Below are positions 1 through 64,000 of a stretch of DNA of 64,000 nucleotides, piece after piece. How positions within the stretch are numbered: position 1 is the stretch's first letter; each line of letters begins with the position of its first letter. Source of the DNA: a bacterium (GTDB lineage Bacteria > Patescibacteriota > Minisyncoccia > Phycocordibacterales > UBA6065); contig JAUXUT010000149.1 of NCBI GenBank assembly GCA_030680695.1, positions 357,000 to 420,999 on the forward strand, written 5' to 3'. The notes under the pieces were generated by a model that was given only the letters and a program-made list of their open reading frames with translations, ran no database searches and had not been told where the DNA came from. The position numbers and the translations under genes were made by a program.

Positions 1-565
1 CGATATCGGCCGGGTTTATCTCGACGTTCGTGTGTTTGCGGATCGGCAAAATAGCGATGGCCACGGTCGAGGTATGAACGCGACCCATTTTTTCTGTTTC
101 AGGAACACGTTGAACGCGATGAACGCCTGTCTCATAGCGGAGCTTTCGATACACATCGCGGCCGTGTATTTCCATAGACACTTCTTTGTATCCACCGACA
201 GATGCTCGGCTTTCATCAAGAAACGAAACCTGCCAGCCATTATTCTGTGCATATGCGCGGTACATGAGCGCGAGTTCCTCGGCAAATAATGCCGCCTCGT
301 CGCCACCCGCACCGGCACGGATTTCCATAATGAGCTCGTTCGGGAATTCTTCTTCCATTTTATCCGCAGCTTCAATTGCTTCAATCTGACGAACGACGTC
401 TTTCTTTTGTATGTCTATATTTTCAAGATCCGCGAGACCCATTTCAGCCATAGAGGTATCAGACGCCATAAGCGCCTTGAGTTCCGTTTCATCCTTCTCG
501 AGCTTCTCGTACATATCAGCGAGATAGGATGTCTTGTGATTCTGCTTGTATTTGGCTAAGTCCAT
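1..565 (-). CDS. prfA: peptide chain release factor 1, N-terminal ~188 aa (C-terminus lies beyond window start)
   Basis: Minus-strand frame from ATG at 565 runs off the window, so it is absent from the ORF track. Translation [11 protein letters not shown]...[24 protein letters not shown]...[28 protein letters not shown] matches RF1 (HRVQRVP-x-T region). Confidence 0.8.
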   Translation of the reverse strand, partial: [188 protein letters not shown]

Positions 566-586
566 GATGATTGTTTGAAAGTATAG

Positions 587-622
587 CAAAAAGAACCTGT
601 TCCCGAGGAACAGGTTCTTTTT
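587..622. terminator. symmetric rho-independent terminator between rpmE and prfA
   Basis: AAAAAGAACCTGTTCC-CGAG-GGAACAGGTTCTTTTT; perfect stem flanked by an A-run and a T-run (bidirectional). Confidence 0.6.
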
Positions 623-625
623 GCG

Positions 626-898
626 TTAAGCCTTCTTGGCCTTATTTGCTGACGATGCTGCGCTGCGGGCCTTGAACTTCTCGACGCGTCCAGCGGTGTC
701 GATAACAGTCTCGTTTCCAGTATAGAACGGATGTGAGGCCGATGAGATTTCGACAGTGTATAGAGGATATTCCTTGCCGTCCTCCCATTTGTCGTTCTCT
801 TTTGTGTCTACGGTAGAGCTTATCAAAAAGCGCACCTTAGACGAGTTGTCCTGGAAGATGACTGGGCGATAGTTCTTTGAATGTATGTCCTTTTTCAT
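626..898 (-). CDS. rpmE: 50S ribosomal protein L31 (type B, no CxxC)
   Basis: [13 protein letters not shown]...[23 protein letters not shown] is the L31 signature; the likely start is the MKKDIH ATG at 898 (ORF track starts at 907). Confidence 0.8.
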
Positions 899-907
899 GA
901 GGTTCAA

Positions 908-936
908 ACTATAGCGTACGAGTGTCCGAAAAGCAA
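908..936 (-). promoter_or_regulatory. sigma70-like promoter for rpmE (TTGCTT-17-TATAGT), giving a leaderless or near-leaderless mRNA
   Basis: Reverse complement reads cTTGCTTttcggacactcgtacgcTATAGTttgaacctcATG; the -10 element ends about 10 nt before the ATG. Confidence 0.45.
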
Positions 937-938
937 GA

Positions 939-960
939 AAGGGCGCACCATGGCGCCCTT
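939..960. terminator. hairpin terminator after the small KGG-repeat gene
   Basis: AAGGGCGCACCATGGCGCCCTT palindrome followed by a T-rich tract on the minus strand. Confidence 0.45.
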
Positions 961-973
961 TCAGGGACTGTTC

Positions 974-1125
974 TAGCTCTGTCCGCCCTTGCGTCCTGCT
1001 TCGCGCGCCCTTTCACGGTCGTTCGCGAAGTTGCCCGGGTTATTGTTCTGGCCCTGGTTCTGGCCGCGCTGATCTCCGTCACGATCATCTGCCATATTGT
1101 CACGATCGTTGTCGTTGTTAGCCAT
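974..1125 (-). CDS. small stress-induced protein with KGG / acidophilic repeats (50 aa)
   Basis: Unlisted ORF (under 60 aa): [50 protein letters not shown]. It is followed by its own hairpin. Confidence 0.45.
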
Positions 1126-1236
1126 ATATTTTATTGTGGTTTAGGTCTAAGCATTCCACAGGGGTGCGGTCATATCTGAGTGCCCTGCCTAGATAGTACG
1201 AGCGGCTTTGCGAAATCTTTCTGCCGCCAGGGCTCG

Positions 1237-2634
1237 CTAGCGACCGATTATGACGTTTATCATATTAGTTTGGATATTTGCTGCTTTTGCCATAACCTGA
1301 TCGCCGTAAAATACATTGGCTGGAACACGACCTGGTGTGCATTTGGTCCCTGAATAATAACGACAGGCAGCATCACGCTCATTTGTGTAACCCCCACCAC
1401 TCGCACCGCGGTCTGAAAGAAGAATAGCGGTCGCCATAATTGCGTGTTTTGGATCCCAAGGATTAGCCTGATCCCCTCTTATCCCAAAAGCTTTGCCAAC
1501 GCGATCCTTAATGAGTTCCCATGTGGACGGAATAAACTGAGTATAGCCCATGGCACCACCGAACCCGCGCCCTGAAAAGTACTTTGCTGACGGCGGACAT
1601 GACACGGGAGTAGATTTCCAGTCCTTATTGAGTCTTGTTGTTATAGAAATGAAAGGAACTGTGTCACGTGGTGCAAACATCACTCGCTCAAATGCCGTGC
1701 CCGAATTCATGCCTTTGCCGTCCCCTGTTACGCTATCAGTAACAAGACATCTTCCTATATTCTTTCCAAAATCGGTCTCTTGTTGAAAAATAGCAAGGAT
1801 GAACGCTGACCTTACGCCAGTTACTTTTGATGCGGCCTCCGCCGCATCGTAAGCATCCCCGAAAGGTACACCATCTCCTGCAACGAGCTCGAAAAGTGTT
1901 GCTCGGATTCTTGATATCTCCGCCTGCTTTCCAGCAACGTATTGTTGATACGTTTTAAGTTCGCCGTTCTTTATGGCAAGGAGCTGGGCCTGCTCGACTT
2001 TTTTCTTGTTAACGAGATTCTGATCTGCTTCAAGTGCCTTTCTTGCATCAGCCTCCTTTACCTTGCGATCTTCAAGTGTGGCTTTTTCCCCTTCAGTCTG
2101 GCTTTTGTATTCCCTAACCTCGTCCACCAGTGTGTTGAGCGAGCCTTTCAGTGTCTGAAACGAATCTACTTCAATAAAAAAATCTGACATCGCGCCGCGC
2201 TTGAGCAATATTTCTGGGAGCGATATAGCGTCGCTCTGGTCCGTACGGCGGATGAGATTGGCTAGAGACGCATGACTCCTGTCGAGCTTGCCCTCCAACT
2301 CGTTCACGGTATTTGCCTTACTACCAATGTCTTTGGTGAGCCCCTCGATGGTCAGAGTACGTAAACGAATCTTAGCCTGAAGAGCCTTAATCTCGGCATC
2401 GATGAGGGCGATAGCTTGTTCGATTGATGACTTCTGGCCTTGGATGCGGGTCACATCCTTGTTTAGGGCCTCTACCTCGGCCTGAAGACGCTTTTCTTCT
2501 TCACGAAGCTGGGCTTCATATGCGGCAGAAGACGACTGGGCGGTGGCCTGAAATGGCGCTGCAAAGCCCGACAGTATACCCAGGGCCGCCAAAAAAGCCA
2601 AAGTGAACGTCAAAGACTTCTTCATAGGCAGCAA
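1237..2634 (-). CDS. secreted coiled-coil protein with a C-terminal MltB/SLT_2-like lytic transglycosylase domain
   Basis: Signal peptide, long coiled coil, then GGAMGYTQFIPSTW ... ANPWDPKHAIMATAILL, which resembles the MltB-family catalytic region. Confidence 0.55.
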   Translation of the reverse strand: MLPMKKSLTFTLAFLAALGILSGFAAPFQATAQSSSAAYEAQLREEEKRLQAEVEALNKDVTRIQGQKSSIEQAIALIDAEIKALQAKIRLRTLTIEGLTKDIGSKANTVNELEGKLDRSHASLANLIRRTDQSDAISLPEILLKRGAMSDFFIEVDSFQTLKGSLNTLVDEVREYKSQTEGEKATLEDRKVKEADARKALEADQNLVNKKKVEQAQLLAIKNGELKTYQQYVAGKQAEISRIRATLFELVAGDGVPFGDAYDAAEAASKVTGVRSAFILAIFQQETDFGKNIGRCLVTDSVTGDGKGMNSGTAFERVMFAPRDTVPFISITTRLNKDWKSTPVSCPPSAKYFSGRGFGGAMGYTQFIPSTWELIKDRVGKAFGIRGDQANPWDPKHAIMATAILLSDRGASGGGYTNERDAACRYYSGTKCTPGRVPANVFYGDQVMAKAANIQTNMINVIIGR

Positions 2635-2698
2635 TTATATCACGGACGGGTCTTTCCAGACGAAAGAAAAAGAGGTCTTGTGACCTCTTTTTCTGGAG

Positions 2699-3364
2699 CT
2701 ATTTGTTGTCCTCGTCTGCGGCGGCTTCACCTTCAGCGCCTTCCTTGGCTTCCTTGCCCTTCTTCTCAACTTCGATAGCAGAAAGGTCTATTGGAGCTAC
2801 TGGTTCCTCTGGCTCGTCCTTAGGTTCGTATACAGATGCGACGATTTCTTCTGCACCAGTCGCGAGGGTAACGCCATGAGGAAGTTTAACGTCCTTGGCA
2901 GTAACAACAGACTTGAAATCAACGAGGCTGGTGATGTCTACCTCGATCTTGTGTGGCAAGTCCTTAGGGAGTGCCTCGACTTCGAGGTCATGGAGAACCT
3001 TAACAAGCGTTCCGCCGAGATCCTTGACTGCAGGGGCGACACCAACGAAATCAAGAGGTACACCGACCTTGAGGGTCTTGCCCTTCTCGAACACGTAGAA
3101 ATCTGCGTGCATTGGTTTGCTGGTGACCGGGTGGAGGTCGAGATCATGGATGAGAGACTCGACTTCGATGCCCTCGCCATTGAGGATAACCACGGTCGAT
3201 TCACCCGCAGCCTTGTAAGCCTTAATGAAATCGTTGACGGCGATGGATATAGGAGTCGATGCTTCCTTCTTGCCGTAAAACACTGCAGGCATCCTGCCGG
3301 ACTTGCGGAGTGCCGCGAGGTCTGCGTTAATGTCCCTTTTCTCTACGTTGAGCGTTATTGCCAT
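2699..3364 (-). CDS. rplY: 50S ribosomal protein L25 / general stress protein Ctc
   Basis: MAITLNVEKRDINADLAALRKSGRMPAVFYGK... matches the L25/Ctc N-domain, with an acidic C-tail. Confidence 0.8.
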   Translation of the reverse strand: MAITLNVEKRDINADLAALRKSGRMPAVFYGKKEASTPISIAVNDFIKAYKAAGESTVVILNGEGIEVESLIHDLDLHPVTSKPMHADFYVFEKGKTLKVGVPLDFVGVAPAVKDLGGTLVKVLHDLEVEALPKDLPHKIEVDITSLVDFKSVVTAKDVKLPHGVTLATGAEEIVASVYEPKDEPEEPVAPIDLSAIEVEKKGKEAKEGAEGEAAADEDNK

Positions 3365-3417
3365 AGGTTTCCTAGTATATACGGAACTTGAAAATTGTAA
3401 AGAAGGGCTGTACCTGG

Positions 3418-4251
3418 CTATGGCTTAAGCTTGTAGAATACCTTGTTGCCTGAATCGAGGCGCATATAATCGAGAGACGAGAGAAATGCCGTTGTCGAAG
3501 AGGCGATGGATCGGTCTGAAAGCACCGCGGCCAAATTTAGCAAGGTTGTGGAAAGGTCGTCAGATGTGTTCACTATAAGTCTGCCTCCCTGCCCAAGAAG
3601 CACGTCTATATATCCCGCATCCTTGAACCACACTTCGCGTGGGTCGACGCCTAGCTTTCCAAGTTCGCGCACAAAAAACTGCATGCGCCTGAAATCCTCG
3701 CTCGGTGCGACCTGCTTGCCTTCTGGCTCACCCATCGGCTCGCCACGATAAGCAATAACCGTCCTTGTAGAAGATCGGTCAAAGATAAGTCCGTTCTCGT
3801 CAACCGAAAAACATCCGACGTCCCTTCCGTCTAATGCGATATCGCCTTCACCATCCGAACACCATCGCGCATCTTCCTCTCGTTCCACGACATTTATCTC
3901 TATTTTTTTGAGCCATGAACGGTCAACGTCGACACTTTTCGCGGCAGGCAATGCTGCGACTGCGTTACGAATAGCTCGGCGTGGATACAAAAATGCATTG
4001 TTGCGAGAAAAAAGTCCGATGTAATTGCCAGACAGTTTCTCGTTGGCGATGGTCCGTATCGTTTCTGATTGGATGCGAGTGTTGCCCGAAACATCAATGA
4101 CTGACAAGGACATGAAATCTAGATGTGACAGCCAGGCCAAACCGAAAAACACGACGAGCGCAAGGGCGAGCCAGAGGATACCGGCCCACGTGAGACGCTT
4201 GCGCTTCCTCGCCTCGATGCCTTTCTGCGCTATCTTCACCTTACTGCGCAT
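3418..4251 (-). CDS. ftsQ: cell division protein FtsQ/DivIB (POTRA domain)
   Basis: N-terminal TM helix, then SVIDVSGNTRIQSETI...VDVDRSWLKKIEINVVEREEDARW in a POTRA-like pattern. Confidence 0.55.
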   Translation of the reverse strand: MRSKVKIAQKGIEARKRKRLTWAGILWLALALVVFFGLAWLSHLDFMSLSVIDVSGNTRIQSETIRTIANEKLSGNYIGLFSRNNAFLYPRRAIRNAVAALPAAKSVDVDRSWLKKIEINVVEREEDARWCSDGEGDIALDGRDVGCFSVDENGLIFDRSSTRTVIAYRGEPMGEPEGKQVAPSEDFRRMQFFVRELGKLGVDPREVWFKDAGYIDVLLGQGGRLIVNTSDDLSTTLLNLAAVLSDRSIASSTTAFLSSLDYMRLDSGNKVFYKLKP

Positions 4252-4264
4252 GGTATGGCGTAGA

Positions 4265-5527
4265 TTATGCCTTTATGCAATCTGAACCGAAGTATTTCTG
4301 GAGGACTTGCGGAATACGGACTGATCCGTCGGCGTTCTGGTTGTTCTCGATGAGTGACACGAGAATGCGTGGTGTTGGGATAGCGGTGCAGTTCAATGAA
4401 TGCGCATAGCGGAGCTTGCCTTCAGCGTCCTTATATCGAATGTTGAAACGCCTGCACTGAAAGTCATGGAAATAAGAAGCTGAGGAAATCTCGCGATACT
4501 TACCTTCTTTTGGAACCCAGAGATTGACGTCGTATTTCTTGACCTGACCGAGACCAAGGTCGCCACCACAGTTCGCCACGGTCTGGTATGGAATGCCGAG
4601 CGACTCGATGAATTCCTCGGTATTGCGGTTAATCTCCTCATGTAGGGCCACCGATGCCTCGTGGGATGCCTCGCAGAGCACGACTTGTTCGAGTTTGTAA
4701 AATTCGTGGACGCGGATGAGGCCTTTCACGTCTTTTGAATGGCTACCGGCTTCGCGGCGGAAACATGGCGAGAAGCCGAGATATTTTACCGGAAAAGTTT
4801 TTGCATCAAGAACCTCTTCACTGTGCATAGCCATGAGCGGTACCTCGGCAGTTCCTGCTAGAACATCGCCATCTTGAGTTGTATAAAAATCCTCAACGTC
4901 GCCGGGCAAGTGTGCTGTGCCGTATAGATTCTGCTTGCGGACAATGACTGGTGGAATAACAGGTGTGAATCCTTTTGCTGAAAAGAAGTCCATTGCGTAC
5001 TGCCAAATAGCGAACGAGAGACGTGCACCGGCGCCTGTGAGGAAATATCCTCGGAAACCGTGGACCTTTGCGCCACGTTCAAAATCAACCATTTTAAGGG
5101 CGGTCATAATCTCGACATGATCCTTGGCTGGGAAATCAAAAGCAGTTTTGTCGCCCCAAGCCTTTACTTCTTTATTATCTGCGTCGTTGTCACCATCAGG
5201 AACAGACATATCTGGTACATTCGGCACGGCGAGCATGAGGGCCTGCCATTCCTTCATTGTTTCTTTGAGCTTCTCTTCTTCTGCTTGAAGCTCGCCCTTG
5301 AGTTTCTTCATCGATTCGAGAAGTTCTGCCTTAAGAGCGGCGTCTACGGACGGAAGTTTTGCCGACACAGCGTTCTGCTCTGCCCTCTTGGCTTCAATCG
5401 ATGTAAGGAGCATTTTGCGGAGATCGTCGAGAGCGACGAGTGCATCAATATCAACATTGACGTGCTTCTTGATGGCGCCAGCCTTCACTATGTCTTTATT
5501 CTCGCGGATGAATTTGATGTCGAGCAT
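4265..5527 (-). CDS. serS: seryl-tRNA synthetase
   Basis: MLDIKFIRENKDIVKAGAIKKHVNVDIDALVALDD... coiled-coil N-arm plus class II core motifs over 420 aa. Confidence 0.9.
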   Translation of the reverse strand: MLDIKFIRENKDIVKAGAIKKHVNVDIDALVALDDLRKMLLTSIEAKRAEQNAVSAKLPSVDAALKAELLESMKKLKGELQAEEEKLKETMKEWQALMLAVPNVPDMSVPDGDNDADNKEVKAWGDKTAFDFPAKDHVEIMTALKMVDFERGAKVHGFRGYFLTGAGARLSFAIWQYAMDFFSAKGFTPVIPPVIVRKQNLYGTAHLPGDVEDFYTTQDGDVLAGTAEVPLMAMHSEEVLDAKTFPVKYLGFSPCFRREAGSHSKDVKGLIRVHEFYKLEQVVLCEASHEASVALHEEINRNTEEFIESLGIPYQTVANCGGDLGLGQVKKYDVNLWVPKEGKYREISSASYFHDFQCRRFNIRYKDAEGKLRYAHSLNCTAIPTPRILVSLIENNQNADGSVRIPQVLQKYFGSDCIKA

Positions 5528-5579
5528 GGGAGTTGATTGGTCTTGATGGTTTCTTTATCTGCCTTGAGTCGTAGAAGCG

Positions 5580-6536
5580 ATGAACCAATACTACAATAAA
5601 AGGCCTATGGATTCCATCTTCAATATACATAAAGTGCAACATGACATAAGAAAGGCCGATAGGTCCACCTGGGGCAAAGACCTGCCCCTGCTTGCACAAA
5701 TGACCTACCCACCGAGAGAGCTTTTCATTCGCGGCGAGGTTCCAGCCCAGGCCATCACGGCCGACGACGCACGTAACGGCAGTGGACACGTATATATGAC
5801 AATTGTTGGGTCGAGAAAGTTCACATCATACGGCAAAGAAGTATGCGAGACACTGATCAAGGGCCTGTGTGGGTTGCCTGTTGTCATAGTTTCTGGCCTT
5901 GCCTTGGGTATTGATTCGATTGCCCATCGCGCTGCGATTGATGCAGGGTTAAAAACTGTTGCCGTGCCAGGCTCGGGCATCGACGATGACAGTATATATC
6001 CAGCGTCCCATCTCACCCTTGCACAAAATATCCTCGAATCTGGCGGCGCCATCATCTCACCATTTCCGTCTGGTATGCGTGGCACCAATTGGATGTTCCC
6101 TACTCGCAATCGGATTATGGCTGGTATATCGCATGCGACGTTGGTCATTGAAGCGGACCTAAAATCTGGCACGTTGATAACGTCCAAACATGCGACCGAA
6201 TTTAATCGCGACGTATTCACAGTCCCAGGATCTATATTTTCGAATCAGAGCGCCGGACCGCATCAGCTGATGCGGTCCGGCGCGACGCCTATCGGCGATG
6301 TCGCCCAATTGCGGGAAGCTCTTGGATTTTCCGACGACGTTGGGCGTCCAGCCATGAACAGGAATCTCACCGATATCGAACTGCGCGTGCTTGCTGAACT
6401 TTCATCGCCAAAATCTATCGACTCGATTATTGAGACGCTTGGAATATCAGCGAGCGAGGCCAGCGTCGTTGTGTCGTCGCTCGAGATGAAGGGTATTGTG
6501 AAGACAGACGGCCAAATAGTAAGAATGGTTGACTAG
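5580..6536 (+). CDS. dprA: DNA processing protein DprA (Smf)
   Basis: VVIVSGLALGIDSIAHRAAIDAG...PGSGIDDDSIYPASH...ILESGGAIISPFP matches the DprA Rossmann core. Confidence 0.85.
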   Translation: MNQYYNKRPMDSIFNIHKVQHDIRKADRSTWGKDLPLLAQMTYPPRELFIRGEVPAQAITADDARNGSGHVYMTIVGSRKFTSYGKEVCETLIKGLCGLPVVIVSGLALGIDSIAHRAAIDAGLKTVAVPGSGIDDDSIYPASHLTLAQNILESGGAIISPFPSGMRGTNWMFPTRNRIMAGISHATLVIEADLKSGTLITSKHATEFNRDVFTVPGSIFSNQSAGPHQLMRSGATPIGDVAQLREALGFSDDVGRPAMNRNLTDIELRVLAELSSPKSIDSIIETLGISASEASVVVSSLEMKGIVKTDGQIVRMVD

Positions 6537-6548
6537 TGGTCAGCCAAA

Positions 6549-7142
6549 TTGTATTATCCGCTGGAACTTCTCTCTTCAACCCCCCCCCTTGTTCCTATGC
6601 ATATCTATATTGGATTGAGTAGCAGTCAGGTCTTCTCGGTTGTCCTTGGTCTGATTCTGCTGGTTGCGGCGATTGTGTTGGCCGTGATTAACCTCAAGCA
6701 AATCGCGGCAAACGGCAAAAAGCCACGTGTGACCATCAAGGTTCATACGCGGCTCGCCCACAGCAACTACAACGATTTGCCGTGTGACGTTTTCATCGTT
6801 CAGACACGGCCAGTCGGGGCAAATGGTGAACTCGTACGCGAGGCAATCGAACGGTCGGGGTACGCCTTCCCGAAGGAACTCATCACCGAATGGCTCACCA
6901 GTCATGCGTCGCTCCTACCTAAGGACGCGACGATTCTGGTCGAACTCAAACCACCCCAAGGCGACCAGAAAGCAGTGGTGACGGAAATCATCACTGACAT
7001 CGCCGGAAGGCCGTACCATGTCGGCACGATGGACTGCTTCCCGTCAGCGGACAGAGTATTTTACGCCGTCGTTGCGACAGAGGACGTCGCTGATACAATT
7101 CCGTATCGGTCAAAAAACAAATTGGTTCCGCATCGTGCGTGA
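6549..7142 (+). CDS. hypothetical membrane-anchored protein
   Basis: One N-terminal TM helix and no recognisable motif. Ends with a TGA stop. Confidence 0.35.
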   Translation: MYYPLELLSSTPPLVPMHIYIGLSSSQVFSVVLGLILLVAAIVLAVINLKQIAANGKKPRVTIKVHTRLAHSNYNDLPCDVFIVQTRPVGANGELVREAIERSGYAFPKELITEWLTSHASLLPKDATILVELKPPQGDQKAVVTEIITDIAGRPYHVGTMDCFPSADRVFYAVVATEDVADTIPYRSKNKLVPHRA

Positions 7143-7148
7143 CCGCGA

Positions 7149-7175
7149 GCCGCCCTTACCAGGCGGCTTTCATTT
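7149..7175 (+). terminator. terminator after the 6549-7142 gene
   Basis: GCCGCCCttaccaGGCGGC followed by tttcatttg. Confidence 0.45.
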
Positions 7176-7220
7176 GTCAAAACAGGACGCAACTATTCAT
7201 GCTTTATTCGTTTCAAAGAG

Positions 7221-7249
7221 TTGCTAATCTTTTCTAGCTCGTGTAATAC
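7221..7249 (+). promoter_or_regulatory. promoter for topA (TTGCTA-17-TAATAC)
   Basis: ttgctaatcttttctagctcgtgTAATAC, with the ATG at 7260 about 11 nt downstream of the -10 element. Confidence 0.35.
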
Positions 7250-7259
7250 TTGCCCACAT

Positions 7260-9521
7260 ATGAGCAAACTTCTCATCGTAGAGTCGCCGGCAAAAGCAAA
7301 AACAATCGGGAAGTATCTCGGCGACGAATATGTCGTTGTTGCATCGGTCGGCCATGTGCGCGACCTGCCGAAATCAAACAAAAAGGCCATCGATATGGAA
7401 AGCTTTACGCCCCATTACGTTGTGTCCGAAGGCAAGGAATCAGTTCTTGCCGATATCAAACGTCTCGCCAAAAAATCTGATGAGGTCTTGCTCGCAACCG
7501 ACCCCGACCGCGAGGGTGAGGCTATCGCATGGCACATCGCCGAAGCCGTAGAATTCGGTGACAAACCGGTACGCCGCGTGGTATTCAACGAAATAACCAA
7601 GGACGCGATTATTGAGGCCCTCAAAAGCCCGCGCGACATCGATCAGAACCTACGCCAGGCACAAGAGGCCCGCCGTGTCCTCGACCGCCTCGTCGGATAC
7701 GACCTTTCTGGCATCATTTGGCAAAAGGTTCGTTATGGATTGTCGGCGGGCCGTGTGCAATCCCCCGCTCTCCGCATCCTAGTCGAACGCGAACGAGAAA
7801 TAGAAGCTTTTAAACCGGAAGGTTATTTTACTATCGTCGCCGAGACAAAAGCCGACACAAAAACAAACAAGAATGAATCTGCGTCGCTTTCACTCACCTG
7901 TTCTGAAGAACCCCGCGACCAAAAAGAAGCCGGCCGAATAGTAACCGTCGGCAAGAAAGAAGTTTGGTCCGTCGCAGACGTACAGGAAACCGAAGCCAAG
8001 CGATCTCCTAAGGCACCATTCACTACATCAACCCTGCAACAGGCGGCTTCGACACGTCTTGGATTCTCGCCATCTCGAACAATGCGTGCCGCCCAAAAAC
8101 TCTATGAAGCTGGCCACATCACGTACATGCGAACCGACTCGACTAACCTTTCAAAACAAGCTGTCGCAAATATAGCAGGCACAATCGAAAAGTTGTTCGG
8201 CAAAGAACTCGTCGAAACGCGCGTATACGCTACGAAATCCAAAAATGCCCAGGAGGCTCACGAAGCTGTCCGCCCAACAGACGCAAACAAACGCGCGGCC
8301 GGATCAACTGATGACGAAAAAAGGTTGTATGGTCTCGTCTGGGCTCGCACCGTCGCGTCGCAAATGAAAGACGGCCGGGTCATGCGCACTAAAATACTCG
8401 CAAACATCGCTTCCAAATCCGTGCCAGATTTCCAGGCAAACGGTTCACGCACCATATACAAAGGATGGCTCGAAGCAGATCCGGCCGCACAAGGCGACGA
8501 CGTCGAATTGCCAAAAGTTTCGAAAGGCGACGCTCTTTCACTCGTCGACATCGTGGCCACCCAGAAATTCACCGAACCACCATCACGATATTCCGAGGCG
8601 GGCCTCGTCAAAGAGCTCGAATCACGCGGCATTGGTCGACCATCCACATACGCATCGATCATCAAGACGCTCGAAGACCGCGAATATGTGACCAAGGAAG
8701 GACGATCGCTCAAACCAACTGACACGGGCATGGTGGTAAGCTCGTTCCTCGAAGATAATTTTGGACAATATATAAGTGACACCTTCACCGCTGAAATGGA
8801 AGACAAGCTCGACGCCATCGCAGACGGTTCGATGGGATACGAGAAAACCCTCGCTGATTTCTATAAACCATTCAGCAAGGAAGTAAAAGCAAAAGAAAAA
8901 CTCGACAAAGCCACCACCCTCGGCGAGGCAGACCCTTCGATGAAATGTCCGAAGTGCGGCGGTTCCATGATCATCAAGCTCGGCCGATCAGGCAAATTCC
9001 TGTCCTGCGCCAAATACCCGGACTGTGACGGCGCCCTTATGTTGGATGGAACAGAAATGCCAAAAGACAAGGTCATCGGCGTTCATCCCGCGCACAACGT
9101 TCCGATCACGCTAAAGTCCGGAAAATACGGCCCGTATGTCGAAATCGAACTGCCACCAGATCCAGAACCTGTTCCTGTGGAAGGCGAAAAGAAAAAGCGA
9201 AAATCAAAAAAGGCTCCAAAACCAAAACTCCGTCGCGCATCTGTACCAAAGGAAGTAAAACCCGAAGAAGTCACCCTCGACCAGGCCGTGCATTACCTTT
9301 CATTGCCACGCCAGCTCGGCACTCATCCTAAAACACAAAAAGTCATCACTGCAAATATAGGCAGATTCGGCCCATACATCGTCCATGACGGCGATTTCCG
9401 CTCAATCAAAAAAGCGTCGGGCGACGATGTGTACAAGATAGGGCTTGATCGAGCTCTCGAGATGCTCAAAGAACCGAAGAAACCGCGAGGATTTAATAAG
9501 AAGAAAAAGCTTGACAAATAG
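7260..9521 (+). CDS. topA: DNA topoisomerase I
   Basis: MSKLLIVESPAKAKTIGKYLG...VGHVRDLP TOPRIM motif and a C-terminal Zn-ribbon (CPKCGG...CAKYPDCDG). The true start is the ATG at 7260; the ORF track over-extends to 7221. Confidence 0.9.
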   Translation: MSKLLIVESPAKAKTIGKYLGDEYVVVASVGHVRDLPKSNKKAIDMESFTPHYVVSEGKESVLADIKRLAKKSDEVLLATDPDREGEAIAWHIAEAVEFGDKPVRRVVFNEITKDAIIEALKSPRDIDQNLRQAQEARRVLDRLVGYDLSGIIWQKVRYGLSAGRVQSPALRILVEREREIEAFKPEGYFTIVAETKADTKTNKNESASLSLTCSEEPRDQKEAGRIVTVGKKEVWSVADVQETEAKRSPKAPFTTSTLQQAASTRLGFSPSRTMRAAQKLYEAGHITYMRTDSTNLSKQAVANIAGTIEKLFGKELVETRVYATKSKNAQEAHEAVRPTDANKRAAGSTDDEKRLYGLVWARTVASQMKDGRVMRTKILANIASKSVPDFQANGSRTIYKGWLEADPAAQGDDVELPKVSKGDALSLVDIVATQKFTEPPSRYSEAGLVKELESRGIGRPSTYASIIKTLEDREYVTKEGRSLKPTDTGMVVSSFLEDNFGQYISDTFTAEMEDKLDAIADGSMGYEKTLADFYKPFSKEVKAKEKLDKATTLGEADPSMKCPKCGGSMIIKLGRSGKFLSCAKYPDCDGALMLDGTEMPKDKVIGVHPAHNVPITLKSGKYGPYVEIELPPDPEPVPVEGEKKKRKSKKAPKPKLRRASVPKEVKPEEVTLDQAVHYLSLPRQLGTHPKTQKVITANIGRFGPYIVHDGDFRSIKKASGDDVYKIGLDRALEMLKEPKKPRGFNKKKKLDK

Positions 9522-9539
9522 GCCTCACGGGTGTATAAT
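9511..9539 (+). promoter_or_regulatory. perfect-consensus sigma70 promoter (TTGACA-17-TATAAT) overlapping the topA stop and firing antisense into the parB 3' end
   Basis: gcTTGACAAAtaggcctCACGGGTGTATAATTagggTATAAGct. The same module recurs at 37586 and 45133. Confidence 0.5.
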
Positions 9540-9578
9540 TAGGGTATAAGCTAGTTAAAACCCTGGTGCTTTAAGCCT

Positions 9579-10559
9579 TTAAAGAGAAAAATTCTTTATA
9601 GAGTACAGGTCCTCGGTATTTTCATCCTCTTTCTTTTCTTCAACAGAACGGTCATCAACAGGAAGCACTGGTTCGGAAGGAACGCCTGCGGCGACTTCTT
9701 GGGTTAGAGATGGCGGCACGGCCCCTTTAGACTGAACAATGTTCAATATCGCCTTGAGGTCTTCTGGCGAGAAAAAGTCTATGGTGATCTTGCCTCCCTT
9801 TTGTTTCTGCTCGATCGAAACGCGGGTACCAAAAGTTTCGGAAAGTTTTTGTTCCATTTCAAGCATCTCTGGATCGAACATGCGTTCCTTTTTTCGCGCC
9901 TTCTCGACGGCGATTTTGCGAGCGATCATTTCGGTCTCACGTACAGTAAGCCTCTTGGAAAGTATCTCTTTGAAAAGAGTTGACTGCTCTTCAGGTCTGT
10001 CTGAAAGCATAAGAAGCGGTCGTGCATGACCCTCGCTTATCTTCCCTGCCGAAAGCGAGTCAAGGATATCAGTCGGCAAGGCAAGCAAACGTATCGAATT
10101 CGAAACATATTCGCGTGACTTGCCGATTTTCTCGGCGACTTGAACGTGCTTGAGGCCGAATTCAGATACAAGTTGGCTGAACGAACGGGCCCTTTCTACT
10201 GGGTTGAGATCCTCGCGTTGAAGGTTCTCTATGATGGCAAGTTCAAGCTTGACCCGAGCGTCGTCGGTGTTGGCGCGTATTATCGCCGGCACCTGCGGAA
10301 GGCCCAGAAGTTTAGATGCGCGCAGGCGGCGCTCGCCGGATATGAGCTCATACTCAACAACCATGCCTCCGTCTTCTTTATGAATCTCTGTCCTTGTGAC
10401 GGTAAGGGGCTGGAGCAATCCGTACATGCGAATTGACTCGGCAAGGTCACGAAGTGCGGCCTCGTCGAATTCACGACGTGGCTGATATGGGTTCGGACGC
10501 ACCTTGTCGGTGTCTATCCAGAATATCGAGTCTCCAAAAAATTGGGATGGCTGTGGCAT
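9579..10559 (-). CDS. parB: chromosome partitioning protein ParB/Spo0J
   Basis: ISGERRLRASKLLGLPQVPAII is the ParB box, with an HTH and a C-terminal dimerisation region. The true start is the MPQPSQ ATG at 10559; the track's N-terminal extension (…GRDSNPQ…) is the antisense translation of tRNA-Leu. Confidence 0.8.
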   Translation of the reverse strand: MPQPSQFFGDSIFWIDTDKVRPNPYQPRREFDEAALRDLAESIRMYGLLQPLTVTRTEIHKEDGGMVVEYELISGERRLRASKLLGLPQVPAIIRANTDDARVKLELAIIENLQREDLNPVERARSFSQLVSEFGLKHVQVAEKIGKSREYVSNSIRLLALPTDILDSLSAGKISEGHARPLLMLSDRPEEQSTLFKEILSKRLTVRETEMIARKIAVEKARKKERMFDPEMLEMEQKLSETFGTRVSIEQKQKGGKITIDFFSPEDLKAILNIVQSKGAVPPSLTQEVAAGVPSEPVLPVDDRSVEEKKEDENTEDLYSIKNFSL

Positions 10560-10619
10560 ACGGTTGGTGAGAAGAGATACAAGGATTTTATCATACAAAT
10601 TATCTTGAGGAAGAATTGA

Positions 10620-10648
10620 TTGAGAAAAGCTCTCCTTTAGTGTAGATT
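10620..10648 (+). promoter_or_regulatory. promoter for tRNA-Leu(CAA) and the downstream endonuclease (TTGAGA-17-TAGATT)
   Basis: TTGAGAaaagctctcctttagtgTAGATT; the -10 element ends about 10 nt before the tRNA 5' end. Confidence 0.35.
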
Positions 10649-10658
10649 TTGCATGTAT

Positions 10659-10739
10659 GCCGAGGTGGCGAAATGGCAACCGCAATCGACTCAAAATCGA
10701 TCGTCGCAAGACTTGAGGGTTCGAGTCCCTCCCTCGGCA
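10659..10739 (+). tRNA. tRNA-Leu (anticodon CAA), class II
   Basis: GCCGAGG acceptor pairs with CCTCGGC; anticodon stem ATCGA/TCGAT with loop CTCAAAA; long variable arm; T-arm GAGGG-TTCGAGT-CCCTC. Confidence 0.8.
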
Positions 10740-10740
10740 C

Positions 10741-11316
10741 ATGATGCATACGCCCAATACAGCCTATATCGTAGGGGTGGCTCTTGGCGACGGGAATCTC
10801 TCTAATCCCAATGGTCGAGCCGTCAGGCTGCGTATAACGTGTGACAAAAAGTACCCGAAGGTTATAGAGAACATACTGATATCATTGAGAGTGGGTCTTC
10901 CTGACAACAAGGTAAGTCTCGTGTATCGGAATGCTCGATGCCTTGATATATCATGTTATTCAAATAAGCTTGAGAACTTACTCGGATGGCGAGCCGATCT
11001 TGGCTCGAAATACCTTCAAAGGGTTCATGTGCCTTCTTGGATATTCAGAGATCCCTGGCTTATCCGACCATGCGTTCGCGGTCTTATAGAGACTGATGGG
11101 TGTGTGTTCACTGACAGGGGCTATACTCATGTCAACTTCACGACTATTATTCCGGAACTAGCGACAGATATGGAAAGAATGCTCACAATTCTGGGATTTA
11201 CGTATTCGACTCAACTAATAATTGCGAAAAGCTCAAATCGTAAGCCAAAATATGTCATAAGGATTTGCAAAAGAGGCAAAGAGTTCGTGGACGAATTTGG
11301 TATAGACAAAAATTAG
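10741..11316 (+). CDS. LAGLIDADG homing endonuclease, two-motif single-chain type
   Basis: VGVALGDGNL and VRGLIETDGCV are the two LAGLIDADG motifs. The ATG lies 1 nt after the tRNA-Leu 3' end. Confidence 0.75.
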   Translation: MMHTPNTAYIVGVALGDGNLSNPNGRAVRLRITCDKKYPKVIENILISLRVGLPDNKVSLVYRNARCLDISCYSNKLENLLGWRADLGSKYLQRVHVPSWIFRDPWLIRPCVRGLIETDGCVFTDRGYTHVNFTTIIPELATDMERMLTILGFTYSTQLIIAKSSNRKPKYVIRICKRGKEFVDEFGIDKN

Positions 11317-11356
11317 TTTTGCAAATAAGACTCACCACTGATAATACTGCCTATAT

Positions 11357-12265
11357 ATGAAGAAACAATTACCGAAAATAATCGTTGTATGCGGCCCCAC
11401 CGCGACCGGCAAGAGCGATCTTGCCGTGCTTTTGGCGCGCGAACTCGACGCTGAAATTGTATCGGCAGACTCGCGCCAAGTGTACAGGGGTATGGACATC
11501 GGGTCAGGTAAAATCACCGCGCGCGAAATGAAAAAAATCCCACATCATCTCCTCGACGTTGCCGACCCGCGCAAGGCGCGATACACCGTTGATGATTTCA
11601 AGCGCGACGGTGAAGCGGCCGTGGCGGATATTCTTTCACGCGGCAGGCTCCCTATCATCTGCGGCGGCACAGGATTTTATATCGACGCCTTGGTCAAAGG
11701 TGAAACATATCCAGATGTGCCGCCGAACCAGACATTGCGCAAACAACTCGCCAACAAAACTGTGGTGCAGCTCATGGCAATGATCCGGAAACTCGACCCT
11801 CGTCGTGCAAAAACCCTCGACCCATTCAACAAAGTCCGCATCATACGCGCGATCGAAATCGCGAAAACCCTAGGCTCGATTCCTAAAGTCCGACGCGCGC
11901 CAAAATACAATGCCTTCTACATCGGCCTCACCCTCGACAAAGAATCTTTGCGAGAAAAGATACACGTTCGTCTTATAAAACGTATCAAAGCCGGCATGGT
12001 CGTCGAAGTGGCGAAACTGAAGACTTCTGGAGTCTCATGGAAACGCCTAGAGGCTTTCGGTCTCGAATACCGATACGTTGCGCTCTACCTCCAGAAAAAA
12101 CTGACAAAAGACGAGATGCTCGCCCAACTCGAATCAGAAATCGTCAGATATGCCCGCCGCCAAATGCAGTGGTTTACGAAGAACAAAGGCATATTGTGGT
12201 TATCGCCAGCCGAAAAACAAAAGGCTCTCATTTCAGCCAAAAAATACTTGAGGGTGTCCGCCTAA
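11357..12265 (+). CDS. miaA: tRNA dimethylallyltransferase
   Basis: IIVVCGPTATGKSDLAVLLA...SADSRQVYRGMDIGSGK matches the MiaA P-loop region. Confidence 0.9.
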   Translation: MKKQLPKIIVVCGPTATGKSDLAVLLARELDAEIVSADSRQVYRGMDIGSGKITAREMKKIPHHLLDVADPRKARYTVDDFKRDGEAAVADILSRGRLPIICGGTGFYIDALVKGETYPDVPPNQTLRKQLANKTVVQLMAMIRKLDPRRAKTLDPFNKVRIIRAIEIAKTLGSIPKVRRAPKYNAFYIGLTLDKESLREKIHVRLIKRIKAGMVVEVAKLKTSGVSWKRLEAFGLEYRYVALYLQKKLTKDEMLAQLESEIVRYARRQMQWFTKNKGILWLSPAEKQKALISAKKYLRVSA

Positions 12266-13413
12266 ACATTAGGCTTTTTCCGTTTAAGATACTCTTTCCC
12301 TTTCAACTTTTCCGGCAGGAAGCTCTCCTTATCGTATTTCTTATAATCTTTACCTTGCCCGAGCTCTTTCATGAGTTTGGTCGGTGCGTTTCGAATCTTC
12401 ATCGGCACCGGCAGGTTACCGTACCTCTTTACATCTTCAATCGCGGCAAAGTAAGCGTCATGCGAAGAGCGATCCTTGGCGGCGAGGGCGAGATATGCCA
12501 CGCCATGGGCGAGGTTAATGCCGGCCTCTGGCATGCCGATAGTCTCGACGGCGCGAAACACCTCGTTCGCCACCACGAGCGCCGTCGGTTGGGCGAGGCC
12601 GATGTCTTCTGAAGCGAATATGACCATCCTGCGAGCGATGAATTTCGGATCTTCCCCACCCTCGACCATACGTGCGAGATAATATATCGCCGCGTCTGCG
12701 TCACCGGACCGCATAGATTTTATAAAAGCCGAAATGGTGTCGTAATGCTCGTCACCTTTCTTATCGAAACGGATAAAAACTTGTTCGAAAGCAGACTTGA
12801 GGTTGCTTATCGTCACCGATCCGTACATGCGCTTGGCGTTTTCGAGCGCTGTGATGGCGATACGAGCATCGCCGTTTGCGAGATTTGCGAGCCAATCAAG
12901 AGCGTCCTTAGGAATCTTTATCTTGGTTCGCTTCAATATCTTCTTGATTTCGTCTTCTGAAAGGCTCTTGAGCACGAACACGCGGCAACGTGAGAGAAGC
13001 GCGGAATTCACTTCGAAACTCGGATTTTCTGTGGTGGCACCAATAAGGATAAGCTTGCCCGACTCGACAGACGGCAAAAGAAAATCCTGCTGTGCCTTAT
13101 TAAAACGATGTATCTCGTCGAGGAACAATACTTTCTGGCGCTGATCGAGAAGGTTCATATCGTCCACGATACGGCGTATGTCGTCCTTGCTCGCCGACAC
13201 GGCGGACAATTCATAAAAACGTGCGTCGAGGGCGTTCGCGTATATGCGAGCCAAAGTCGTCTTGCCGACGCCTGGCGGACCCCACAGTATGAATGAGAAC
13301 AGGTGCCTGTCCTCGATGGCCTTACGCAAGGGCTTTTCCTTCCCCACGATTTCATCCTGTCCGACGAAATCGTCAAGTGTCTCTGGCCTAATTTTGTTAG
13401 CTAGGGGTTCCAT
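12262..13413 (-). CDS. rarA: replication-associated recombination protein A (AAA+ ATPase)
   Basis: LWGPPGVGKTTLARIYA Walker A, the MgsA/RarA arrangement, and a C-terminal helical lid. Confidence 0.85.
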   Translation of the reverse strand: MEPLANKIRPETLDDFVGQDEIVGKEKPLRKAIEDRHLFSFILWGPPGVGKTTLARIYANALDARFYELSAVSASKDDIRRIVDDMNLLDQRQKVLFLDEIHRFNKAQQDFLLPSVESGKLILIGATTENPSFEVNSALLSRCRVFVLKSLSEDEIKKILKRTKIKIPKDALDWLANLANGDARIAITALENAKRMYGSVTISNLKSAFEQVFIRFDKKGDEHYDTISAFIKSMRSGDADAAIYYLARMVEGGEDPKFIARRMVIFASEDIGLAQPTALVVANEVFRAVETIGMPEAGINLAHGVAYLALAAKDRSSHDAYFAAIEDVKRYGNLPVPMKIRNAPTKLMKELGQGKDYKKYDKESFLPEKLKGKEYLKRKKPNV

Positions 13414-13483
13414 ATCGTTAATACGCAGAATTCTACACTATCTTTGTAAAAGGCGCGGACGATATGTTATGCTCAGCCCGTAT

Positions 13484-13557
13484 GGGCGATTAGTTAAGTG
13501 GCATAACGAGGCACTCCAAACGCCTTGTCGGGGGTTCGATTCCCTCATCGCCCGCCA
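13484..13557 (+). tRNA. tRNA-Trp (anticodon CCA)
   Basis: GGGCGAT acceptor pairs with ATCGCCC; loop CTCCAAA; T-arm GGGGG-TTCGATT-CCCTC; CCA is encoded. Confidence 0.85.
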
Positions 13558-13577
13558 GGTATTAGCATGCAACGAAC

Positions 13578-13880
13578 GTGAACCCTTTCACCCTCAACAT
13601 GCCAATCGGTTTCATTGCCTGTTGGATTCAACGAGATGACGATGTCATCCTCACCAAAGAAGCGAATCATTACGGTTATGTATCCGACGTATACATCGAA
13701 GAAACTTGGAGAGGTAAAGGTGTCTTCCAAATACTTCTACAGAAAACTATCGATCATCTCAAGACGCGTAACGTGCAATCAATCAAACTAAATGTTGTTG
13801 CACAAAATGAACGAGCGCTCGCAGCTTACTTAAAAGTAGGATTTAAATCTGAAGAGATCAGTCTTCGAATGAAAATATAA
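13578..13880 (+). CDS. GNAT-family N-acetyltransferase, N-terminally truncated (C-terminal half only)
   Basis: YVSDVYIEETWRGKGVFQILLQ is GNAT motif A (R-x-x-G-x-G). At 100 aa it is too short for a complete GNAT fold. It starts 20 nt after tRNA-Trp. Confidence 0.45.
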   Translation: MNPFTLNMPIGFIACWIQRDDDVILTKEANHYGYVSDVYIEETWRGKGVFQILLQKTIDHLKTRNVQSIKLNVVAQNERALAAYLKVGFKSEEISLRMKI

Positions 13881-13968
13881 AAAGTGTATAACTCTATTGT
13901 GCTCTCGCGCACGCATCTTACAATTAGAGTAGGTCGCATTATTCGAAAACATAACAACAGCTACCGAA

Positions 13969-14082
13969 ATGGTTCGAAAGACCAAAAAATCCGCTCGCAA
14001 AGTTGTTCGCAAAGTAAAGAAGACGGTCAAGCGAACGGTGAAGAAAGCGAAGAAGGCAAAGCGCTCCTCTAAGCGCCGATAG
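13969..14082 (+). CDS. 37-aa polybasic small protein (hypothetical)
   Basis: Unlisted ORF: MVRKTKKSARKVVRKVKKTVKRTVKKAKKAKRSSKRR. It has an upstream TTCGAA-17-TATAAC promoter-like element and a shared terminator immediately downstream. Confidence 0.3.
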   Translation: MVRKTKKSARKVVRKVKKTVKRTVKKAKKAKRSSKRR

Positions 14083-14094
14083 CCAAAAAGAAAA

Positions 14095-14128
14095 CCGCCC
14101 CAGATTTGTCTGAGGCGGCTTTCTTTTA
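14095..14128. terminator. bidirectional terminator shared by the polybasic ORF (+) and rpmG (-)
   Basis: CCGCCCCAGAtttgTCTGAGGCGG stem with T-runs on both strands. Confidence 0.6.
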
Positions 14129-14281
14129 TTTCTTGCTTTCCTTGAAGATGACGCGCTTGCGGAGTTTCTTCGAGTACTTCTTGAGCTCGATTTTGCGCTC
14201 TACCTTGCGCTTGTTTTTGCGAGTGTGGTAGACCTCGCCGGTCTCCTTGTTTCGCAGAATAATGAGTTGGTCCTGGGACAT
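14126..14281 (-). CDS. rpmG: 50S ribosomal protein L33 (Cys-less form)
   Basis: MSQDQLIILRNKETGEVYHTRKNKRKVERKIELKKYSKKLRKRVIFKESKK matches the L33 consensus Y-x-T-x-KNKRN...LELKKY. The true start is MSQ. Confidence 0.75.
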   Translation of the reverse strand: MSQDQLIILRNKETGEVYHTRKNKRKVERKIELKKYSKKLRKRVIFKESKK

Positions 14282-14324
14282 ATGGGTAAAAATGATGTTC
14301 GAAGATATTATCACGAGGCCACCT

Positions 14325-15479
14325 TTACCGCAAGTATACGCGCGGCAAAAGCGGATTAATACGAGTCACTATCTCGTAATTTATGGTACCTGCTCGCGAT
14401 GCCAGCGCCTCGGCAGATATCGAGGTCTTCCCTTGCTTGCCAAGCAGAACGACCTCGTCACCAGCCTTGACCAACGGAATGTCTGTTACATCAATCACAG
14501 TCATGTCCATCGACACGCGGCCAAGGACCTTTGCAAGCTTGCCGCCGACAAGCACTTCGCCAGAGTTCGAAAGGCTTCGCGGAAAGCCGTGCCAGTATCC
14601 GACAGGTATAACGGCAATGCGTGAATCGCGCGTTGCTTCACATGTGAGATCATATCCGATCAGTGCGCCTTTCGGCACGAGCTTCACTTCGTTCACAATG
14701 GTCTTCCATGACAACACTGGGGTAAGAGAAATGCCAGGTAAGACACGGCGTGAGTGTGCCTCAATTTCTGGTGACGGCCACAAACCATAGATGGCGATGC
14801 CTGCACGAGCCATATCAAAATAATAATCTGGCGAAAAAAGAAGTCCTGAACTCGCAGATGCGTGGGTGATGGGTGTAAAACCTTTTTCGCGCAAACGAAA
14901 AATTACTGATTTAAAAGCCCCCGCCTGCTTGAGCGAATAATCTTCGTGGGCCGGGTCTTCCATCGCCGCGAAATGCGTGTATGCACCTTCGATGATTGCT
15001 TTTGTCTCGAAGGTCTTGCCTTCCATGACACGCACAGCTTGTTGGACTTGAGACTCGGGTATACCTTGGCGATGAAGACCAGTATCGAACTTCACATGGA
15101 TTTTTAAACGCCTGAACAGCTTTGCCTTGGCAAGAGCACGTAGACTGTCGAGGGACGAGATGGTGAGAGATACTCCTTTTTTTGCCGCAGTCTCGTAAAG
15201 TTCAGGCATGGTGAAGCCTAGGACTAGTACTGGTGACTTAATGCCGGAAGTGCGCAATTCCAAAGCTTCAGCGAGCTCGTCTACCGCGATCCAGTCTGCC
15301 CCGCCTTTTAATGCGGCCTTGGCACATTCAACCATGCCATGGCCATAAGCATTGGATTTAACCACAGCCATCATAGCTGCCCTACCAGATAGAGCAGATT
15401 TAAGTACCGCAGTGTTGCGCGCGATTGCGCCAAGATTGACCTCAAGCCATGTACGGTACGACTGAGACTTAATCTTCAT
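14325..15479 (-). CDS. alr: alanine racemase
   Basis: AVVKSNAYGHG is the PLP-lysine motif, within a 385-aa Alr fold. The true start is the MKIKSQ ATG at 15479; the track's extension runs through tRNA-Tyr. Confidence 0.8.
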   Translation of the reverse strand: MKIKSQSYRTWLEVNLGAIARNTAVLKSALSGRAAMMAVVKSNAYGHGMVECAKAALKGGADWIAVDELAEALELRTSGIKSPVLVLGFTMPELYETAAKKGVSLTISSLDSLRALAKAKLFRRLKIHVKFDTGLHRQGIPESQVQQAVRVMEGKTFETKAIIEGAYTHFAAMEDPAHEDYSLKQAGAFKSVIFRLREKGFTPITHASASSGLLFSPDYYFDMARAGIAIYGLWPSPEIEAHSRRVLPGISLTPVLSWKTIVNEVKLVPKGALIGYDLTCEATRDSRIAVIPVGYWHGFPRSLSNSGEVLVGGKLAKVLGRVSMDMTVIDVTDIPLVKAGDEVVLLGKQGKTSISAEALASRAGTINYEIVTRINPLLPRVYLR

Positions 15480-15488
15480 AATATTTTG

Positions 15489-15571
15489 TGCGCCGAGAGG
15501 GACTCGAACCCCCGATGCCCAGTGGGCGGGAGATTTACAGTCTCCTGGAATAGCCGCTATCCGATCGGCGC
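15489..15571 (-). tRNA. tRNA-Tyr (anticodon GTA), class II
   Basis: GCGCCGA acceptor pairs with TCGGCGC; anticodon stem GGAGA/TCTCC with loop CTGTAAA; long variable arm; T-arm GGGGG-TTCGAGT-CCCTC. Confidence 0.85.
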
Positions 15572-15658
15572 ATATGCTGGCAAATACTACTCTATCAGAT
15601 TTCACCAGTGAGGCAAATGAAAAGCCGCCACGTGGCGGCTTTTCCTGGTGACGTCGGA

Positions 15659-18346
15659 CTATACCGCCTTCTCACGCACGACTTCTTCCTCGCCGTCTAG
15701 TTCTTTGAGCTGTACCGGTCTCCTGCCCTTCTTCACGTCAAATGTGAAGTGCTCGCCCTTCATACCGACAGATATTGATCCGCCCTTGCCTACACCCTGA
15801 GATATCATGAAGCTCGCGATCTGGGTGAGAATCTTTTCCTGAATGAGACGCTTCAACGGGCGCGCACCGAACTTTGGATCATATCCTTCTTTTGCGAGAT
15901 ATTCGCTGACGGCCGGTGACACGTCGAGTTTGATTTCCTTGTCTGCAAGGCGCTTCACCACGATTTCTATCTGGATTTTTACAATCTCTTTAATAGCTTC
16001 CGGTGAAAGGACATCGAAGAGAATAATCGAATCAAGACGGTTCAAGAATTCTGGCCTGAAGTAGTCCTTGAGGCTGTCCATAACCTTTGCCTTCACGTCT
16101 TCGTATTTTCTTTGTTCCGACAAATCAGACGAGAAGCCGATTCGTTCCATCTTGTCTATGTACTGCGCACCGATGTTTGAAGTGAGAATAATGACAGTAT
16201 TTTTGAAGTTTACAGTGCGACCTTTGGTGTCGGTGAGACGACCATTGTCGAGCACCTGCAGAAGTATGTTGAACACCTCTGGATGGGCTTTCTCGATTTC
16301 GTCGAATAGAATGACAGAATAAGGGCGATGACGGACCATTTCTGTAAGAGAGCCGCCCTCCTCGTATCCAACATATCCTGGAGGCGCACCGATGAGTTTA
16401 GACGTCGAATGTTTATCCATGAACTCTGACATGTCTACACGAATGAGGGACTTTTCATCGTTGAACATGAATTCGGCCAATGCCTTGGTGAGTTCGGTCT
16501 TACCGACGCCGGTTGGACCAAGGAAAAGGAATGAGCCAATAGGCCTGTTTGGGTCGGCGATGCCTGCACGGGCGCGACGGATGGTGTCTGCTATTGACTT
16601 CACTGCCTCGCGCTGGCCGACAACTCGACGATCAATTTCGCTTTCCATGCGCATGAGCTTCTGAACCTCTTCTTCAAGCATCCTTGAAACCGGTATGCCG
16701 GTCCATTTTGAAACAACGATCGCGATATCTTCTTCGGTGATCTCTTCTTTGAGTATGCGACGAGATGTCTGATTTTTCTTGAGTTTCTTTTGCTTGGCAT
16801 CGAGTTCTTTCTCGAGGAGAGGAATCTTGCCGTATCTGATTTCGGCGGCCTTGGCGAGGTCGGCCTTAAGCTCTGCGGCTTCGGCTTCCAGGCGCAATTG
16901 CTCAAGGTCTTTCTTGTTCGACTTGATGCCTGTTATTAACTCTTTCTCGTTCTTCCATTTAAGTTCGAGCTCTTGGGTTGATTCCTTGAGATCAGCTATG
17001 TCTTTTTCTATGGCCTTAACGCGAGCTTTTGGCGCCTTTTCTGTCTCTTTTTTAAGGGCTTCGCGTTCAATTTCAAGACGCATGATTTTCCTGTGCGTTT
17101 CTTCGAGAAGAGGCGGCTTTGATTCGAGCGAAATCTTCAGGGACGATGCTGCCTCGTCGATAAGATCCACAGTTTTGTCTGGAAGGAATCGGTCTGATAT
17201 ATATCGGGATGAAAGGTTTACCGCCGCGACAATAGCGTCATCTGTGATGCGCACACCATGGTACACCTCGTACTTTTCCTTGAGGCCACGAAGTATTGCA
17301 ATGGCATCTTCGATAGAAGGCTCGGTGACGTGCACTGGTTGGAATCGTCGGGTAAGTGCCGGGTCTTTCTCGATATGCTTTTGGTATTCCTTGAGTGTCG
17401 TCGCGCCTATTGCACGGAGTTCGCCACGAGCAAGCGATGGTTTGAGCATGTTCGACGCATCCATCGATCCTTCAGCAGCGCCAGCACCGACGATTGTATG
17501 TATCTCGTCTATGAAAAGAATTATGCGGCCTTCCGAACGCTCGATTTCCTTCATTATGTTCTTGAGGCGCTCTTCGAATTCACCACGGTACTTCGTGCCG
17601 GCAACGAGCTGGCCCAAGTCGAGCAACATGAGTTCCTTATCCTTGAGCGATTCAGGTACGTCGCCCTGAGCCATGCGTAATGCGAGACCTTCAACGATGG
17701 CGGTCTTGCCCACACCTGCTTCACCGATGAGCATTGGGTTATTTTTGGTACGGCGCGAAAGAATCTGGATGATGCGGCTGATTTCTTTGTCGCGTCCAAT
17801 GACGGGATCTAGTTTGTTCTCGGCAGCCATCTTGGTGAGGCTCTTGGTGTATTTGGCGAGGGCGCGAGGCTTCTTCGGAGCATGAGGTTCTGAAGTTTTT
17901 GCGGTTTTGAGGTCTTCGAGAACGTTCACAACCGCCGGGCGACCGATTTTGAAACGTGCGAGGAGTTCTTGTGCTGGTCCAGGTATATCAAGAAGGGCGA
18001 TGAATAGATGTTCGGTTGATATGAACTCGTCCTTGAGTTCGGCTGCGATTTTAGCGGAGCTTTCAAGCGCCTGGGCTAGTTCAGGTGTTAGATATATCTG
18101 ATACGACTGGGAAAGCGTGGCACCAGCACCTGTGCCTTCAAGGGACTCGGCGATGGAGTCAGAGAGCAATATAAGATCTACCTCGAGCTTCTCGAGTATG
18201 GCGTTGACCATGCTCTCTTCCTGAAGGATAAGAGCCGACAATAGATGAAGTGGATTGACGTGGTTCTGGCCACGCTCAATAGCGAGCTCATGAGCTCGTC
18301 TGATGGCTTCTTTTGCTTTGGTTGTGAAATGATTAAGGGGTGGCAT
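15659..18346 (-). CDS. clpB: ATP-dependent chaperone ClpB
   Basis: Clp N-domain, two AAA+ modules (GEAGVGKT and GPTGVGKTE) and a ~120-aa coiled-coil M-domain between them. Confidence 0.9.
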
Positions 18347-19094
18347 ATGGTTTTATGATATCCGAAGCTATGAAGGAATTAGGTGGAGATGAGGCATTTT
18401 TCATACCAATCACCTCGCCTAAGAGATTAACAAGTATGGCGTGGGTGTCAAAAGCCGCATCGCGCACCGATGCCTCGATATATGAGCTGTTTTTGGAAGA
18501 AACTATACCTGTAGCGACGCGAGGCGTTGCTCCCCCACCAATCGCGACGACTGCCTGACCGAGGCTAGCATCGGCGGAATCGGCGAACCGCACGGCACTG
18601 TAAACGCGGGCGTCAAAACGACTTTCAGATTGTTCAGCCGATAAAATAGTGACGCCCGCGTTCGAGTCGTATGACACTGGAAAAAGCGGTACGGAATTTC
18701 CGCCATCGAGTCTTGCCACAAGTGGACCGCCGCTGTTTAGGCCGAGGCGGGCAATGACGCGGCCGGAGGAATTAGCGATGACGCCGAGGCCGACGAACTC
18801 TTCTGTAGATCCCGGCCTTGTTGCAAAAATCCTGACGATGCCTTTGGACGCTATTGCTATTGCTTTGACTACCGCCTCGTCGTCGCGAACAACTATGGTT
18901 TCCTTGGTTGCAGGCGAGTCATCGGACGAGACTCGTTCAATGGTCCTTTCGACCACGCGATTAATCGTCTGTGTGACCGGTGTGCCTGCGCCCTGTTCCA
19001 TAAGAGACACTGTGACAATGCCTGTCGCTATCGAGGACACGAAGCTCACAAGGAGGGCGAGGAGGATGATCTGTTGTTTGTTGAGCTGCTCCAT
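18333..19094 (-). CDS. membrane-anchored divergent trypsin-like (S1C/HtrA-like) domain protein, probably non-catalytic
   Basis: N-terminal TM helix. An LNSGGPLVARLDGG Ser-motif-like segment sits where His is expected, and a second, Ser-less copy of the same region follows (DAAFDTHAILVNLLGEVIGM, compared with HtrA DAAIN-GNSGG-LVNL-GELIGI). The gene overlaps the clpB start by 14 nt. Confidence 0.4.
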   Translation of the reverse strand: MEQLNKQQIILLALLVSFVSSIATGIVTVSLMEQGAGTPVTQTINRVVERTIERVSSDDSPATKETIVVRDDEAVVKAIAIASKGIVRIFATRPGSTEEFVGLGVIANSSGRVIARLGLNSGGPLVARLDGGNSVPLFPVSYDSNAGVTILSAEQSESRFDARVYSAVRFADSADASLGQAVVAIGGGATPRVATGIVSSKNSSYIEASVRDAAFDTHAILVNLLGEVIGMKNASSPPNSFIASDIIKPYATP

Positions 19095-19108
19095 ATAGAT
19101 GAATGATA

Positions 19109-20344
19109 CTACGGATTCTGTGCGAGCATCTCGAGAGCATCGGCTATCCTGTCCACATCCCGCTCATCGATGTCAGGGTCTAGAGTGAACCTCAAAGTGT
19201 TTCTAGACCGCCAACCCTTGCCCTTCAACATAGCGGCAACGACATAAGAATCCTCCTCGCCTTTGAGGCATGAACTCTTGGTCGAGCAAGCGATGCCCAT
19301 CTCGTCGAGCTTGATTACAGCAAATTCAGGATCGGATATGTTTGGAAGCGACACGTTTAAATTATTTGGAAGACGGCGTTCGAGCGTGCCATTGATAGCA
19401 GCATCTGGTATGCGGCGCTCGATATGGGTGACGAGACGATTGCGCATCGCTTTCGCTTTCACGACGCGCGCGTCGCGCCCTTTGTGGGCGAGCTCAAAAG
19501 CCTTGGTAAAACCTGCGATGAGTTCAAGGCTTTCAGTCGTGGCGCGCATGCCGCGTTCCTGTCCCCCGCCGAGGATTAGCGGTGCGCATTCAATACCTCG
19601 GCGTAAGACAAGCGCGCCGACGCCTTTCGGACCCTGCATTTTATGCCCATCCAGTGTCATGGCGTCGGCGCGCATACCTTCCATATCACATGACATCCAC
19701 AACGGCGTCTGGCAAGCATCGACGTGGAATATCGGGTAATCGCTTTCCCTCTCTGCTTTGAGCTTGCGCAGACCGGCACCAATGCGCGACACCTGTTGTA
19801 CTGTACCGATTTCGTTGTTTGCGAGCATACACGTGACAAGCACAGTGTTCGGGCGTACAGCGGCAAGGATGTCTTCGGCGCGGACCACACCATCCTGGCC
19901 GGGGTCGACGAAGGTGATTTTGGCGCCGAGCGAAGCGAGGCGCCTTAATGGTTCGAGCACTGACGAGTGCTCGATCGATGTTGAAACTAAATGCAAATCA
20001 TTTGCATTTGCACCAGCGGCCATACAGGCATCGGTAATGCCACGAATGACAGTATTATTCGCCTCGGTGCCTCCAGATGTGAAATAAACTTCGTCCGGCC
20101 TTGCAGAAACGATATGTGCACAAGAGGTACGGAACGACTCGAGTATTCGTTTTGCCTCGACACCCTCTCGATACAAAGATGATGGATTCGCGGCAGTGCG
20201 ACGAACCGAAGCCATCGCATCTTTCACTTCAGGATGCATCGGTGCGGTAGCCGCCCAGTCTGCATAGATACGCCGAGCCGCTCCGAGAAGCGATAAGCGT
20301 GCCGGACCAGAAAAACTCGATACAAGGTTAGAGAAGAAGGACAT
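19109..20344 (-). CDS. cysteine desulfurase (NifS/IscS class V aminotransferase)
   Basis: FTSGGTEANN and SGHKMQGPKGVGAL (PLP-Lys) motifs. Confidence 0.85.
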   Translation of the reverse strand: MSFFSNLVSSFSGPARLSLLGAARRIYADWAATAPMHPEVKDAMASVRRTAANPSSLYREGVEAKRILESFRTSCAHIVSARPDEVYFTSGGTEANNTVIRGITDACMAAGANANDLHLVSTSIEHSSVLEPLRRLASLGAKITFVDPGQDGVVRAEDILAAVRPNTVLVTCMLANNEIGTVQQVSRIGAGLRKLKAERESDYPIFHVDACQTPLWMSCDMEGMRADAMTLDGHKMQGPKGVGALVLRRGIECAPLILGGGQERGMRATTESLELIAGFTKAFELAHKGRDARVVKAKAMRNRLVTHIERRIPDAAINGTLERRLPNNLNVSLPNISDPEFAVIKLDEMGIACSTKSSCLKGEEDSYVVAAMLKGKGWRSRNTLRFTLDPDIDERDVDRIADALEMLAQNP

Positions 20345-20397
20345 GCGAACATGATACGAGGCGCGCGACTAAAAAACAAATAAAAAGCTGATAAACA

Positions 20398-20904
20398 TTG
20401 CTTCAAGCCGCTTTTTCGGCTAGTATAAACCGCATGACGATCTCTCCTGACATGCTGATTGGTATCCTCATAGGCCTCGTCGCTATCGTCGCGTTGGGGC
20501 TTATCCGCCTTGAAGTGAAGCTCCGCAGGCTCTGCCGCGGCGCACAGGGCAAAGACCTTGAGGCAAGCATGAACAAGATGCATGACGGCATCGAATCGTT
20601 GCAGAAATTCGAGACGGAATCGAAGTCATATTTCAAGAACGTTGAACGTCGCTTGCGAAGATCCGCCCAGGCCGTAGACGTCGTCAAATTCAACGCCTTC
20701 AAAGGTGACGGCCTGGGCGGAAACCAGTCCTTCGCCGCCGCCATCCTCGACGAGGACGGCAACGGCGCCGTCATATCGAGCCTCTACTCCCGTGACCGTG
20801 TTTCTGTATTCTCGAAACCGATAAAACGGTTTGCCGGCGAGATTGAACTTTCCCAGGAAGAAACCGACGCTGTGTCCCGCGCCAAGGCCAAACTGTCTGC
20901 ATAA
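20398..20904 (+). CDS. DUF4446-family membrane protein
   Basis: N-terminal TM, then VVKFNAFKGDGLGGNQSFAAAILDEDGNGAVISSLYSRD, matching the DUF4446 core pattern (V-R-Y-N-A-F...QSFS-x-ALLD). The likely start is MTISPDM at 20434. Confidence 0.55.
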   Translation: MLQAAFSASINRMTISPDMLIGILIGLVAIVALGLIRLEVKLRRLCRGAQGKDLEASMNKMHDGIESLQKFETESKSYFKNVERRLRRSAQAVDVVKFNAFKGDGLGGNQSFAAAILDEDGNGAVISSLYSRDRVSVFSKPIKRFAGEIELSQEETDAVSRAKAKLSA

Positions 20905-20953
20905 CGACGAGAAATGAACCGACACCCACACCAGAATCTATACGTACACCAAC

Positions 20954-22510
20954 ATGGCAAAGAAAACCGCACAACAGAATACGACTGTAAAACCAACCGC
21001 TTCGGAAAAGCGTCCACCTGTCGTGGCTGTGATGGGTCATATCGACCACGGTAAATCGACACTTCTCGACTACATCCGAAAATCTAACGTCGTAGACACC
21101 GAAGCTGGCGGAATCACTCAACGCATCAGCGCCTACGAAGTAACCCGGAAATCAAAAAGCGGCACAGAAGAACGTGTCACATTCATCGACACCCCGGGAC
21201 ACGCTGCCTTTTCTGGTATGCGTGAACGAGGCGCAACCACTGCTGACATATGCATACTCGTCGTTTCATCAGAAGACGGCGTCAAACCTCAAACCGTCGA
21301 GGCTTACAAACAAATTAAAACCGCGGGTGTACCGTTCATCGTCGCTATCACCAAAATAGACAAGCCGACCGCGAACGTCGAACGTGCAAAGATTTCGCTC
21401 GCCGAGAATGAAATATACCTAGAAGGCTACGGTGGCGATATCTCATACGTACCTGTATCTGCTAAATCAGGCGATGGTATCGACGATCTCCTCGAACTCA
21501 TACTCCTTACCGCAGAAGTCGCGGAATTCAAGGGCGACCGCAATGCCCTCGCATCGGGCTCGATCATCGAAGCTCATCGCGATCCAAAGAAAGGCATCAG
21601 CGCGACACTTATTGTAAAAGACGGTTCTCTCGGTACTGGCCAGTTCGTTGCGTGCGGAAGCGCTTGGTCCCCTACCCGCATGCTTGAAGATTTCGCTGGT
21701 AAAAAAATCGTCACAGTATCTTTCTCATCCCCACTACGCGTCATCGGCTGGAACGAGGCTCCACAGGTCGGCGGACAGTTCGTCACGTTCGCATCGAAAT
21801 CTGACCTGGAAGACCATCTTGAAACCATACGCGAGTCCAAACTCCGTCCCGTAAACAATCCTGGTGCACCAATCGCCGCGCCCAAGGTGCCAGAAGAGTC
21901 AGACAAGGCCTCGCTCCCGCTCATCATCAAAGCCGACGTCCTTGGCTCGGCCGAAGCTATCGAAAAAGAACTCTCGAAACTCGGTAACGAACGTATCGCA
22001 CCAAAAATCATCCTCGCATCGATAGGAGACATAACCGAATCAGACATCAAAGTTGCAGGCGGTGGCACAGACACCGTAGTACTCGGCTTCAACGTTCGTA
22101 TGGATAGCCAGGCCAAGGCCATGGTCGAACGCCTCGGAATCTCGTACCAATCTTTCGACATCATCTACAAGCTTATCGAATGGGTCGACGAGCTCATCAA
22201 ACAGCGCACCCCGAAAGTCGCAGCCGAAGAAATTGTCGGTAAGGCAAAGATACTCAAGTACTTCAGCGCCATGAAAGACAAACAAATCGTAGGAGGCAAG
22301 GTCATAGACCGAGAAATCGGCCTCGGCCATATCGTGAAAATCGTCCGCCGCGAAACCACCATCGGTCAGGGCGTCATCCGCGAGCTCCAACAGGCCAAAG
22401 TCAAGACATCGACGGTGAAAGAAGGCTTTGAATTCGGCGCCATGATCGATTCCAAGATCGAGCTCGCCCCAGGCGACGTACTCGAAGATTTCGTGGTCGT
22501 GGAAAAATAA
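20954..22510 (+). CDS. infB: translation initiation factor IF-2 (short form lacking N-terminal domains)
   Basis: VVAVMGHIDHGKSTLLDYIRKSNV G-domain, then domains II and C1/C2. Confidence 0.9.
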   Translation: MAKKTAQQNTTVKPTASEKRPPVVAVMGHIDHGKSTLLDYIRKSNVVDTEAGGITQRISAYEVTRKSKSGTEERVTFIDTPGHAAFSGMRERGATTADICILVVSSEDGVKPQTVEAYKQIKTAGVPFIVAITKIDKPTANVERAKISLAENEIYLEGYGGDISYVPVSAKSGDGIDDLLELILLTAEVAEFKGDRNALASGSIIEAHRDPKKGISATLIVKDGSLGTGQFVACGSAWSPTRMLEDFAGKKIVTVSFSSPLRVIGWNEAPQVGGQFVTFASKSDLEDHLETIRESKLRPVNNPGAPIAAPKVPEESDKASLPLIIKADVLGSAEAIEKELSKLGNERIAPKIILASIGDITESDIKVAGGGTDTVVLGFNVRMDSQAKAMVERLGISYQSFDIIYKLIEWVDELIKQRTPKVAAEEIVGKAKILKYFSAMKDKQIVGGKVIDREIGLGHIVKIVRRETTIGQGVIRELQQAKVKTSTVKEGFEFGAMIDSKIELAPGDVLEDFVVVEK

Positions 22511-22532
22511 TCGATAATATAAACCTAACGAC

Positions 22533-22856
22533 ATGGCATTCAGCAAAACACGATTCGAGGAACTAATTCGCGAGCTCGCCTCGAAATTCCTATCTATGGA
22601 ATCGAACAGGACTTCCCTCATCACGGTGACGCGTGTCGAATCAGACCCAAAGGGATCTGTAGCAAACATATACTTCACCGTGTTCCCCGACACCCAACAG
22701 AACGCGGCGCTTGATTTTGTAAAGCGTCAGAGGAGCGAATTTCGTGCATTCCTCAAGAATAACGCCCGTCTCATGCGCATTCCACACGTAGATTTCCATA
22801 TCGATGCTGGTGAACGCAGCCGTCAAAAAATTGACGGGCTCATGGGAGGGCTTTAG
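22533..22856 (+). CDS. rbfA: ribosome-binding factor A
   Basis: 107 aa with a KH-like RbfA pattern (…NRTSLITVTRVESDPKGSVANIYFTV…). Confidence 0.8.
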   Translation: MAFSKTRFEELIRELASKFLSMESNRTSLITVTRVESDPKGSVANIYFTVFPDTQQNAALDFVKRQRSEFRAFLKNNARLMRIPHVDFHIDAGERSRQKIDGLMGGL

Positions 22857-22885
22857 GATTATTTTATCTGCCCCGCATTCCACCT

Positions 22886-22916
22886 TTCTTCCCATCGTCC
22901 TAAAATTGGACGATGG
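22886..22916 (+). promoter_or_regulatory. perfect 12-bp stem hairpin sequestering the start codon of the downstream homing endonuclease
   Basis: TTCCCATCGTCC-taaaatt-GGACGATGGGAA; the 3' arm contains the ATG at 22913. Confidence 0.35.
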
Positions 22917-23590
22917 GAATACGACATACAGTAAACGAAGTCTTCTTTAGAGATTGGAACCCGAGGATGGCCTACACACTCGGTTACATATTCGCCGACG
23001 GATGTCTTGAGTATTACCCACGATTCAGACAAAAATATGTATCGATAGCAAGTACAGACAAAGATACACTAGAAAGACTGAGAGACTGGATGGATTCAAA
23101 ACATAGGATATCATCGCGCAAATCACCGCATGCTAATGGTGCTCAAATATTTGTACTCCGAATCGGAAATGCGAGACTCTACGATTCACTTACGCTACGA
23201 GGACTTTATCCGAGAAAATCTCTGACCGTGCCTTTTCCCCAAGTACCAAAAGATATACTCCATCATTTTGTGAGAGGCTACTTCGATGGCGATGGCTGTG
23301 TCGCACTTGAAAAAGTGATAAGAAAATCAGGCGCCATACGTCCACGCAAGCTCAATGTCATATTCACCTCAGGAAGCGAGACCTTTCTTCATAACCTCGC
23401 TTTAGCTCTAGAGCGATTCTCCTGCGTTAAGCCGCAAAATATCATACGAGCGTGGACCGCATTCCAACTGCGGTATTCCACAACAGACAGCGAGGCACTG
23501 TTTCGCTTTATGTATTCGGATGCGACTGACGACGAGTATCTTAAAAGAAAACATGCTATATTCATTGAGCATTTTTCCTTGAAGTCCTAG
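22913..23590 (+). CDS. LAGLIDADG homing endonuclease, two-motif type (second copy, different subfamily)
   Basis: LGYIFADGCL and VRGYFDGDGCV motifs. The stop codon overlaps the first nt of tRNA-Cys. An alternative start at MAYTLGY is possible. Confidence 0.7.
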   Translation: MGIRHTVNEVFFRDWNPRMAYTLGYIFADGCLEYYPRFRQKYVSIASTDKDTLERLRDWMDSKHRISSRKSPHANGAQIFVLRIGNARLYDSLTLRGLYPRKSLTVPFPQVPKDILHHFVRGYFDGDGCVALEKVIRKSGAIRPRKLNVIFTSGSETFLHNLALALERFSCVKPQNIIRAWTAFQLRYSTTDSEALFRFMYSDATDDEYLKRKHAIFIEHFSLKS

Positions 23591-23657
23591 TGGCGAAGCT
23601 GGTTAACGCGACGGTCTGCAAAACCGTTATTCGCCGGTTCGATCCCGGCCTAGGACT
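23584..23657 (+). tRNA. tRNA-Cys (anticodon GCA)
   Basis: GTCCTAG acceptor pairs with CTAGGAC; anticodon stem ACGGT/ACCGT with loop CTGCAAA; T-arm GCCGG-TTCGATC-CCGGC. Confidence 0.85.
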
Positions 23658-23667
23658 CAATAAAATA

Positions 23668-23753
23668 TGGTGGGCCAGGTGGGAGTCGAACCCACACGCC
23701 TTTCGGCAAGAAATTTTAAGTCTCTCGTGTATAACCAGTTTCACCACTGGCCC
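23668..23753 (-). tRNA. tRNA-Leu (anticodon TAA), class II
   Basis: Reverse complement gives GGGCCAG...CTGGCCC-A-CCA; loop CTTAAAA; long variable arm; T-arm GTGGG-TTCGACT-CCCAC. Confidence 0.85.
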
Positions 23754-23815
23754 AATGCTCAAAGCCTATCATAAAACTGGAAAAAACCAGTGATGTGCGC
23801 TAGGATATTCCACAT

Positions 23816-23888
23816 CCGCCCTTAGCTCAGCTGGTAGAGCAGATCCCTCTTAAGGATAAGGTCGTAGGTTCGATCCCTACAGGGCGGA
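23816..23888 (+). tRNA. tRNA-Lys (anticodon CTT)
   Basis: CCGCCCT acceptor pairs with AGGGCGG (C1:G72); TAGCTCAGCTGGTAGAGC D-arm; loop CTCTTAA; T-arm GTAGG-TTCGATC-CCTAC. There is a G27·A43 mismatch. Confidence 0.7.
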
Positions 23889-23902
23889 CAAACGTTAAAG
23901 AA

Positions 23903-23925
23903 AACCGCCTGTGGCGGTTTTCTAG
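23903..23925 (+). terminator. terminator after tRNA-Lys
   Basis: AACCGCCtgtGGCGGTT followed by a T-run. Confidence 0.5.
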
Positions 23926-24054
23926 TTTGGCCGAGCCGGAGCCATATTTTTCGTCTCGAAAAATGGCGAGGCGGGGTCGCGGGTTCAGAGCGCGACGGCG
24001 CGAGGAAACCTGTGACGACCGGCTTCTCTCGTGTATACTTGGTCGATACACCCT

Positions 24055-24135
24055 GCGCGGGTGGTGAAATGGCAGACACACTTGCCTTAGGAGCAAGCGC
24101 CGCAAGGCATGGAGGTTCAAGTCCTCTCCCGCGCA
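24055..24135 (+). tRNA. tRNA-Leu (anticodon TAG), class II
   Basis: GCGCGGG acceptor pairs with CCCGCGC; anticodon stem CTTGC/GCAAG with loop CTTAGGA; long variable arm; T-arm GGAGG-TTCAAGT-CCTCT. Confidence 0.85.
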
Positions 24136-24188
24136 CAATTACCGGATTGCTTGACTTTGCGCACGTAAATTGAGATAACGTGTGTTAA

Positions 24189-24563
24189 ATGAACATTAAA
24201 CCCACGAGAACGAGGACGCTGCTCCTCGTCGAGGATACTGACATACTACGAGACTTGCTCGAATTCGCCCTAGAAAGCCACCATTTTGTGGTAGTAGCGA
24301 AAAGCTCCTTTGCGGCGGGCCTACGGGCCATCCAAAAACAGGAGTATTTCGCCATCATCACGGACCAATTTCTGGGCGACGGCCATGGGACTGATCTTCT
24401 TGAGGAGGCCAAGGTTGAGCAACCTAATGCCCTTAGGTACCTCATGAGTTCAGCTCCAGAACCCAAGGGCCATTGCGCCCACACATTCTTGAGCAAGCTT
24501 GATCCAGCTCCGCTTCAACAACGGCTGTTGATAGCCATCGAAAAGGCAGGGTCTCGCAAATAA
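24189..24563 (+). CDS. stand-alone response-regulator receiver (REC) domain protein
   Basis: LLLVEDTDILRDL is the acidic pocket; IITDQ is the phospho-acceptor Asp; FLSKL carries the conserved Lys. There is no output domain. Confidence 0.65.
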   Translation: MNIKPTRTRTLLLVEDTDILRDLLEFALESHHFVVVAKSSFAAGLRAIQKQEYFAIITDQFLGDGHGTDLLEEAKVEQPNALRYLMSSAPEPKGHCAHTFLSKLDPAPLQQRLLIAIEKAGSRK

Positions 24564-24585
24564 CTCAGTGTATTTAACACCTTCA

Positions 24586-24611
24586 AGCCACCCTACCAAG
24601 GGTGGTTTTTT
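24586..24611 (+). terminator. rho-independent terminator after the REC gene
   Basis: CCACCCtaccaaGGGTGG followed by TTTTTT. Confidence 0.6.
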
Positions 24612-24659
24612 CTTCCAAGATATGCATTTCTGGCGCTTAACCAAGGCCTAAATCTCCCC

Positions 24660-24688
24660 TTGACTTTTTATACATAAGGTAGTATAAT
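24660..24688 (+). promoter_or_regulatory. near-perfect sigma70 promoter (TTGACT-17-TATAAT) for the SPFH/NfeD-like pair
   Basis: cTTGACTttttatacataaggtagTATAATtg, followed by an AGGAGA ribosome-binding site 8 nt before the ATG at 24759. Confidence 0.6.
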
Positions 24689-24758
24689 TGAACGTAAGGC
24701 AGTAATTGGGTCGGTATGCGCCGTCCCCTGCTCTTTGAAACTTTAGGAGAAAATTACT

Positions 24759-26078
24759 ATGAAAAACCAGACCGTGATGGGGATGATCCTGTGGATCTTC
24801 GCCTTCTTCATCGCAGTCGCACTGTCCATCTACTTGATGGGTGTTGCGAACGTGCTCGTCTTAGGGCTCGGGACACTGATTTCACTCCCCTTGTGGGCGT
24901 GGGCAGTGTATCTGAGCGCGAAGACCGATCGACAGTTCACCTTCCGACGCACCGGAGAAATCAAGTTCAGTAAGGACGGCGAGGTGATCGACACGGTCAT
25001 CGCTCACGTCCCAGGGTTCTTCTATGACAAGGAGAACGATCTGATGGTCGAAGAGAAAGGCTCCGCGAACGGGCAGGGCGATGAGACAGACAGTAAGTTC
25101 TCTCGCTTGGTCAAGAAATTGGCCTCGGTCTTCGTGAAGGATGCGAAGAAGGACAAATCGGGCCTCGTGCTCGTGAGTCTCCTTTATCCATACCGCCGGC
25201 TTCACAGCTGGAAGTTCACGTGGACCAAGTTCGCGTCCAAGACACACAGCGAGGCGGGACGGGATCGGGTGTTCGATGATTACCTCATCGAGGAACGGAC
25301 AGAAGATGCGATAAAAAGCCTCTACTTCCAATACATCTACCCGATCGTGGTCAGGGAAATCGACCTCAAGGGCAAGATTCAGATAAAGATCCTGCTCCAG
25401 GTTACCCTCCGCGTGCGAAAGCCGTTGCACATCATCGGCTTTTACAAGGGAAACTTCCTGTCGGCCGTGATATCCGAAATCAAGGGCATTGTGGATAACG
25501 GCGTCGGTCATACCAAGGACATTGATGAATGGTATGCCGAAGACAGGGAGTCCGTCATCGACAAACTCCTGCACCCTTACAAGAACAAACTCTTGCAGGT
25601 GCTCGGGGGTGATCTCGAAATAGTGGACGCGTCCTACGTCAGCTTCGATTTCGACGGACCGAACGCCGAAATCAATCGAAAGGCCGCGTCCCAGAAAGAG
25701 CTTAATCGGCTAGAGGGTGACGGCACCATCGAAAAGGCGACGAAAGAAGCCGAGGCTGAGAAGAAACGGGCCGAACAAGAGATCACGAGGGCCCAGGGCG
25801 CGGCAAGAGCAGCCGAGCATGAGGCAACGGCCATAACGAGCATCGCTGCGGCGAAAGCTGCAGATGTCCGTATGGCTCTCGAGCAAGCGGCAAAGCATCC
25901 CCAGGGCGTGGAATTCCTCCTTGCGCGTGAGCGCACGGCGGCAACCGCTGCCTTCCGTGGCTCCACCCTGATCATGGATGGTTCTCGTGGAGGCGTCATG
26001 GTTTCAGCTGGCGAAAGCAAGCCGACCCAAGGCGAACCCAAGAAGGACAAGAAAGGCGAGAAGGAGGTGTCATCATGA
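24759..26078 (+). CDS. SPFH/band-7 (flotillin/YqiK-like) membrane protein, divergent
   Basis: Two N-terminal TM helices; a central region with a beta-rich core (KGKIQIKILLQVTLRVRKP); a C-terminal EA-rich helix (EAEAEKKRAEQEITRAQGAARAAEHEA...) that resembles the SPFH C-terminal AERE...AEGE region. Confidence 0.45.
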   Translation: MKNQTVMGMILWIFAFFIAVALSIYLMGVANVLVLGLGTLISLPLWAWAVYLSAKTDRQFTFRRTGEIKFSKDGEVIDTVIAHVPGFFYDKENDLMVEEKGSANGQGDETDSKFSRLVKKLASVFVKDAKKDKSGLVLVSLLYPYRRLHSWKFTWTKFASKTHSEAGRDRVFDDYLIEERTEDAIKSLYFQYIYPIVVREIDLKGKIQIKILLQVTLRVRKPLHIIGFYKGNFLSAVISEIKGIVDNGVGHTKDIDEWYAEDRESVIDKLLHPYKNKLLQVLGGDLEIVDASYVSFDFDGPNAEINRKAASQKELNRLEGDGTIEKATKEAEAEKKRAEQEITRAQGAARAAEHEATAITSIAAAKAADVRMALEQAAKHPQGVEFLLARERTAATAAFRGSTLIMDGSRGGVMVSAGESKPTQGEPKKDKKGEKEVSS

Positions 26079-26794
26079 ATCTCTTGAGCCAAACTTCCGC
26101 ATGGATGCTGTGGGTCGCGGTGACCCCCATCGCTGTGGCGATCTTGATAGTCATCATGATGTCCACGGATGCCAAGGATTGGATGAAGTCAACGGTTGCG
26201 GGTCAGACCGCGAACGGCAAAACCATCGCGATCCTCTGTGTCCTGATAACAGCCACGAACTACATCATCTCAAAGTTTAACTACGAGTGGTGGTGGGCGT
26301 TGTGGTTGCATGGACCGTTCTTCATGGTTAACCTTGCCATATTGCTGGGCTGCTGGATTAGCATGTCTACCTTCGGGAAACTCGCGAAGGTGGGCGCTGT
26401 CATCATGGTAGCCTTCGCTCTGGCGGGTTGGATCAAGGTTGCTGTCGAGTCGCCGACCAGGGCCGAGATTGCGGCCCAAGCTTCGGAAAGACAACAAGCG
26501 CAAGTCATGGTCCCAACCTTCCAACGAATCGAGGACACCATCCAAGTCCGCAAGGGCGAATGGTCTCACCCGATTGTTGCTGGCGACATCATTCAGATTC
26601 AGTCGGTCACCGGTCTATACGTTCGGTATGATGGGAAAGGCACCGGAAAGCCTATGGCGCCCGGGGTCAAGAACATCATCCCGTTCGAGGCGGTGATGCA
26701 GGAAGTCCGGTCAACCGACCAGGCCTTCTGGATCAAATATTGGCGCGTGGTGCCCACAACGGCACTGGGTGGCGATGATGATCCACTAGACTGA
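26075..26794 (+). CDS. NfeD-like membrane protein (4 TM plus C-terminal beta-barrel), SPFH partner candidate
   Basis: ATGA overlap with the upstream gene. Four TM helices, then RKGEWSHPIVAGDIIQIQSVTGLYVRYDG, which resembles the NfeD C-terminal GE-x-W...G-x-V-x-V motif. Confidence 0.4.
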   Translation: MNLLSQTSAWMLWVAVTPIAVAILIVIMMSTDAKDWMKSTVAGQTANGKTIAILCVLITATNYIISKFNYEWWWALWLHGPFFMVNLAILLGCWISMSTFGKLAKVGAVIMVAFALAGWIKVAVESPTRAEIAAQASERQQAQVMVPTFQRIEDTIQVRKGEWSHPIVAGDIIQIQSVTGLYVRYDGKGTGKPMAPGVKNIIPFEAVMQEVRSTDQAFWIKYWRVVPTTALGGDDDPLD

Positions 26795-26814
26795 AACTGT
26801 TCTTTAGTCAGGCA

Positions 26815-26846
26815 AAGGCCGCGCATTCTATGCGCGGCCTTTTTTC
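26815..26846. terminator. strong bidirectional terminator between the SPFH/NfeD operon and the pilin-like array
   Basis: GGCCGCGCAttctaTGCGCGGCC followed by TTTTTT. Confidence 0.65.
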
Positions 26847-26862
26847 TTTCCCTGTTCTTTAC

Positions 26863-27111
26863 CTACACCCCAAGCGTTCGTTCGAGGACTGCGATAATCC
26901 CCCACACCGAGATCATGATGAAGAGACCGACGGTGCTCCAGAGGATATGATTCTTACCCTGAGTGCGATCTGCGTCGCCGTCACCTTTGATGAAGTAGAC
27001 GTAAACTCCGTAGATGAAGTATACGATCGCGGCCGCAAACATAAGCTGGACGAGCGGATTGACCACTGCGGCAAAGAAGCTCCGTACCAGATCGTTATCG
27101 GTCGCATTCAT
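26863..27111 (-). CDS. small two-helix membrane protein, paralog 1 of the TrbC/VirB2-like family (no signal peptide)
   Basis: FAAAIVYFIYGVYVYFIKGDGDADRTQGKNHILWSTVGLFIMISVWGIIAVL shares the C-terminal helix-G[DE]xxG-x-AK-x-I-x-IIGLF-x-W-x-L module with the four upstream paralogs. Confidence 0.4.
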   Translation of the reverse strand: MNATDNDLVRSFFAAVVNPLVQLMFAAAIVYFIYGVYVYFIKGDGDADRTQGKNHILWSTVGLFIMISVWGIIAVLERTLGV

Positions 27112-27114
27112 CGA

Positions 27115-27483
27115 CTATCGAGGAAGGTTAAGGTTGTTGAGCGGATCCGTGTTTCCTCGTGGAGCGGTGTTGTCGAGTCCAAAAGAGTTGACGAGGATGT
27201 TTACAAGTCCCCATACCGACACCATCACGAAAAGAGCGATGATACCGTAAACAATCTTGTCTTTTGCTGCCTCTTTAGCACCTTCGTCTCCTGCGAGGAC
27301 GTACTTCGCGATACCGTAGATGAAGTATACGACTGCAGCAGCAATAATAAGAGGAAGTGCGACACTGAGGATGTCGGTGATGAACCTGATGACGCCATTA
27401 AGGTCGGTGACGTTCTCAGTTACCTGAGCCGCCACTACCGACGGGAGCGCGAACGATAGCGCTGCGATGCCGAGTGTTTTCAT
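27115..27483 (-). CDS. secreted two-helix membrane protein, paralog 2 (TrbC/VirB2-like topology)
   Basis: Signal peptide MKTLGIAALSFALPSVVAA|QV, then IIAAAVVYFIYGIAKYVLAGDEGAKEAAKDKIVYGIIALFVMVSVWGLVNIL. Confidence 0.45.
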   Translation of the reverse strand: MKTLGIAALSFALPSVVAAQVTENVTDLNGVIRFITDILSVALPLIIAAAVVYFIYGIAKYVLAGDEGAKEAAKDKIVYGIIALFVMVSVWGLVNILVNSFGLDNTAPRGNTDPLNNLNLPR

Positions 27484-27523
27484 ACGTTATTGTAAAGCCT
27501 GATAATTAATTAAAGGCCCCTAT

Positions 27524-27532
27524 ATTATACCA
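27524..27532 (-). promoter_or_regulatory. internal extended -10 promoter (TGGTATAAT) upstream of paralogs 2 and 1
   Basis: The reverse complement of tataccagcc reads ggcTGGTATAAT, about 40 nt upstream of the paralog-2 ATG in a 90-nt intergenic gap. Confidence 0.35.
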
Positions 27533-27573
27533 GCCAGAAACAGCTCCGAAAAGAGTCTGGGGATAAACGCGGC

Positions 27574-28056
27574 CTATCTTGGCGCCACGAGCTGTGGCGG
27601 GTTCTTGGCGTTAGTGTCAGAGAGCCTGAAGGTGTTATCGAGGATGTTAACCAAGCCCCAAATCGAAACCATCACGAAAAGACCGATGATGCCGTACAGG
27701 ATGATATTTCTACCCTCCTCTCTGCCTCCCTCTGTCATGAACTTCCATGCGCCATAAACCACATATAGCACCGAGAAGGCCATGATTAGATATACCGCGT
27801 AGTTGAAGAATCCGATAATACAGCTCACCACCCCAGCGACACCCTCCGATTTGAGATTCGAACATGACGAGATGCCGCCGCTGACCGACGGATTAGTAGC
27901 CACCACACGTCCCGTGTTGCCGACCTGCGTATATTGACCGCCGGACATAAACTCAACATATCCTTGAGGAATCTGCTGTTGTGCCAAAGAGACCGAAGGT
28001 GCAACAACAAACACCACAGCAGAAACAAGAAGCGTGACGACAAGTAATCTTTTCAT
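27574..28056 (-). CDS. secreted two-helix membrane protein, paralog 3 (Cys pair plus TrbC/VirB2-like C-module)
   Basis: Signal peptide; SSCSNLKSEGVAGVVSC; then AVYLIMAFSVLYVVYGAWKFMTEGGREEGRNIILYGIIGLFVMVSIWGLVNIL. Confidence 0.45.
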   Translation of the reverse strand: MKRLLVVTLLVSAVVFVVAPSVSLAQQQIPQGYVEFMSGGQYTQVGNTGRVVATNPSVSGGISSCSNLKSEGVAGVVSCIIGFFNYAVYLIMAFSVLYVVYGAWKFMTEGGREEGRNIILYGIIGLFVMVSIWGLVNILDNTFRLSDTNAKNPPQLVAPR

Positions 28057-28057
28057 G

Positions 28058-28489
28058 TTATCTGAAGCTATCTATGAGATTTTTAATGACTTCTGTAATG
28101 ACGTTCGCTCCGATAAGGAGGATTGCTCCTATAATTGTATACTTAAATGTATTTTTTGCATCCGTTATCTTATCCTCGCTTCCCTGCGCCACCACAAATT
28201 TGAAGCCCGATATGATAAGGAACACCGCAATCACGGCATAACTGAGGCTGTAGACGAAGTTGATGACCTTGAATATAAGGCCGCCGATGCTGTCCACGCC
28301 TTTCAATGGATTACAAAGCATCGTCTCGCAATTCTTCTGAGGCACAGGAGCAGGAGCTCGTTCCTGGGTAATGCCCTGCTCTCTTTCTTGGGTAATAGGC
28401 GGCAATGTCTGAGTTGGAGTCTGTGCTATCGCCACTGTTGGCACAAATAAGAGTGCGGCAACGAGAAAGATCTTGATAATAGTGTTCAT
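28058..28489 (-). CDS. secreted two-helix membrane protein, paralog 4
   Basis: Signal peptide; KNCETMLCNP; then VYSLSYAVIAVFLIISGFKFVVAQGSEDKITDAKNTFKYTIIGAILLIGANVITEVI. Confidence 0.4.
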   Translation of the reverse strand: MNTIIKIFLVAALLFVPTVAIAQTPTQTLPPITQEREQGITQERAPAPVPQKNCETMLCNPLKGVDSIGGLIFKVINFVYSLSYAVIAVFLIISGFKFVVAQGSEDKITDAKNTFKYTIIGAILLIGANVITEVIKNLIDSFR

Positions 28490-28492
28490 ATG

Positions 28493-29044
28493 CTAATTGC
28501 CGAGGAACTTATTGATAAACGATTCCGAGCTCTGGCTGCCGCCAATATTGTCGGCAAGGAAGTATCCGAGGAAAGCCTTCACAACTACGAATGCCGCAAG
28601 AATCCAGAACAAACCGATTATAAACGGCATCAACATCGATTTGGCCTTGGCCACTTTGCCTGAATCGCCGTTCGCCGTCAGATATGTGAAGGCAATCCAC
28701 ATGATCATACCAAGGGCGAGAGGTATGGCGAGATACAAGAGGAAGTTCACAATTCGGTTGGCGAGGATAAGAACGTGCTTGTATTCGCACGCCTCGCTAC
28801 CTTCGACGTAAACTGGCCTTGTCGTGCTGACGGGCTTTCCGCTCGAATCGGTCCCCATTACCGTCTCGAACATAGGTTGTCCGCTCGCATCAAGCTTCTG
28901 TTTCTTTACCCCATCACATGGGATGAGCTGGAAGCCAGGATCTTCTGGCCTGTCGACTTTTTGGGCGAAAGCGATGGAAGCTGGGGCGGCCAAGAACATT
29001 GCGAGTACCGTGGCCGAAAGAATCATGAACGAAAGCTTCTTCAT
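28493..29044 (-). CDS. secreted two-helix membrane protein, paralog 5
   Basis: Signal peptide; Cys pair (IPCDG...EACEY); then LLYLAIPLALGMIMWIAFTYLTANGDSGKVAKAKSMLMPFIIGLFWILAAFVVVKAFL. Confidence 0.4.
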   Translation of the reverse strand: MKKLSFMILSATVLAMFLAAPASIAFAQKVDRPEDPGFQLIPCDGVKKQKLDASGQPMFETVMGTDSSGKPVSTTRPVYVEGSEACEYKHVLILANRIVNFLLYLAIPLALGMIMWIAFTYLTANGDSGKVAKAKSMLMPFIIGLFWILAAFVVVKAFLGYFLADNIGGSQSSESFINKFLGN

Positions 29045-29048
29045 GCTA

Positions 29049-30332
29049 TTACTGGTTAGTCCTAATGATAGAGTCTATCTCTGAGCTCGCCGCCGATACT
29101 GCTTGGCTCGCACGATAACGACCACTCGTCACGTTATCGACGAGCCTCTCGAATACAATATTGGTCGCTTCACGGTTCGGATCAAGCCACGCTCTGGCCA
29201 TTAAAGCACTGCGGTAGAAAACGGCCGTATATGCGCTTCCAGGTGTCGAGGCCAAGAGGTCTCGACGTACAGGCGGAAGGCCAGATTTTGATGCCCATAG
29301 ATTCTGGAGGTTCGAACCAGTCAAGATTGCCGCGGCTGATACTGATGGACCGATATTCGGCGAACTCTTCAGAAAAGCGAAGGCTGTCATATGACCGAAA
29401 GTTGCAGTCCTACCCGAGGCTTGTGGTATGACTGCAACATCGAAATTCAAGTTTGGGTTGGCAGACCTGATGCCCTGAAGTTCACTCGCATAGCCAAAAT
29501 ACATGGCAAGCTTCCCCGCTATAAACATGTCACGGTCGTTCATAAGCGAGCGATTCCATGTATAAGCTGGCTTTGATGGATTGGAGAACTCCGTAAAGAA
29601 ATTAATGGCCTGCTCGCCAGGAACTTGTCCTTGGCTCACACCGAATACGCTCGTCACTATGCCGCGGGCGTCGCGGGCAACGATCGGCGTTCCTGCTTGC
29701 ATCGAAAGCAGGGCGAGCATATCTTTGTAGTGGACGATATTCGCGGACGATCCCATGGCCACCATCGCTTGTGATATGCCTCCACCAACATCTTTCTTAA
29801 TTACTTTCGGGGCGAGCGCATAAAGTTCATTCCAAGTGGTCGGCGGGAGGCTTACGCCCGCCTCGCCGAATATCTCACGGTTCCAATACATAACCATTGG
29901 ATTGACCGAGAACGGCAAACCGATGACCCCGCCTGGGACGAGGTAGAGCTCGCTTCCCTCTATGAATGAATCCTTGAAGGTGCGTTCGGAATAGTTCTCG
30001 AACGGAACGACGAAAAACTTGTCTGCCTGCTTGAGGATGAGGTCCTGTGGCCAGAGAACCATGTCTGGACCCTGTCCGCGAGCCAATGATGCAATCAGTT
30101 CGGATTCGAAAGTCGCGGCCTGTTTTTGGACATATACGACGTTAAGCTGGTCTCGGTACTCGAGCCTTGCATCGCCGAGAAATCCCGACATGAGGCTATG
30201 TGGGAAAGTGCCCCACAACACAACCTGGGGCGCCTCACCAGAATTATTTGTGCGGTTTAGGGCGAAGAGCGCCACGCCGAAGACTGCGCATGCGATGAGT
30301 ACTCCGGTGAATATAAGTTGAAAGCGTGACAT
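29049..30332 (-). CDS. membrane-anchored extracellular solute-binding protein (ABC-type family 1 fold), orphan
   Basis: N-terminal TM; LVPGGVIGLPFSVNPMVMYWNREIFGEAGVSLPPTTWNELYALAPKV matches the family 1 SBP hinge region. No permease or ATPase genes are adjacent. Confidence 0.55.
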   Translation of the reverse strand: MSRFQLIFTGVLIACAVFGVALFALNRTNNSGEAPQVVLWGTFPHSLMSGFLGDARLEYRDQLNVVYVQKQAATFESELIASLARGQGPDMVLWPQDLILKQADKFFVVPFENYSERTFKDSFIEGSELYLVPGGVIGLPFSVNPMVMYWNREIFGEAGVSLPPTTWNELYALAPKVIKKDVGGGISQAMVAMGSSANIVHYKDMLALLSMQAGTPIVARDARGIVTSVFGVSQGQVPGEQAINFFTEFSNPSKPAYTWNRSLMNDRDMFIAGKLAMYFGYASELQGIRSANPNLNFDVAVIPQASGRTATFGHMTAFAFLKSSPNIGPSVSAAAILTGSNLQNLWASKSGLPPVRRDLLASTPGSAYTAVFYRSALMARAWLDPNREATNIVFERLVDNVTSGRYRASQAVSAASSEIDSIIRTNQ

Positions 30333-30338
30333 GTGGCC

Positions 30339-30866
30339 TTATTGCTTGCGGAATATCATACCATAATGGTGCGCCCCGGCCGTAAACTCGCGATCGAAAG
30401 CGAAACCAGTCTCGTGTGCGAGCTTCATGGCGTCGTCCTTGTACACGACATGACCTGGATGTGGGCCAATCTGCCCAAACGATCCGGACCACTCAATAAG
30501 CATGAACTTCCCTTTTTGCTTGAGGATGCGTTTTGCCTCCAAGAAAAATGTTTTCTTGTCTTCGAGCATGAACAGAATGTTTGATGCGATACAAGCGTCA
30601 ACCGAAACATCACGAATCTTAGAGCCACCGAGTTTCTCGAGATCCCCTGCAATCACATCGATATTACGAATATGTTGTCGTTGGGCTTCTTTCTTGAGCC
30701 TGTCGAGAAGATCTCGTTGAACGTCCACAGCGTAAACCTTACCCGTTGGGGCGACGGCCTTGGCGGCGGCGAGACTATAAAAGCCAGAACCTGCACCAAG
30801 ATCCGCAACAATGTTTCCGTCAGATAAACCTGCCTCTTCGACGTTTCGCTCGGGATTGCTGAACAT
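30339..30866 (-). CDS. class I SAM-dependent methyltransferase
   Basis: VADLGAGSGFYSL is motif I (GxGxG), with a Rossmann-like succession over 175 aa. Confidence 0.7.
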   Translation of the reverse strand: MFSNPERNVEEAGLSDGNIVADLGAGSGFYSLAAAKAVAPTGKVYAVDVQRDLLDRLKKEAQRQHIRNIDVIAGDLEKLGGSKIRDVSVDACIASNILFMLEDKKTFFLEAKRILKQKGKFMLIEWSGSFGQIGPHPGHVVYKDDAMKLAHETGFAFDREFTAGAHHYGMIFRKQ

Positions 30867-30889
30867 GCTTAAAGTATAGCAAATATAGA

Positions 30890-30921
30890 AAAGAAAAAGG
30901 CCCGCTCTTGCGCGCGGGCCT
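30890..30921 (-). terminator. terminator after the 30936-32171 gene
   Basis: The minus strand reads GGCCCGCGCGcaagaGCGGGCC followed by TTTTTCTTTTC. Confidence 0.6.
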
Positions 30922-30935
30922 CGACAAAATAACTT

Positions 30936-32171
30936 TTACCGCACATACACTATCCGTAGCGGCTTGCCATCGGCACGGGGCCTCGGCAGCCAGAACTGTG
31001 CCTTTTGGACGTCTTCGGGCAGGTTGATGACCGTCGTCGGCACCCCATCAATGATGACCGTCGATAAATGCATCTCGATTGGCTCACTGATGATGGGCTT
31101 CCTGGCGAACCACGGACTGAAGTCCATGGTCACGTAGACGCCGCGCGGGTCATCGATAATCACCCTGCCTTGATCGACCGCCCGCTTGCTGAACCAACGT
31201 GGATTCACGTTGTCGCCGGGACCGTAGACCAACTCCTGGCGCTTGCCCATCAGACGATCGGCGTCCGCGAAGACCCGGCCCGAATGAACGGGCGCCGGCT
31301 CGACAACTGGAACAGGTGCCGGGACTGGCTTTGGCTGCTCGACCGCTGGTGCCGGTGCTGGCTCTGGTTCTACCTTAGGAGCAGGCTCAGGTTGTGCAAC
31401 GGGTACTGGCGGATCAGGACGCTTGAACAGCTCGAGGAACTCCGCGAAGAGACCTCTCGCCTTAGCAGCATCTTCCGCCGTCGAAGCACTGGTTGTTTCA
31501 ATCTCGACGGCAGCAGCGTGAACATCATCGATTTTGCCGATGATTTCATCCTTGGACCGATTGACGGCTTCAATGGTCGCGTTGGCACGACCGTCGGCTA
31601 CTTCGCTCTGTTCAACCAAGATCGTTCCAATATCCTTCTTGAGCGACACGAGGCCCTTCTCGACGGACGTGACGACCCGGCTGCCGCTGAGGCTGCCTAT
31701 GACCACGATCACGAAGGTGCAGGCGAGCATGACGGACGAGAGACCAATGAACCAGGGCCAGAAAGGCCGCGACTTGTTCTTCTCGACACAAGCACAGGTC
31801 ACTGCGTTCTCTTGAGAGTTGGTATCTCGAGAAGCACCGATGCTGGCCTTGATTTCCTTGACTGCGCCGTCGATCTTTTCGTCGATTTTCGCTTCGAGGG
31901 TGGCCTGCAAGGTCCCGACGGCTTCGGTCGCCGCACTGGCTTCGGCCCTGGTCTTTTCAACTTCACCTTCAAGGCTCCCGATGGATTCATTGACCTCTTT
32001 GAATCCTTTTTTAATGAGAACCTCTTGGGCATGCTGTTTCTTGACGAACGCCATGAAGGGCTTGCGCCCCTTGACGGAGATTTCCTTCGCGAGATCACGA
32101 AGAAAGGTTCTGGTGACGGTCCGGGACGGACCAGCATCTTCTGCGGTTGGCATATGTATGTGGGGTTTCAA
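30936..32171 (-). CDS. hypothetical single-pass membrane protein with a Pro-rich (PxP) linker and C-terminal extracytoplasmic domain
   Basis: Cytoplasmic coiled-coil N-region, TM helix FWPWFIGLSSVMLACTFVIVVIG, a PEPAPKVEPEPAPAPAVEQPKPVPAPVPVVEPAP linker, and a ~115-aa C-domain with no recognised motif. Confidence 0.35.
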   Translation of the reverse strand: MKPHIHMPTAEDAGPSRTVTRTFLRDLAKEISVKGRKPFMAFVKKQHAQEVLIKKGFKEVNESIGSLEGEVEKTRAEASAATEAVGTLQATLEAKIDEKIDGAVKEIKASIGASRDTNSQENAVTCACVEKNKSRPFWPWFIGLSSVMLACTFVIVVIGSLSGSRVVTSVEKGLVSLKKDIGTILVEQSEVADGRANATIEAVNRSKDEIIGKIDDVHAAAVEIETTSASTAEDAAKARGLFAEFLELFKRPDPPVPVAQPEPAPKVEPEPAPAPAVEQPKPVPAPVPVVEPAPVHSGRVFADADRLMGKRQELVYGPGDNVNPRWFSKRAVDQGRVIIDDPRGVYVTMDFSPWFARKPIISEPIEMHLSTVIIDGVPTTVINLPEDVQKAQFWLPRPRADGKPLRIVYVR

Positions 32172-32285
32172 AGATCAACATGATCGGCTGGGCGCTGTCG
32201 CGCCCGAGAAAGCCGTTCTTGCTTATCCTGCTTCTACCATGCTGACGACTGAATGTCAAAACAATTTCGTGGCCCGGCACAATAC

Positions 32286-32306
32286 AAAAACCGCCTTGCG
32301 GCGGTT
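32286..32306 (-). terminator. terminator after gyrA
   Basis: The minus strand reads AACCGCCGCAAGGCGGTT followed by TTTTGTATT. Confidence 0.55.
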
Positions 32307-32318
32307 GTCAATTCCAAA

Positions 32319-34808
32319 CTACAGACAAACAACGGATGCGAGCGAATCCCCGTCACGCAATTTCATTATACGCACACCCTGGGTCGAGCGACCGAGGACT
32401 GGGATTTCGGCGAGCGAGACACGAACAACCTGCGATTTCTTGGACATCGCAACGAGCTCGCTGTCTTCTTCGGTGACAACCTTGGCCGATATAATTGGCC
32501 CGGTCTTATCGGTGCAATTCATTGTGAGAATTCCTGATCCGCCGCGACCCTGGGTCTTGTACTCGCTCATCTCGGTGGTCTTGCCGTAGCCATTCTTTGA
32601 TATGACCATGAGGCGAGTGCCCTTGGCGCCGGCCTTCACAACATCGGCGCTGATAACTGTGTCACCTTTGGCAAGATTGATGCCGCGGACACCCATGGCA
32701 GAACGTCCCATCTCGCGCACGTCGGCTTCCTCGAACCTGATTGACTGGCCGTCGGCTGTAACAATAGAAACGTCGTTGCCTTTAGACGAGAACGATGCGG
32801 ATGTGAGCGCGTCGCCTGGTTCAAGGGTGATGGCGATGATGCCAGATCGGCGCACATCGTGGAACGATTCTGCTTTCACCTTCTTCACTGTTCCCTGCTT
32901 GGTAACCATCATAATAGAAAGTTCTGTCGAACCCTTGGTCGCCTTCGGCATGGAAAGAATTGATGTGACCTTCTCGTTGTCGGCAAGCGACAAGAAATTC
33001 ACAAGGGCCTTGCCCTTGGTCGCACGGCGGCCTTCTGGGAGCTCGTACATCTTGATCTGATATGCCTTCCCCTTGTCTGTAAAGAAGAGCATATCAGCAT
33101 GGGTGTTCGCGGTGACGAGGTTTGTGACGAAATCCTCTTCCTTTGTATCAAGGTCGATTACGCCAACACCGCCGCGTTTCTGTTTGCGGTACTCATCCGG
33201 CATGGTTCGTTTAACATATCCGCCCTGGGTGAGCACGAGCACATTTTCGACGTCTGGAATAAGGTCTTCGTCAGACATGGCTTTCACGCCGCCCTTGATG
33301 ACACGTGTGCGACGTTCATCGCCGAACTTTGCCTTGATGTCGGCGAGCTCTTGTTTGATAACGCCGAGGATTTTCTTCGGCGAGGCGAGAAGTGCTTTCA
33401 ATTCCTCGATAAGAGCCTGGACAGATTTGAGTTCATCCTCAACTTTCTTGCGCTCAAGTCCTGCGAGCTTTTGGAGGCGCATGTCGAGAATTGCCTGGGC
33501 CTGAAGGACCGAGAACTTGAAGGTTTTCATGAGACCAGCCTTGGCATCTTCAACGGACGCAGACTTGCGGATCAGTTTGATGATCTCGTCTATGTGGTCG
33601 AGGGCTTTCTTGAGGCCAAGCAAGATGTGTTCACGAGCCTCGGCAATGCGAAGATCGTATGCGCTGCGGCGTTTAACCACCTCGATGCGGTGCTCGATGA
33701 AGTTTTCAAGAATAGTCTTGAGGGCAAGAGTTTCTGGACGACCCTTCACGAGGGCGACGATGTTCAAATGGAACGTATCTTCGAGTTGAGTGTGCTTGAA
33801 CAGGAAGTTAAGAATCTTCTGTGGATGTGAACCTTGTTTAAGATCAATAACGATACGAATGTCTTTTGCAGATTCGTCGCGGAGGCCCTTGATGCCTTCG
33901 ATTTTCTTTTCGCGGACGAGGTTTGCGATATTAACGATGAGGTCGGCCTTAATCACGCGATATGGAATCGATGTGATGATAATTTGGAACTGGCCAGCCT
34001 TGTTCTCGACGATTTCAGCGTCGCCACGTGTGACGATGCCGCCCTTTCCAGTAGTATATGCGTGATGAATATCTTTTTCGCCGTAAATATTTCCGCCCGT
34101 AGGAAAGTCAGGTCCTTTTATAAATTGTAGAAGGTCCTCGGTTGAAGCGTCCTTGTTTTCAATAAGATGAGTCGTCGCATCAATGACTTCGCTCAGGTTA
34201 TGCGGAGGAATGTTCGTTGCCATTCCCACTGCGATACCAAGAGTACCGTTGAGAAGAAGATTGGGAACGGCTGTTGGTAGAACCGTAGGCTCCTTCTTTG
34301 TGTTGTCGTAGTTCGGACGGAAGTCCACTGTTTCCTTCTCGAGGTCTTTGAGAAGTTCACCTGCGAGGCGCGACATTTTAGCCTCGGTGTATCGGTACGC
34401 GGCCGCACCGTCACCGTCGATCGATCCGAAGTTTCCTTGGCCGATGACGAGTGGATATCGCATCGAGAAATCCTGGGCCATTTTCACCATCGCCTCGTAC
34501 ACAGACGAGTCACCGTGCGGATGATATTTACCGAGCACGTCTCCCACGATCGTCGCAGACTTTTTTGTCTTGGCTGATGCGGTGAGACCGATGTCGTTCA
34601 TCGCATACAAAATACGGCGGTGAACGGGTTTTAGTCCGTCGCGAACATCAGGAAGCGCGCGAGCCGTAATGACGGACATCGCGTAGTCGAGATACGACTC
34701 GCGCATCTCTGTAACTATCGAGCGTGCCTGTATGCCCTTCTCTTCGAACGGCAGCTTTGGATCCGGCGTGGCGGCCGAGGGATTGGAATTGGGATTCTTT
34801 GGGCTCAT
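32319..34808 (-). CDS. gyrA: DNA gyrase subunit A
   Basis: [15 protein letters not shown] active-site Tyr region, plus a C-terminal beta-pinwheel, over 829 aa. Confidence 0.95.
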
Positions 34809-34828
34809 GCGGTAAGGCTTTATATGGC

Positions 34829-35179
34829 TTAGTTACTGTCTATTATATCAGAAGTGGTCGAACTTGTCGCGTCTTCGGTCATAACTTGCTCTGATTCTAG
34901 GTCTGATTCTTGCCCTGATCCGAAGGCTTCACTCGAGGCACCTATGGCGCCATCAATGTCCCTCAAAAATTGCCTCCAGGACTCAGCGATACCTGATGCG
35001 GCTGCAGACGAAGAACTCTCGCGCTCTTCAGGAATAAAAGTGCCAGACTTGATACGTAGCACGAGCGTCGTCGCCCACAGCACGACAATGATAGTGATGA
35101 CCGTGACTGAGAATATCACAACGAATCGGTGTCGCACGGGTTCCGGACTCCTTCTCAGTTTGTCTATATATTCAAACAT
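34829..35179 (-). CDS. hypothetical small membrane protein
   Basis: Single TM ([23 protein letters not shown]) with an acidic, Ser-rich tail. Confidence 0.3.
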
Positions 35180-35206
35180 GATGTGAGCGGCCCTCGGGCC
35201 GCAATA

Positions 35207-35836
35207 TTAAGCCTGAGGCTCGAGTACCACTACGTCGCCCTCCCTGCCTTCCAAGTCCTTCTTCTTGATGGTGAGCTTGTCTTGCGGTTTCTGGGCTTCC
35301 TCGCCCGCTTCTTTCAAGAATGCCTTGAGAGCAGCCTTGTCGTCGAAATAAAGTGGCACTATAAGCTTTGGCTCGAGATTAACCGCGAGTTTGCTCGCAT
35401 CAGCTGGCGAAAGCGATCCTTCCGCACCTACCGGCACAAAAAGTATATCGATGTCGTCGATCGATTCTGCCACCTCGCTTGGAAGTTCTTTTGACGAGAT
35501 TGCTCCGAGAAAACACAAGTTCATGTTTTCGAGATTCACCGTATATACAGTGTTGATGCGCTCCTCGCCCTTGTATTTTGATTCGGTCTTGAAGCCTTTG
35601 ATAAAGACGCCTTTAATCTCGTACTCCCCCGGACCTGTTACCGCGAAAGCCTGGCGATCGCCAAGGGACGCCTGATCCACGCCGTTGAAATCCTCGTGAT
35701 TGATCGAGACAAGTGCCACATCCGCACCAAAACGTGACGCCTTGAATTTGGAGTCCTTGGATATCGGGTTGACCGAAAGCGTGATGTCGCCAAATTGAAC
35801 CTTGACCGATGCGCCGCCCTGGTATGTGAGTATCAT
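35207..35836 (-). CDS. metallo-beta-lactamase-fold (Lactamase_B_3 / UPF0173-like) protein
   Basis: MILTYQGGASVKVQFGDITLSVNPI...ADVALVSINHEDFNG resembles the MKITYLGHS...ILITHGHGDH pattern but has a degenerate His cluster. Confidence 0.45.
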   Translation of the reverse strand: MILTYQGGASVKVQFGDITLSVNPISKDSKFKASRFGADVALVSINHEDFNGVDQASLGDRQAFAVTGPGEYEIKGVFIKGFKTESKYKGEERINTVYTVNLENMNLCFLGAISSKELPSEVAESIDDIDILFVPVGAEGSLSPADASKLAVNLEPKLIVPLYFDDKAALKAFLKEAGEEAQKPQDKLTIKKKDLEGREGDVVVLEPQA

Positions 35837-36049
35837 AGGTCTAGAGTATAGAATATTCGGACTTTTCTTACTAGATTGACAAAGGCGCGAACGCTTTTGC
35901 CTTTTACGGCCATATATGGTATCTTTTCCGCACCTGACTTCCGTCAGTTTTTTGTTTAGTTTTTATTTATTTCGCCCGCTCGGTAACCCTCCTTTCGTGA
36001 ACAACGGCCAGAGAATCTGGAAGGGAGAGCCGAAACGGCCATTTCATTC

Positions 36050-37138
36050 ATGTCAGAAGAAATCAAGAAGGTAGAGACGGTGATGAGCAAGATGCTTGCT
36101 GATACCGCTACTCCTCCTAACGTTGGCGACCTCATCGAAGGTTCTGTTATTGCTATCGACAAGAAGGGACTCTTCGTAGATCTCCCTCCATTCGGAACAG
36201 GTATCATTTACGGTCGCGAGTATATGCTCGCCCGCGATGTTATCAAGAAGATCAACATCGGAGACAGAGTCTCTGCAAAAATCGTTGATGCGTCGAACAA
36301 GGACGGCTATATCGAACTCTCTCTCAAGGAAGCTCGCCAGGCGCTCATTTGGACCGAGGCAGAGCAGGCAATCGTCGACAAAACCATCCTCGAACTCCCT
36401 ATCAAGGAAGCGAACAAGGGCGGTCTCATCATTGAATGGCAGGGCATCCAGGGCTTCCTCCCTGCGTCCCAGCTTAAACCAGAGCACTATCCACGTGTTC
36501 AGGACGGCGACAAGGATTCTATTCTTGTTGAGCTCAAGAAACTCGTTGGCACCCGCCTCGCAGTTTCGATCATTGGTGCGTTCCCCAAGGAAGGCAAACT
36601 CATTTTCTCTGAGAAAAACTCTGCAGCAGGTGCAGACAAAGCAGTCGCAGTTGCCAAGTTCAAAGTTGGCGATGAAGTTGAGGGTAAGGTCACCGGAATG
36701 GTGGACTTCGGTGTCTTCGTCAAAATCGATGAGGGTCTTGAAGGTCTCGTTCACATCTCTGAAATCGACTGGGCTCTCGTTGAGGATCCAAAGACTCGTT
36801 TCAAGGTTGGCGACAAGGTCAACGTGAAGGTCATCGAGGTTAAGGACGGCAAGGTGTCCCTCTCGATTAAGGCCCTCAAGCCAAACCCATGGTCAGAGGC
36901 AGGTAAGAAATACAAGAAGGACATGGCCGTAAAGGGCGTTGTCATCAAGTTCAACCGCCACGGAGCGCTCGCCTCGATCGAAGAAGGCATCGCTGGCCTC
37001 GTGCACGTCTCAGAGTTTGGCTCGGAAGAAAAGCTCCGCCAGAACCTCGAGCTCGGCAAAGTATATCCGTTCAAGATTACCCTCTTTGATGCGGGCAATC
37101 AGAAGATGACTCTCGCCTTCGCCGGAGAAAAGAAATAG
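36050..37138 (+). CDS. rpsA: 30S ribosomal protein S1 (four S1 domains)
   Basis: Repeated S1 OB-fold units (GDLIEGSVIAI..., GDRVSAKIVD..., GDEVEGKVTGMVDFGVFVKI..., GDKVNVKVIEV..., KGVVIKFNRHGALASI...). Confidence 0.85.
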   Translation: MSEEIKKVETVMSKMLADTATPPNVGDLIEGSVIAIDKKGLFVDLPPFGTGIIYGREYMLARDVIKKINIGDRVSAKIVDASNKDGYIELSLKEARQALIWTEAEQAIVDKTILELPIKEANKGGLIIEWQGIQGFLPASQLKPEHYPRVQDGDKDSILVELKKLVGTRLAVSIIGAFPKEGKLIFSEKNSAAGADKAVAVAKFKVGDEVEGKVTGMVDFGVFVKIDEGLEGLVHISEIDWALVEDPKTRFKVGDKVNVKVIEVKDGKVSLSIKALKPNPWSEAGKKYKKDMAVKGVVIKFNRHGALASIEEGIAGLVHVSEFGSEEKLRQNLELGKVYPFKITLFDAGNQKMTLAFAGEKK

Positions 37139-37155
37139 TCTCGAATATCCTCCGC

Positions 37156-37455
37156 CTATATCGGCAAATCATGAACAGCACGCGCAATTATGCGCGTCGC
37201 TTTTCGTATATCTGATTTCCAGAGTTCCTGTTTGTGTCCAAGACCTATTCTCCGAACCAGATGGCGTCCTTCAAGTCTTTTCATAATAGTCGGTAGCGAG
37301 CCGCGTGGAATTTCCGAATATCGTGCAATCGCCGACATGCTTTTTGCTACTCGTGATAAAAGTAGGATTTTCCGTTCGGATTCAGAAAGGCCGAGTATGT
37401 CGAAGGCTTTTTGCAAAGCCGCGTCGCGATTCTCGTGTTCATTTTGCGTTTTCAT
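37156..37455 (-). CDS. winged-helix transcriptional regulator (TrmB/MarR-like HTH)
   Basis: 99 aa; LGLSESERKILLLSRVAKSMSAIARYSEIPRGSLPTIMKRLEGRHLVRR is an HTH plus wing. Confidence 0.5.
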   Translation of the reverse strand: MKTQNEHENRDAALQKAFDILGLSESERKILLLSRVAKSMSAIARYSEIPRGSLPTIMKRLEGRHLVRRIGLGHKQELWKSDIRKATRIIARAVHDLPI

Positions 37456-37487
37456 CCCTCCCTTATACCATCATCTTTTTGAGAACA

Positions 37488-37524
37488 GTGGGACATTTGA
37501 TGAAAATTTCATCAAATGTCCCAC
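37488..37524. promoter_or_regulatory. perfect 18-bp inverted repeat (candidate operator) between the HTH regulator gene and the sRNA promoter
   Basis: GTGGGACATTTGATGAAA-A-TTTCATCAAATGTCCCAC, 33 nt upstream of the regulator ATG. No T-run suits a terminator. Confidence 0.5.
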
Positions 37525-37585
37525 GTATTGAAAAAAGCATTAAAGAGCCCCGTAAGGCCGTTAAATGGCACGGTCGCCAAAAGGC

Positions 37586-37614
37586 TTGACAAAATAATGG
37601 CACGGGTGTATAAT
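37586..37614 (+). promoter_or_regulatory. perfect-consensus sigma70 promoter (TTGACA-17-TATAAT) for the ORF-less transcript
   Basis: gcTTGACAAAataatggCACGGGTGTATAATTgtaTATAAGtct; same module as at 9511. Confidence 0.6.
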
Positions 37615-37620
37615 TGTATA

Positions 37621-37762
37621 TAAGTCTTTCTGTTATTTTGTTTCTACCCGTCTCACGACGGGCACTCGGCCACAGGTACCAAGTCGGTTCCTTGTTGCGG
37701 CGGTGGTGGGGTATCATCCCGCGACAGAAATAAGGGCGCTCCACTCTGGAGCGCCCTTTTTA
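37621..37762 (+). ncRNA. candidate small non-coding RNA (~140 nt, unknown family)
   Basis: The transcript is bounded by the consensus promoter and the intrinsic terminator AAGGGCGCTCCactctGGAGCGCCC-TTTTTATTT. It contains no ATG and has internal hairpins (CCCGTCtcacGACGGG). Confidence 0.4.
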
Positions 37763-38407
37763 TTTATTGAACTGCGCGTTGTACTCACCCATCGCACGTT
37801 CCGGCGAATCGGTCACAGACATCTCGAGACAATCCACCACTTTCTTTATAACTTTTTTAAGTTCATCGGCTTCCTTGTCTTTGAACTCGGCGACTATGAA
37901 ATTGTCGGTGATGGTGTCGTGGTCTGGCTTCTTCAAAGCACCTTTGGCCGTGGCCGGTGTGATGCCAATGCGAATGCGATAAAAAGCCTGGGTGCCGAGG
38001 GCGCGGATGACCGAGTCAACACCCTTGTGGCCACCGGCACTTTTGTCCCACGATACTTTGGCCTTGCCCAAAGGTATGTCGAGATCGTCATGGACAACGA
38101 TAACGTCGGCGAGGGCCTTTTTTGGCTTGCCGTCCGGACCTTTCACTTTCTTCGCGCCTTTGGCGTATTTGGTTAAGGCCGAACCACTCTTGTTCATAAA
38201 GGTCTCGGGCAGTACGAGCGTTACCTTGCCTCCCTTACTTCCCTTGCCACCAACCTTCCCCGACAAAACCAAAGCATTGGTTTTCTTGTCGAATTCAAAA
38301 TCGCCGAGGTCCGCCTTTTTTGCAAACTTCTGCACTGCTTCGCGGCCCGCATTGTGTCGCGTGCCTTCGTATTCTTGTCCTGGGTTTCCTAGTCCGATGA
38401 TTATCAT
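37760..38407 (-). CDS. pth: peptidyl-tRNA hydrolase
   Basis: MIIIGLGNPGQEYEGTRHNAGREAV...VVHDDLDIPLGK matches the Pth catalytic His region. There is a ~35-aa C-terminal extension. Confidence 0.85.
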   Translation of the reverse strand: MIIIGLGNPGQEYEGTRHNAGREAVQKFAKKADLGDFEFDKKTNALVLSGKVGGKGSKGGKVTLVLPETFMNKSGSALTKYAKGAKKVKGPDGKPKKALADVIVVHDDLDIPLGKAKVSWDKSAGGHKGVDSVIRALGTQAFYRIRIGITPATAKGALKKPDHDTITDNFIVAEFKDKEADELKKVIKKVVDCLEMSVTDSPERAMGEYNAQFNK

Positions 38408-38512
38408 AATGAGAATAGGATACCATGCCTTTCAGCAAGCCGACATGGTGTGCCACTTCCTGTCAACGTCGCTTGCGAGCTATACTTACGCATCAATTAA
38501 CCGCTCTACTAT

Positions 38513-39121
38513 ATGGACAATACCCCGCCGGTCGGCCCGCACAACAAACGAGAGCGCAAGTCAGTCTCCTTCCTCAAAGACCTCGTAAAATACGCCCTGA
38601 CCGCCATCATCATCGTTGTACCGATTCGCCTTTGGGTGGCCCAACCTTTCGTGGTCAATGGCTCGTCTATGGATAACACCTTCAGAAACGGCCAGTACCT
38701 CATCGTAGACGAGCTGACATACCGTTTCCGCGAGCCAGAACGCGGCGAGGTCGTCATATTTCGATATCCAAAGGAACCTTCTAAATATTTCATCAAGCGT
38801 CTTGTAGGCTTACCCGGAGAGACGGTAATGGTAAGGGACGATAAAGTCACGATTAGAAATGACCAGTATCCGGACGGGGTCCTGCTATCTGAACCGTACG
38901 CCCAATCACGCACCTTTGGTAACGTGACCGTTACACTCAAGGCAGATGAATATTTCGTAATGGGCGACAACCGTGTAGTGAGCTCTGACTCGCGCGTTTG
39001 GGGACCGCTCCCGAAAGACGACATCATCGGACGTCCGATTGTGAGGCTCATGCCACTCAGTAGAATGGGAATGTTGCCAGGAGCAGTTTCGACATCGACG
39101 ATTATCCAGGAAACGAACTAA
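38513..39121 (+). CDS. lepB: signal peptidase I
   Basis: VVNGSSMDNTF (Ser box), FIKRLVGLPGETV (Lys box) and GDNRVVSSDSRVWG (box E). Confidence 0.85.
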   Translation: MDNTPPVGPHNKRERKSVSFLKDLVKYALTAIIIVVPIRLWVAQPFVVNGSSMDNTFRNGQYLIVDELTYRFREPERGEVVIFRYPKEPSKYFIKRLVGLPGETVMVRDDKVTIRNDQYPDGVLLSEPYAQSRTFGNVTVTLKADEYFVMGDNRVVSSDSRVWGPLPKDDIIGRPIVRLMPLSRMGMLPGAVSTSTIIQETN

Positions 39122-39125
39122 CTAT

Positions 39126-40370
39126 ATGAATATCAAGGCAATGCCGGCTAAGAAGGTTAAAAAGATCGAGCATCCTAAATACGTTTCCTATGACCATGTC
39201 GATGCAGCTGGAGAGGCCGCACTCTTCTATGGATTTACTCCACTCACCCATCCACACATCCATCCGAACGACAGTGCCGCCGCAAAATCCATATCTGAAG
39301 GTGAGATTGTTATTGACCATGACGACCATTCCGAAGGAGCGGTAGTCCGACTCGAAGAAAAAATTGCTCTCTTGCGCCTCCATGAACGCGAGAAACTCAT
39401 CGCGACCCCACAGCCTGTTATGTTGTATTACCGCAAACCTTTCATAGGCGACCGCCGCAAGCCGAACCCTAAAGAAGTCCACCACGGCCTCGAAATCCTA
39501 GGTACTAACAAATCCATCGCCGAAGCATTGCTTATCAAGGCGTCGCTTGCCATCCTTACAGACGCCGGCGAAACAGACCTTCGTGTAGAAATAAACTCAA
39601 TCGGCGACAAAGAATCGATTGCACGTTTCTCGCGCGAAATAACGGCTTACTATCGCCGATTCCTTAACGAGCTCCCAGCCAACTGCAAGCAACTCATGAA
39701 AAAGGACGTGTTCAGCCTCCTTGGCTGTGATCACGAGGCTTGCCTGCGACTTGCACAAGACTGCCCAAAGTCGATCAACTTCCTTTCGGAAGCCTCGCGT
39801 CAGCATTTCAAAGAAGTGCTCGAATACCTCGAGGAACTTGGTATCCCGTACACGATTAACAACTCGCTTGTCGCCAATCGCGACTACTGCAGCGAAACCG
39901 TATTCGAGATACGCGGATCGGATCCAAAGGGTCATCCAAAGGCCATCGGCATCAGGTATGACACCCTGGCCAAACGCCTTGGACACAAAAAAGAGCTTCC
40001 TGCCGTAGGTGTATCGCTCGCCATCAACAAAAAAGCTGCCAAAACTGCAGCGGTAAAGAAAACTGTCATCGCAAAAATCCTCGATCCTCAAATTTGCTTC
40101 ATGCAGCTCGGTTTTGAGGCAAAGCTCAAGTCGCTTGAATTGCTCGAGATACTCCGCAAGGCACGAATCCCAGTAAACCACTCGCTCGCCAAAGACAAGA
40201 TGGCTGGCCAGATTGGCATGGCTGAAAAAATGCAGGCCCCAGTCGTAGTCATCATGGGCAAGAAAGAAGCCATGGAAGGATCGGTTATCGTTCGCGAAAC
40301 ATCCACACGATCACAGGACACTATTCGATTCGACGACGTTGCCGCACAGCTCAAGAAGTTTAAAGTATAG
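39126..40370 (+). CDS. hisS: histidyl-tRNA synthetase-like class II enzyme (divergent N-terminus)
   Basis: YYRKPFIGDRRKPNPKEVHHGLEILG matches HisRS motif 2; IGIRYDTLAKRLGHKKELPAVGVSLAI matches motif 3 (GGRYD...PAVGF). A C-terminal anticodon-binding-like domain is present, but canonical motif 1 is not evident. Confidence 0.55.
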   Translation: MNIKAMPAKKVKKIEHPKYVSYDHVDAAGEAALFYGFTPLTHPHIHPNDSAAAKSISEGEIVIDHDDHSEGAVVRLEEKIALLRLHEREKLIATPQPVMLYYRKPFIGDRRKPNPKEVHHGLEILGTNKSIAEALLIKASLAILTDAGETDLRVEINSIGDKESIARFSREITAYYRRFLNELPANCKQLMKKDVFSLLGCDHEACLRLAQDCPKSINFLSEASRQHFKEVLEYLEELGIPYTINNSLVANRDYCSETVFEIRGSDPKGHPKAIGIRYDTLAKRLGHKKELPAVGVSLAINKKAAKTAAVKKTVIAKILDPQICFMQLGFEAKLKSLELLEILRKARIPVNHSLAKDKMAGQIGMAEKMQAPVVVIMGKKEAMEGSVIVRETSTRSQDTIRFDDVAAQLKKFKV

Positions 40371-40373
40371 AAA

Positions 40374-40478
40374 GCTCCGTATGCCCTTTCCTGGAGACCA
40401 TCGGAGGCCGACGGGCCGAGATCGAGCGCCCGGCCTCCAAGGCCGGGACGCGTGCTCCGGGAAAGGGCCATACGGGGC
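40374..40478 (+). promoter_or_regulatory. ~105-nt nested inverted-repeat element upstream of rpsU
   Basis: The outer ~20-bp stem (GCTCCGTATGCCCTTTCCTGGAG ... CTCCGGGAAAGGGCCATACGGGGC) encloses an inner hairpin (GGAGGCCG ... CGGCCTCC). Confidence 0.35.
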
Positions 40479-40520
40479 GAACCTTGAGCTTTTCCTAGCC
40501 ATATGATAAGCTATCGACCT

Positions 40521-40775
40521 ATGGCAACAAACGTAGAAGTATCGCGAAACGGCACCGAAAATCCCCTCTCCCTTTTGAGGCGCTTCACAAAGCGCGTCCA
40601 GGGATCTGGTATTCTTCCTCGCGTCCGAAAGGATCGATACCACGAGCGAACCTTGTCTCACTACAAGACCAAGATGAAGACGCTCGAGGGCATCAAACGC
40701 CGCGAGGAACGCGCCGAGCTCATCAAACTGGGCAAAATCAATCCTGAGGCAGAGCGCGCAGCTCGCCGACGATAA
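40521..40775 (+). CDS. rpsU: 30S ribosomal protein S21
   Basis: VEVSRNGTENPLSLLRRFTKRVQGSGILPRVRKDRYHERTLSHYKTKMK matches the S21 pattern (V-x-V...ALRRFKR...R-R-x-Y-E). The start is at MATNVEV; the track starts at 40503. Confidence 0.6.
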   Translation: MATNVEVSRNGTENPLSLLRRFTKRVQGSGILPRVRKDRYHERTLSHYKTKMKTLEGIKRREERAELIKLGKINPEAERAARRR

Positions 40776-40783
40776 TCCGACCA

Positions 40784-41161
40784 ATGTCGGTTTCCATTCT
40801 AAACAAGACCAAAGGCAAGCTCCCCCGCTTGCCTTTCGCGTCTATGAAAGATGCGGTGCTCGGTGCCGAATATGAACTTTCCCTTGTATTTGTCGGGGAT
40901 GCAGAATCTCGCCGTATCAACATAGAAACGCGCGACAAGGATTATGTCCCGAACGTCCTCTCGTTCGAACTTGATGACTGGTCTGGTGAGATATTCATAA
41001 ACCCAAAAGAGGCTGCCCGACAGGCAAAAGATTTTGGCCGAACGCCTTCAAACATGATTGTATTTCTGTATATCCACGGCCTTTGCCATTTGAAAGGATT
41101 GAAGCATGGTAGTAAGATGGAGAGAACAGAGGTTGGATTCCGTAAGGAGTTCGGCATCTAG
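40784..41161 (+). CDS. ybeY: rRNA maturation endoribonuclease YbeY
   Basis: IHGLCHLKGLKHG is the H-x-x-x-H-x-x-x-x-x-H zinc motif. Confidence 0.8.
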   Translation: MSVSILNKTKGKLPRLPFASMKDAVLGAEYELSLVFVGDAESRRINIETRDKDYVPNVLSFELDDWSGEIFINPKEAARQAKDFGRTPSNMIVFLYIHGLCHLKGLKHGSKMERTEVGFRKEFGI

Positions 41162-41170
41162 GACCTCCCC

Positions 41171-42322
41171 ATGCGTAAGCACACCGCCGTAGGCATAGAC
41201 ATTGGCACCCAAGACATTAAGGTCGTGGTGGCTTCTTCTGACGGCACAGGCGAGCGAGCCTTGCCGAAGATAATCGGCACATCTACTGTCGAGTCTAAAG
41301 GCGTGCGCCATGGATATGTAGTGAACATTTCCGAAACCGCCAAGTCATTGCGCATCGCCATTGCCCAGGCCGAACGCGCATCCGGAGTAAAAATCCGCAA
41401 GGCCTTCGTATCAATTGGCGGCGTGAGCCTCCAGAGCGTTTCGACTCTTGGGTCGGTAATCATATCGCGCGGCGATTCTGAAGTATCAGAACTCGACCTC
41501 GACAAGGCAACTGCCGCTGCCGAACGCAATCTTTCAACATCGCAAACTTCGAACAGGCGCATCATTCACACGATACCTCTTTCATATCGCATCGACGGAA
41601 AACCAGTATTCGGACGACCGCAAGGAATGAAGGGTAACAAGCTCGAAGCAAAAGTTCTCTTTATCACTTGCCTGACGCAGCACCTCGAAGACCTCATCGA
41701 GACCTGCGACGAAGCAGGCGTCGAAGTGCTCGACGTAACCGCCGCGCCGATTGCCGCATCGCTCGTCCTTCTTTCCAAGAACCAAAAAGTCGCCGGCTGT
41801 GTGCTCGCAGATATGGGTTCTGAAACCACTTCCATTGTCGTATACGAGAACAATCTCCCGATATCGCTGGAAGTATTCCCGATCGGCTCGACCGACGTTA
41901 CAAACGACATCGCTCTTGGGCTCAAAATACCGATCGAAGACGCCGAAGGCGTGAAGCGCGGCGGCCCGGCCGCCGCGCAGTTCTCGAAGAAAAAGCTCGA
42001 CGATATTATGGGCGCGCGACTATACGATATATTCGAACTGATCGAAGAGCACCTAAAAAAGATTGATCGAAACGGACTTCTCCCTGCTGGAATTATCCTT
42101 TCGGGTGGTGGATCTGGTATTTCTGGCATTGACGGGCTCGCCAAGGAATCCCTTGGGCTCCCTTCGCGTGTTATATTGGCGCGCGATTCGGCAATATCCG
42201 TCGCCTACGGCCTCGGTATGCTCGGATTAGGCACGGAAGAAGCCAATGACGTTCATGGCGTGCGACGCGGAACGTCGATGCTCGCAAAACCACTCGCCTG
42301 GCTAAGACAACTCCTCCCATAA
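41171..42322 (+). CDS. ftsA: cell division protein FtsA
   Basis: Actin-like fold: VGIDIGTQDIKVVVA phosphate-1 and ILSGGGSGISGIDGLAKESLGLPSRV adenosine motif. Confidence 0.85.
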   Translation: MRKHTAVGIDIGTQDIKVVVASSDGTGERALPKIIGTSTVESKGVRHGYVVNISETAKSLRIAIAQAERASGVKIRKAFVSIGGVSLQSVSTLGSVIISRGDSEVSELDLDKATAAAERNLSTSQTSNRRIIHTIPLSYRIDGKPVFGRPQGMKGNKLEAKVLFITCLTQHLEDLIETCDEAGVEVLDVTAAPIAASLVLLSKNQKVAGCVLADMGSETTSIVVYENNLPISLEVFPIGSTDVTNDIALGLKIPIEDAEGVKRGGPAAAQFSKKKLDDIMGARLYDIFELIEEHLKKIDRNGLLPAGIILSGGGSGISGIDGLAKESLGLPSRVILARDSAISVAYGLGMLGLGTEEANDVHGVRRGTSMLAKPLAWLRQLLP

Positions 42323-42335
42323 AGGCCACCTTGTC

Positions 42336-42361
42336 AACCCCTTGATACATAAGGGGTTTTT
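42336..42361 (+). terminator. terminator after ftsA, overlapping the ftsZ promoter
   Basis: AACCCCTTgatacatAAGGGGTT followed by TTTTT. Confidence 0.5.
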
Positions 42362-42369
42362 GCTATAAT
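42342..42369 (+). promoter_or_regulatory. ftsZ promoter (TTGATA-16-TATAAT)
   Basis: TTGATAcataaggggtttttgcTATAAT, about 55 nt upstream of the ftsZ ATG. Confidence 0.5.
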
Positions 42370-42423
42370 CCGCCTACGTTACCAAACCCCGAACGAGAAC
42401 CCTCGCGCGGCTTATAAAACACA

Positions 42424-43614
42424 ATGCCAAATATCGTTCCAGAAGTAGAGACATTCGCACGAATCAAGGTTATTGGAGCCGGCGGCTCGGGCAAAAACAC
42501 CGTGAACCACATGGTTGCTGCCAAGGTTAAGGGTGTCGAGTTTATCGCCATCAACACCGACGCCCAGGACCTCCATCACTCACTCGCCAAGAAAAAGATC
42601 CATATCGGTAAGAACCTAACCAAGGGTCTGGGAACCGGCATGAACCCAGAGCTCGGCCGACGCGCAGTTGAAGAAACAAAAGAAGAACTCCAGGAAGCAA
42701 TCAAAGGTGCTGACATGGTATTCGTCGCAGGCGGTCTCGGCGGAGGAACAGGATCAGGCGCAACTCCAGTAATCGCCAAAACTGCAAAGGAACTTGGCGC
42801 ACTCACCATCGGTGTTGTCACCAAGCCATTCTTCTTCGAAGGAAACCAGCGCATGAAGATTGCAGACGTCGCTCTTGAGGCTCTTCGCAAGGAAGTTGAC
42901 GCACTCATCGTCATTCCAAACGACCGACTCATGGCAAACATCGACAGGAACACTACTGCCAAGGCCGCTTTCGCCATCTGCGACGAGGTCTTGAAACAGG
43001 CTGTTGAAGGTATCTCTGACCTCATCACCACCCCAGGAACTATCAACATAGACTTTGCCGACATCCGATCTATCCTCGAAAACACTGGATCAGCTCTCAT
43101 GGGTATCGGTACCGCATCTGGCGAGAAACGAGCCGAGGACGCCGCAAAAATGGCAATCTCGTCCCCTCTCCTAGACATCTCGATTGCTGGCGCCAAGGGT
43201 GTGCTCTTCTCTATCGCCGGCGGTGACGACCTCACCATGTTCGAAATTCAGGACGCTGCAAAGGTCATCACTGAATCGATTGACCCGAACGCCAAGGTAA
43301 TCTTCGGAACCGTACGTGATGACAAGCTGAAGAAGGGTGAAGTAAAAGTCACCGTCATCGCTGCTGGTTTTGGTGACTCCCCTACGCTCGCACCACTTTC
43401 TAAACCTAAGTCTCTCTTCTCGTCGTCCACTCCAGAAGAAAAGAAAGAAGAGTCCAAGAAAGCCATCCATAACACCGTGTCCGCCCCTGCGCCACGCACA
43501 GAGGAAAAACCTCTAGCCAAGATGGATGACAAGAAACCTTCTATCCCAACCATCGATTCTGATGACGATGACAATTGGGGCGCGGTGCCGGCGTTTCTCC
43601 GACGAAAAAAGTAA
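42424..43614 (+). CDS. ftsZ: cell division protein FtsZ
   Basis: GGGTGSGATPVIAKTAKE is the tubulin signature, with an Asp-rich C-terminal tail. Confidence 0.9.
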   Translation: MPNIVPEVETFARIKVIGAGGSGKNTVNHMVAAKVKGVEFIAINTDAQDLHHSLAKKKIHIGKNLTKGLGTGMNPELGRRAVEETKEELQEAIKGADMVFVAGGLGGGTGSGATPVIAKTAKELGALTIGVVTKPFFFEGNQRMKIADVALEALRKEVDALIVIPNDRLMANIDRNTTAKAAFAICDEVLKQAVEGISDLITTPGTINIDFADIRSILENTGSALMGIGTASGEKRAEDAAKMAISSPLLDISIAGAKGVLFSIAGGDDLTMFEIQDAAKVITESIDPNAKVIFGTVRDDKLKKGEVKVTVIAAGFGDSPTLAPLSKPKSLFSSSTPEEKKEESKKAIHNTVSAPAPRTEEKPLAKMDDKKPSIPTIDSDDDDNWGAVPAFLRRKK

Positions 43615-43622
43615 GGGTTCAG

Positions 43623-43715
43623 AAAAGGAGGCCCTGTGAAGCACGGATATTTTCCTACTGGAAAATTCCTCGAGCTCGCGCCGTCGAGCTCGCTAGTCTT
43701 CACAGGGCCTCCTTT
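43623..43715. terminator. large ~93-nt stem-loop between convergent ftsZ and the 43718-43999 gene (bidirectional terminator candidate)
   Basis: AAAAGGAGGCCCTGTGAAG ... CTTCACAGGGCCTCCTTTT outer stem, with an inner CGAGCTCG x2 palindrome. Confidence 0.45.
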
Positions 43716-43717
43716 TC

Positions 43718-43999
43718 TTACCTTTGTTCGAGTCTCGTGATGCGGGAATGTAAAGTGAGAACATCTTCCCTGTCTGCCTTACGTATAGCAAGATCGTCTA
43801 TCTTACGTTCAAGCCTTTCAAATCCGTCGAACACCATTTCGAAACCTTCCATCATTTTTGCTTCGAGCCGCCCGAGCTTAGTATCAAGCTTCTCATCAAG
43901 CTTGGCATCGAGCTTAGTTTCGAGCTTCTCATCCAAAAGCCTCTCGAACACGCCGACCGTGAGCACGTCATCCCTGTTGATTTTATCAAGCATGATCAT
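43718..43999 (-). CDS. small coiled-coil protein (hypothetical)
   Basis: Heptad-like KLETKLDAKLDEKLDTKLGRLEAKM repeats and no TM. A GGTATAAT -10-like element lies ~20 nt upstream. Confidence 0.3.
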   Translation of the reverse strand: MIMLDKINRDDVLTVGVFERLLDEKLETKLDAKLDEKLDTKLGRLEAKMMEGFEMVFDGFERLERKIDDLAIRKADREDVLTLHSRITRLEQR

Positions 44000-44146
44000 A
44001 GAAGTTGAAAGATTATACCGCTAATCCATCTTCGCATTCCAGCGCAGAATGTCATCACGACACAGATAAAATAAAGCTCAAGAAATTCGGAGAAAAAAGC
44101 CGCGCTTACTCTGCACTTTATTTTTCGTATGTCAATGAATCCATTG

Positions 44147-44155
44147 GCCGTCCAT
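44147..44155 (+). promoter_or_regulatory. extended -10 promoter element (TGGTACAAT) upstream of trxB
   Basis: The TGnTACAAT element sits 22 nt before the ATG at 44177; there is no good -35. Confidence 0.3.
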
Positions 44156-44176
44156 TTGGTACAATAGTCCCTACCT

Positions 44177-45094
44177 ATGTACGACTTGGCAATCATCGGC
44201 GGCGGACCAGCGGGCGTTGCGGCGGGCGTCTATGCTTCGCGCAAGCGCCTCAAAACCATATTCATCACCAAGGACTGGAACAGCCAATCCACCGTATCCG
44301 AAGGCATCGAAAACTGGATCGGCACGGTCAAGATTTCCGGCCCGGATTTCGCAAAATCATTGGAATCACATCTGCGTGCATACGCGGCAGATGTTGTAGA
44401 CATAAAGGTCGGCGAGTGGGTAACCAAAGTATCGGGCACAGACGGCGATTTCACTGTTGAATCAGACAAGGAATCGTACAAGACCAAGTCTGTGCTCGTT
44501 ACAACTGGTTCGGCACGCCGCAGACTCGACGTCCCCGGCGCCGATCAGTTTGAACACAAAGGCGTCACATACTGCGCTTCTTGTGACGGCCCAGTATTTT
44601 CCGGCCAAGAAGTCGTCGTGGTGGGCGGCGGCAATGCAGCGTTCGAAAGCGCCGCCCAACTCCTTGCTTACTGTTCCAAAGTTACGCTTCTCAACCGTTC
44701 TGGCGAGTTCCGCGCCGACCCATCAACCGTTGCCAAGGTTCTTGCTCACCCAAATATGGTCGCCATAAAAAATGCTGTCCCGACCGAAATAAAGGGTTCC
44801 AAGTTTGTAACAAGTATTTCGTACAAAGACACCGTGACCGGCACCACAACAGACATTCCCGCCGCCGGGATATTCGTCGAGATCGGATCTCTCCCTGCAA
44901 CTGGTTTTGTGCAGGGCCTCGTAGACCTTGACCCGACGGGACACATCAAAGTGGATCCCCTTACCCAAGCAACTTCCGCAAAAGGCGTCTGGGCGGCCGG
45001 CGATTCGACCGACGGTCTATATCACCAGAACAATATTGCTGCGGGTGATGCTGTAAAAGCCCTCGAAGACATATACCTCCATCTGCGCGCATAA
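44177..45094 (+). CDS. trxB: thioredoxin-disulfide reductase
   Basis: IIGGGPAGVAAGVYA (FAD), CASCDG redox-active disulfide and VVGGGNAAFESA (NADPH). Confidence 0.9.
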   Translation: MYDLAIIGGGPAGVAAGVYASRKRLKTIFITKDWNSQSTVSEGIENWIGTVKISGPDFAKSLESHLRAYAADVVDIKVGEWVTKVSGTDGDFTVESDKESYKTKSVLVTTGSARRRLDVPGADQFEHKGVTYCASCDGPVFSGQEVVVVGGGNAAFESAAQLLAYCSKVTLLNRSGEFRADPSTVAKVLAHPNMVAIKNAVPTEIKGSKFVTSISYKDTVTGTTTDIPAAGIFVEIGSLPATGFVQGLVDLDPTGHIKVDPLTQATSAKGVWAAGDSTDGLYHQNNIAAGDAVKALEDIYLHLRA

Positions 45095-45132
45095 TCTTGC
45101 GTAAGGCCTATACATGGCCATATTTTTGTCTA

Positions 45133-45162
45133 TTGACAAACACCCCTGAATGGGTGTATAAT
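45133..45162 (+). promoter_or_regulatory. consensus sigma70 promoter (TTGACA-18-TATAAT) for the 97-aa ORF
   Basis: aTTGACAAAcacccctgaaTGGGTGTATAATatatag; shares TTGACAAA and GGGTGTATAAT with the promoters at 9511 and 37586. Confidence 0.55.
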
Positions 45163-45170
45163 ATATAGAA

Positions 45171-45464
45171 ATGAGTGCTTCCATCCCCTTCGGGACAGAC
45201 GGAACTCTTTCTGTGAATTTTGAAAAGGGCACGGCGAATGTGAGCCTGATGAACGTCATGGCGGGCAATCCAACTGGATTTGCACGCAAGGCGGCCAACA
45301 GGCTCGGCTGCGGGTCAGAGCTCATCCCTATCCAAGGATCGCTCGCCGCGGACTACCGCTTTATCTTCGAGGCTCCGGCCTCGCAAGACACGGAATCCTT
45401 CTTGCGCTCACTGCGCGAAAAGCTTTCCGAGATCCTCGATATCACAGATCGGTTCTCGATCTGA
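45171..45464 (+). CDS. hypothetical 97-aa protein in a self-contained, probably highly expressed unit
   Basis: MSASIPFGTDGTLSVNFEKGTANVSLMNVMAGNPTGFARKAANRLGCGSELIPIQG... has no TM helix or signal peptide and no motif I recognise. Confidence 0.35.
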   Translation: MSASIPFGTDGTLSVNFEKGTANVSLMNVMAGNPTGFARKAANRLGCGSELIPIQGSLAADYRFIFEAPASQDTESFLRSLREKLSEILDITDRFSI

Positions 45465-45480
45465 ATCCCCTCTCACTCAA

Positions 45481-45510
45481 GGCCCCACGCATGCGCGGGG
45501 CCTTTTTCTT
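45481..45510 (+). terminator. terminator after the 97-aa ORF
   Basis: GGCCCCacgcatgcgcGGGGCC followed by TTTTTCTTTTCC. Confidence 0.55.
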
Positions 45511-45539
45511 TTCCTTTCTTTATCTTTTCGGGAATCTTT

Positions 45540-46472
45540 CTATTTAAACAATCCCAGAAACACAATCGGATCCACAGACACTTCGTTGATACGGACGGTC
45601 AGATGCAGGTGTGCGGCCTCTGCATATCCCGTCTGCCCTGCCATGCCGATACGATTGCCGCGGCGAATCTTCTCGCCTTGCGCAACATCGATACGCGAAA
45701 GGTGCATATAAAAAGTCTGGACGCCTAGGCCGTGGTCTATGACGACAGTCTTGCCATAATTTCTTCCTTCCTGGACGAGCCGTACGATGCCGTCATTCAT
45801 GGCGAGAACCGGCGTGGTTTCGTTCGCACGGAAATCAGTGCCTTTGTGCGTGATGTTTTGGCCGACCGTGCTTCGCGAATATCCGTAATCGTCGGTTATG
45901 ATTGAATCCTTCAACGGATACGAGAAAGGTTTGTTCCACAATGACTGTGGCGCGGTCTCAAGGCCGAGGAGGCCCTTATTCTCTTGTTCAAGGGTGTTAA
46001 CGAGCGTCGTCGCGGCCGCAGGTGTATTGCCACCAAGCTTGGCTGGTATGCCAAAAGGTGCCTCGATTTTCGGGCGCTGATTCAGACGGATGTGCGAGCG
46101 AACGATGCGGCCGTCTGCAAATGATACGAGCACGGTCGATGTGGCTGGTTTTTCTTTTATATCAGAGCCATACAACGCCCAGGTCGCACCGTCGTATTCG
46201 AAGGGTGAGAGGACCTTTGGGCCGAGCATGATGTACCTGACGGACGCATCATCGGCACGGGCGACCATGACGGCGATTGGCTGACCCTGAATGGGGTTTT
46301 CTGGGTAGAACGAAACTATAGGCGCGGCAACTGGGGCGGCAGAGGCGATAGAGGCAGTAGAAGCGAAAATAATCGATATGAGGGCGACTGGGAGCATACT
46401 CGTATTATACGCGAACAGAAAAGCCGCCCGGTGATGGGCGGTTTTTCTTTTCATCAGCAGGCATCGTATCAT
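45540..46472 (-). CDS. secreted M23-family peptidase (LytM-like)
   Basis: Signal peptide; HKGTDF...VVIDHGLGVQTFYMHLSRIDV...GQTGYAEAAHLHLTV carries the M23 H-x-x-x-D and H-x-H motifs. Confidence 0.8.
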   Translation of the reverse strand: MIRCLLMKRKTAHHRAAFLFAYNTSMLPVALISIIFASTASIASAAPVAAPIVSFYPENPIQGQPIAVMVARADDASVRYIMLGPKVLSPFEYDGATWALYGSDIKEKPATSTVLVSFADGRIVRSHIRLNQRPKIEAPFGIPAKLGGNTPAAATTLVNTLEQENKGLLGLETAPQSLWNKPFSYPLKDSIITDDYGYSRSTVGQNITHKGTDFRANETTPVLAMNDGIVRLVQEGRNYGKTVVIDHGLGVQTFYMHLSRIDVAQGEKIRRGNRIGMAGQTGYAEAAHLHLTVRINEVSVDPIVFLGLFK

Positions 46473-46474
46473 GC

Positions 46475-47167
46475 CTAGTTCCTCTTGTCGCTTATGACCC
46501 TACCATCGTCGAGCTTCACCACGCGCTTGGCGAGCATACTGTATTCTTCTTCGTGGGTGACCATAATAATAGTCTGTCCTTGGGCGTGAATTTCCTCGAA
46601 AAGCTCCATGACCGTGCGCGAAGATTCATTGTCGAGGTTCGCGGTCGGTTCGTCTGCGAATAGTATCTGAGGCTTATGAGCCAAGGCACGGGCAACAGAC
46701 ACGCGTTGCTGTTCGCCTCCAGAAAGCTGCCCAGGGAGGTTTGTAAACCTGTGACCAAGGCCAACGCGTTCCAATGCTGTGTGGGCTTCCGTATAGGCGA
46801 CCATTTTGGACTTGCCTTGCATCATGAGAGGCAGTGCGACGTTCTCTTCTGCGGTGAGGTCCGGCAGAAGGGCGTAATCCTGGAATACATATCCGAGCTG
46901 ATTAAGACGGAACATGGTTTTCTCGTCCGGCGTCATGGCGTGGGTGTCGGTACCGAATACTATGATCTCACCTGACGTTGGCTCATCAAGGAGCGACAAC
47001 TGATACAAAAAGGTGGATTTACCTGCGCCCGATCGTCCGATGATGGCGATGAATTCCCCTTCCTCGACAGTGAAGTCTATGCCCTTCAATACGTGCGTTT
47101 CTTTATCGCCGTTCTTGAACGATTTTGTGAGGCCGCGTACTTCTATGAGTTTATTCTTGTATTTCAT
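46475..47167 (-). CDS. ABC transporter ATP-binding protein (MacB/FtsE/LolD type)
   Basis: IIGRSGAGKSTFL Walker A, LSGGEQQRVSVARAL signature and ILFADEPT Walker B. The true start is MKYKNK at 47167; the track's 47224 start would overlap the permease by 44 nt. Confidence 0.85.
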   Translation of the reverse strand: MKYKNKLIEVRGLTKSFKNGDKETHVLKGIDFTVEEGEFIAIIGRSGAGKSTFLYQLSLLDEPTSGEIIVFGTDTHAMTPDEKTMFRLNQLGYVFQDYALLPDLTAEENVALPLMMQGKSKMVAYTEAHTALERVGLGHRFTNLPGQLSGGEQQRVSVARALAHKPQILFADEPTANLDNESSRTVMELFEEIHAQGQTIIMVTHEEEYSMLAKRVVKLDDGRVISDKRN

Positions 47168-47180
47168 GGCTTTGGTATGA

Positions 47181-48428
47181 CTAGTTTCGTCCAAGGATAG
47201 AATCGAGGATATTCTTGCGCACAATCATACGAGCCGGTATGTATCCCGCAATGATAGTGGTAAAGACAAGAAGAGCGATGCGCAACATAGTCCCGTCGAG
47301 CGGCGCGACCAAGATGCCGTCGGAGAACGGAAAGTTAATCGGATTAGCCGCGATGTACGGCTGGAGAATAACGTACAGCACGAAAAGTCCAATGGACGAG
47401 CCGATGACCGCGTAAAATATCGACTGGAAAACATATGACGTTTCAATCGCTGTGCCGCTGATGCCGATTCCCTTCATGATACCGATGAACTTGCGGCGCG
47501 TGATGGCGTTTATGAAGATGACGATGAATATCGTAATCGAGGCGACGGCAAGACCGATCGAGCTGATCATGTTTCCGAGAAGGGCGAATGTGGCCTTGAT
47601 ATCTTGAAGAAACTTCGGCTGGGCATCCTCGAAAGTCTGGACGCGAGCAAACTCCCCCACGCCGGATCTGATTAAGCTGTCACGAACGACTACCGCACTG
47701 GCGCCAGGTTTTAGTTTGATGGATATTTCATCTACGTTATAGTCACCGCGGCCGATGAGCGAGCGGAACTGAGAATCGACCATAAAAACGCGGAATGCGA
47801 GTTCGTCTACTTTTGCTTGAATAATGCCCTTCACTGTGACTTCGCGCGTGATGCCGTTGACCGTAATGCGCACCTTGTCGCCGATATTGATGTCAGAAAG
47901 AGTTGTAAAGCCTGGTGATTCAATCGGCAAGTATTTTTTCAAAAGGTTGGCGCCGATAAGTACCTGATCATAATCGCCAGGTTCAAGGTATTCACCCTCG
48001 ACGATAAAGCGAGAAAGGTTAGTGGTCTGGTCTTCGGCCACAGGGTCAATGCCCACGAAACTACCGCCCGCGCGCTCGATCTCGTCTGGGTCTATCGCCT
48101 CTTTATAATGAGCTTCGATCGTGCCACCCTGCAGGTATCGGGCCGCAAAAACCTGCGCCTCGGGCAACGCCGCGACAATCGAAAGTACCTGCGGACTTTG
48201 CTCGATATAATCCTTCTTCGGCAGGTTAGATATGATGACGTCGCTCGTATAATAAATCTTGTTCGCCTCGACTGCGCCTTCGATCAAGCCAACAAGCACA
48301 CCAGACACCACCACAAGATTAAGGAATGTGAGTGCCATCACAAAAACGATAAGACTTGTTGTCCATATGCTCGCCCTGCGCACCTGGCGCAATGCGAGAA
48401 AGAATCCTATACGTATAAATTGAGGCAT
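47181..48428 (-). CDS. ABC transporter permease (FtsX/MacB-like, large extracytoplasmic loop)
   Basis: N-terminal TM, a ~230-aa periplasmic domain and three C-terminal TM helices, which is the FtsX-like topology. Confidence 0.7.
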   Translation of the reverse strand: MPQFIRIGFFLALRQVRRASIWTTSLIVFVMALTFLNLVVVSGVLVGLIEGAVEANKIYYTSDVIISNLPKKDYIEQSPQVLSIVAALPEAQVFAARYLQGGTIEAHYKEAIDPDEIERAGGSFVGIDPVAEDQTTNLSRFIVEGEYLEPGDYDQVLIGANLLKKYLPIESPGFTTLSDINIGDKVRITVNGITREVTVKGIIQAKVDELAFRVFMVDSQFRSLIGRGDYNVDEISIKLKPGASAVVVRDSLIRSGVGEFARVQTFEDAQPKFLQDIKATFALLGNMISSIGLAVASITIFIVIFINAITRRKFIGIMKGIGISGTAIETSYVFQSIFYAVIGSSIGLFVLYVILQPYIAANPINFPFSDGILVAPLDGTMLRIALLVFTTIIAGYIPARMIVRKNILDSILGRN

Positions 48429-48446
48429 GTGGTGATATTACTCTTC

Positions 48447-49916
48447 CTATTTCGCAGGATTAAGGAATATTGTTTCGCCTTCCGTGAGCCCGGACAAAAC
48501 CTCGACGTTGCCGCGGGAATCGGTCGAACCTGTAACTACGATGCGCTCTTGCGCGGACTCGGTCGCCATAAAGACAATTTTCTGGCCATCACGGTCGAGC
48601 ACGGCACGAGAAGGAACCATGACAGTCTCTGGCTTGCGTAGGGTTTCAATCGAAACGTTGGCCGTCATACCAGGGCGAACACGTATGTCCGACTCCTTGA
48701 AAGCGAGTTCGATTTTGTAGTTTGAGACACCATCACGAACGGTCTCAGCAGGATCAATATGCGACACTGTCGCAAAGAACTTTTCTGTCGAGCCATAGGC
48801 GTCGAGGGTGATTTCCGCCTCGTTGCCAATGCGTATACCAGCGATCGAAACCTCTGGCACAAAGGCTTCTATTTTCAGGTCTGGGCTTATAACAGAAACA
48901 AGGGTAGCGTTCTGTGACACAGTCTCGCCCACTTTCGCATCCTGACGCGATACGATGCCGGCAAACGGCGCACGAATAGTGGTGTCAGAAAGCTGGGCGC
49001 GATATGCGGCCACGTTCGCCTCGGCAGCAGCCACGCGGGCGGCTTGCACCGACACATCCGAAAATACGCCGCTCACACGGTCGGTCTGGGATGCGAGATC
49101 GGTGAGGGCTGAGTTCACAGCACTGCGGGCCGATGCAATGTCGGTGCGATATTTATCAATAGTCGCCTGGGTAAGATTCGAATTTGTCTCCATGGTGTTG
49201 ACCGCTATCGCTACATCGTTCAGAAAAGCCACAACGGTCGCACCATATGACTTGGACAAGGCGAGTGCCTCGGCCGCACCAGCAGAATTATTGCCGATGG
49301 TCGCTGCAAGCAAAGACCAACGTGTAAAAACGTCCTCGACATCAATACGGGAGGAGTTAATCCTCATGCGTAGTTCATATCCCTTGAATGACGGCATGAT
49401 TTCTGGGTTTTGAGAACTCGGATTGGTGAAAAGCTGGTCCACCTTGTTGTGGACGGCGTCATCAGCCGCCGTATAGGCGGTGACAATTTTCTGGGCGGTT
49501 TCACCCTGAACGTTATCAACCTTGGCCGCGCCCGTCGAACCAGTCGTACCAACCGAACCACCCTGGAGGGCCGAGAGCTCGGCACGCGCCGCGACGAGAT
49601 CAGATTCGGCCTTCAAAAGATTCGCAGCCACGCTCGCCTTGTCGAGTTCGACGATTGCCTCGCCTGCCCTGACCGAATCTCCCACTGATTTATTCACACT
49701 AGACACAGTGCCACCTGCGGTAAAGGCGAGGTTGGCACTCTGGCGAGAAACCACCTTGCCCGATACGCGCACAGATCGCACAAGGTCCCCTTTTGCGACG
49801 ACGGCCGTTTCTCGCTTACCATTACCATCACCAGTAAACGCAAAGCCCGCTATCGCAAGCACGATGATAATAGCGCCAATAACCAGTCCTTTCTTGCCTT
49901 TAAAGTATTTCTTCAT
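48447..49916 (-). CDS. HlyD/MacA-family periplasmic adaptor (membrane fusion protein)
   Basis: N-terminal TM, biotinyl/lipoyl-like hairpin, long coiled coil and beta-barrel. The C-terminal region TVMVPSRAVLDRDGQKIVFM is typical of membrane fusion proteins. Confidence 0.65.
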   Translation of the reverse strand: MKKYFKGKKGLVIGAIIIVLAIAGFAFTGDGNGKRETAVVAKGDLVRSVRVSGKVVSRQSANLAFTAGGTVSSVNKSVGDSVRAGEAIVELDKASVAANLLKAESDLVAARAELSALQGGSVGTTGSTGAAKVDNVQGETAQKIVTAYTAADDAVHNKVDQLFTNPSSQNPEIMPSFKGYELRMRINSSRIDVEDVFTRWSLLAATIGNNSAGAAEALALSKSYGATVVAFLNDVAIAVNTMETNSNLTQATIDKYRTDIASARSAVNSALTDLASQTDRVSGVFSDVSVQAARVAAAEANVAAYRAQLSDTTIRAPFAGIVSRQDAKVGETVSQNATLVSVISPDLKIEAFVPEVSIAGIRIGNEAEITLDAYGSTEKFFATVSHIDPAETVRDGVSNYKIELAFKESDIRVRPGMTANVSIETLRKPETVMVPSRAVLDRDGQKIVFMATESAQERIVVTGSTDSRGNVEVLSGLTEGETIFLNPAK

Positions 49917-49963
49917 ATTTGTGCCGTCCAGTATACGATATAAGGACGAGTCTTATCAAAGGG

Positions 49964-50542
49964 CTATTTCTCGGTGTTCCTCCGGAGCCATGCGCGTACA
50001 TTACGCACGATAAGGTTAAGGGTGATGACCGCGAGAATGGAAAGGACGATGATACGGAACTCGTACCTGCGTATATCGCCCAGTATTGCCTCTAAAACAT
50101 CGCCGGCCAAGTATCCCGCGCTTACAAATATAATCGCCCAACAAACCGCCCCGAGCGCATTCCACATAAGGAACCGCGAGGTAGGAATACTTGTTGTGCC
50201 CATGCTAAACGGCACGACATGTCGAAATCCGTACATGAACCGCATTGAAAAGGATGCAATTTCTGGCCTCCTTTCAACAAAGGCGCTCGGCCTGCGTATG
50301 AGGTGTCGAAAATATGGGAAACGCGCGAATATCCAGTCTCTTTTGTACCTGCCAAGGAAGAAGAAAGACCAGTCTCCAACGACTGCTCCTATAGCGGCGA
50401 ACAATACGAGCATGGAAAATGACAGGTATTCACCGTGAGAGGAAAGGCCGCCCAGCAATACTACCGATTCACCTTCGAATATTGATCCAACAAAAACGGC
50501 GAGGTAGCCATATGACTCGATGAATTGGGTGACTGGGAGCAT
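49964..50542 (-). CDS. DedA-family (SNARE-associated) membrane protein
   Basis: ESYGYLAVFVGSIFEGESVVLLGGL... is the DedA signature [F/Y]-x-x-x-R-x-x-x-G region. Confidence 0.7.
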   Translation of the reverse strand: MLPVTQFIESYGYLAVFVGSIFEGESVVLLGGLSSHGEYLSFSMLVLFAAIGAVVGDWSFFFLGRYKRDWIFARFPYFRHLIRRPSAFVERRPEIASFSMRFMYGFRHVVPFSMGTTSIPTSRFLMWNALGAVCWAIIFVSAGYLAGDVLEAILGDIRRYEFRIIVLSILAVITLNLIVRNVRAWLRRNTEK

Positions 50543-50640
50543 GGTTGTGTCATGCTATCACATAGTGAATAGTGTCGGGAATCGGTCACGGGTCCTCGCC
50601 TGCTGACTCGGCCCGCGTTATGTCTGCTTTTTCTTTGCGT

Positions 50641-50712
50641 TGTGACCCTACGGGGAATCGAACCCCGATTACAGCCTTGAAAAGGCCGTGTCCTAACCGT
50701 TAGACGATAGGG
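50641..50712 (-). tRNA. tRNA-Glu (anticodon TTC)
   Basis: Reverse complement gives GGCCCTA...TAGGGTC-A; anticodon stem CGGCC/GGCTG with loop TTTTCAA; T-arm CGGGG-TTCGATT-CCCCG. Confidence 0.8.
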
Positions 50713-50802
50713 CCGGATAAACTTTCCGACGGCTATCAATATAGCCCTTTTTTGCCTTTTTGGCAAAAAAGGGCTAGTATGATGCGGCTAAGACAACACC
50801 AT

Positions 50803-50889
50803 GGAGAGGTGGCAGAGTGGTCGAATGCACCAGTTTCGAAAACTGGCAGGCTCGCAAGGGTCTCGGGAGTTCGAATCTCCCCCTCTCCG
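50803..50889 (+). tRNA. tRNA-Ser (anticodon CGA), class II
   Basis: GGAGAGG acceptor pairs with CCTCTCC; anticodon stem CCAGT/ACTGG with loop TTCGAAA; long variable arm; T-arm GGGAG-TTCGAAT-CTCCC. Confidence 0.85.
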
Positions 50890-50895
50890 CAAGAC

Positions 50896-50926
50896 CAAAA
50901 AATCCATGCGAAGGCATGGATTTTTT
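50896..50926. terminator. perfect bidirectional terminator after tRNA-Ser
   Basis: AAAAAATCCATGC-gaag-GCATGGATTTTTT. Confidence 0.65.
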
Positions 50927-51119
50927 GCGTCTCTGCGGCAGAGTAAAGAGATGAGAAAGGCGGAGCGCCCGAGCGAAGCGAGGCCTCCCACATGGGAGGC
51001 TTTGTTATTCTCAAATCTTTATAAAATCTGGCGAGATGTAATTACCCCCTTATTATACACCCAAACATAGGTATTTGTCAAGCACCTCTCAGCACCACAC
51101 ATAAGGTAAGATTATTTCC

Positions 51120-51461
51120 ATGATAAAGGAACAATTCACAGGCTTTTTCCATTTCGTCCGCACACAAGGTGTGGCCGGTTTTGCAATAGGCTTCATCCTC
51201 GGTCGGGCGGTGTCGGACCTTATTGGCTCGTTCGTAAATGACATCATAAACCCTGTTATTGGTCTGGCGCTCACCCGTTTTACTGACCTCGCTTCCCTGT
51301 CTGTCTCGATCAATGGCTCGACCATCGGATATGGCAAGTTCATCTCGCTTTTCATCAACTTCCTCATCCTTGCGGCGGTCGTGTATTTCGGTATAAAAAA
51401 GCTTTCCGAGAAGTTCGATCAGCCGAAAGATGCCCCGCTTGCCCCGGGTGTGAAGAAATAG
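51120..51461 (+). CDS. mscL: large-conductance mechanosensitive channel
   Basis: MIKEQFTGFFHFVRTQGVAGFAIGFILGRAVSDLIGSFVNDIINPVIGLAL matches the MscL TM1 and periplasmic loop consensus. Confidence 0.8.
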   Translation: MIKEQFTGFFHFVRTQGVAGFAIGFILGRAVSDLIGSFVNDIINPVIGLALTRFTDLASLSVSINGSTIGYGKFISLFINFLILAAVVYFGIKKLSEKFDQPKDAPLAPGVKK

Positions 51462-51475
51462 TAAAGTGTCCTTAT

Positions 51476-51552
51476 GCGCGCTTAGCTCAGTTGGCTAGAG
51501 CATCTCATTGACGTTGAGAGGGTCGGGGGTTCAAGTCCCTCAGCGCGCACCA
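51476..51552 (+). tRNA. tRNA-Val (anticodon GAC)
   Basis: GCGCGCT acceptor pairs with AGCGCGC-A-CCA; TAGCTCAGTTGGCTAGAGC D-arm; anticodon stem TCTCA/TGAGA with loop TTGACGT. Confidence 0.85.
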
Positions 51553-51553
51553 C

Positions 51554-54220
51554 ATGGACTGGTACAAGCTTTCTCCTTCAGAAACGTTCGCCGAGCTCGG
51601 TTCAAGAGAACACGGACTTTCCGATGCCGAGGCAAGGCGAAGGCTCGCAGAAAAAGGCCCTAATTCCCTGCCCGAGGCCAAGACAGACTCCCTGATTTCA
51701 ATATTCTTACGGCAATTCGCGAGCCCTATCATATATATACTCCTGGGCGCCGCCACGATTGTCCTTCTGCTCGGTGACATCGTGGACGCCTCGATCATCG
51801 CGGCGGTGCTTTTCATAAACGCGATTGTCGGTGCAGTCCAAGAAGGCCGCGCGCAGAACACGATGGCAGCCCTGCGTCGCATGGTGCAGACAACCGCTGT
51901 TGTGCTCCGTGATGGCAAAGAAGCGATCATGCCGTCCGAACAGGTTGTCCCCGGCGACATCATCGTCCTTCGTGAAGGCGACAAAGTTCCTGCCGACGCC
52001 CGTATCGCTGAATCGAACGCCTTGAAAGCCGAGGAAGCGGCCCTAACTGGTGAATCATCGTCCGTGCTTAAAATGAGTGATTCGATCGCGGCCAACGACT
52101 TGCCTGCATCAGACCAAACAAACATGGTGTTCCGCGGAACATACATCATCGGGGGCGACGCACGAGCGGTTGTTGTTGCAACTGGCAAGGATACAGTTAT
52201 CGGTGGCATATCGCAGATGCTTGAATCGCTCGACACTGAAGTGCCTTTGAAGGCGAGCATCCGCAAGCTTTCTCATATTATCGTTGGTGTGGTTCTTTCT
52301 GTATGTGCTCTGATATTTACTATCGGAATAATGCGAGGCATACCGTTCGAAGATATGTTCGTCACCGCCGTTGCGGTCGCCGTATCGGCGACACCTGAAG
52401 GTCTGCCTGTTGTTGTGACAATTGTGCTCGCAGCAGGAATGTATCGCATGAGCCGCCAAAACGCCCTTGTAAGGAAGCTTCAGGCAGTCGAGGCGCTCGG
52501 ACAAGCGACCGTTATCGCCGTAGACAAGACAGGCACCATCACTCTCAACCAAATGGCCGTTGAAAAGCTCTGGGTATCATCAGGTATGCATGACATCGAG
52601 GCGAACGGATACAATCCCGAAGGCGGAGTTTCCATGAACGGAAATAAACTCGAACCACTCGACCATGCAGATTTGCTCGCCGCAGGAAGGATCGCGGCCT
52701 TCACGGCTGGATCTGCTATCGCATATTCCGAAGAGGAAAAAGAATGGAAACGTCTTTCTGGCGACCCTACCGAAACCGCCCTTCTCATCTTGTCGAAAAA
52801 AATCGGCTTCGAAAAATCCGTCCTTGAATCAGAACATCCGCGCGCCCTCGACATTCCGTTCAGTTCTCATACCAAATACCACGCATCTATTAATAAGACA
52901 CCTGACGGTCTCTCCTTCTCGGTGGCTGGAGCTCCGGAAGTTGTGCTCGAAAACAGTTCGACCATATGGAAAAACGGAAAATCTGTGCGCCTTACAAACG
53001 AGGACAAAAGCGCCATTGAATCGGCCTTACTCGGTATGTCGTCGCTCGGTCTGCGCGTTGTTGCTCTTGCTGTACGAATGGGTCATGAATCGGCGATCGT
53101 GCCCGATTCCCTGCCAGAACTTTGTTTCGTCGGCCTCGCCGGTATAAGTGACAGTGTACGAAGCGATGTGAACGACGCACTTAGACGCGCCCAAGAAGCT
53201 GGGGTAAAAACCGTAATGATAACCGGCGACCATCCTGAAACCGCCAGGGCCATAGCCCAAAAGGTCGGCATATGGAAAGAAGGCGACCGTGTGATAACCG
53301 GAAAAGACCTTGCAGCCTTAAACGAAGTGGAGCTTGCCCATGTCCTTGGCGAAACAAGTGTATTCGCTCGCGTCGCACCACAAGACAAGCTCAAAATAAT
53401 CGAGGCCTATCGCAAGCGCGGCGACACGATTGCGATGACGGGTGACGGAGTGAACGACGCACTATCCCTCGCCGCAGCTGACCTTGGTGTAGCCATGGGA
53501 AAAATTGGTACTGAGGTGGCCAAAGAAGCCGCAGACATCGTCCTTCTCGATGACAGTTTTGCGAGCATCGTCGCCGCGATTGAAGAAGGTCGAAACGTGT
53601 ACCGATCTATCAAGAAAGTTATACTTTATCTGTTCTCTACTTCTATCGGCGAGATACTGACCATAACTTTCGCCATGATTATTGGCTTCTCGATTCCTTT
53701 GCTTGCCACCCAGATTCTTTGGTTGAACTTCGTCACAGGTAGTTTCCTTGTCATATCGCTCGCCCTTGAACCGCGCGAAAAGAATCTTCTCATGCCATCC
53801 AAGCGCAAAACATCTCTCATTGATCGCCTTATGGTTGGAAGAATACTGCTCATCGCCCCAACTATGGCGATTGTCTCGCTTATAATGTTTGCTTCTTATA
53901 TCGAACAAGGATTTGTTGTTGCCTCGACTGTTGTGCTCTGTACCCTTGCTGTATGTCAGTGGTATCACACATTCAATTGCCGCACGGAAAGGCATTCGGT
54001 ATTTGGACGGACACTTTGGAGAAATAAATATCTCCTTGGTGCAATCGCTCTTGTTGTCGGACTTCAGATGCTTGCTGTATACGCGCCGTTCATGCAGAAA
54101 ATCCTCTACACTACACCAATTGGATTATCAGACTGGCTGATTATCGCCGGTGCGTCGCTCGCTGTGGTTCTCGTCGAAGAAATCCGCAAGGCGTTCGTCC
54201 GTCTGACCGTCAGTAAATAA
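51554..54220 (+). CDS. P-type cation-transporting ATPase (type IIA Ca2+-ATPase-like)
   Basis: DKTGTITLNQM phosphorylation site, TGDHPETARAIA, GDGVNDALSLAAADLGVAMG hinge, and 10 TM helices. The ATG is 1 nt after the tRNA-Val CCA. Confidence 0.9.
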   Translation: MDWYKLSPSETFAELGSREHGLSDAEARRRLAEKGPNSLPEAKTDSLISIFLRQFASPIIYILLGAATIVLLLGDIVDASIIAAVLFINAIVGAVQEGRAQNTMAALRRMVQTTAVVLRDGKEAIMPSEQVVPGDIIVLREGDKVPADARIAESNALKAEEAALTGESSSVLKMSDSIAANDLPASDQTNMVFRGTYIIGGDARAVVVATGKDTVIGGISQMLESLDTEVPLKASIRKLSHIIVGVVLSVCALIFTIGIMRGIPFEDMFVTAVAVAVSATPEGLPVVVTIVLAAGMYRMSRQNALVRKLQAVEALGQATVIAVDKTGTITLNQMAVEKLWVSSGMHDIEANGYNPEGGVSMNGNKLEPLDHADLLAAGRIAAFTAGSAIAYSEEEKEWKRLSGDPTETALLILSKKIGFEKSVLESEHPRALDIPFSSHTKYHASINKTPDGLSFSVAGAPEVVLENSSTIWKNGKSVRLTNEDKSAIESALLGMSSLGLRVVALAVRMGHESAIVPDSLPELCFVGLAGISDSVRSDVNDALRRAQEAGVKTVMITGDHPETARAIAQKVGIWKEGDRVITGKDLAALNEVELAHVLGETSVFARVAPQDKLKIIEAYRKRGDTIAMTGDGVNDALSLAAADLGVAMGKIGTEVAKEAADIVLLDDSFASIVAAIEEGRNVYRSIKKVILYLFSTSIGEILTITFAMIIGFSIPLLATQILWLNFVTGSFLVISLALEPREKNLLMPSKRKTSLIDRLMVGRILLIAPTMAIVSLIMFASYIEQGFVVASTVVLCTLAVCQWYHTFNCRTERHSVFGRTLWRNKYLLGAIALVVGLQMLAVYAPFMQKILYTTPIGLSDWLIIAGASLAVVLVEEIRKAFVRLTVSK

Positions 54221-54224
54221 AATT

Positions 54225-55391
54225 ATGAGAATACTCGGCATAGAAACATCCTGCGACGAGACTGCCATCAGCATCATCGACGTTGATGAGGCCGCTAATT
54301 CGGTCCGTGTCCTCGCAAACATCGTGCATACGCAAATGGATTTGCATACGCCTTATGGTGGAGTCTTTCCTATGCTTGCCAAACGTGAACACGCTAAAAA
54401 CCTCGTGCCTGTACTCAAACAAGCGCTCGATGCGGCGGCCATGCACACACCAGGCACAACCTCAATCGACCTCGCACAGACCGAGGAAATACTTAAACTC
54501 GAGCCAGAACTTTTCACGGCCTTCAAAGCGTTTGTGCCGACCATCGCAAAGCCAAACATAGACTTGATATCAGTCACTGCAGGACCGGGCCTTGAACCAG
54601 CTCTTTGGGTCGGTATTGGATTCGCTCGTGCCCTATCGCTCGCTTGGAATGTACCTGTCGTACCTGCAAACCACATGGAAGGCCATGTCCTCGCTGCGCT
54701 CATTGCACCAATCTCGGAAGGCGCATATGACCTCCTTAATCGAAGAATTCTATATCCTGCCCTTTCACTTCTCATTTCAGGGGGCCATACACAGATTGTC
54801 GTCACTGATGCAGTTGGTTCGTATCGCATCGCCGGTGACACGCGCGACGATGCGGTTGGAGAGTGTTTCGACAAGGTCGCTCGCACTCTCGGCCTCGCAT
54901 ATCCTGGCGGACCAAAAGTTTCAAAACTTGCTGCCGAGGCGCGCGCCGAAGGAATCGAATCACCTGAACCATTGCCACGACCGATGATAGATTCTCCCGA
55001 CCTAGACTTCTCATTCTCTGGCCTCAAAACCGCCGTATTGTATCTAACTAAACGCGTAACACTCGACGAACGCACAATCAAAGGCATTTGCCGTGAGGCC
55101 GAAGACGCTGTGACCGACGTACTTGTTGCCAAGGTCCGGAAAGCGATTGAAATATATGCCGTCGAAACCATGATTGTGGGCGGGGGCGTCATTGCCAACC
55201 CACACATCAGACAGGCGCTTGAACGACTCGCCGTAGATTCGACCGTAAAACTTCTCTTGCCCCATACAGACCATTCAACAGACAATGCCCTCATGATGGC
55301 TCTTGCGGGTTATTTCAATACTGACAAGGCTTTGCAACCAGGCGCAGACATAGTCGCCAAAGGCACCCTCCCTATCGGTCCACGCGCCTGA
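54225..55391 (+). CDS. tsaD: tRNA N6-adenosine threonylcarbamoyltransferase
   Basis: MRILGIETSCDETAISII...GGVFPMLAKREH matches the Kae1/TsaD metal-binding H-x-x-x-H region. Confidence 0.9.
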   Translation: MRILGIETSCDETAISIIDVDEAANSVRVLANIVHTQMDLHTPYGGVFPMLAKREHAKNLVPVLKQALDAAAMHTPGTTSIDLAQTEEILKLEPELFTAFKAFVPTIAKPNIDLISVTAGPGLEPALWVGIGFARALSLAWNVPVVPANHMEGHVLAALIAPISEGAYDLLNRRILYPALSLLISGGHTQIVVTDAVGSYRIAGDTRDDAVGECFDKVARTLGLAYPGGPKVSKLAAEARAEGIESPEPLPRPMIDSPDLDFSFSGLKTAVLYLTKRVTLDERTIKGICREAEDAVTDVLVAKVRKAIEIYAVETMIVGGGVIANPHIRQALERLAVDSTVKLLLPHTDHSTDNALMMALAGYFNTDKALQPGADIVAKGTLPIGPRA

Positions 55392-55416
55392 CCGAAACAC
55401 TCACACAAGACAAGAA

Positions 55417-55450
55417 AAGCCGCTCCTTTCGGAGCGGCTCGAGATTTTTA
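55417..55450. terminator. bidirectional terminator between tsaD and the 55465-55875 gene
   Basis: AGCCGCTCCtttcGGAGCGGCT followed by cgagaTTTTTA. Confidence 0.55.
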
Positions 55451-55464
55451 TGACCACCCACGAC

Positions 55465-55875
55465 TCATGCGCACTTTCTGTGCTCAGCCATAATCAATGA
55501 CCGAGACTTCTCAATGGAACGGATCACTGACTCGACGATCCGACCGTTGTCCATGTGCTCGAGGATGACGACTACCGCGATGAAGCGGTTGTATCTCCTC
55601 CGAGACTGTTTAAACCTGAACCTCCGAGCAAAATGTTCTGAACTTTTCACCTGAAGGAACACTTTGCCAAGATCATGGGTTTCGATAACATAATCAATTC
55701 CTTTATGATCCTGATCCGGGGTGGCCGGATACACAGTATGGAACCACTCAGGGAGCTTGTTCTGTCGCTCCATAAGGGCATCGAGAACTCGCACCTCCGT
55801 TTCTCTCCCTTTGCGCACGACCGCTTCGTGGCCCACGAGGCTAAACAGCCTCGATGTTCTGGTGAGGGCTTTCAT
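55465..55875 (-). CDS. hypothetical protein with a possible PD-(D/E)xK nuclease-like core
   Basis: GIDYVIETHDLGKVFLQVKSS fits a D...(E/Q)xK spacing. The assignment is weak. Confidence 0.25.
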   Translation of the reverse strand: MKALTRTSRLFSLVGHEAVVRKGRETEVRVLDALMERQNKLPEWFHTVYPATPDQDHKGIDYVIETHDLGKVFLQVKSSEHFARRFRFKQSRRRYNRFIAVVVILEHMDNGRIVESVIRSIEKSRSLIMAEHRKCA

Positions 55876-55956
55876 GGGGCTTCCCTTGCATTAAACATAA
55901 AAACGGTGAAAAAATCAATCGTTTCTGATATCATGAGCGAACCTATCTAATCGCCA

Positions 55957-58167
55957 ATGGAACCAAAGAAACCGCCATCCCAGCAACCATATCCGCCTGC
56001 AAACATCCCTGCGAAGTTCCTCAAACCATATGACCCAGCCTCGACGGAGGACGGCATATATAAGGCTTGGATTGATTCTGGATATTTCAACCCAGACAAT
56101 CTCCCTGCCCGTCACAAGGAGCCGTTCTCCATCGTGCTCCCACCTCCGAACGTGACGGGTATCCTTCATATGGGTTCAGCATTCATGATCGCCATCGAAG
56201 ACATCATGGTGCGATATAAACGTATGCGCGGATTCAAGACACTTTGGATTCCTGGAACGGATCATGCCGCCATTGCCACACAATCAAAAGTTGAGGGGGA
56301 TATATACAAAAAAGAAGGTAAGCGCCGCCAGGACCTCGGGCGCGAAGAACTGGTCCGCCGCATCGAAGCCTTCGCCAAAGAAAGCCACGACTCCATCGTG
56401 AATCAAATCCGCAAGGTCGGCGCATCAGTTGATTGGTCGCGTGAAGCGTACACCCTCGACGAGAAACGCTCGCTCGCTGTGCGAACCGTGTTCAAGATGA
56501 TGAATGACGAAGGCCTTATATACCGCGGCTATCGCGTTGTGAACTGGGACCCGAAAGGTCAGACGACCATATCAGACGACGAAATCGTATACACCGAGGG
56601 CAAGGGCAAGCTATACACCTTTAAATATTCAAAGGACTTCCCTATCTCTATCGCAACCACAAGACCAGAAACCAAAGTTGGCGACACTGGCGTTGCCGTG
56701 CATCCTGATGATCCCAGATATCAGCAATACATTGGCAAGGAATTCGATATCGAATTCGCGGGCGAGAAAATCCATATCAAAGTCGTTGGGGACAATGAAG
56801 TAAATCCGGAATTCGGCACAGGTGCGGTCGGAGTCACTCCAGCCCACAGTCACGTTGATTATGAAATTTCCCAACGTCATGGCTTGCCAATTGTTCCGGT
56901 CATAAACGAGTACGCCAAAATGAGCGTCACAGGCCCAATGCTCGCCGGCAAGAAAACAACCGACGCGCGCGAGACAGTTGTGGCTTGGCTCAAAGACCAG
57001 GGCCTTCTTGAAAAAGAAGAGGAAATCCCTCAAAACATGTCCACTGCCGAACGAACCGGCGGCATCGTTGAACCGTTGCCGAAACTACAATGGTTCGTGA
57101 ACGTGAATAAGAAAATACCTTCGCGAGGCAATCGATCCTTAAAGGAACTCATGCTCGACGCTGTGACGAAGGACGGTATCAAAATCATCCCGGAAAATTT
57201 CGAACGTGTGTATATGCATTGGATATCGAATCTCCGCGACTGGTGCATATCGCGCCAGATTTGGTTCGGTCATCGTGTGCCTGTTTGGTATCGCACAGAC
57301 GCGTCAGGAAAAGATGAATTGTATTGCGGCGTCACACCCCCATCCGGCGAAGGTTGGACACAAGATGAAGACACCCTCGACACCTGGTTCTCTTCGGGCC
57401 TTTGGACATTCTCTACTCTTGGTTGGCCTGAAGAAACCGCCGATTTCAAAACCTTCCACCCTACAGCTGTACTCGAAACGGGGTATGATATCCTGCCGTT
57501 CTGGGTCGCGCGAATGATACTTATGTCGCAATACGTGCTCGGTACTGTTCCATTTAAAACCGTCTATTTCCACGGCATCGTACGTGACGAGAAGGGCCGT
57601 AAAATTTCAAAGTCGCTAGGTAACAACATTGATCCAGTGGACATGGCTATGAAATATGGTGCCGATGCTGTACGCATGGGCCTCATTGTTGGCACAGGTC
57701 CCGGTTCAGATTCGAAAATCAGCGAAAACAAGATAAAAGGCTACAAGAACTTCGCGAACAAAATCTGGAACATCACCCGATTCGTCCTTTCTTCGACTGA
57801 AGGTGTTTCTCTCGACCGTGGCTTCACAGAATGGTCTGCGGACGACGCAAAAATTATGTCTAACTTCTCTGCCCTGCTCGTCGAAGTGACAAAAGAAATG
57901 GACGAATTCAAATATCACATTGTTGCCGAGAAACTATACGGATATGTATGGCGCGAATTCGCCGATGTCATACTCGAAGCATCAAAAAAAGTGCTCGCCG
58001 AAGGAAGCGATGCGGATAAAATATCCCGAAAACAACTCCTCCTCCACATCCTTGAAAAATCCCTACGCGCCCTTCATCCTTTCGCGCCTTTCGTAACCGA
58101 GGAAATATGGAAAGATATGCCGATAGCGGACAAAAAACCCCTCATTATCGAGGAATGGCCACGGTAA
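55957..58167 (+). CDS. valS: valyl-tRNA synthetase (compact form lacking the C-terminal coiled coil)
   Basis: PPPNVTGILHMGSAFMIAIEDIMVRYKRMRGFKTLWIPGTDHAAIATQ HIGH region and KISKSLGN KMSKS motif. Confidence 0.85.
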   Translation: MEPKKPPSQQPYPPANIPAKFLKPYDPASTEDGIYKAWIDSGYFNPDNLPARHKEPFSIVLPPPNVTGILHMGSAFMIAIEDIMVRYKRMRGFKTLWIPGTDHAAIATQSKVEGDIYKKEGKRRQDLGREELVRRIEAFAKESHDSIVNQIRKVGASVDWSREAYTLDEKRSLAVRTVFKMMNDEGLIYRGYRVVNWDPKGQTTISDDEIVYTEGKGKLYTFKYSKDFPISIATTRPETKVGDTGVAVHPDDPRYQQYIGKEFDIEFAGEKIHIKVVGDNEVNPEFGTGAVGVTPAHSHVDYEISQRHGLPIVPVINEYAKMSVTGPMLAGKKTTDARETVVAWLKDQGLLEKEEEIPQNMSTAERTGGIVEPLPKLQWFVNVNKKIPSRGNRSLKELMLDAVTKDGIKIIPENFERVYMHWISNLRDWCISRQIWFGHRVPVWYRTDASGKDELYCGVTPPSGEGWTQDEDTLDTWFSSGLWTFSTLGWPEETADFKTFHPTAVLETGYDILPFWVARMILMSQYVLGTVPFKTVYFHGIVRDEKGRKISKSLGNNIDPVDMAMKYGADAVRMGLIVGTGPGSDSKISENKIKGYKNFANKIWNITRFVLSSTEGVSLDRGFTEWSADDAKIMSNFSALLVEVTKEMDEFKYHIVAEKLYGYVWREFADVILEASKKVLAEGSDADKISRKQLLLHILEKSLRALHPFAPFVTEEIWKDMPIADKKPLIIEEWPR

Positions 58168-58189
58168 AGGTGCGGTAGAATAGATACGT

Positions 58190-58897
58190 ATGCTCGAAAG
58201 CATCCCTATGTCGTCCGCTCTCTTTTATTCTCTCATCGGAGGTATCCTTCCTGCCCTTTTCTGGCTCTGGTTTTGGACGCGGGAAGACAAACTCCATCCG
58301 GAGCCGCGATCCCGTCTCCTTCTCACCTTCATCGCCGGTATGATTGCTGTGCCACTCGTGTACTTTCCACAGCGTTGGACTTATGAATATTTTGGCACAA
58401 TAAACACGTCGCTTCTCCTCGCCTGGGCGGTCATCGAGGAACTAGCAAAATATATCGTCGTAGGTTTCGCAGCACTGCGCAGTCGAGATTATGACGAACC
58501 GATTGATGCCATGACATACCTCATCACTGGCGCCCTCGGTTTTGCGGCTCTCGAAAACACACTTTTTATCCTCAATCCGTTCCTTGCGGGCGAAACGATG
58601 CAAACAATATTCGCCCAAGGCAATATGCGTTTTATTGGGGCATCACTCCTGCATGTTGTCACTGCTGCGGTGCTCGGATACTGTATAGGTCGCGAGTTTT
58701 ATAGGCCTACGATTGAAAAGAATCTCTGGCGTATATTCGGCCTCTCTCTCGCCATCGCATTGCACACTCTCTTCAACGTGTTTATAATATACGGGAACGG
58801 AAGCAAGACTTTTCTCGTCTTCTCGTGCGTATGGATTGCTGGGATTATAGTCCTACTTCTATTCGAGAAAATAAAACAGATAAAAGCCAACAACTAA
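58190..58897 (+). CDS. prsW: PrsW-family intramembrane metalloprotease
   Basis: EELAKY (EExxK), FAALENTLF (FxxxE) and HTLFN motifs within a multi-TM scaffold. Confidence 0.65.
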   Translation: MLESIPMSSALFYSLIGGILPALFWLWFWTREDKLHPEPRSRLLLTFIAGMIAVPLVYFPQRWTYEYFGTINTSLLLAWAVIEELAKYIVVGFAALRSRDYDEPIDAMTYLITGALGFAALENTLFILNPFLAGETMQTIFAQGNMRFIGASLLHVVTAAVLGYCIGREFYRPTIEKNLWRIFGLSLAIALHTLFNVFIIYGNGSKTFLVFSCVWIAGIIVLLLFEKIKQIKANN

Positions 58898-58898
58898 C

Positions 58899-59348
58899 AT
58901 GCAACCAGCGAAAAAATCGTTCTTCGAGCGTCTCACCGGCAATGGCAGGGTCGAGGACGAGATGATTGATGGCGAGGAATCAGATTCTCGCGCCAACATA
59001 CTCGAAGAGTCTGAAACAGACGGTCAACTCACCGTGGATGTATACCAAACTCCTAATGAAATCGTCATCAGGACGATGGTTGCTGGTGTAAAACCAGAAG
59101 ATCTCGACATAAACATCACCCGCGACATGGTTTCTATACGAGGCAGCCGCGAAGAATCGACAGAATCCCACAACCAGGATTATTTCCATCGCGAACTTTA
59201 CTGGGGCTCATTCTCAAGGACCATCATGCTCCCCGAGGAAATCGAGGTTGAGGAAGCAGAGGCCGTCGAGAGACATGGACTCCTCACCATCAAGCTTCCA
59301 AAAATAGACAAGTCCAAGCAAAATAAGCTCCGCGTAAAGTCGGTATAG
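58899..59348 (+). CDS. Hsp20/alpha-crystallin family small heat-shock protein
   Basis: LTVDVYQTPNEIVIRTMVAGVKPEDLDINITRDMVSIRGSRE...GLLTIKLPK matches the alpha-crystallin domain. Confidence 0.8.
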   Translation: MQPAKKSFFERLTGNGRVEDEMIDGEESDSRANILEESETDGQLTVDVYQTPNEIVIRTMVAGVKPEDLDINITRDMVSIRGSREESTESHNQDYFHRELYWGSFSRTIMLPEEIEVEEAEAVERHGLLTIKLPKIDKSKQNKLRVKSV

Positions 59349-59373
59349 GCGCCACAAGGCCCCCTAGACGCAA

Positions 59374-59406
59374 GAAATCGCCCTATACGGGGCGATTTCT
59401 TGTTTT
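59374..59406 (+). terminator. terminator after the Hsp20 gene
   Basis: AGAAATCGCCCtatacGGGGCGATTTCT followed by TGTTTT. Confidence 0.6.
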
Positions 59407-59481
59407 GGTGCTTGGACCCAGGTTCGAACTGGGGACCCCTTCCTCTTCAGGGAAGTGCTCTACCAACTGAGCTATCCAAGC
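59407..59481 (-). tRNA. tRNA-Phe (anticodon GAA)
   Basis: Reverse complement gives GCTTGGA-TAGCTCAGTTGGTAGAGC...CTTCC-CTGAAGA-GGAAG...TTCGAAC...TCCAAGC-A-CCA. Confidence 0.85.
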
Positions 59482-59542
59482 AATCCTGGCCCACCGTGGG
59501 CCCGTATAATGTAAGCTTTTTTGAGCCAAATCGCAAGCAGAA

Positions 59543-59764
59543 CTATGTGGTGCCAAATACAGCCTCTTCCAAGGAACCAACGCGGTTGTCGTCAATCCGA
59601 TTTGAAAGTGCATTGAAACGATAGTCGATCTTTTGATCGAGACCGTCGATTTTTTTATCCAACCTCCCGATTTCGGTTCTCAGCTCATGGCGCATGACGT
59701 CTTTAACCTCTTCGAGGCCCCGCATCGTCATTTCAGCCAGCTTGTCGATAGTAATCTTCCCCAT
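59543..59764 (-). CDS. small coiled-coil protein (hypothetical; possible paralog of 43718-43999)
   Basis: EIGRLDKKIDGLDQKIDYRFNALSNRIDD heptad pattern and no TM. Confidence 0.3.
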   Translation of the reverse strand: MGKITIDKLAEMTMRGLEEVKDVMRHELRTEIGRLDKKIDGLDQKIDYRFNALSNRIDDNRVGSLEEAVFGTT

Positions 59765-59831
59765 GCCGTCATCTTAACACAGCAACAATCTCCGTAGAGA
59801 GTGGAACGATATCCACACTTTTAGATTTTAT

Positions 59832-60050
59832 TTAGATCGAAAGGATCTGACTGTACGCGTCCTTCGCGGTATCCACATATGGCTGTAGGAAATACAAGGC
59901 CCCTAGCGAAAGACCGATAATAAATAACCAGTAAACGGCCGTCATGATGTTCGCTATGCGGCGGGAGCGTTTGAGCATCTTGAGATCGCGCGAGTTGGAG
60001 GCGGTCGCTTCGCGTATTTCTACTAACATCTGGTGTTCTTCTGGTGTCAT
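59832..60050 (-). CDS. small single-TM protein (holin-like topology; hypothetical)
   Basis: 72 aa; charged N-terminus, then one TM (IMTAVYWLFIIGLSLGALYFL), immediately downstream of the giant S74 protein. Confidence 0.25.
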   Translation of the reverse strand: MTPEEHQMLVEIREATASNSRDLKMLKRSRRIANIMTAVYWLFIIGLSLGALYFLQPYVDTAKDAYSQILSI

Positions 60051-60069
60051 GAGTCTATGATATCACGGC

Positions 60070-63000
60070 TTACCCGGTCGCCTCTTCTTCTAGCACCGGC
60101 TCTGGTTCTTGTGCCTCATCATTGTCGTAATTTACGAGTGAAACCGTCTTCGCTGATACACCGTTCCAATTGATATCCACGCTCGACGATACTCCAACTA
60201 TGACCGTGTACGAGACGGGTCCATCAATCTCGGAGTCATCGACACCGGTAATCGTTATCGTCTGATAGACATTCCAGTTCGACGGTGTAAACGTAATTGT
60301 TGAATGCGATAACTCGCCCTCAGTCGGATCAGATATCGTTATCGGGAACGTGACGTCGGCAAGAGGGGCGGAATCTAGTACAACCGTGAACGATGCGGCG
60401 CCGCCCCCCTCGCTTGTCGATAATTCTGGTGCGTGGGTAATGGTGTACTTACCTGTGGCTGTCGAAACCGGCGATTCATCGACGTTGTTATTCCCGGCAT
60501 TAGACTGAGGCTCTGGATTGCCAGAAGGCGCAACTGTGCCGCCACAGACACCGGACTCGCTCTTCATTGCACCGTTCTCGACGAACATACAAACTGGCTC
60601 CCCTGTCGCGCGGTCAAATATGGTGATACCTGATGCCGCAAGGTTATTCGTATCGCCAACTGTAAGGCTTTTTGTCTGGATGAAGTCTGCAACAATTGCC
60701 ACAAATCTGACATACGCGTTCTCGATCGTCGCGCCTAACGATGAGAACCAACCAGAGACAATGGACGTAACGGTCGAGGTTGAGGTCTGACCCATGGTTG
60801 AGCCGCTTGCTAACAGCGACTCGATGGAGTCAAGCCTGCTTTCCGTGAGCGAAAGGCGTGCTGTCGTAGACGCGAGCGAGATATCTAACTCTTTCACCGC
60901 ATTTACGATTGATGCTAGTATTGGCCTTTCAGCGAGCGACAGATATCCTTGCGAATTAGTAAATACAGCTTCAGGTATGAATTCCCCGATGTTCTGCGCA
61001 GAGAATCCGGCATATACGTTGAACGTTTCTAGACCCGACGTCCCATTCCATCGGTACAGGATTGGGGTTATACCGCGGATATCAGCGAGGCCACGTCCAA
61101 ACGAGCCTGTTATGTCCTTGAGCCTTTCATCGGACGACGCTGTGACGTTTCCAAGCGTATCTGTCACGAGGTTTCCGCCCGCACTACCGAGTGCTTCGAA
61201 ACGAACAGTACCGGTGTTCGTAAGCTGAGCCGATGGTGAGGTGGTACCGATGCCCACGTTCCCTCCGCTTGTCACAACGAACCGCGACGATGTCGCAAGA
61301 GCTGTGACACTCGAGACGCGAAACAGGTCCGACGTTGCGTTATTGAGTCCGACTAGGTCGAGGCGTGCGGCCGGGGTCGTCGACCCGATGCCGACCGAGC
61401 CCGATCGCATGGTTACGATCTGCTCTCCTGCCGCGTAAAACGTGAGGAGGTTCTGGATAGCGCCTATGTCAGAGCCGAACTGTATGCCCCTATCAGAACC
61501 GACGACCTTCACGTCAATGACAGGCCTGTCTGTGCCGCCCTGATATGTAGAAAGAGTGAATGGGTTGTTGGAACTGAACCTATTAGTTATGGTCGTGCGA
61601 TATATGTCACTTGCAGAAAGGCGTATATCCGTTTGGGCGTTCTGTCGATATGCCTCAATCGTGGTACCAGGAGTCGTAGTACCAATACCGACATTACCCT
61701 CATTCGTGATCCTGAGCCTTTCGACTATAGAAGCTCCTGTCCCTCCAGAGTTTGTGAAGAAAGTGAGACCAGACTGAAAGTTACCTGTGTTTTCACGAAC
61801 ACCAGCTATCCTCGCGCCAATCGAGTCAGAACCGAAGAAGTCGAAATCTATAGCAGCAGAAGTACCAACTGCACCGCCTTCATTTTTGAGTTTAACTCCA
61901 GCAATAGTATTACCAGAACTTGAACTATAGACCTCAAGTTTTCTCGTAGCACTTACCGTGCCGATACCAACATTTCCATTATCCAACACGGTCACTCGTG
62001 GGGTATTTGCAGAGTCAGCAAGCTGTAAAAGATTTCCTGTGCCGGTGCCAGAACCTGTGACAGAAAGCTTCGCAGAAGGAGATGTTGTACCGATGCCGAC
62101 GTTTCCATTATCAAGCACCGTGAACCTTTCAACATTAGCCGAATTCGCAACTGTGAATGCTCTACCCGTGCCGGTGCCGGAACCTGTGACAGAAAGCTTC
62201 GCAGAAGGAGATGTTGTACCGATGCCGAAGTTGCCCGTAGGAGATACCGCGAAACTGTACGCGCCCGCAACATCATCAAAGAGACCAATCCCACCCGCAA
62301 GCGTTCCGGCGGAATCGCTCGCTATAATACGCCATGAGCGACCGCCCGTTCCGGTGTTAAGGAGGCCTAAAGAGAGATTTCCCTGGGCGGCAAGCTGCGC
62401 CGATCCAGAGATGGTCAATGAGAAGCCAGGGGTTGTTGTACCAATTCCGACGTTACCTGCGGCGGTAATCCTCATCTTTTCTGAAGCGGTAACTCCTGAA
62501 GATGTATAAAATGCCATCACAGAACCGTACCCACCTCCGGAATAGACTCCGAGCGCCTTGAGGTTGATCACCGATGTACCAACACCCCCCGGATTTGTAT
62601 AAGAACCATCAACTCCGAAACCACTACCGTAGTTCGAGTTCAAAGATGGCGTATTCACCATGAGAGACGATCCAGCAGTGCCCACTGCTCCAACAGTAAG
62701 CTGACCGGTTGTAAGAGTACTACCCCCAACACCCCAAGAAAGGCTTGAAGAACCCGTAAAGGAAACTGTACCGGTAGCCGTGAGATTCGCTACTGAAAGA
62801 TTACCAGAAAAGAGTCCATCACCCTGAACCGAAAACTTTTGTGAAGGTGTAGTTGTGCCGATTCCGACGTTTCCATTATCAAGCACAGTGAACCTTTCCG
62901 TGTTCGCCGAATTCGCAACTGTGAATGCCCTACCTGTGCCGGTGCCAGAACCTGTGACCGCAAGACGTGCTACTGGCGATGTTGTGCCTATTCCAACGGC

Positions 63001-64000
63001 CGTAGTGGTATAACGAACCAACTCGGTGCCACCCACATAAAATGATATCGGTCTGCCTGAATTGTCTCCTTCAAAATATGACCCCACAGAGTCGGCTCCA
63101 AGCCTGAAGAAACTTCCAGGCGTACTAGCACTGTGAAAAGCTCCGACACCGACAACATCAAGTGCCCGTGATGGTGTAGTTGTGCCGATACCCACATTCC
63201 CCGACGCCGTCACAGTAAACCTGGTTGAACCACTTGTTTCTAAATGCAAATCATTTGCATCATTCGTGCCCAGTATTGCAGCAGCCCCGAATGAATTGCC
63301 GTTGTGTTGGAAGAACGACGCACCGAAACCAAGAGATGATGTGGCAATCGACGTAACATTACCACTCTGGCCGAAGAGGACGCCTGAAAGGGATCCGACC
63401 GAAAGACCTGATGTGGTGGTGGTTCCAGTTGCGGTCATGTCCACTGATGTGAGATTGCCCGTGAAGTATCCATTACCCTCGACAGAGAGGCGCTCTGAAG
63501 GAGACGTGGTACCGATGCCGACGTTGCCTGTGGAAGTAATACGCATCGCCTCGGATGCTCCCGTGTAGAAACTAAGGAGTGCGGCCCCTACACCCGAAGC
63601 GGTCCTCGACTGAATAAAGCTTCCAGTGGCATCGACTCCGAAATCAAGTTGATTGACAGAGTTCACCACTTTCACATTTGTGTCGTCGGCTGTATCGCGC
63701 GCAACAACAAGTCTCTGTGTTGGAGATGTGGTGCCGATACCGATGTTGCCATCAGCAGTCACTGTGACACGCGCGATACCATTCGTCTCGAAGTTTAGGT
63801 CGAACGCATCGTTTGTTCCAATCGTCGTGGTGGTTCCGAACGAGTTACCGTCGTTCATGAATGCATCGCCGACGATTGCTGCAACCGATGTTGTACCGAC
63901 ATCACCATTAGCAGCGACAAGTATTCCAGTGAGTCCACCGAGAGTGAGCGAACCTTGCACCGATATATTGCCGCCGACAGATGCGTTATCTGCGATAGAT
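60070..64000 (-). CDS. giant beta-helical repeat protein (over 1300 aa, N-terminus beyond the window) with a peptidase-S74 intramolecular-chaperone domain and a C-terminal extension
   Basis: Dozens of GN(V/I)GIGTT(S/T)PS and TGSGTGTG repeats. SSDERLKDITGS...GFSAQNIGEFIPEAV matches the S74 (endosialidase chaperone) SDxRLK motif. The frame stays open to the window edge. The track's M is actually a GTG codon. Confidence 0.7.
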   Translation of the reverse strand, partial: SIADNASVGGNISVQGSLTLGGLTGILVAANGDVGTTSVAAIVGDAFMNDGNSFGTTTTIGTNDAFDLNFETNGIARVTVTADGNIGIGTTSPTQRLVVARDTADDTNVKVVNSVNQLDFGVDATGSFIQSRTASGVGAALLSFYTGASEAMRITSTGNVGIGTTSPSERLSVEGNGYFTGNLTSVDMTATGTTTTSGLSVGSLSGVLFGQSGNVTSIATSSLGFGASFFQHNGNSFGAAAILGTNDANDLHLETSGSTRFTVTASGNVGIGTTTPSRALDVVGVGAFHSASTPGSFFRLGADSVGSYFEGDNSGRPISFYVGGTELVRYTTTAVGIGTTSPVARLAVTGSGTGTGRAFTVANSANTERFTVLDNGNVGIGTTTPSQKFSVQGDGLFSGNLSVANLTATGTVSFTGSSSLSWGVGGSTLTTGQLTVGAVGTAGSSLMVNTPSLNSNYGSGFGVDGSYTNPGGVGTSVINLKALGVYSGGGYGSVMAFYTSSGVTASEKMRITAAGNVGIGTTTPGFSLTISGSAQLAAQGNLSLGLLNTGTGGRSWRIIASDSAGTLAGGIGLFDDVAGAYSFAVSPTGNFGIGTTSPSAKLSVTGSGTGTGRAFTVANSANVERFTVLDNGNVGIGTTSPSAKLSVTGSGTGTGNLLQLADSANTPRVTVLDNGNVGIGTVSATRKLEVYSSSSGNTIAGVKLKNEGGAVGTSAAIDFDFFGSDSIGARIAGVRENTGNFQSGLTFFTNSGGTGASIVERLRITNEGNVGIGTTTPGTTIEAYRQNAQTDIRLSASDIYRTTITNRFSSNNPFTLSTYQGGTDRPVIDVKVVGSDRGIQFGSDIGAIQNLLTFYAAGEQIVTMRSGSVGIGSTTPAARLDLVGLNNATSDLFRVSSVTALATSSRFVVTSGGNVGIGTTSPSAQLTNTGTVRFEALGSAGGNLVTDTLGNVTASSDERLKDITGSFGRGLADIRGITPILYRWNGTSGLETFNVYAGFSAQNIGEFIPEAVFTNSQGYLSLAERPILASIVNAVKELDISLASTTARLSLTESRLDSIESLLASGSTMGQTSTSTVTSIVSGWFSSLGATIENAYVRFVAIVADFIQTKSLTVGDTNNLAASGITIFDRATGEPVCMFVENGAMKSESGVCGGTVAPSGNPEPQSNAGNNNVDESPVSTATGKYTITHAPELSTSEGGGAASFTVVLDSAPLADVTFPITISDPTEGELSHSTITFTPSNWNVYQTITITGVDDSEIDGPVSYTVIVGVSSSVDINWNGVSAKTVSLVNYDNDEAQEPEPVLEEEATG

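What the first reader, a model, noticed from the sequence alone, without database searches (positions are those of the whole stretch)
59407..64000. Giant repetitive S74-domain surface or tail-fibre-like protein with near-identical internal DNA repeats, followed by a holin-like protein and a coiled-coil protein next to tRNA-Phe
The protein runs off the window and has dozens of GNVGIGTTSPS beta-helix repeats. It carries a peptidase-S74 intramolecular-chaperone motif (SSDERLKDITGS), but about 230 aa follow it, whereas S74 domains are normally C-terminal and self-cleaving. The DNA contains ~60-110-nt near-identical direct repeats (for example 62037-62100 versus 62168-62231, and 62091-62200 versus 62862-62975), which implies ongoing recombination or variation. 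A 72-aa single-TM protein and a 73-aa coiled-coil protein lie immediately downstream, and the module abuts tRNA-Phe. This resembles a phage tail-fibre and lysis remnant integrated at a tRNA. It could equally be a host-attachment fibre of an episymbiont.
Basis: partly seen in the sequence, partly recalled or inferred. Interest (0 to 1): 0.55.

Follow-up and report, generated by a model that had tools for sequence, protein, structure and literature searches.

The report
Membrane-anchored tail-fibre-like surface protein
This is a chromosomal gene of an ultra-small (Patescibacteria/CPR) bacterium for a 1708-residue, membrane-anchored surface fibre built from phage-tail-fibre parts, not a leftover prophage, and its small neighbours and the tRNA are just ordinary conserved flanking genes.

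Summary
The sequence features are mostly real. The open frame does leave the window; the full protein is MDP1625231.1 (1708 aa). It has a threshold-level Peptidase_S74 hit with an intact Ser-Lys dyad, near-identical internal DNA repeats, two small downstream ORFs and tRNA-Phe. Only about 11 GNVGIGTT cores exist, not dozens.

The prophage-remnant reading fails.
- The protein starts with a Xis/HTH_17-like domain and one transmembrane helix, so it is cell-anchored.
- Orthologues of 2878 aa and about 4300 aa sit in the same slot in three related Paceibacteria genomes. The slot is TlyA-like methyltransferase | fibre | 72-aa protein | tRNA-Phe | HSP20 | PrsW | ValRS.
- No phage genes, integrase or tRNA-fragment repeat were found there.
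- More distant relatives keep 72-aa protein–tRNA-Phe–HSP20 without any fibre. The "holin" and the tRNA are therefore ancestral neighbours.
- The 73-aa ORF belongs to a dispersed small-protein family.

The long tail after S74 (353 aa, against 92–132 aa in most viral homologues) is real. It is typical of cellular Patescibacteria homologues and consists of a two-cysteine mini-domain, a linker and an Ig/Calx-β-like sandwich.

Most likely this is a self-assembling trimeric surface or adhesion fibre. That function is inferred, not shown.

The parts
60070..64000 (-). C-terminal 1309 codons (residues 400-1708) plus the stop of the giant fibre gene. The full product is MDP1625231.1, 1708 aa. The first 399 residues (Xis/HTH_17-like domain, transmembrane helix 137-159, Ala/Pro-rich stalk) lie beyond the window.
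61135..63750 (-). Fibre shaft. It has 11 GN[VIF]GIGTT core motifs spaced 43-139 aa apart and is homologous to phage tail-fibre PHROGs (phrog_9942 E 4e-45; phrog_18345 E 2e-34).
61899..62285 (-). Three tandem 129-nt (43-aa) units. Copies 62039-62098 and 62168-62227 are 59/60 identical, which points to recent duplication or gene conversion. A Logan assembly of the same genome breaks here, at 62080.
62796..62994 (-). Dispersed copy of the same unit. 62858-62957 is 90/100 identical to 62090-62189.
60808..61134 (-). [quoted passage not shown] It holds the Ser1355-Lys1360 dyad, a beta 'donut' and a 41-residue helix. The Pfam match alone covers 60964-61134.
60544..60732 (-). Post-ICA mini-domain, residues 1489-1551, of beta hairpins. 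It holds both cysteines found in the window-encoded part (residues 400-1708): C1536 and C1551. The motif GITIFD..TG.PVC..V.NG......G.C recurs in cellular Patescibacteria homologues and is absent from the viral ones examined.
60127..60447 (-). C-terminal Ig-like beta-sandwich, residues 1584-1690. Pfam Calx-beta is sub-threshold (E 0.042). The fold matches MSP/PapD-like and NCX Calx-beta CBD1 domains. An acidic tail follows.
59832..60050 (-). 72-aa single-transmembrane protein (MDP1625230.1), 19 nt downstream of the fibre stop. It is a conserved neighbour of tRNA-Phe/HSP20 in relatives with and without the fibre, and is not part of a lysis cassette.
59543..59764 (-). 73-aa charged, probably helical protein (MDP1625229.1). 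It is absent at this position in L005. Paralogue-like ORFs lie elsewhere in related genomes. Function unknown.
59406..59481 (-). tRNA-Phe(GAA), intact and on the same strand as the fibre, which lies on its 5' side. Its position is ancestral (p72-tRNA-Phe-HSP20 is conserved). No duplicated fragment was found.
55957..59348 (+). Conserved housekeeping flank that fixes the chromosomal position: ValRS (55957-58167), PrsW protease (58190-58897) and HSP20 (58899-59348).

Best explanation
This is a vertically inherited chromosomal gene of a Paceibacteria (Patescibacteria/CPR) bacterium. It encodes a type-II membrane-anchored giant fibre.

Shown by sequence, homology or predicted structure: residues 5-72 form a Xis/HTH_17-like winged helix. 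Residues 137-159 form a single transmembrane helix, with net positive charge on the N-terminal side. About 1550 residues follow: a shaft of phage-tail-fibre-type GNVGIGTT units, an S74/ICA domain with an intact Ser1355-Lys1360 dyad and a long helix, a two-cysteine mini-domain, a disordered linker and an Ig/Calx-beta-like sandwich.

Inferred mechanism: the transmembrane helix acts as a signal anchor, leaving the HTH domain in the cytoplasm. Outside the cell, three chains are zipped together from the C-terminal end by the ICA coiled coil, as in endosialidase and T5 tail fibres. The ICA trimer then probably cuts before Ser1355. That would shed, or leave non-covalently attached, a 354-residue C-terminal piece and leave a stable trimeric fibre rooted in the membrane.

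The most likely role is adhesion to a host cell or to surface polysaccharide. Shaft length and the distal tail evolve quickly through repeat duplication and recombination.

The 72-aa membrane protein, the 73-aa ORF and tRNA-Phe are unrelated flanking genes.
For: Identity and full length: (100% match, 1708 aa, 649-kb contig).

Anchor: HTH_17 hit at E 0.0035, with relatives reaching 38 bits against a cut-off of 27. The AF2 model has pLDDT 94-98 for residues 5-72 and a helix at 133-154. The best PDB fold match is phage Pukovnik Xis, with TM 0.74 and rmsd 1.1 A. Hydropathy supports the transmembrane segment.

Fibre shaft: PHROG tail-fibre families at E 4e-45 and 2e-34, and weak cyanophage tail-fibre tblastn hits.

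S74/ICA domain: Pfam at or above the cut-off. A PDB profile search aligns SDERLK with 8jov 'SASDERLK' and also matches MyRF ICA and 6f45. Foldseek matches MyRF ICA 7dc3 and many viral ICA proteins. The dyad spacing equals S911/K916 of endoNF and S587/K592 of MyRF (PMC8326128). Ser and Lys are invariant in close homologues.

Cellular origin and vertical inheritance: the same slot is occupied in L003, L005 and L006/L027. The same HTH-TM N-terminus is present in the L003 and L027 orthologues. In the genome contigs survey 17 of 80 loci with this N-terminal module are giant or contig-truncated ORFs (16 of them with at least one GNVGIGT-like core), in several Patescibacteria lineages; in the separate protein-representatives search, P0240 and P0277 combine the module with S74. 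The N-terminal module is absent from IMG/VR. GC content is unremarkable.

Fast evolution: ValRS is 75-81% identical, against 56% for the fibre C-terminus and 29-30% for its N-terminus. Orthologue lengths are 1708, 2878 and about 4300 aa.
Against: No experiment or expression data exist, so surface exposure, trimerisation, cleavage and adhesion are all inferred.

The S74 Pfam score is only just above threshold.

The upstream flank of this particular genome could not be retrieved, so upstream context rests on two orthologous loci.

If cleavage occurs, the conserved Cys mini-domain and the Ig-like domain would be lost from the fibre. That is odd for an adhesin tip. They may stay bound, or cleavage may be regulated.

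Why a DNA-binding-type fold sits on the cytoplasmic end is unexplained.

AF2 was run on a monomer, and residues 160-215 and 250-275 of the C-terminal model are low confidence.
Confidence: 0.7

Rival explanations
1. Prophage remnant. The gene is a phage tail fibre, the 72-aa protein is a holin, and the element integrated at tRNA-Phe.
For: The shaft and S74 domain are homologous to phage tail-fibre families. IMG/VR contigs carry S74 domains 46-57% identical to this one. The small single-transmembrane ORF follows directly. PGAP names the protein 'tail fiber domain-containing protein'.
Against: The N-terminal HTH plus transmembrane anchor is present and is absent from IMG/VR. Syntenic orthologues occur in three genomes, flanked by TlyA-like, TypA, TruB and HSP20/PrsW/ValRS genes, with no phage gene. 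p72-tRNA-Phe-HSP20 is conserved in genomes without the fibre. No tRNA-Phe fragment of 12-14 nt or more occurs in the window or in the 10 kb upstream of the orthologue. The gene lies 5' of the tRNA. There is no PHROG or Pfam hit for p72 and no endolysin. Base composition is uniform.
Confidence: 0.03
2. Membrane-tethered regulator or contact sensor. The Xis/HTH_17-like domain is the business end, and the giant extracellular fibre senses contact or cleavage state and controls DNA binding. The topology resembles ToxR/CadC, with a conceptual parallel to MYRF.
For: The topology is a cytoplasmic N-terminal winged-helix HTH, one transmembrane helix and an extracytoplasmic domain. The HTH module is highly conserved (Y25, D28, Y29, G31, Q32, L33, R35, W48) across 4177 cluster representatives. 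MYRF shows that an ICA domain can be coupled to a membrane-bound transcription factor (PMC3742440, PMC8326128).
Against: Domain order differs from MYRF. Here the transmembrane helix lies between the HTH and the ICA domain, so ICA cleavage cannot release the HTH. DNA binding is untested. Most family members are about 320-aa proteins with two HTH copies and no fibre, so the module may simply be a cytoplasmic anchoring or interaction domain. The Foldseek E-value for Xis is weak (0.06).
Confidence: 0.1
3. Structural envelope component, such as a spacer, surface-layer spike or cell-cell tether, rather than a specific adhesin. Alternatively, the fibre of a domesticated phage-tail-like particle (eCIS or tailocin).
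For: It is long, repetitive and membrane-rooted, and cellular homologues with signal peptides are abundant in many bacteria. eCIS systems use tail-fibre proteins (PMC12923769 listed).
Against: For eCIS or tailocin: no sheath, tube or baseplate genes lie in the 10 kb on either side in orthologues, and a transmembrane anchor is incompatible with a released particle. For a purely structural role: the very fast divergence, the variable length and the swappable distal tail (Ig-like here, Pro/Thr/Glu-rich in L003 and L027, DUF5011 or a C-terminal transmembrane helix elsewhere) look more like an interaction surface. None of this is decisive.
Confidence: 0.15

Closest known systems
Phage tail fibres and tailspikes with a C-terminal intramolecular chaperone (Peptidase_S74/ICA): K1F endosialidase endoNF, T5 L-shaped tail fibre pb1, GA-1 gp12, and cyanophage fibres annotated 'chaperone of endosialidase'
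   Same: It has a repetitive fibre shaft homologous to phage tail-fibre PHROGs. It has an S74 domain with a Ser-x4-Lys dyad followed by a long helix. The expected mechanism is the same: C-terminal trimerisation, then self-cleavage (PMC8326128).
   Different: The gene is chromosomal and syntenic, with no phage neighbours. It has an N-terminal Xis-like domain and a transmembrane anchor. 353 residues follow the cleavage Ser, against 92-132 (one case of 190) in the closest IMG/VR homologues. The added Cys mini-domain and Ig-like domain are not matched by any BFVD model (TMq at most 0.27).
Cellular 'tail fiber domain-containing' or 'beta strand repeat-containing' S74 proteins of Patescibacteria and other bacteria (e.g. 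Nomurabacteria P0004, Methylocystis P0011/P0012)
   Same: They share GNVGIGTT shaft units, an internal S74 domain followed by 190-356 further residues, and often the same GITIYD..TG.PYC..G.C mini-domain. They are secreted or anchored. The family has thousands of members.
   Different: Most start with an ordinary signal peptide or signal anchor. This one and a subset (L003, L027, L019-L021, L037, P0240, P0277) start with the HTH_17-like cytoplasmic module. The Calx-beta-like terminal domain is shared only with a few (P0003, P0121).
MYRF (myelin regulatory factor), the eukaryotic membrane-bound transcription factor with an ICA domain
   Same: It is the best-known protein in which the S74/ICA domain is internal rather than C-terminal and is combined with a DNA-binding-type domain and one transmembrane helix. 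The fold matches 7dc3, and the dyad spacing is the same.
   Different: The order is DBD-ICA-TM in MYRF, so cleavage frees the DBD. Here it is HTH-TM-fibre-ICA, so cleavage would free only the extracellular tail. There is no sequence relationship outside the ICA domain.
Excisionase/Xis-BldC (HTH_17, MerR-like) winged-helix domains
   Same: The predicted beta-beta-alpha-alpha-beta-beta-alpha fold of residues 5-72 superposes on mycobacteriophage Pukovnik Xis (rmsd 1.1 A over 47 residues), and on RdfS and BldC. Family relatives pass the Pfam HTH_17 cut-off.
   Different: This copy scores below the Pfam cut-off (18 against 27 bits). It is fused to a transmembrane helix and a giant exoprotein. No recombinase partner or DNA target is known.

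Membership tests
[quoted passage not shown] | Match to Pfam PF13884 at or above the gathering score | tested here: met
   22.4 bits on the window ORF and 24.5 bits on the C-terminal 400 aa, against a cut-off of 22. This is marginal, but a profile of close homologues also hits PDB S74 proteins 8jov, 7dc3 and 6f45.
[quoted passage not shown] | Catalytic Ser-Lys dyad, five residues apart, at the start of the domain | tested here: met
   S1355-D-E-R-L-K1360. It aligns with 'SDERLK' of 8jov. The spacing matches S911/K916 (endoNF) and S587/K592 (MyRF) in PMC8326128. It is invariant in 8 close homologues.
[quoted passage not shown] | ICA fold: a beta 'donut' followed by a long helix that forms the trimeric coiled coil | tested here: met
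   In the AF2 model, residues 51-160 have pLDDT 86-97 and a helix spans 118-158. Foldseek hits MyRF ICA 7dc3 (E 2e-4) and many viral ICA proteins. This is a monomer prediction only.
[quoted passage not shown] | The domain is the C-terminal end of the protein (phage type) | tested here: not met
   353 residues follow the Ser here. In 14 of the 15 IMG/VR homologues where the motif was located, 92-132 residues follow (190 in the other one). About 245 residues are extra.
[quoted passage not shown] | Trimer-dependent self-cleavage actually occurs | not testable with these tools
   This needs expression of wild type against S1355A/K1360A mutants.
Integrated prophage or phage remnant at a tRNA | Neighbouring phage structural, lysis or integrase genes | tested here: not met
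   The downstream flank in the window is HSP20, PrsW, ValRS, TsaD, a P-type ATPase and MscL. Upstream in orthologues lie a TlyA-like gene, TypA, an RRM protein, TruB, Bcp and DsbA. The upstream flank of this genome itself is not available.
Integrated prophage or phage remnant at a tRNA | Direct repeat of the tRNA 3' part (att) bounding the element, with the element lying 3' of the tRNA | tested here: not met
   No tRNA-Phe fragment of 14 nt or more occurs elsewhere in the window. None of 12 nt or more occurs in L027, which covers the 10 kb upstream of the orthologue and about 11 kb of the orthologue itself. The fibre lies on the 5' side of the tRNA. The tRNA position is ancestral.
Holin (for the 72-aa ORF) | Small membrane protein encoded next to an endolysin in a phage lysis cassette | tested here: not met
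   It has one transmembrane segment, but there is no endolysin and no Pfam, PHROG or NCBIfam hit. Only 13 other sequences match, all in a narrow lineage. It sits next to tRNA-Phe/HSP20 in genomes without fibre or phage genes.
HTH_17 / excisionase-like winged helix (N-terminal domain) | Pfam PF12728 match at or above the gathering score, and a Xis-like fold | tested here: inconclusive
   This protein scores 18 bits against a cut-off of 27. Relatives P0208 and P0212 score 38 bits. The AF2 fold best matches Xis 4j2n (TM 0.74, rmsd 1.1 A), but with Foldseek E 0.06.
MYRF-type membrane-bound transcription factor | [quoted passage not shown] | tested here: not met
   The order here is HTH (5-72), TM (137-159), fibre, ICA (1355-1463).

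The most novel reading that the evidence does not exclude
The fibre is more than an adhesin. It would be a one-polypeptide contact sensor in which a giant, self-processing, tail-fibre-like trimer outside the cell is wired through a single transmembrane helix to a trimerised Xis/HTH_17-like domain inside. Host contact, or ICA cleavage state, would then control DNA binding or a cytoplasmic partner. The same cytoplasmic module occurs in about 4000 mostly small Patescibacteria protein clusters, so it would define a CPR-specific membrane-signalling family.
Probability: 0.1. Interest if true: 0.8.

Novelty: new variant of a known kind. Interest (0 to 1): 0.4.

Why it matters
How Patescibacteria other than Saccharibacteria recognise and hold on to their hosts is largely unknown. 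The literature found here discusses pili (PMC7906910, PMC12206443). The five full-text searches that included Patescibacteria/CPR terms turned up no paper linking Patescibacteria to S74 tail-fibre-like proteins.

This locus gives a concrete, fast-evolving, membrane-rooted candidate attachment fibre. It has a clear and testable biochemical prediction: self-cleavage at Ser1355.

It also shows that phage receptor-binding hardware has been adopted as a stable cellular gene. In the process it gained features the closest viral versions examined lack: a cytoplasmic HTH plus transmembrane anchor, and a post-chaperone Cys domain and Ig domain.

Practically, it is a caution for annotation. 'Tail fiber domain-containing protein' next to a tRNA is not evidence of a prophage in these genomes. 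Such genes also break short-read assemblies.

Tried and rejected
(1) Retrieving this genome's own upstream flank failed. An exact look-up of P0001 and of the 72-aa protein found nothing. The HSP20 and 73-aa look-ups found only an 11.4-kb Logan contig that ends inside the repeat. The genome-contig scan with P0001 found nothing. An exact 48-mer scan of metagenome contigs found nothing. Orthologous loci were used instead.

(2) Aligning 60 or 120 full-length homologues failed because of size and an internal error. 20 were used.

(3) NCBIfam gave only a spurious EutS hit. A single-sequence PDB search gave nothing relevant. A profile search was needed.

It was repeated with an 8-sequence S74 alignment.

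(5) The afdb50 fold library was unavailable.

(6) A polymorphic-toxin reading (a variable C-terminus after a processing domain) was considered and dropped. The variable tails are Ig-like or low-complexity, with no toxin or immunity genes.

(7) An eCIS or tailocin fibre was considered and dropped. There are no sheath, tube or baseplate genes, and a transmembrane anchor is present.

(8) A promoter and terminator scan of 59300-60200 gave nothing informative.

(9) TRF found no regular tandem array. The repeats are irregularly spaced units.

Full report
WHAT IS IN THE WINDOW

On the minus strand an open frame runs from the stop codon at 60070 to the window edge, with no upstream stop. It matches at 100% identity a 1708-aa protein. 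NCBI holds that protein as MDP1625231.1, 'MAG: tail fiber domain-containing protein [bacterium]', on a 649-kb contig. The window carries residues 400-1708.

Downstream on the same strand lie three features. A 72-aa ORF sits at 59832-60050, only 19 nt after the stop. A 73-aa ORF sits at 59543-59764. tRNA-Phe(GAA) sits at 59406-59481. On the other strand come HSP20, a PrsW protease and ValRS. GC content is flat across the region.

CHECKING THE OBSERVATION

The Pfam Peptidase_S74 hit is real but marginal. It scores 22.4 bits against a cut-off of 22 on the window ORF and 24.5 bits on the C-terminal 400 aa. The motif is S1355-D-E-R-L-K1360.

The DNA repeats are real. With a shift of 129 nt, 62039-62098 and 62168-62227 are 59/60 identical, including a 49-nt exact run. 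With a shift of 768 nt, 62090-62189 and 62858-62957 are 90/100 identical. The period of 129 nt is one 43-aa unit, GN.GIGTTSPSAKLSVTGSGTGTG...SAN..R.TVLDN. Across the whole unit, identity falls to 71%. That pattern fits a recent partial duplication or gene conversion.

'Dozens' of repeats is an overstatement. There are 11 strict GN[VIF]GIG cores, irregularly spaced at 43-139 aa, and TRF reports no tandem array.

A Logan assembly of the same genome (SRR13727517) is identical to window 50641-62080 and stops inside the repeat. This shows an assembly problem, not strain variation.

THE N-TERMINUS CHANGES THE PICTURE

The 399 residues outside the window begin with a domain that hits Pfam HTH_17 weakly (E 0.0035, 18 bits). 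A single hydrophobic helix follows at residues 137-159.

With an alignment of relatives, AF2 models residues 5-72 at pLDDT 94-98 as a beta-beta-alpha-alpha-beta-beta-alpha winged helix, and residues 133-154 as a helix. The best PDB fold matches are mycobacteriophage Pukovnik Xis (TM 0.74, rmsd 1.1 A), RdfS excisionase and BldC, though at weak E-values. Some relatives pass the HTH_17 cut-off at 38 bits.

The flank before the transmembrane helix carries a net positive charge and the flank after it does not (read directly from the sequence). With no signal peptide, this predicts an N-in, C-out topology. The protein is therefore rooted in the cell membrane with about 1550 residues outside. A virion tail fibre would not be built this way.

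The module is common in Patescibacteria. A search of 1.84 billion cluster representatives gave 4177 hits at E up to 1e-3. Most are proteins of about 320 aa with two tandem copies of the module. A scan of GTDB species genomes gave 136 relatives, and every listed one that carries a taxon name is Patescibacteria/CPR. In that survey, 17 of 80 loci were giant or contig-truncated ORFs; 16 of the 17 contain at least one GNVGIGT-like core (5-24 in the larger ones). In the separate protein-representatives search, the giant proteins P0240 and P0277 combine this module with an S74 domain. None was found in IMG/VR.

SYNTENY ARGUES AGAINST A PROPHAGE

Three related genomes carry an orthologue in the same slot.
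- L005 (Candidatus Paceibacterota, GCA_041661645.1) has fibre, then a p72 homologue (46% identical), then tRNA-Phe, then HSP20-PrsW-ValRS-TsaD.
- L006/L027 (494-kb contig) has a 2878-aa fibre with the same HTH-TM start. It is followed by a 180-aa protein, a Laminin_G_3 protein, p72 (62% identical), tRNA-Phe and HSP20-PrsW-ValRS.
- L003 (GCA_002838085.1) has the same arrangement. Its gene is interrupted by four assembly gaps and is about 4300 codons long.

Upstream of the orthologue in L027 lie a TlyA-like methyltransferase, TypA/BipA, an RRM protein, TruB, an exonuclease, Bcp and DsbA. There is no phage gene or integrase. The TlyA-like gene is also directly upstream in L003.

No tRNA-Phe fragment of 12 nt or more occurs in L027. 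None of 14 nt or more occurs elsewhere in the window. The fibre lies on the 5' side of the tRNA, whereas tRNA-targeted elements normally lie 3' of it (established knowledge).

More distant relatives (L008, L009, L010) keep p72-homologue, tRNA-Phe, HSP20 and PrsW but have OMP decarboxylase or glutaredoxin genes where the fibre would be. The 72-aa protein and the tRNA are therefore ancestral neighbours of HSP20, not parts of a fibre or lysis module.

The 72-aa protein has only 13 relatives, all in this lineage. It has no family hit and no endolysin partner.

The 73-aa ORF is missing at this position in L005. Similar ORFs occur elsewhere in L027 and, weakly, at about 43.7-44.0 kb in the window.

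THE C-TERMINAL REGION

An AF2 model of residues 1306-1708 has mean pLDDT 74. It gives the following parts.
- A confident ICA domain at residues 1355-1463, with pLDDT 86-97 and a 41-residue helix.
- A less certain helix-hairpin region.
- A beta mini-domain at about 1489-1551. It holds both cysteines found in the window-encoded part (residues 400-1708), C1536 and C1551.
- A disordered linker.
- A confident Ig-like sandwich at 1584-1690.

Foldseek against the PDB matches the sandwich to MSP/PapD-like and NCX Calx-beta domains, and matches the ICA part to MyRF ICA 7dc3. Pfam Calx-beta is sub-threshold at E 0.042.

A profile of close S74 homologues hits three PDB entries: tail-fibre protein 8jov (which aligns 'SASDERLK'), MyRF ICA, and a long tail-fibre distal subunit, 6f45. 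PMC8326128 reports that S587/K592 of MyRF correspond to S911/K916 of endoNF, that this dyad is indispensable for cleavage, and that the C-terminal coiled coil drives trimerisation. The spacing here is the same.

IS THE POST-S74 TAIL UNUSUAL?

It is unusual relative to viruses. IMG/VR holds at least 439 relatives of this S74 subtype. In the 20 best loci examined (40-57% identical), the motif was located in 15. In 14 of those, the ORF ends 92-132 aa after the Ser, and in the other, 190 aa after. None has the Cys motif, and they have 0-1 GNVGIGT cores. BFVD fold hits cover only one domain (TMq at most 0.27).

It is not unusual relative to cellular homologues. In 20 top hits, 188-356 aa follow the Ser in 12 of the 14 proteins where the motif was located (96 aa in the other two). 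Many of these proteins start with a signal peptide or anchor, and several share the GITIYD..TG.PYC...G.C mini-domain.

The distal tail is swappable. It is Ig/Calx-like here and in P0003 and P0121. It is Pro/Thr/Glu-rich in L003 and L027. Elsewhere it is DUF5011 or even a C-terminal transmembrane helix.

MECHANISM

Shown by sequence, homology or predicted structure: the domain order, the membrane anchor, the intact dyad, the ICA fold, homology of the shaft to phage tail-fibre families (phrog_9942 at E 4e-45 and phrog_18345 at E 2e-34; weak cyanophage hits), and the conserved chromosomal position.

Inferred: Sec-dependent export with the transmembrane helix as signal anchor; trimerisation from the C-terminus by the ICA coiled coil; self-cleavage before Ser1355, shedding or loosely retaining a 354-residue fragment; and a stable trimeric fibre used for attachment.

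Fast change supports an interaction surface. ValRS is 75-81% identical between these genomes, HSP20 72% and PrsW 58-62%. The fibre C-terminus is 56% identical and its N-terminus 29-30%. Orthologue lengths are 1708, 2878 and about 4300 aa.

WHAT REMAINS OPEN

- This genome's own upstream flank.
- Whether cleavage happens, and whether the Cys and Ig domains stay attached afterwards.
- What a Xis-like fold does on the cytoplasmic end.
- What the fibre binds.

COMPARISON AND NOVELTY

The parts are known: the S74/ICA domain, phage-type fibre repeats, an Ig-like domain and an HTH_17-like fold. NCBI already labels the protein a tail-fibre-domain protein.

What I did not find described is the combination. 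The four full-text searches that included Patescibacteria/CPR terms found no paper treating it (a fifth search, concerned MYRF/ICA only). The combination is a cytoplasmic HTH, a transmembrane anchor, a giant tail-fibre shaft, an internal ICA domain and a post-chaperone extension, held as a stable syntenic cellular gene family in Patescibacteria.

I rate it a new variant of a known kind, of moderate interest.

Noticed in passing
window 59543-59764 (-); L027 8527-8799 (-) and ~1431-1676 (-); window ~43727-43969 (-): The 73-aa ORF belongs to a small family of charged, probably helical proteins found in several copies at unrelated places in these genomes. At this site it looks like a roughly 300-nt insertion between p72 and tRNA-Phe, because L005 has only 25 nt there. 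It has a weak hit to phrog_2990 (E 0.0017).
   Followed up: partly
outside the window (residues 1-75 of MDP1625231.1); loci L012-L091: The Xis/HTH_17-like N-terminal module is very common in Patescibacteria, with 4177 cluster representatives. It occurs mostly as proteins of about 320 aa with two tandem copies. Its function is unknown, and it is absent from IMG/VR.
   Followed up: partly
L003 14514-17133; L006 7224-9981; L007 2496-5253: Orthologous loci carry two extra genes between the fibre and p72: a 180-aa protein with an N-terminal transmembrane segment, and a 690-737-aa Laminin_G_3 protein. Both are missing in the window and in L005. They may be accessory surface proteins.
   Followed up: no
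window 62080; L005 position 1; L003 8057-9957: Short-read assemblies break or gap inside this gene. The Logan contig ends in the 129-nt repeat, the L005 contig ends in the gene, and L003 has four N runs. Lengths and repeat counts in MAGs should therefore be treated with caution.
   Followed up: yes
L092-L113 (IMG/VR contigs): Predicted viral contigs carry S74 domains up to 57% identical to this one, but in the classical C-terminal position on much shorter ORFs (about 200-1030 aa). They may be phages of related hosts. The direction of transfer between cell and virus is unresolved.
   Followed up: partly
L006 10329-10402: tRNA-Phe is inverted relative to p72 and the fibre in this orthologous locus. 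It is co-directional in the window, L005, L008 and L010.
   Followed up: no
L004 (Nomurabacteria, P0004 locus): A more distant S74 fibre homologue (1734 aa, with a signal peptide) sits among an S24 peptidase, a ParE/RelB toxin-antitoxin pair, DUF285, GH18 and a Y-family polymerase. The neighbourhood is variable and island-like, but has no phage structural genes.
   Followed up: no
window 23584-24136 and 50642-51552: There are two tRNA clusters: Cys, Leu, Lys, Leu and Glu, Ser, Val. The second cluster is conserved next to MscL/TsaD in L005, L006 and L010.
   Followed up: no
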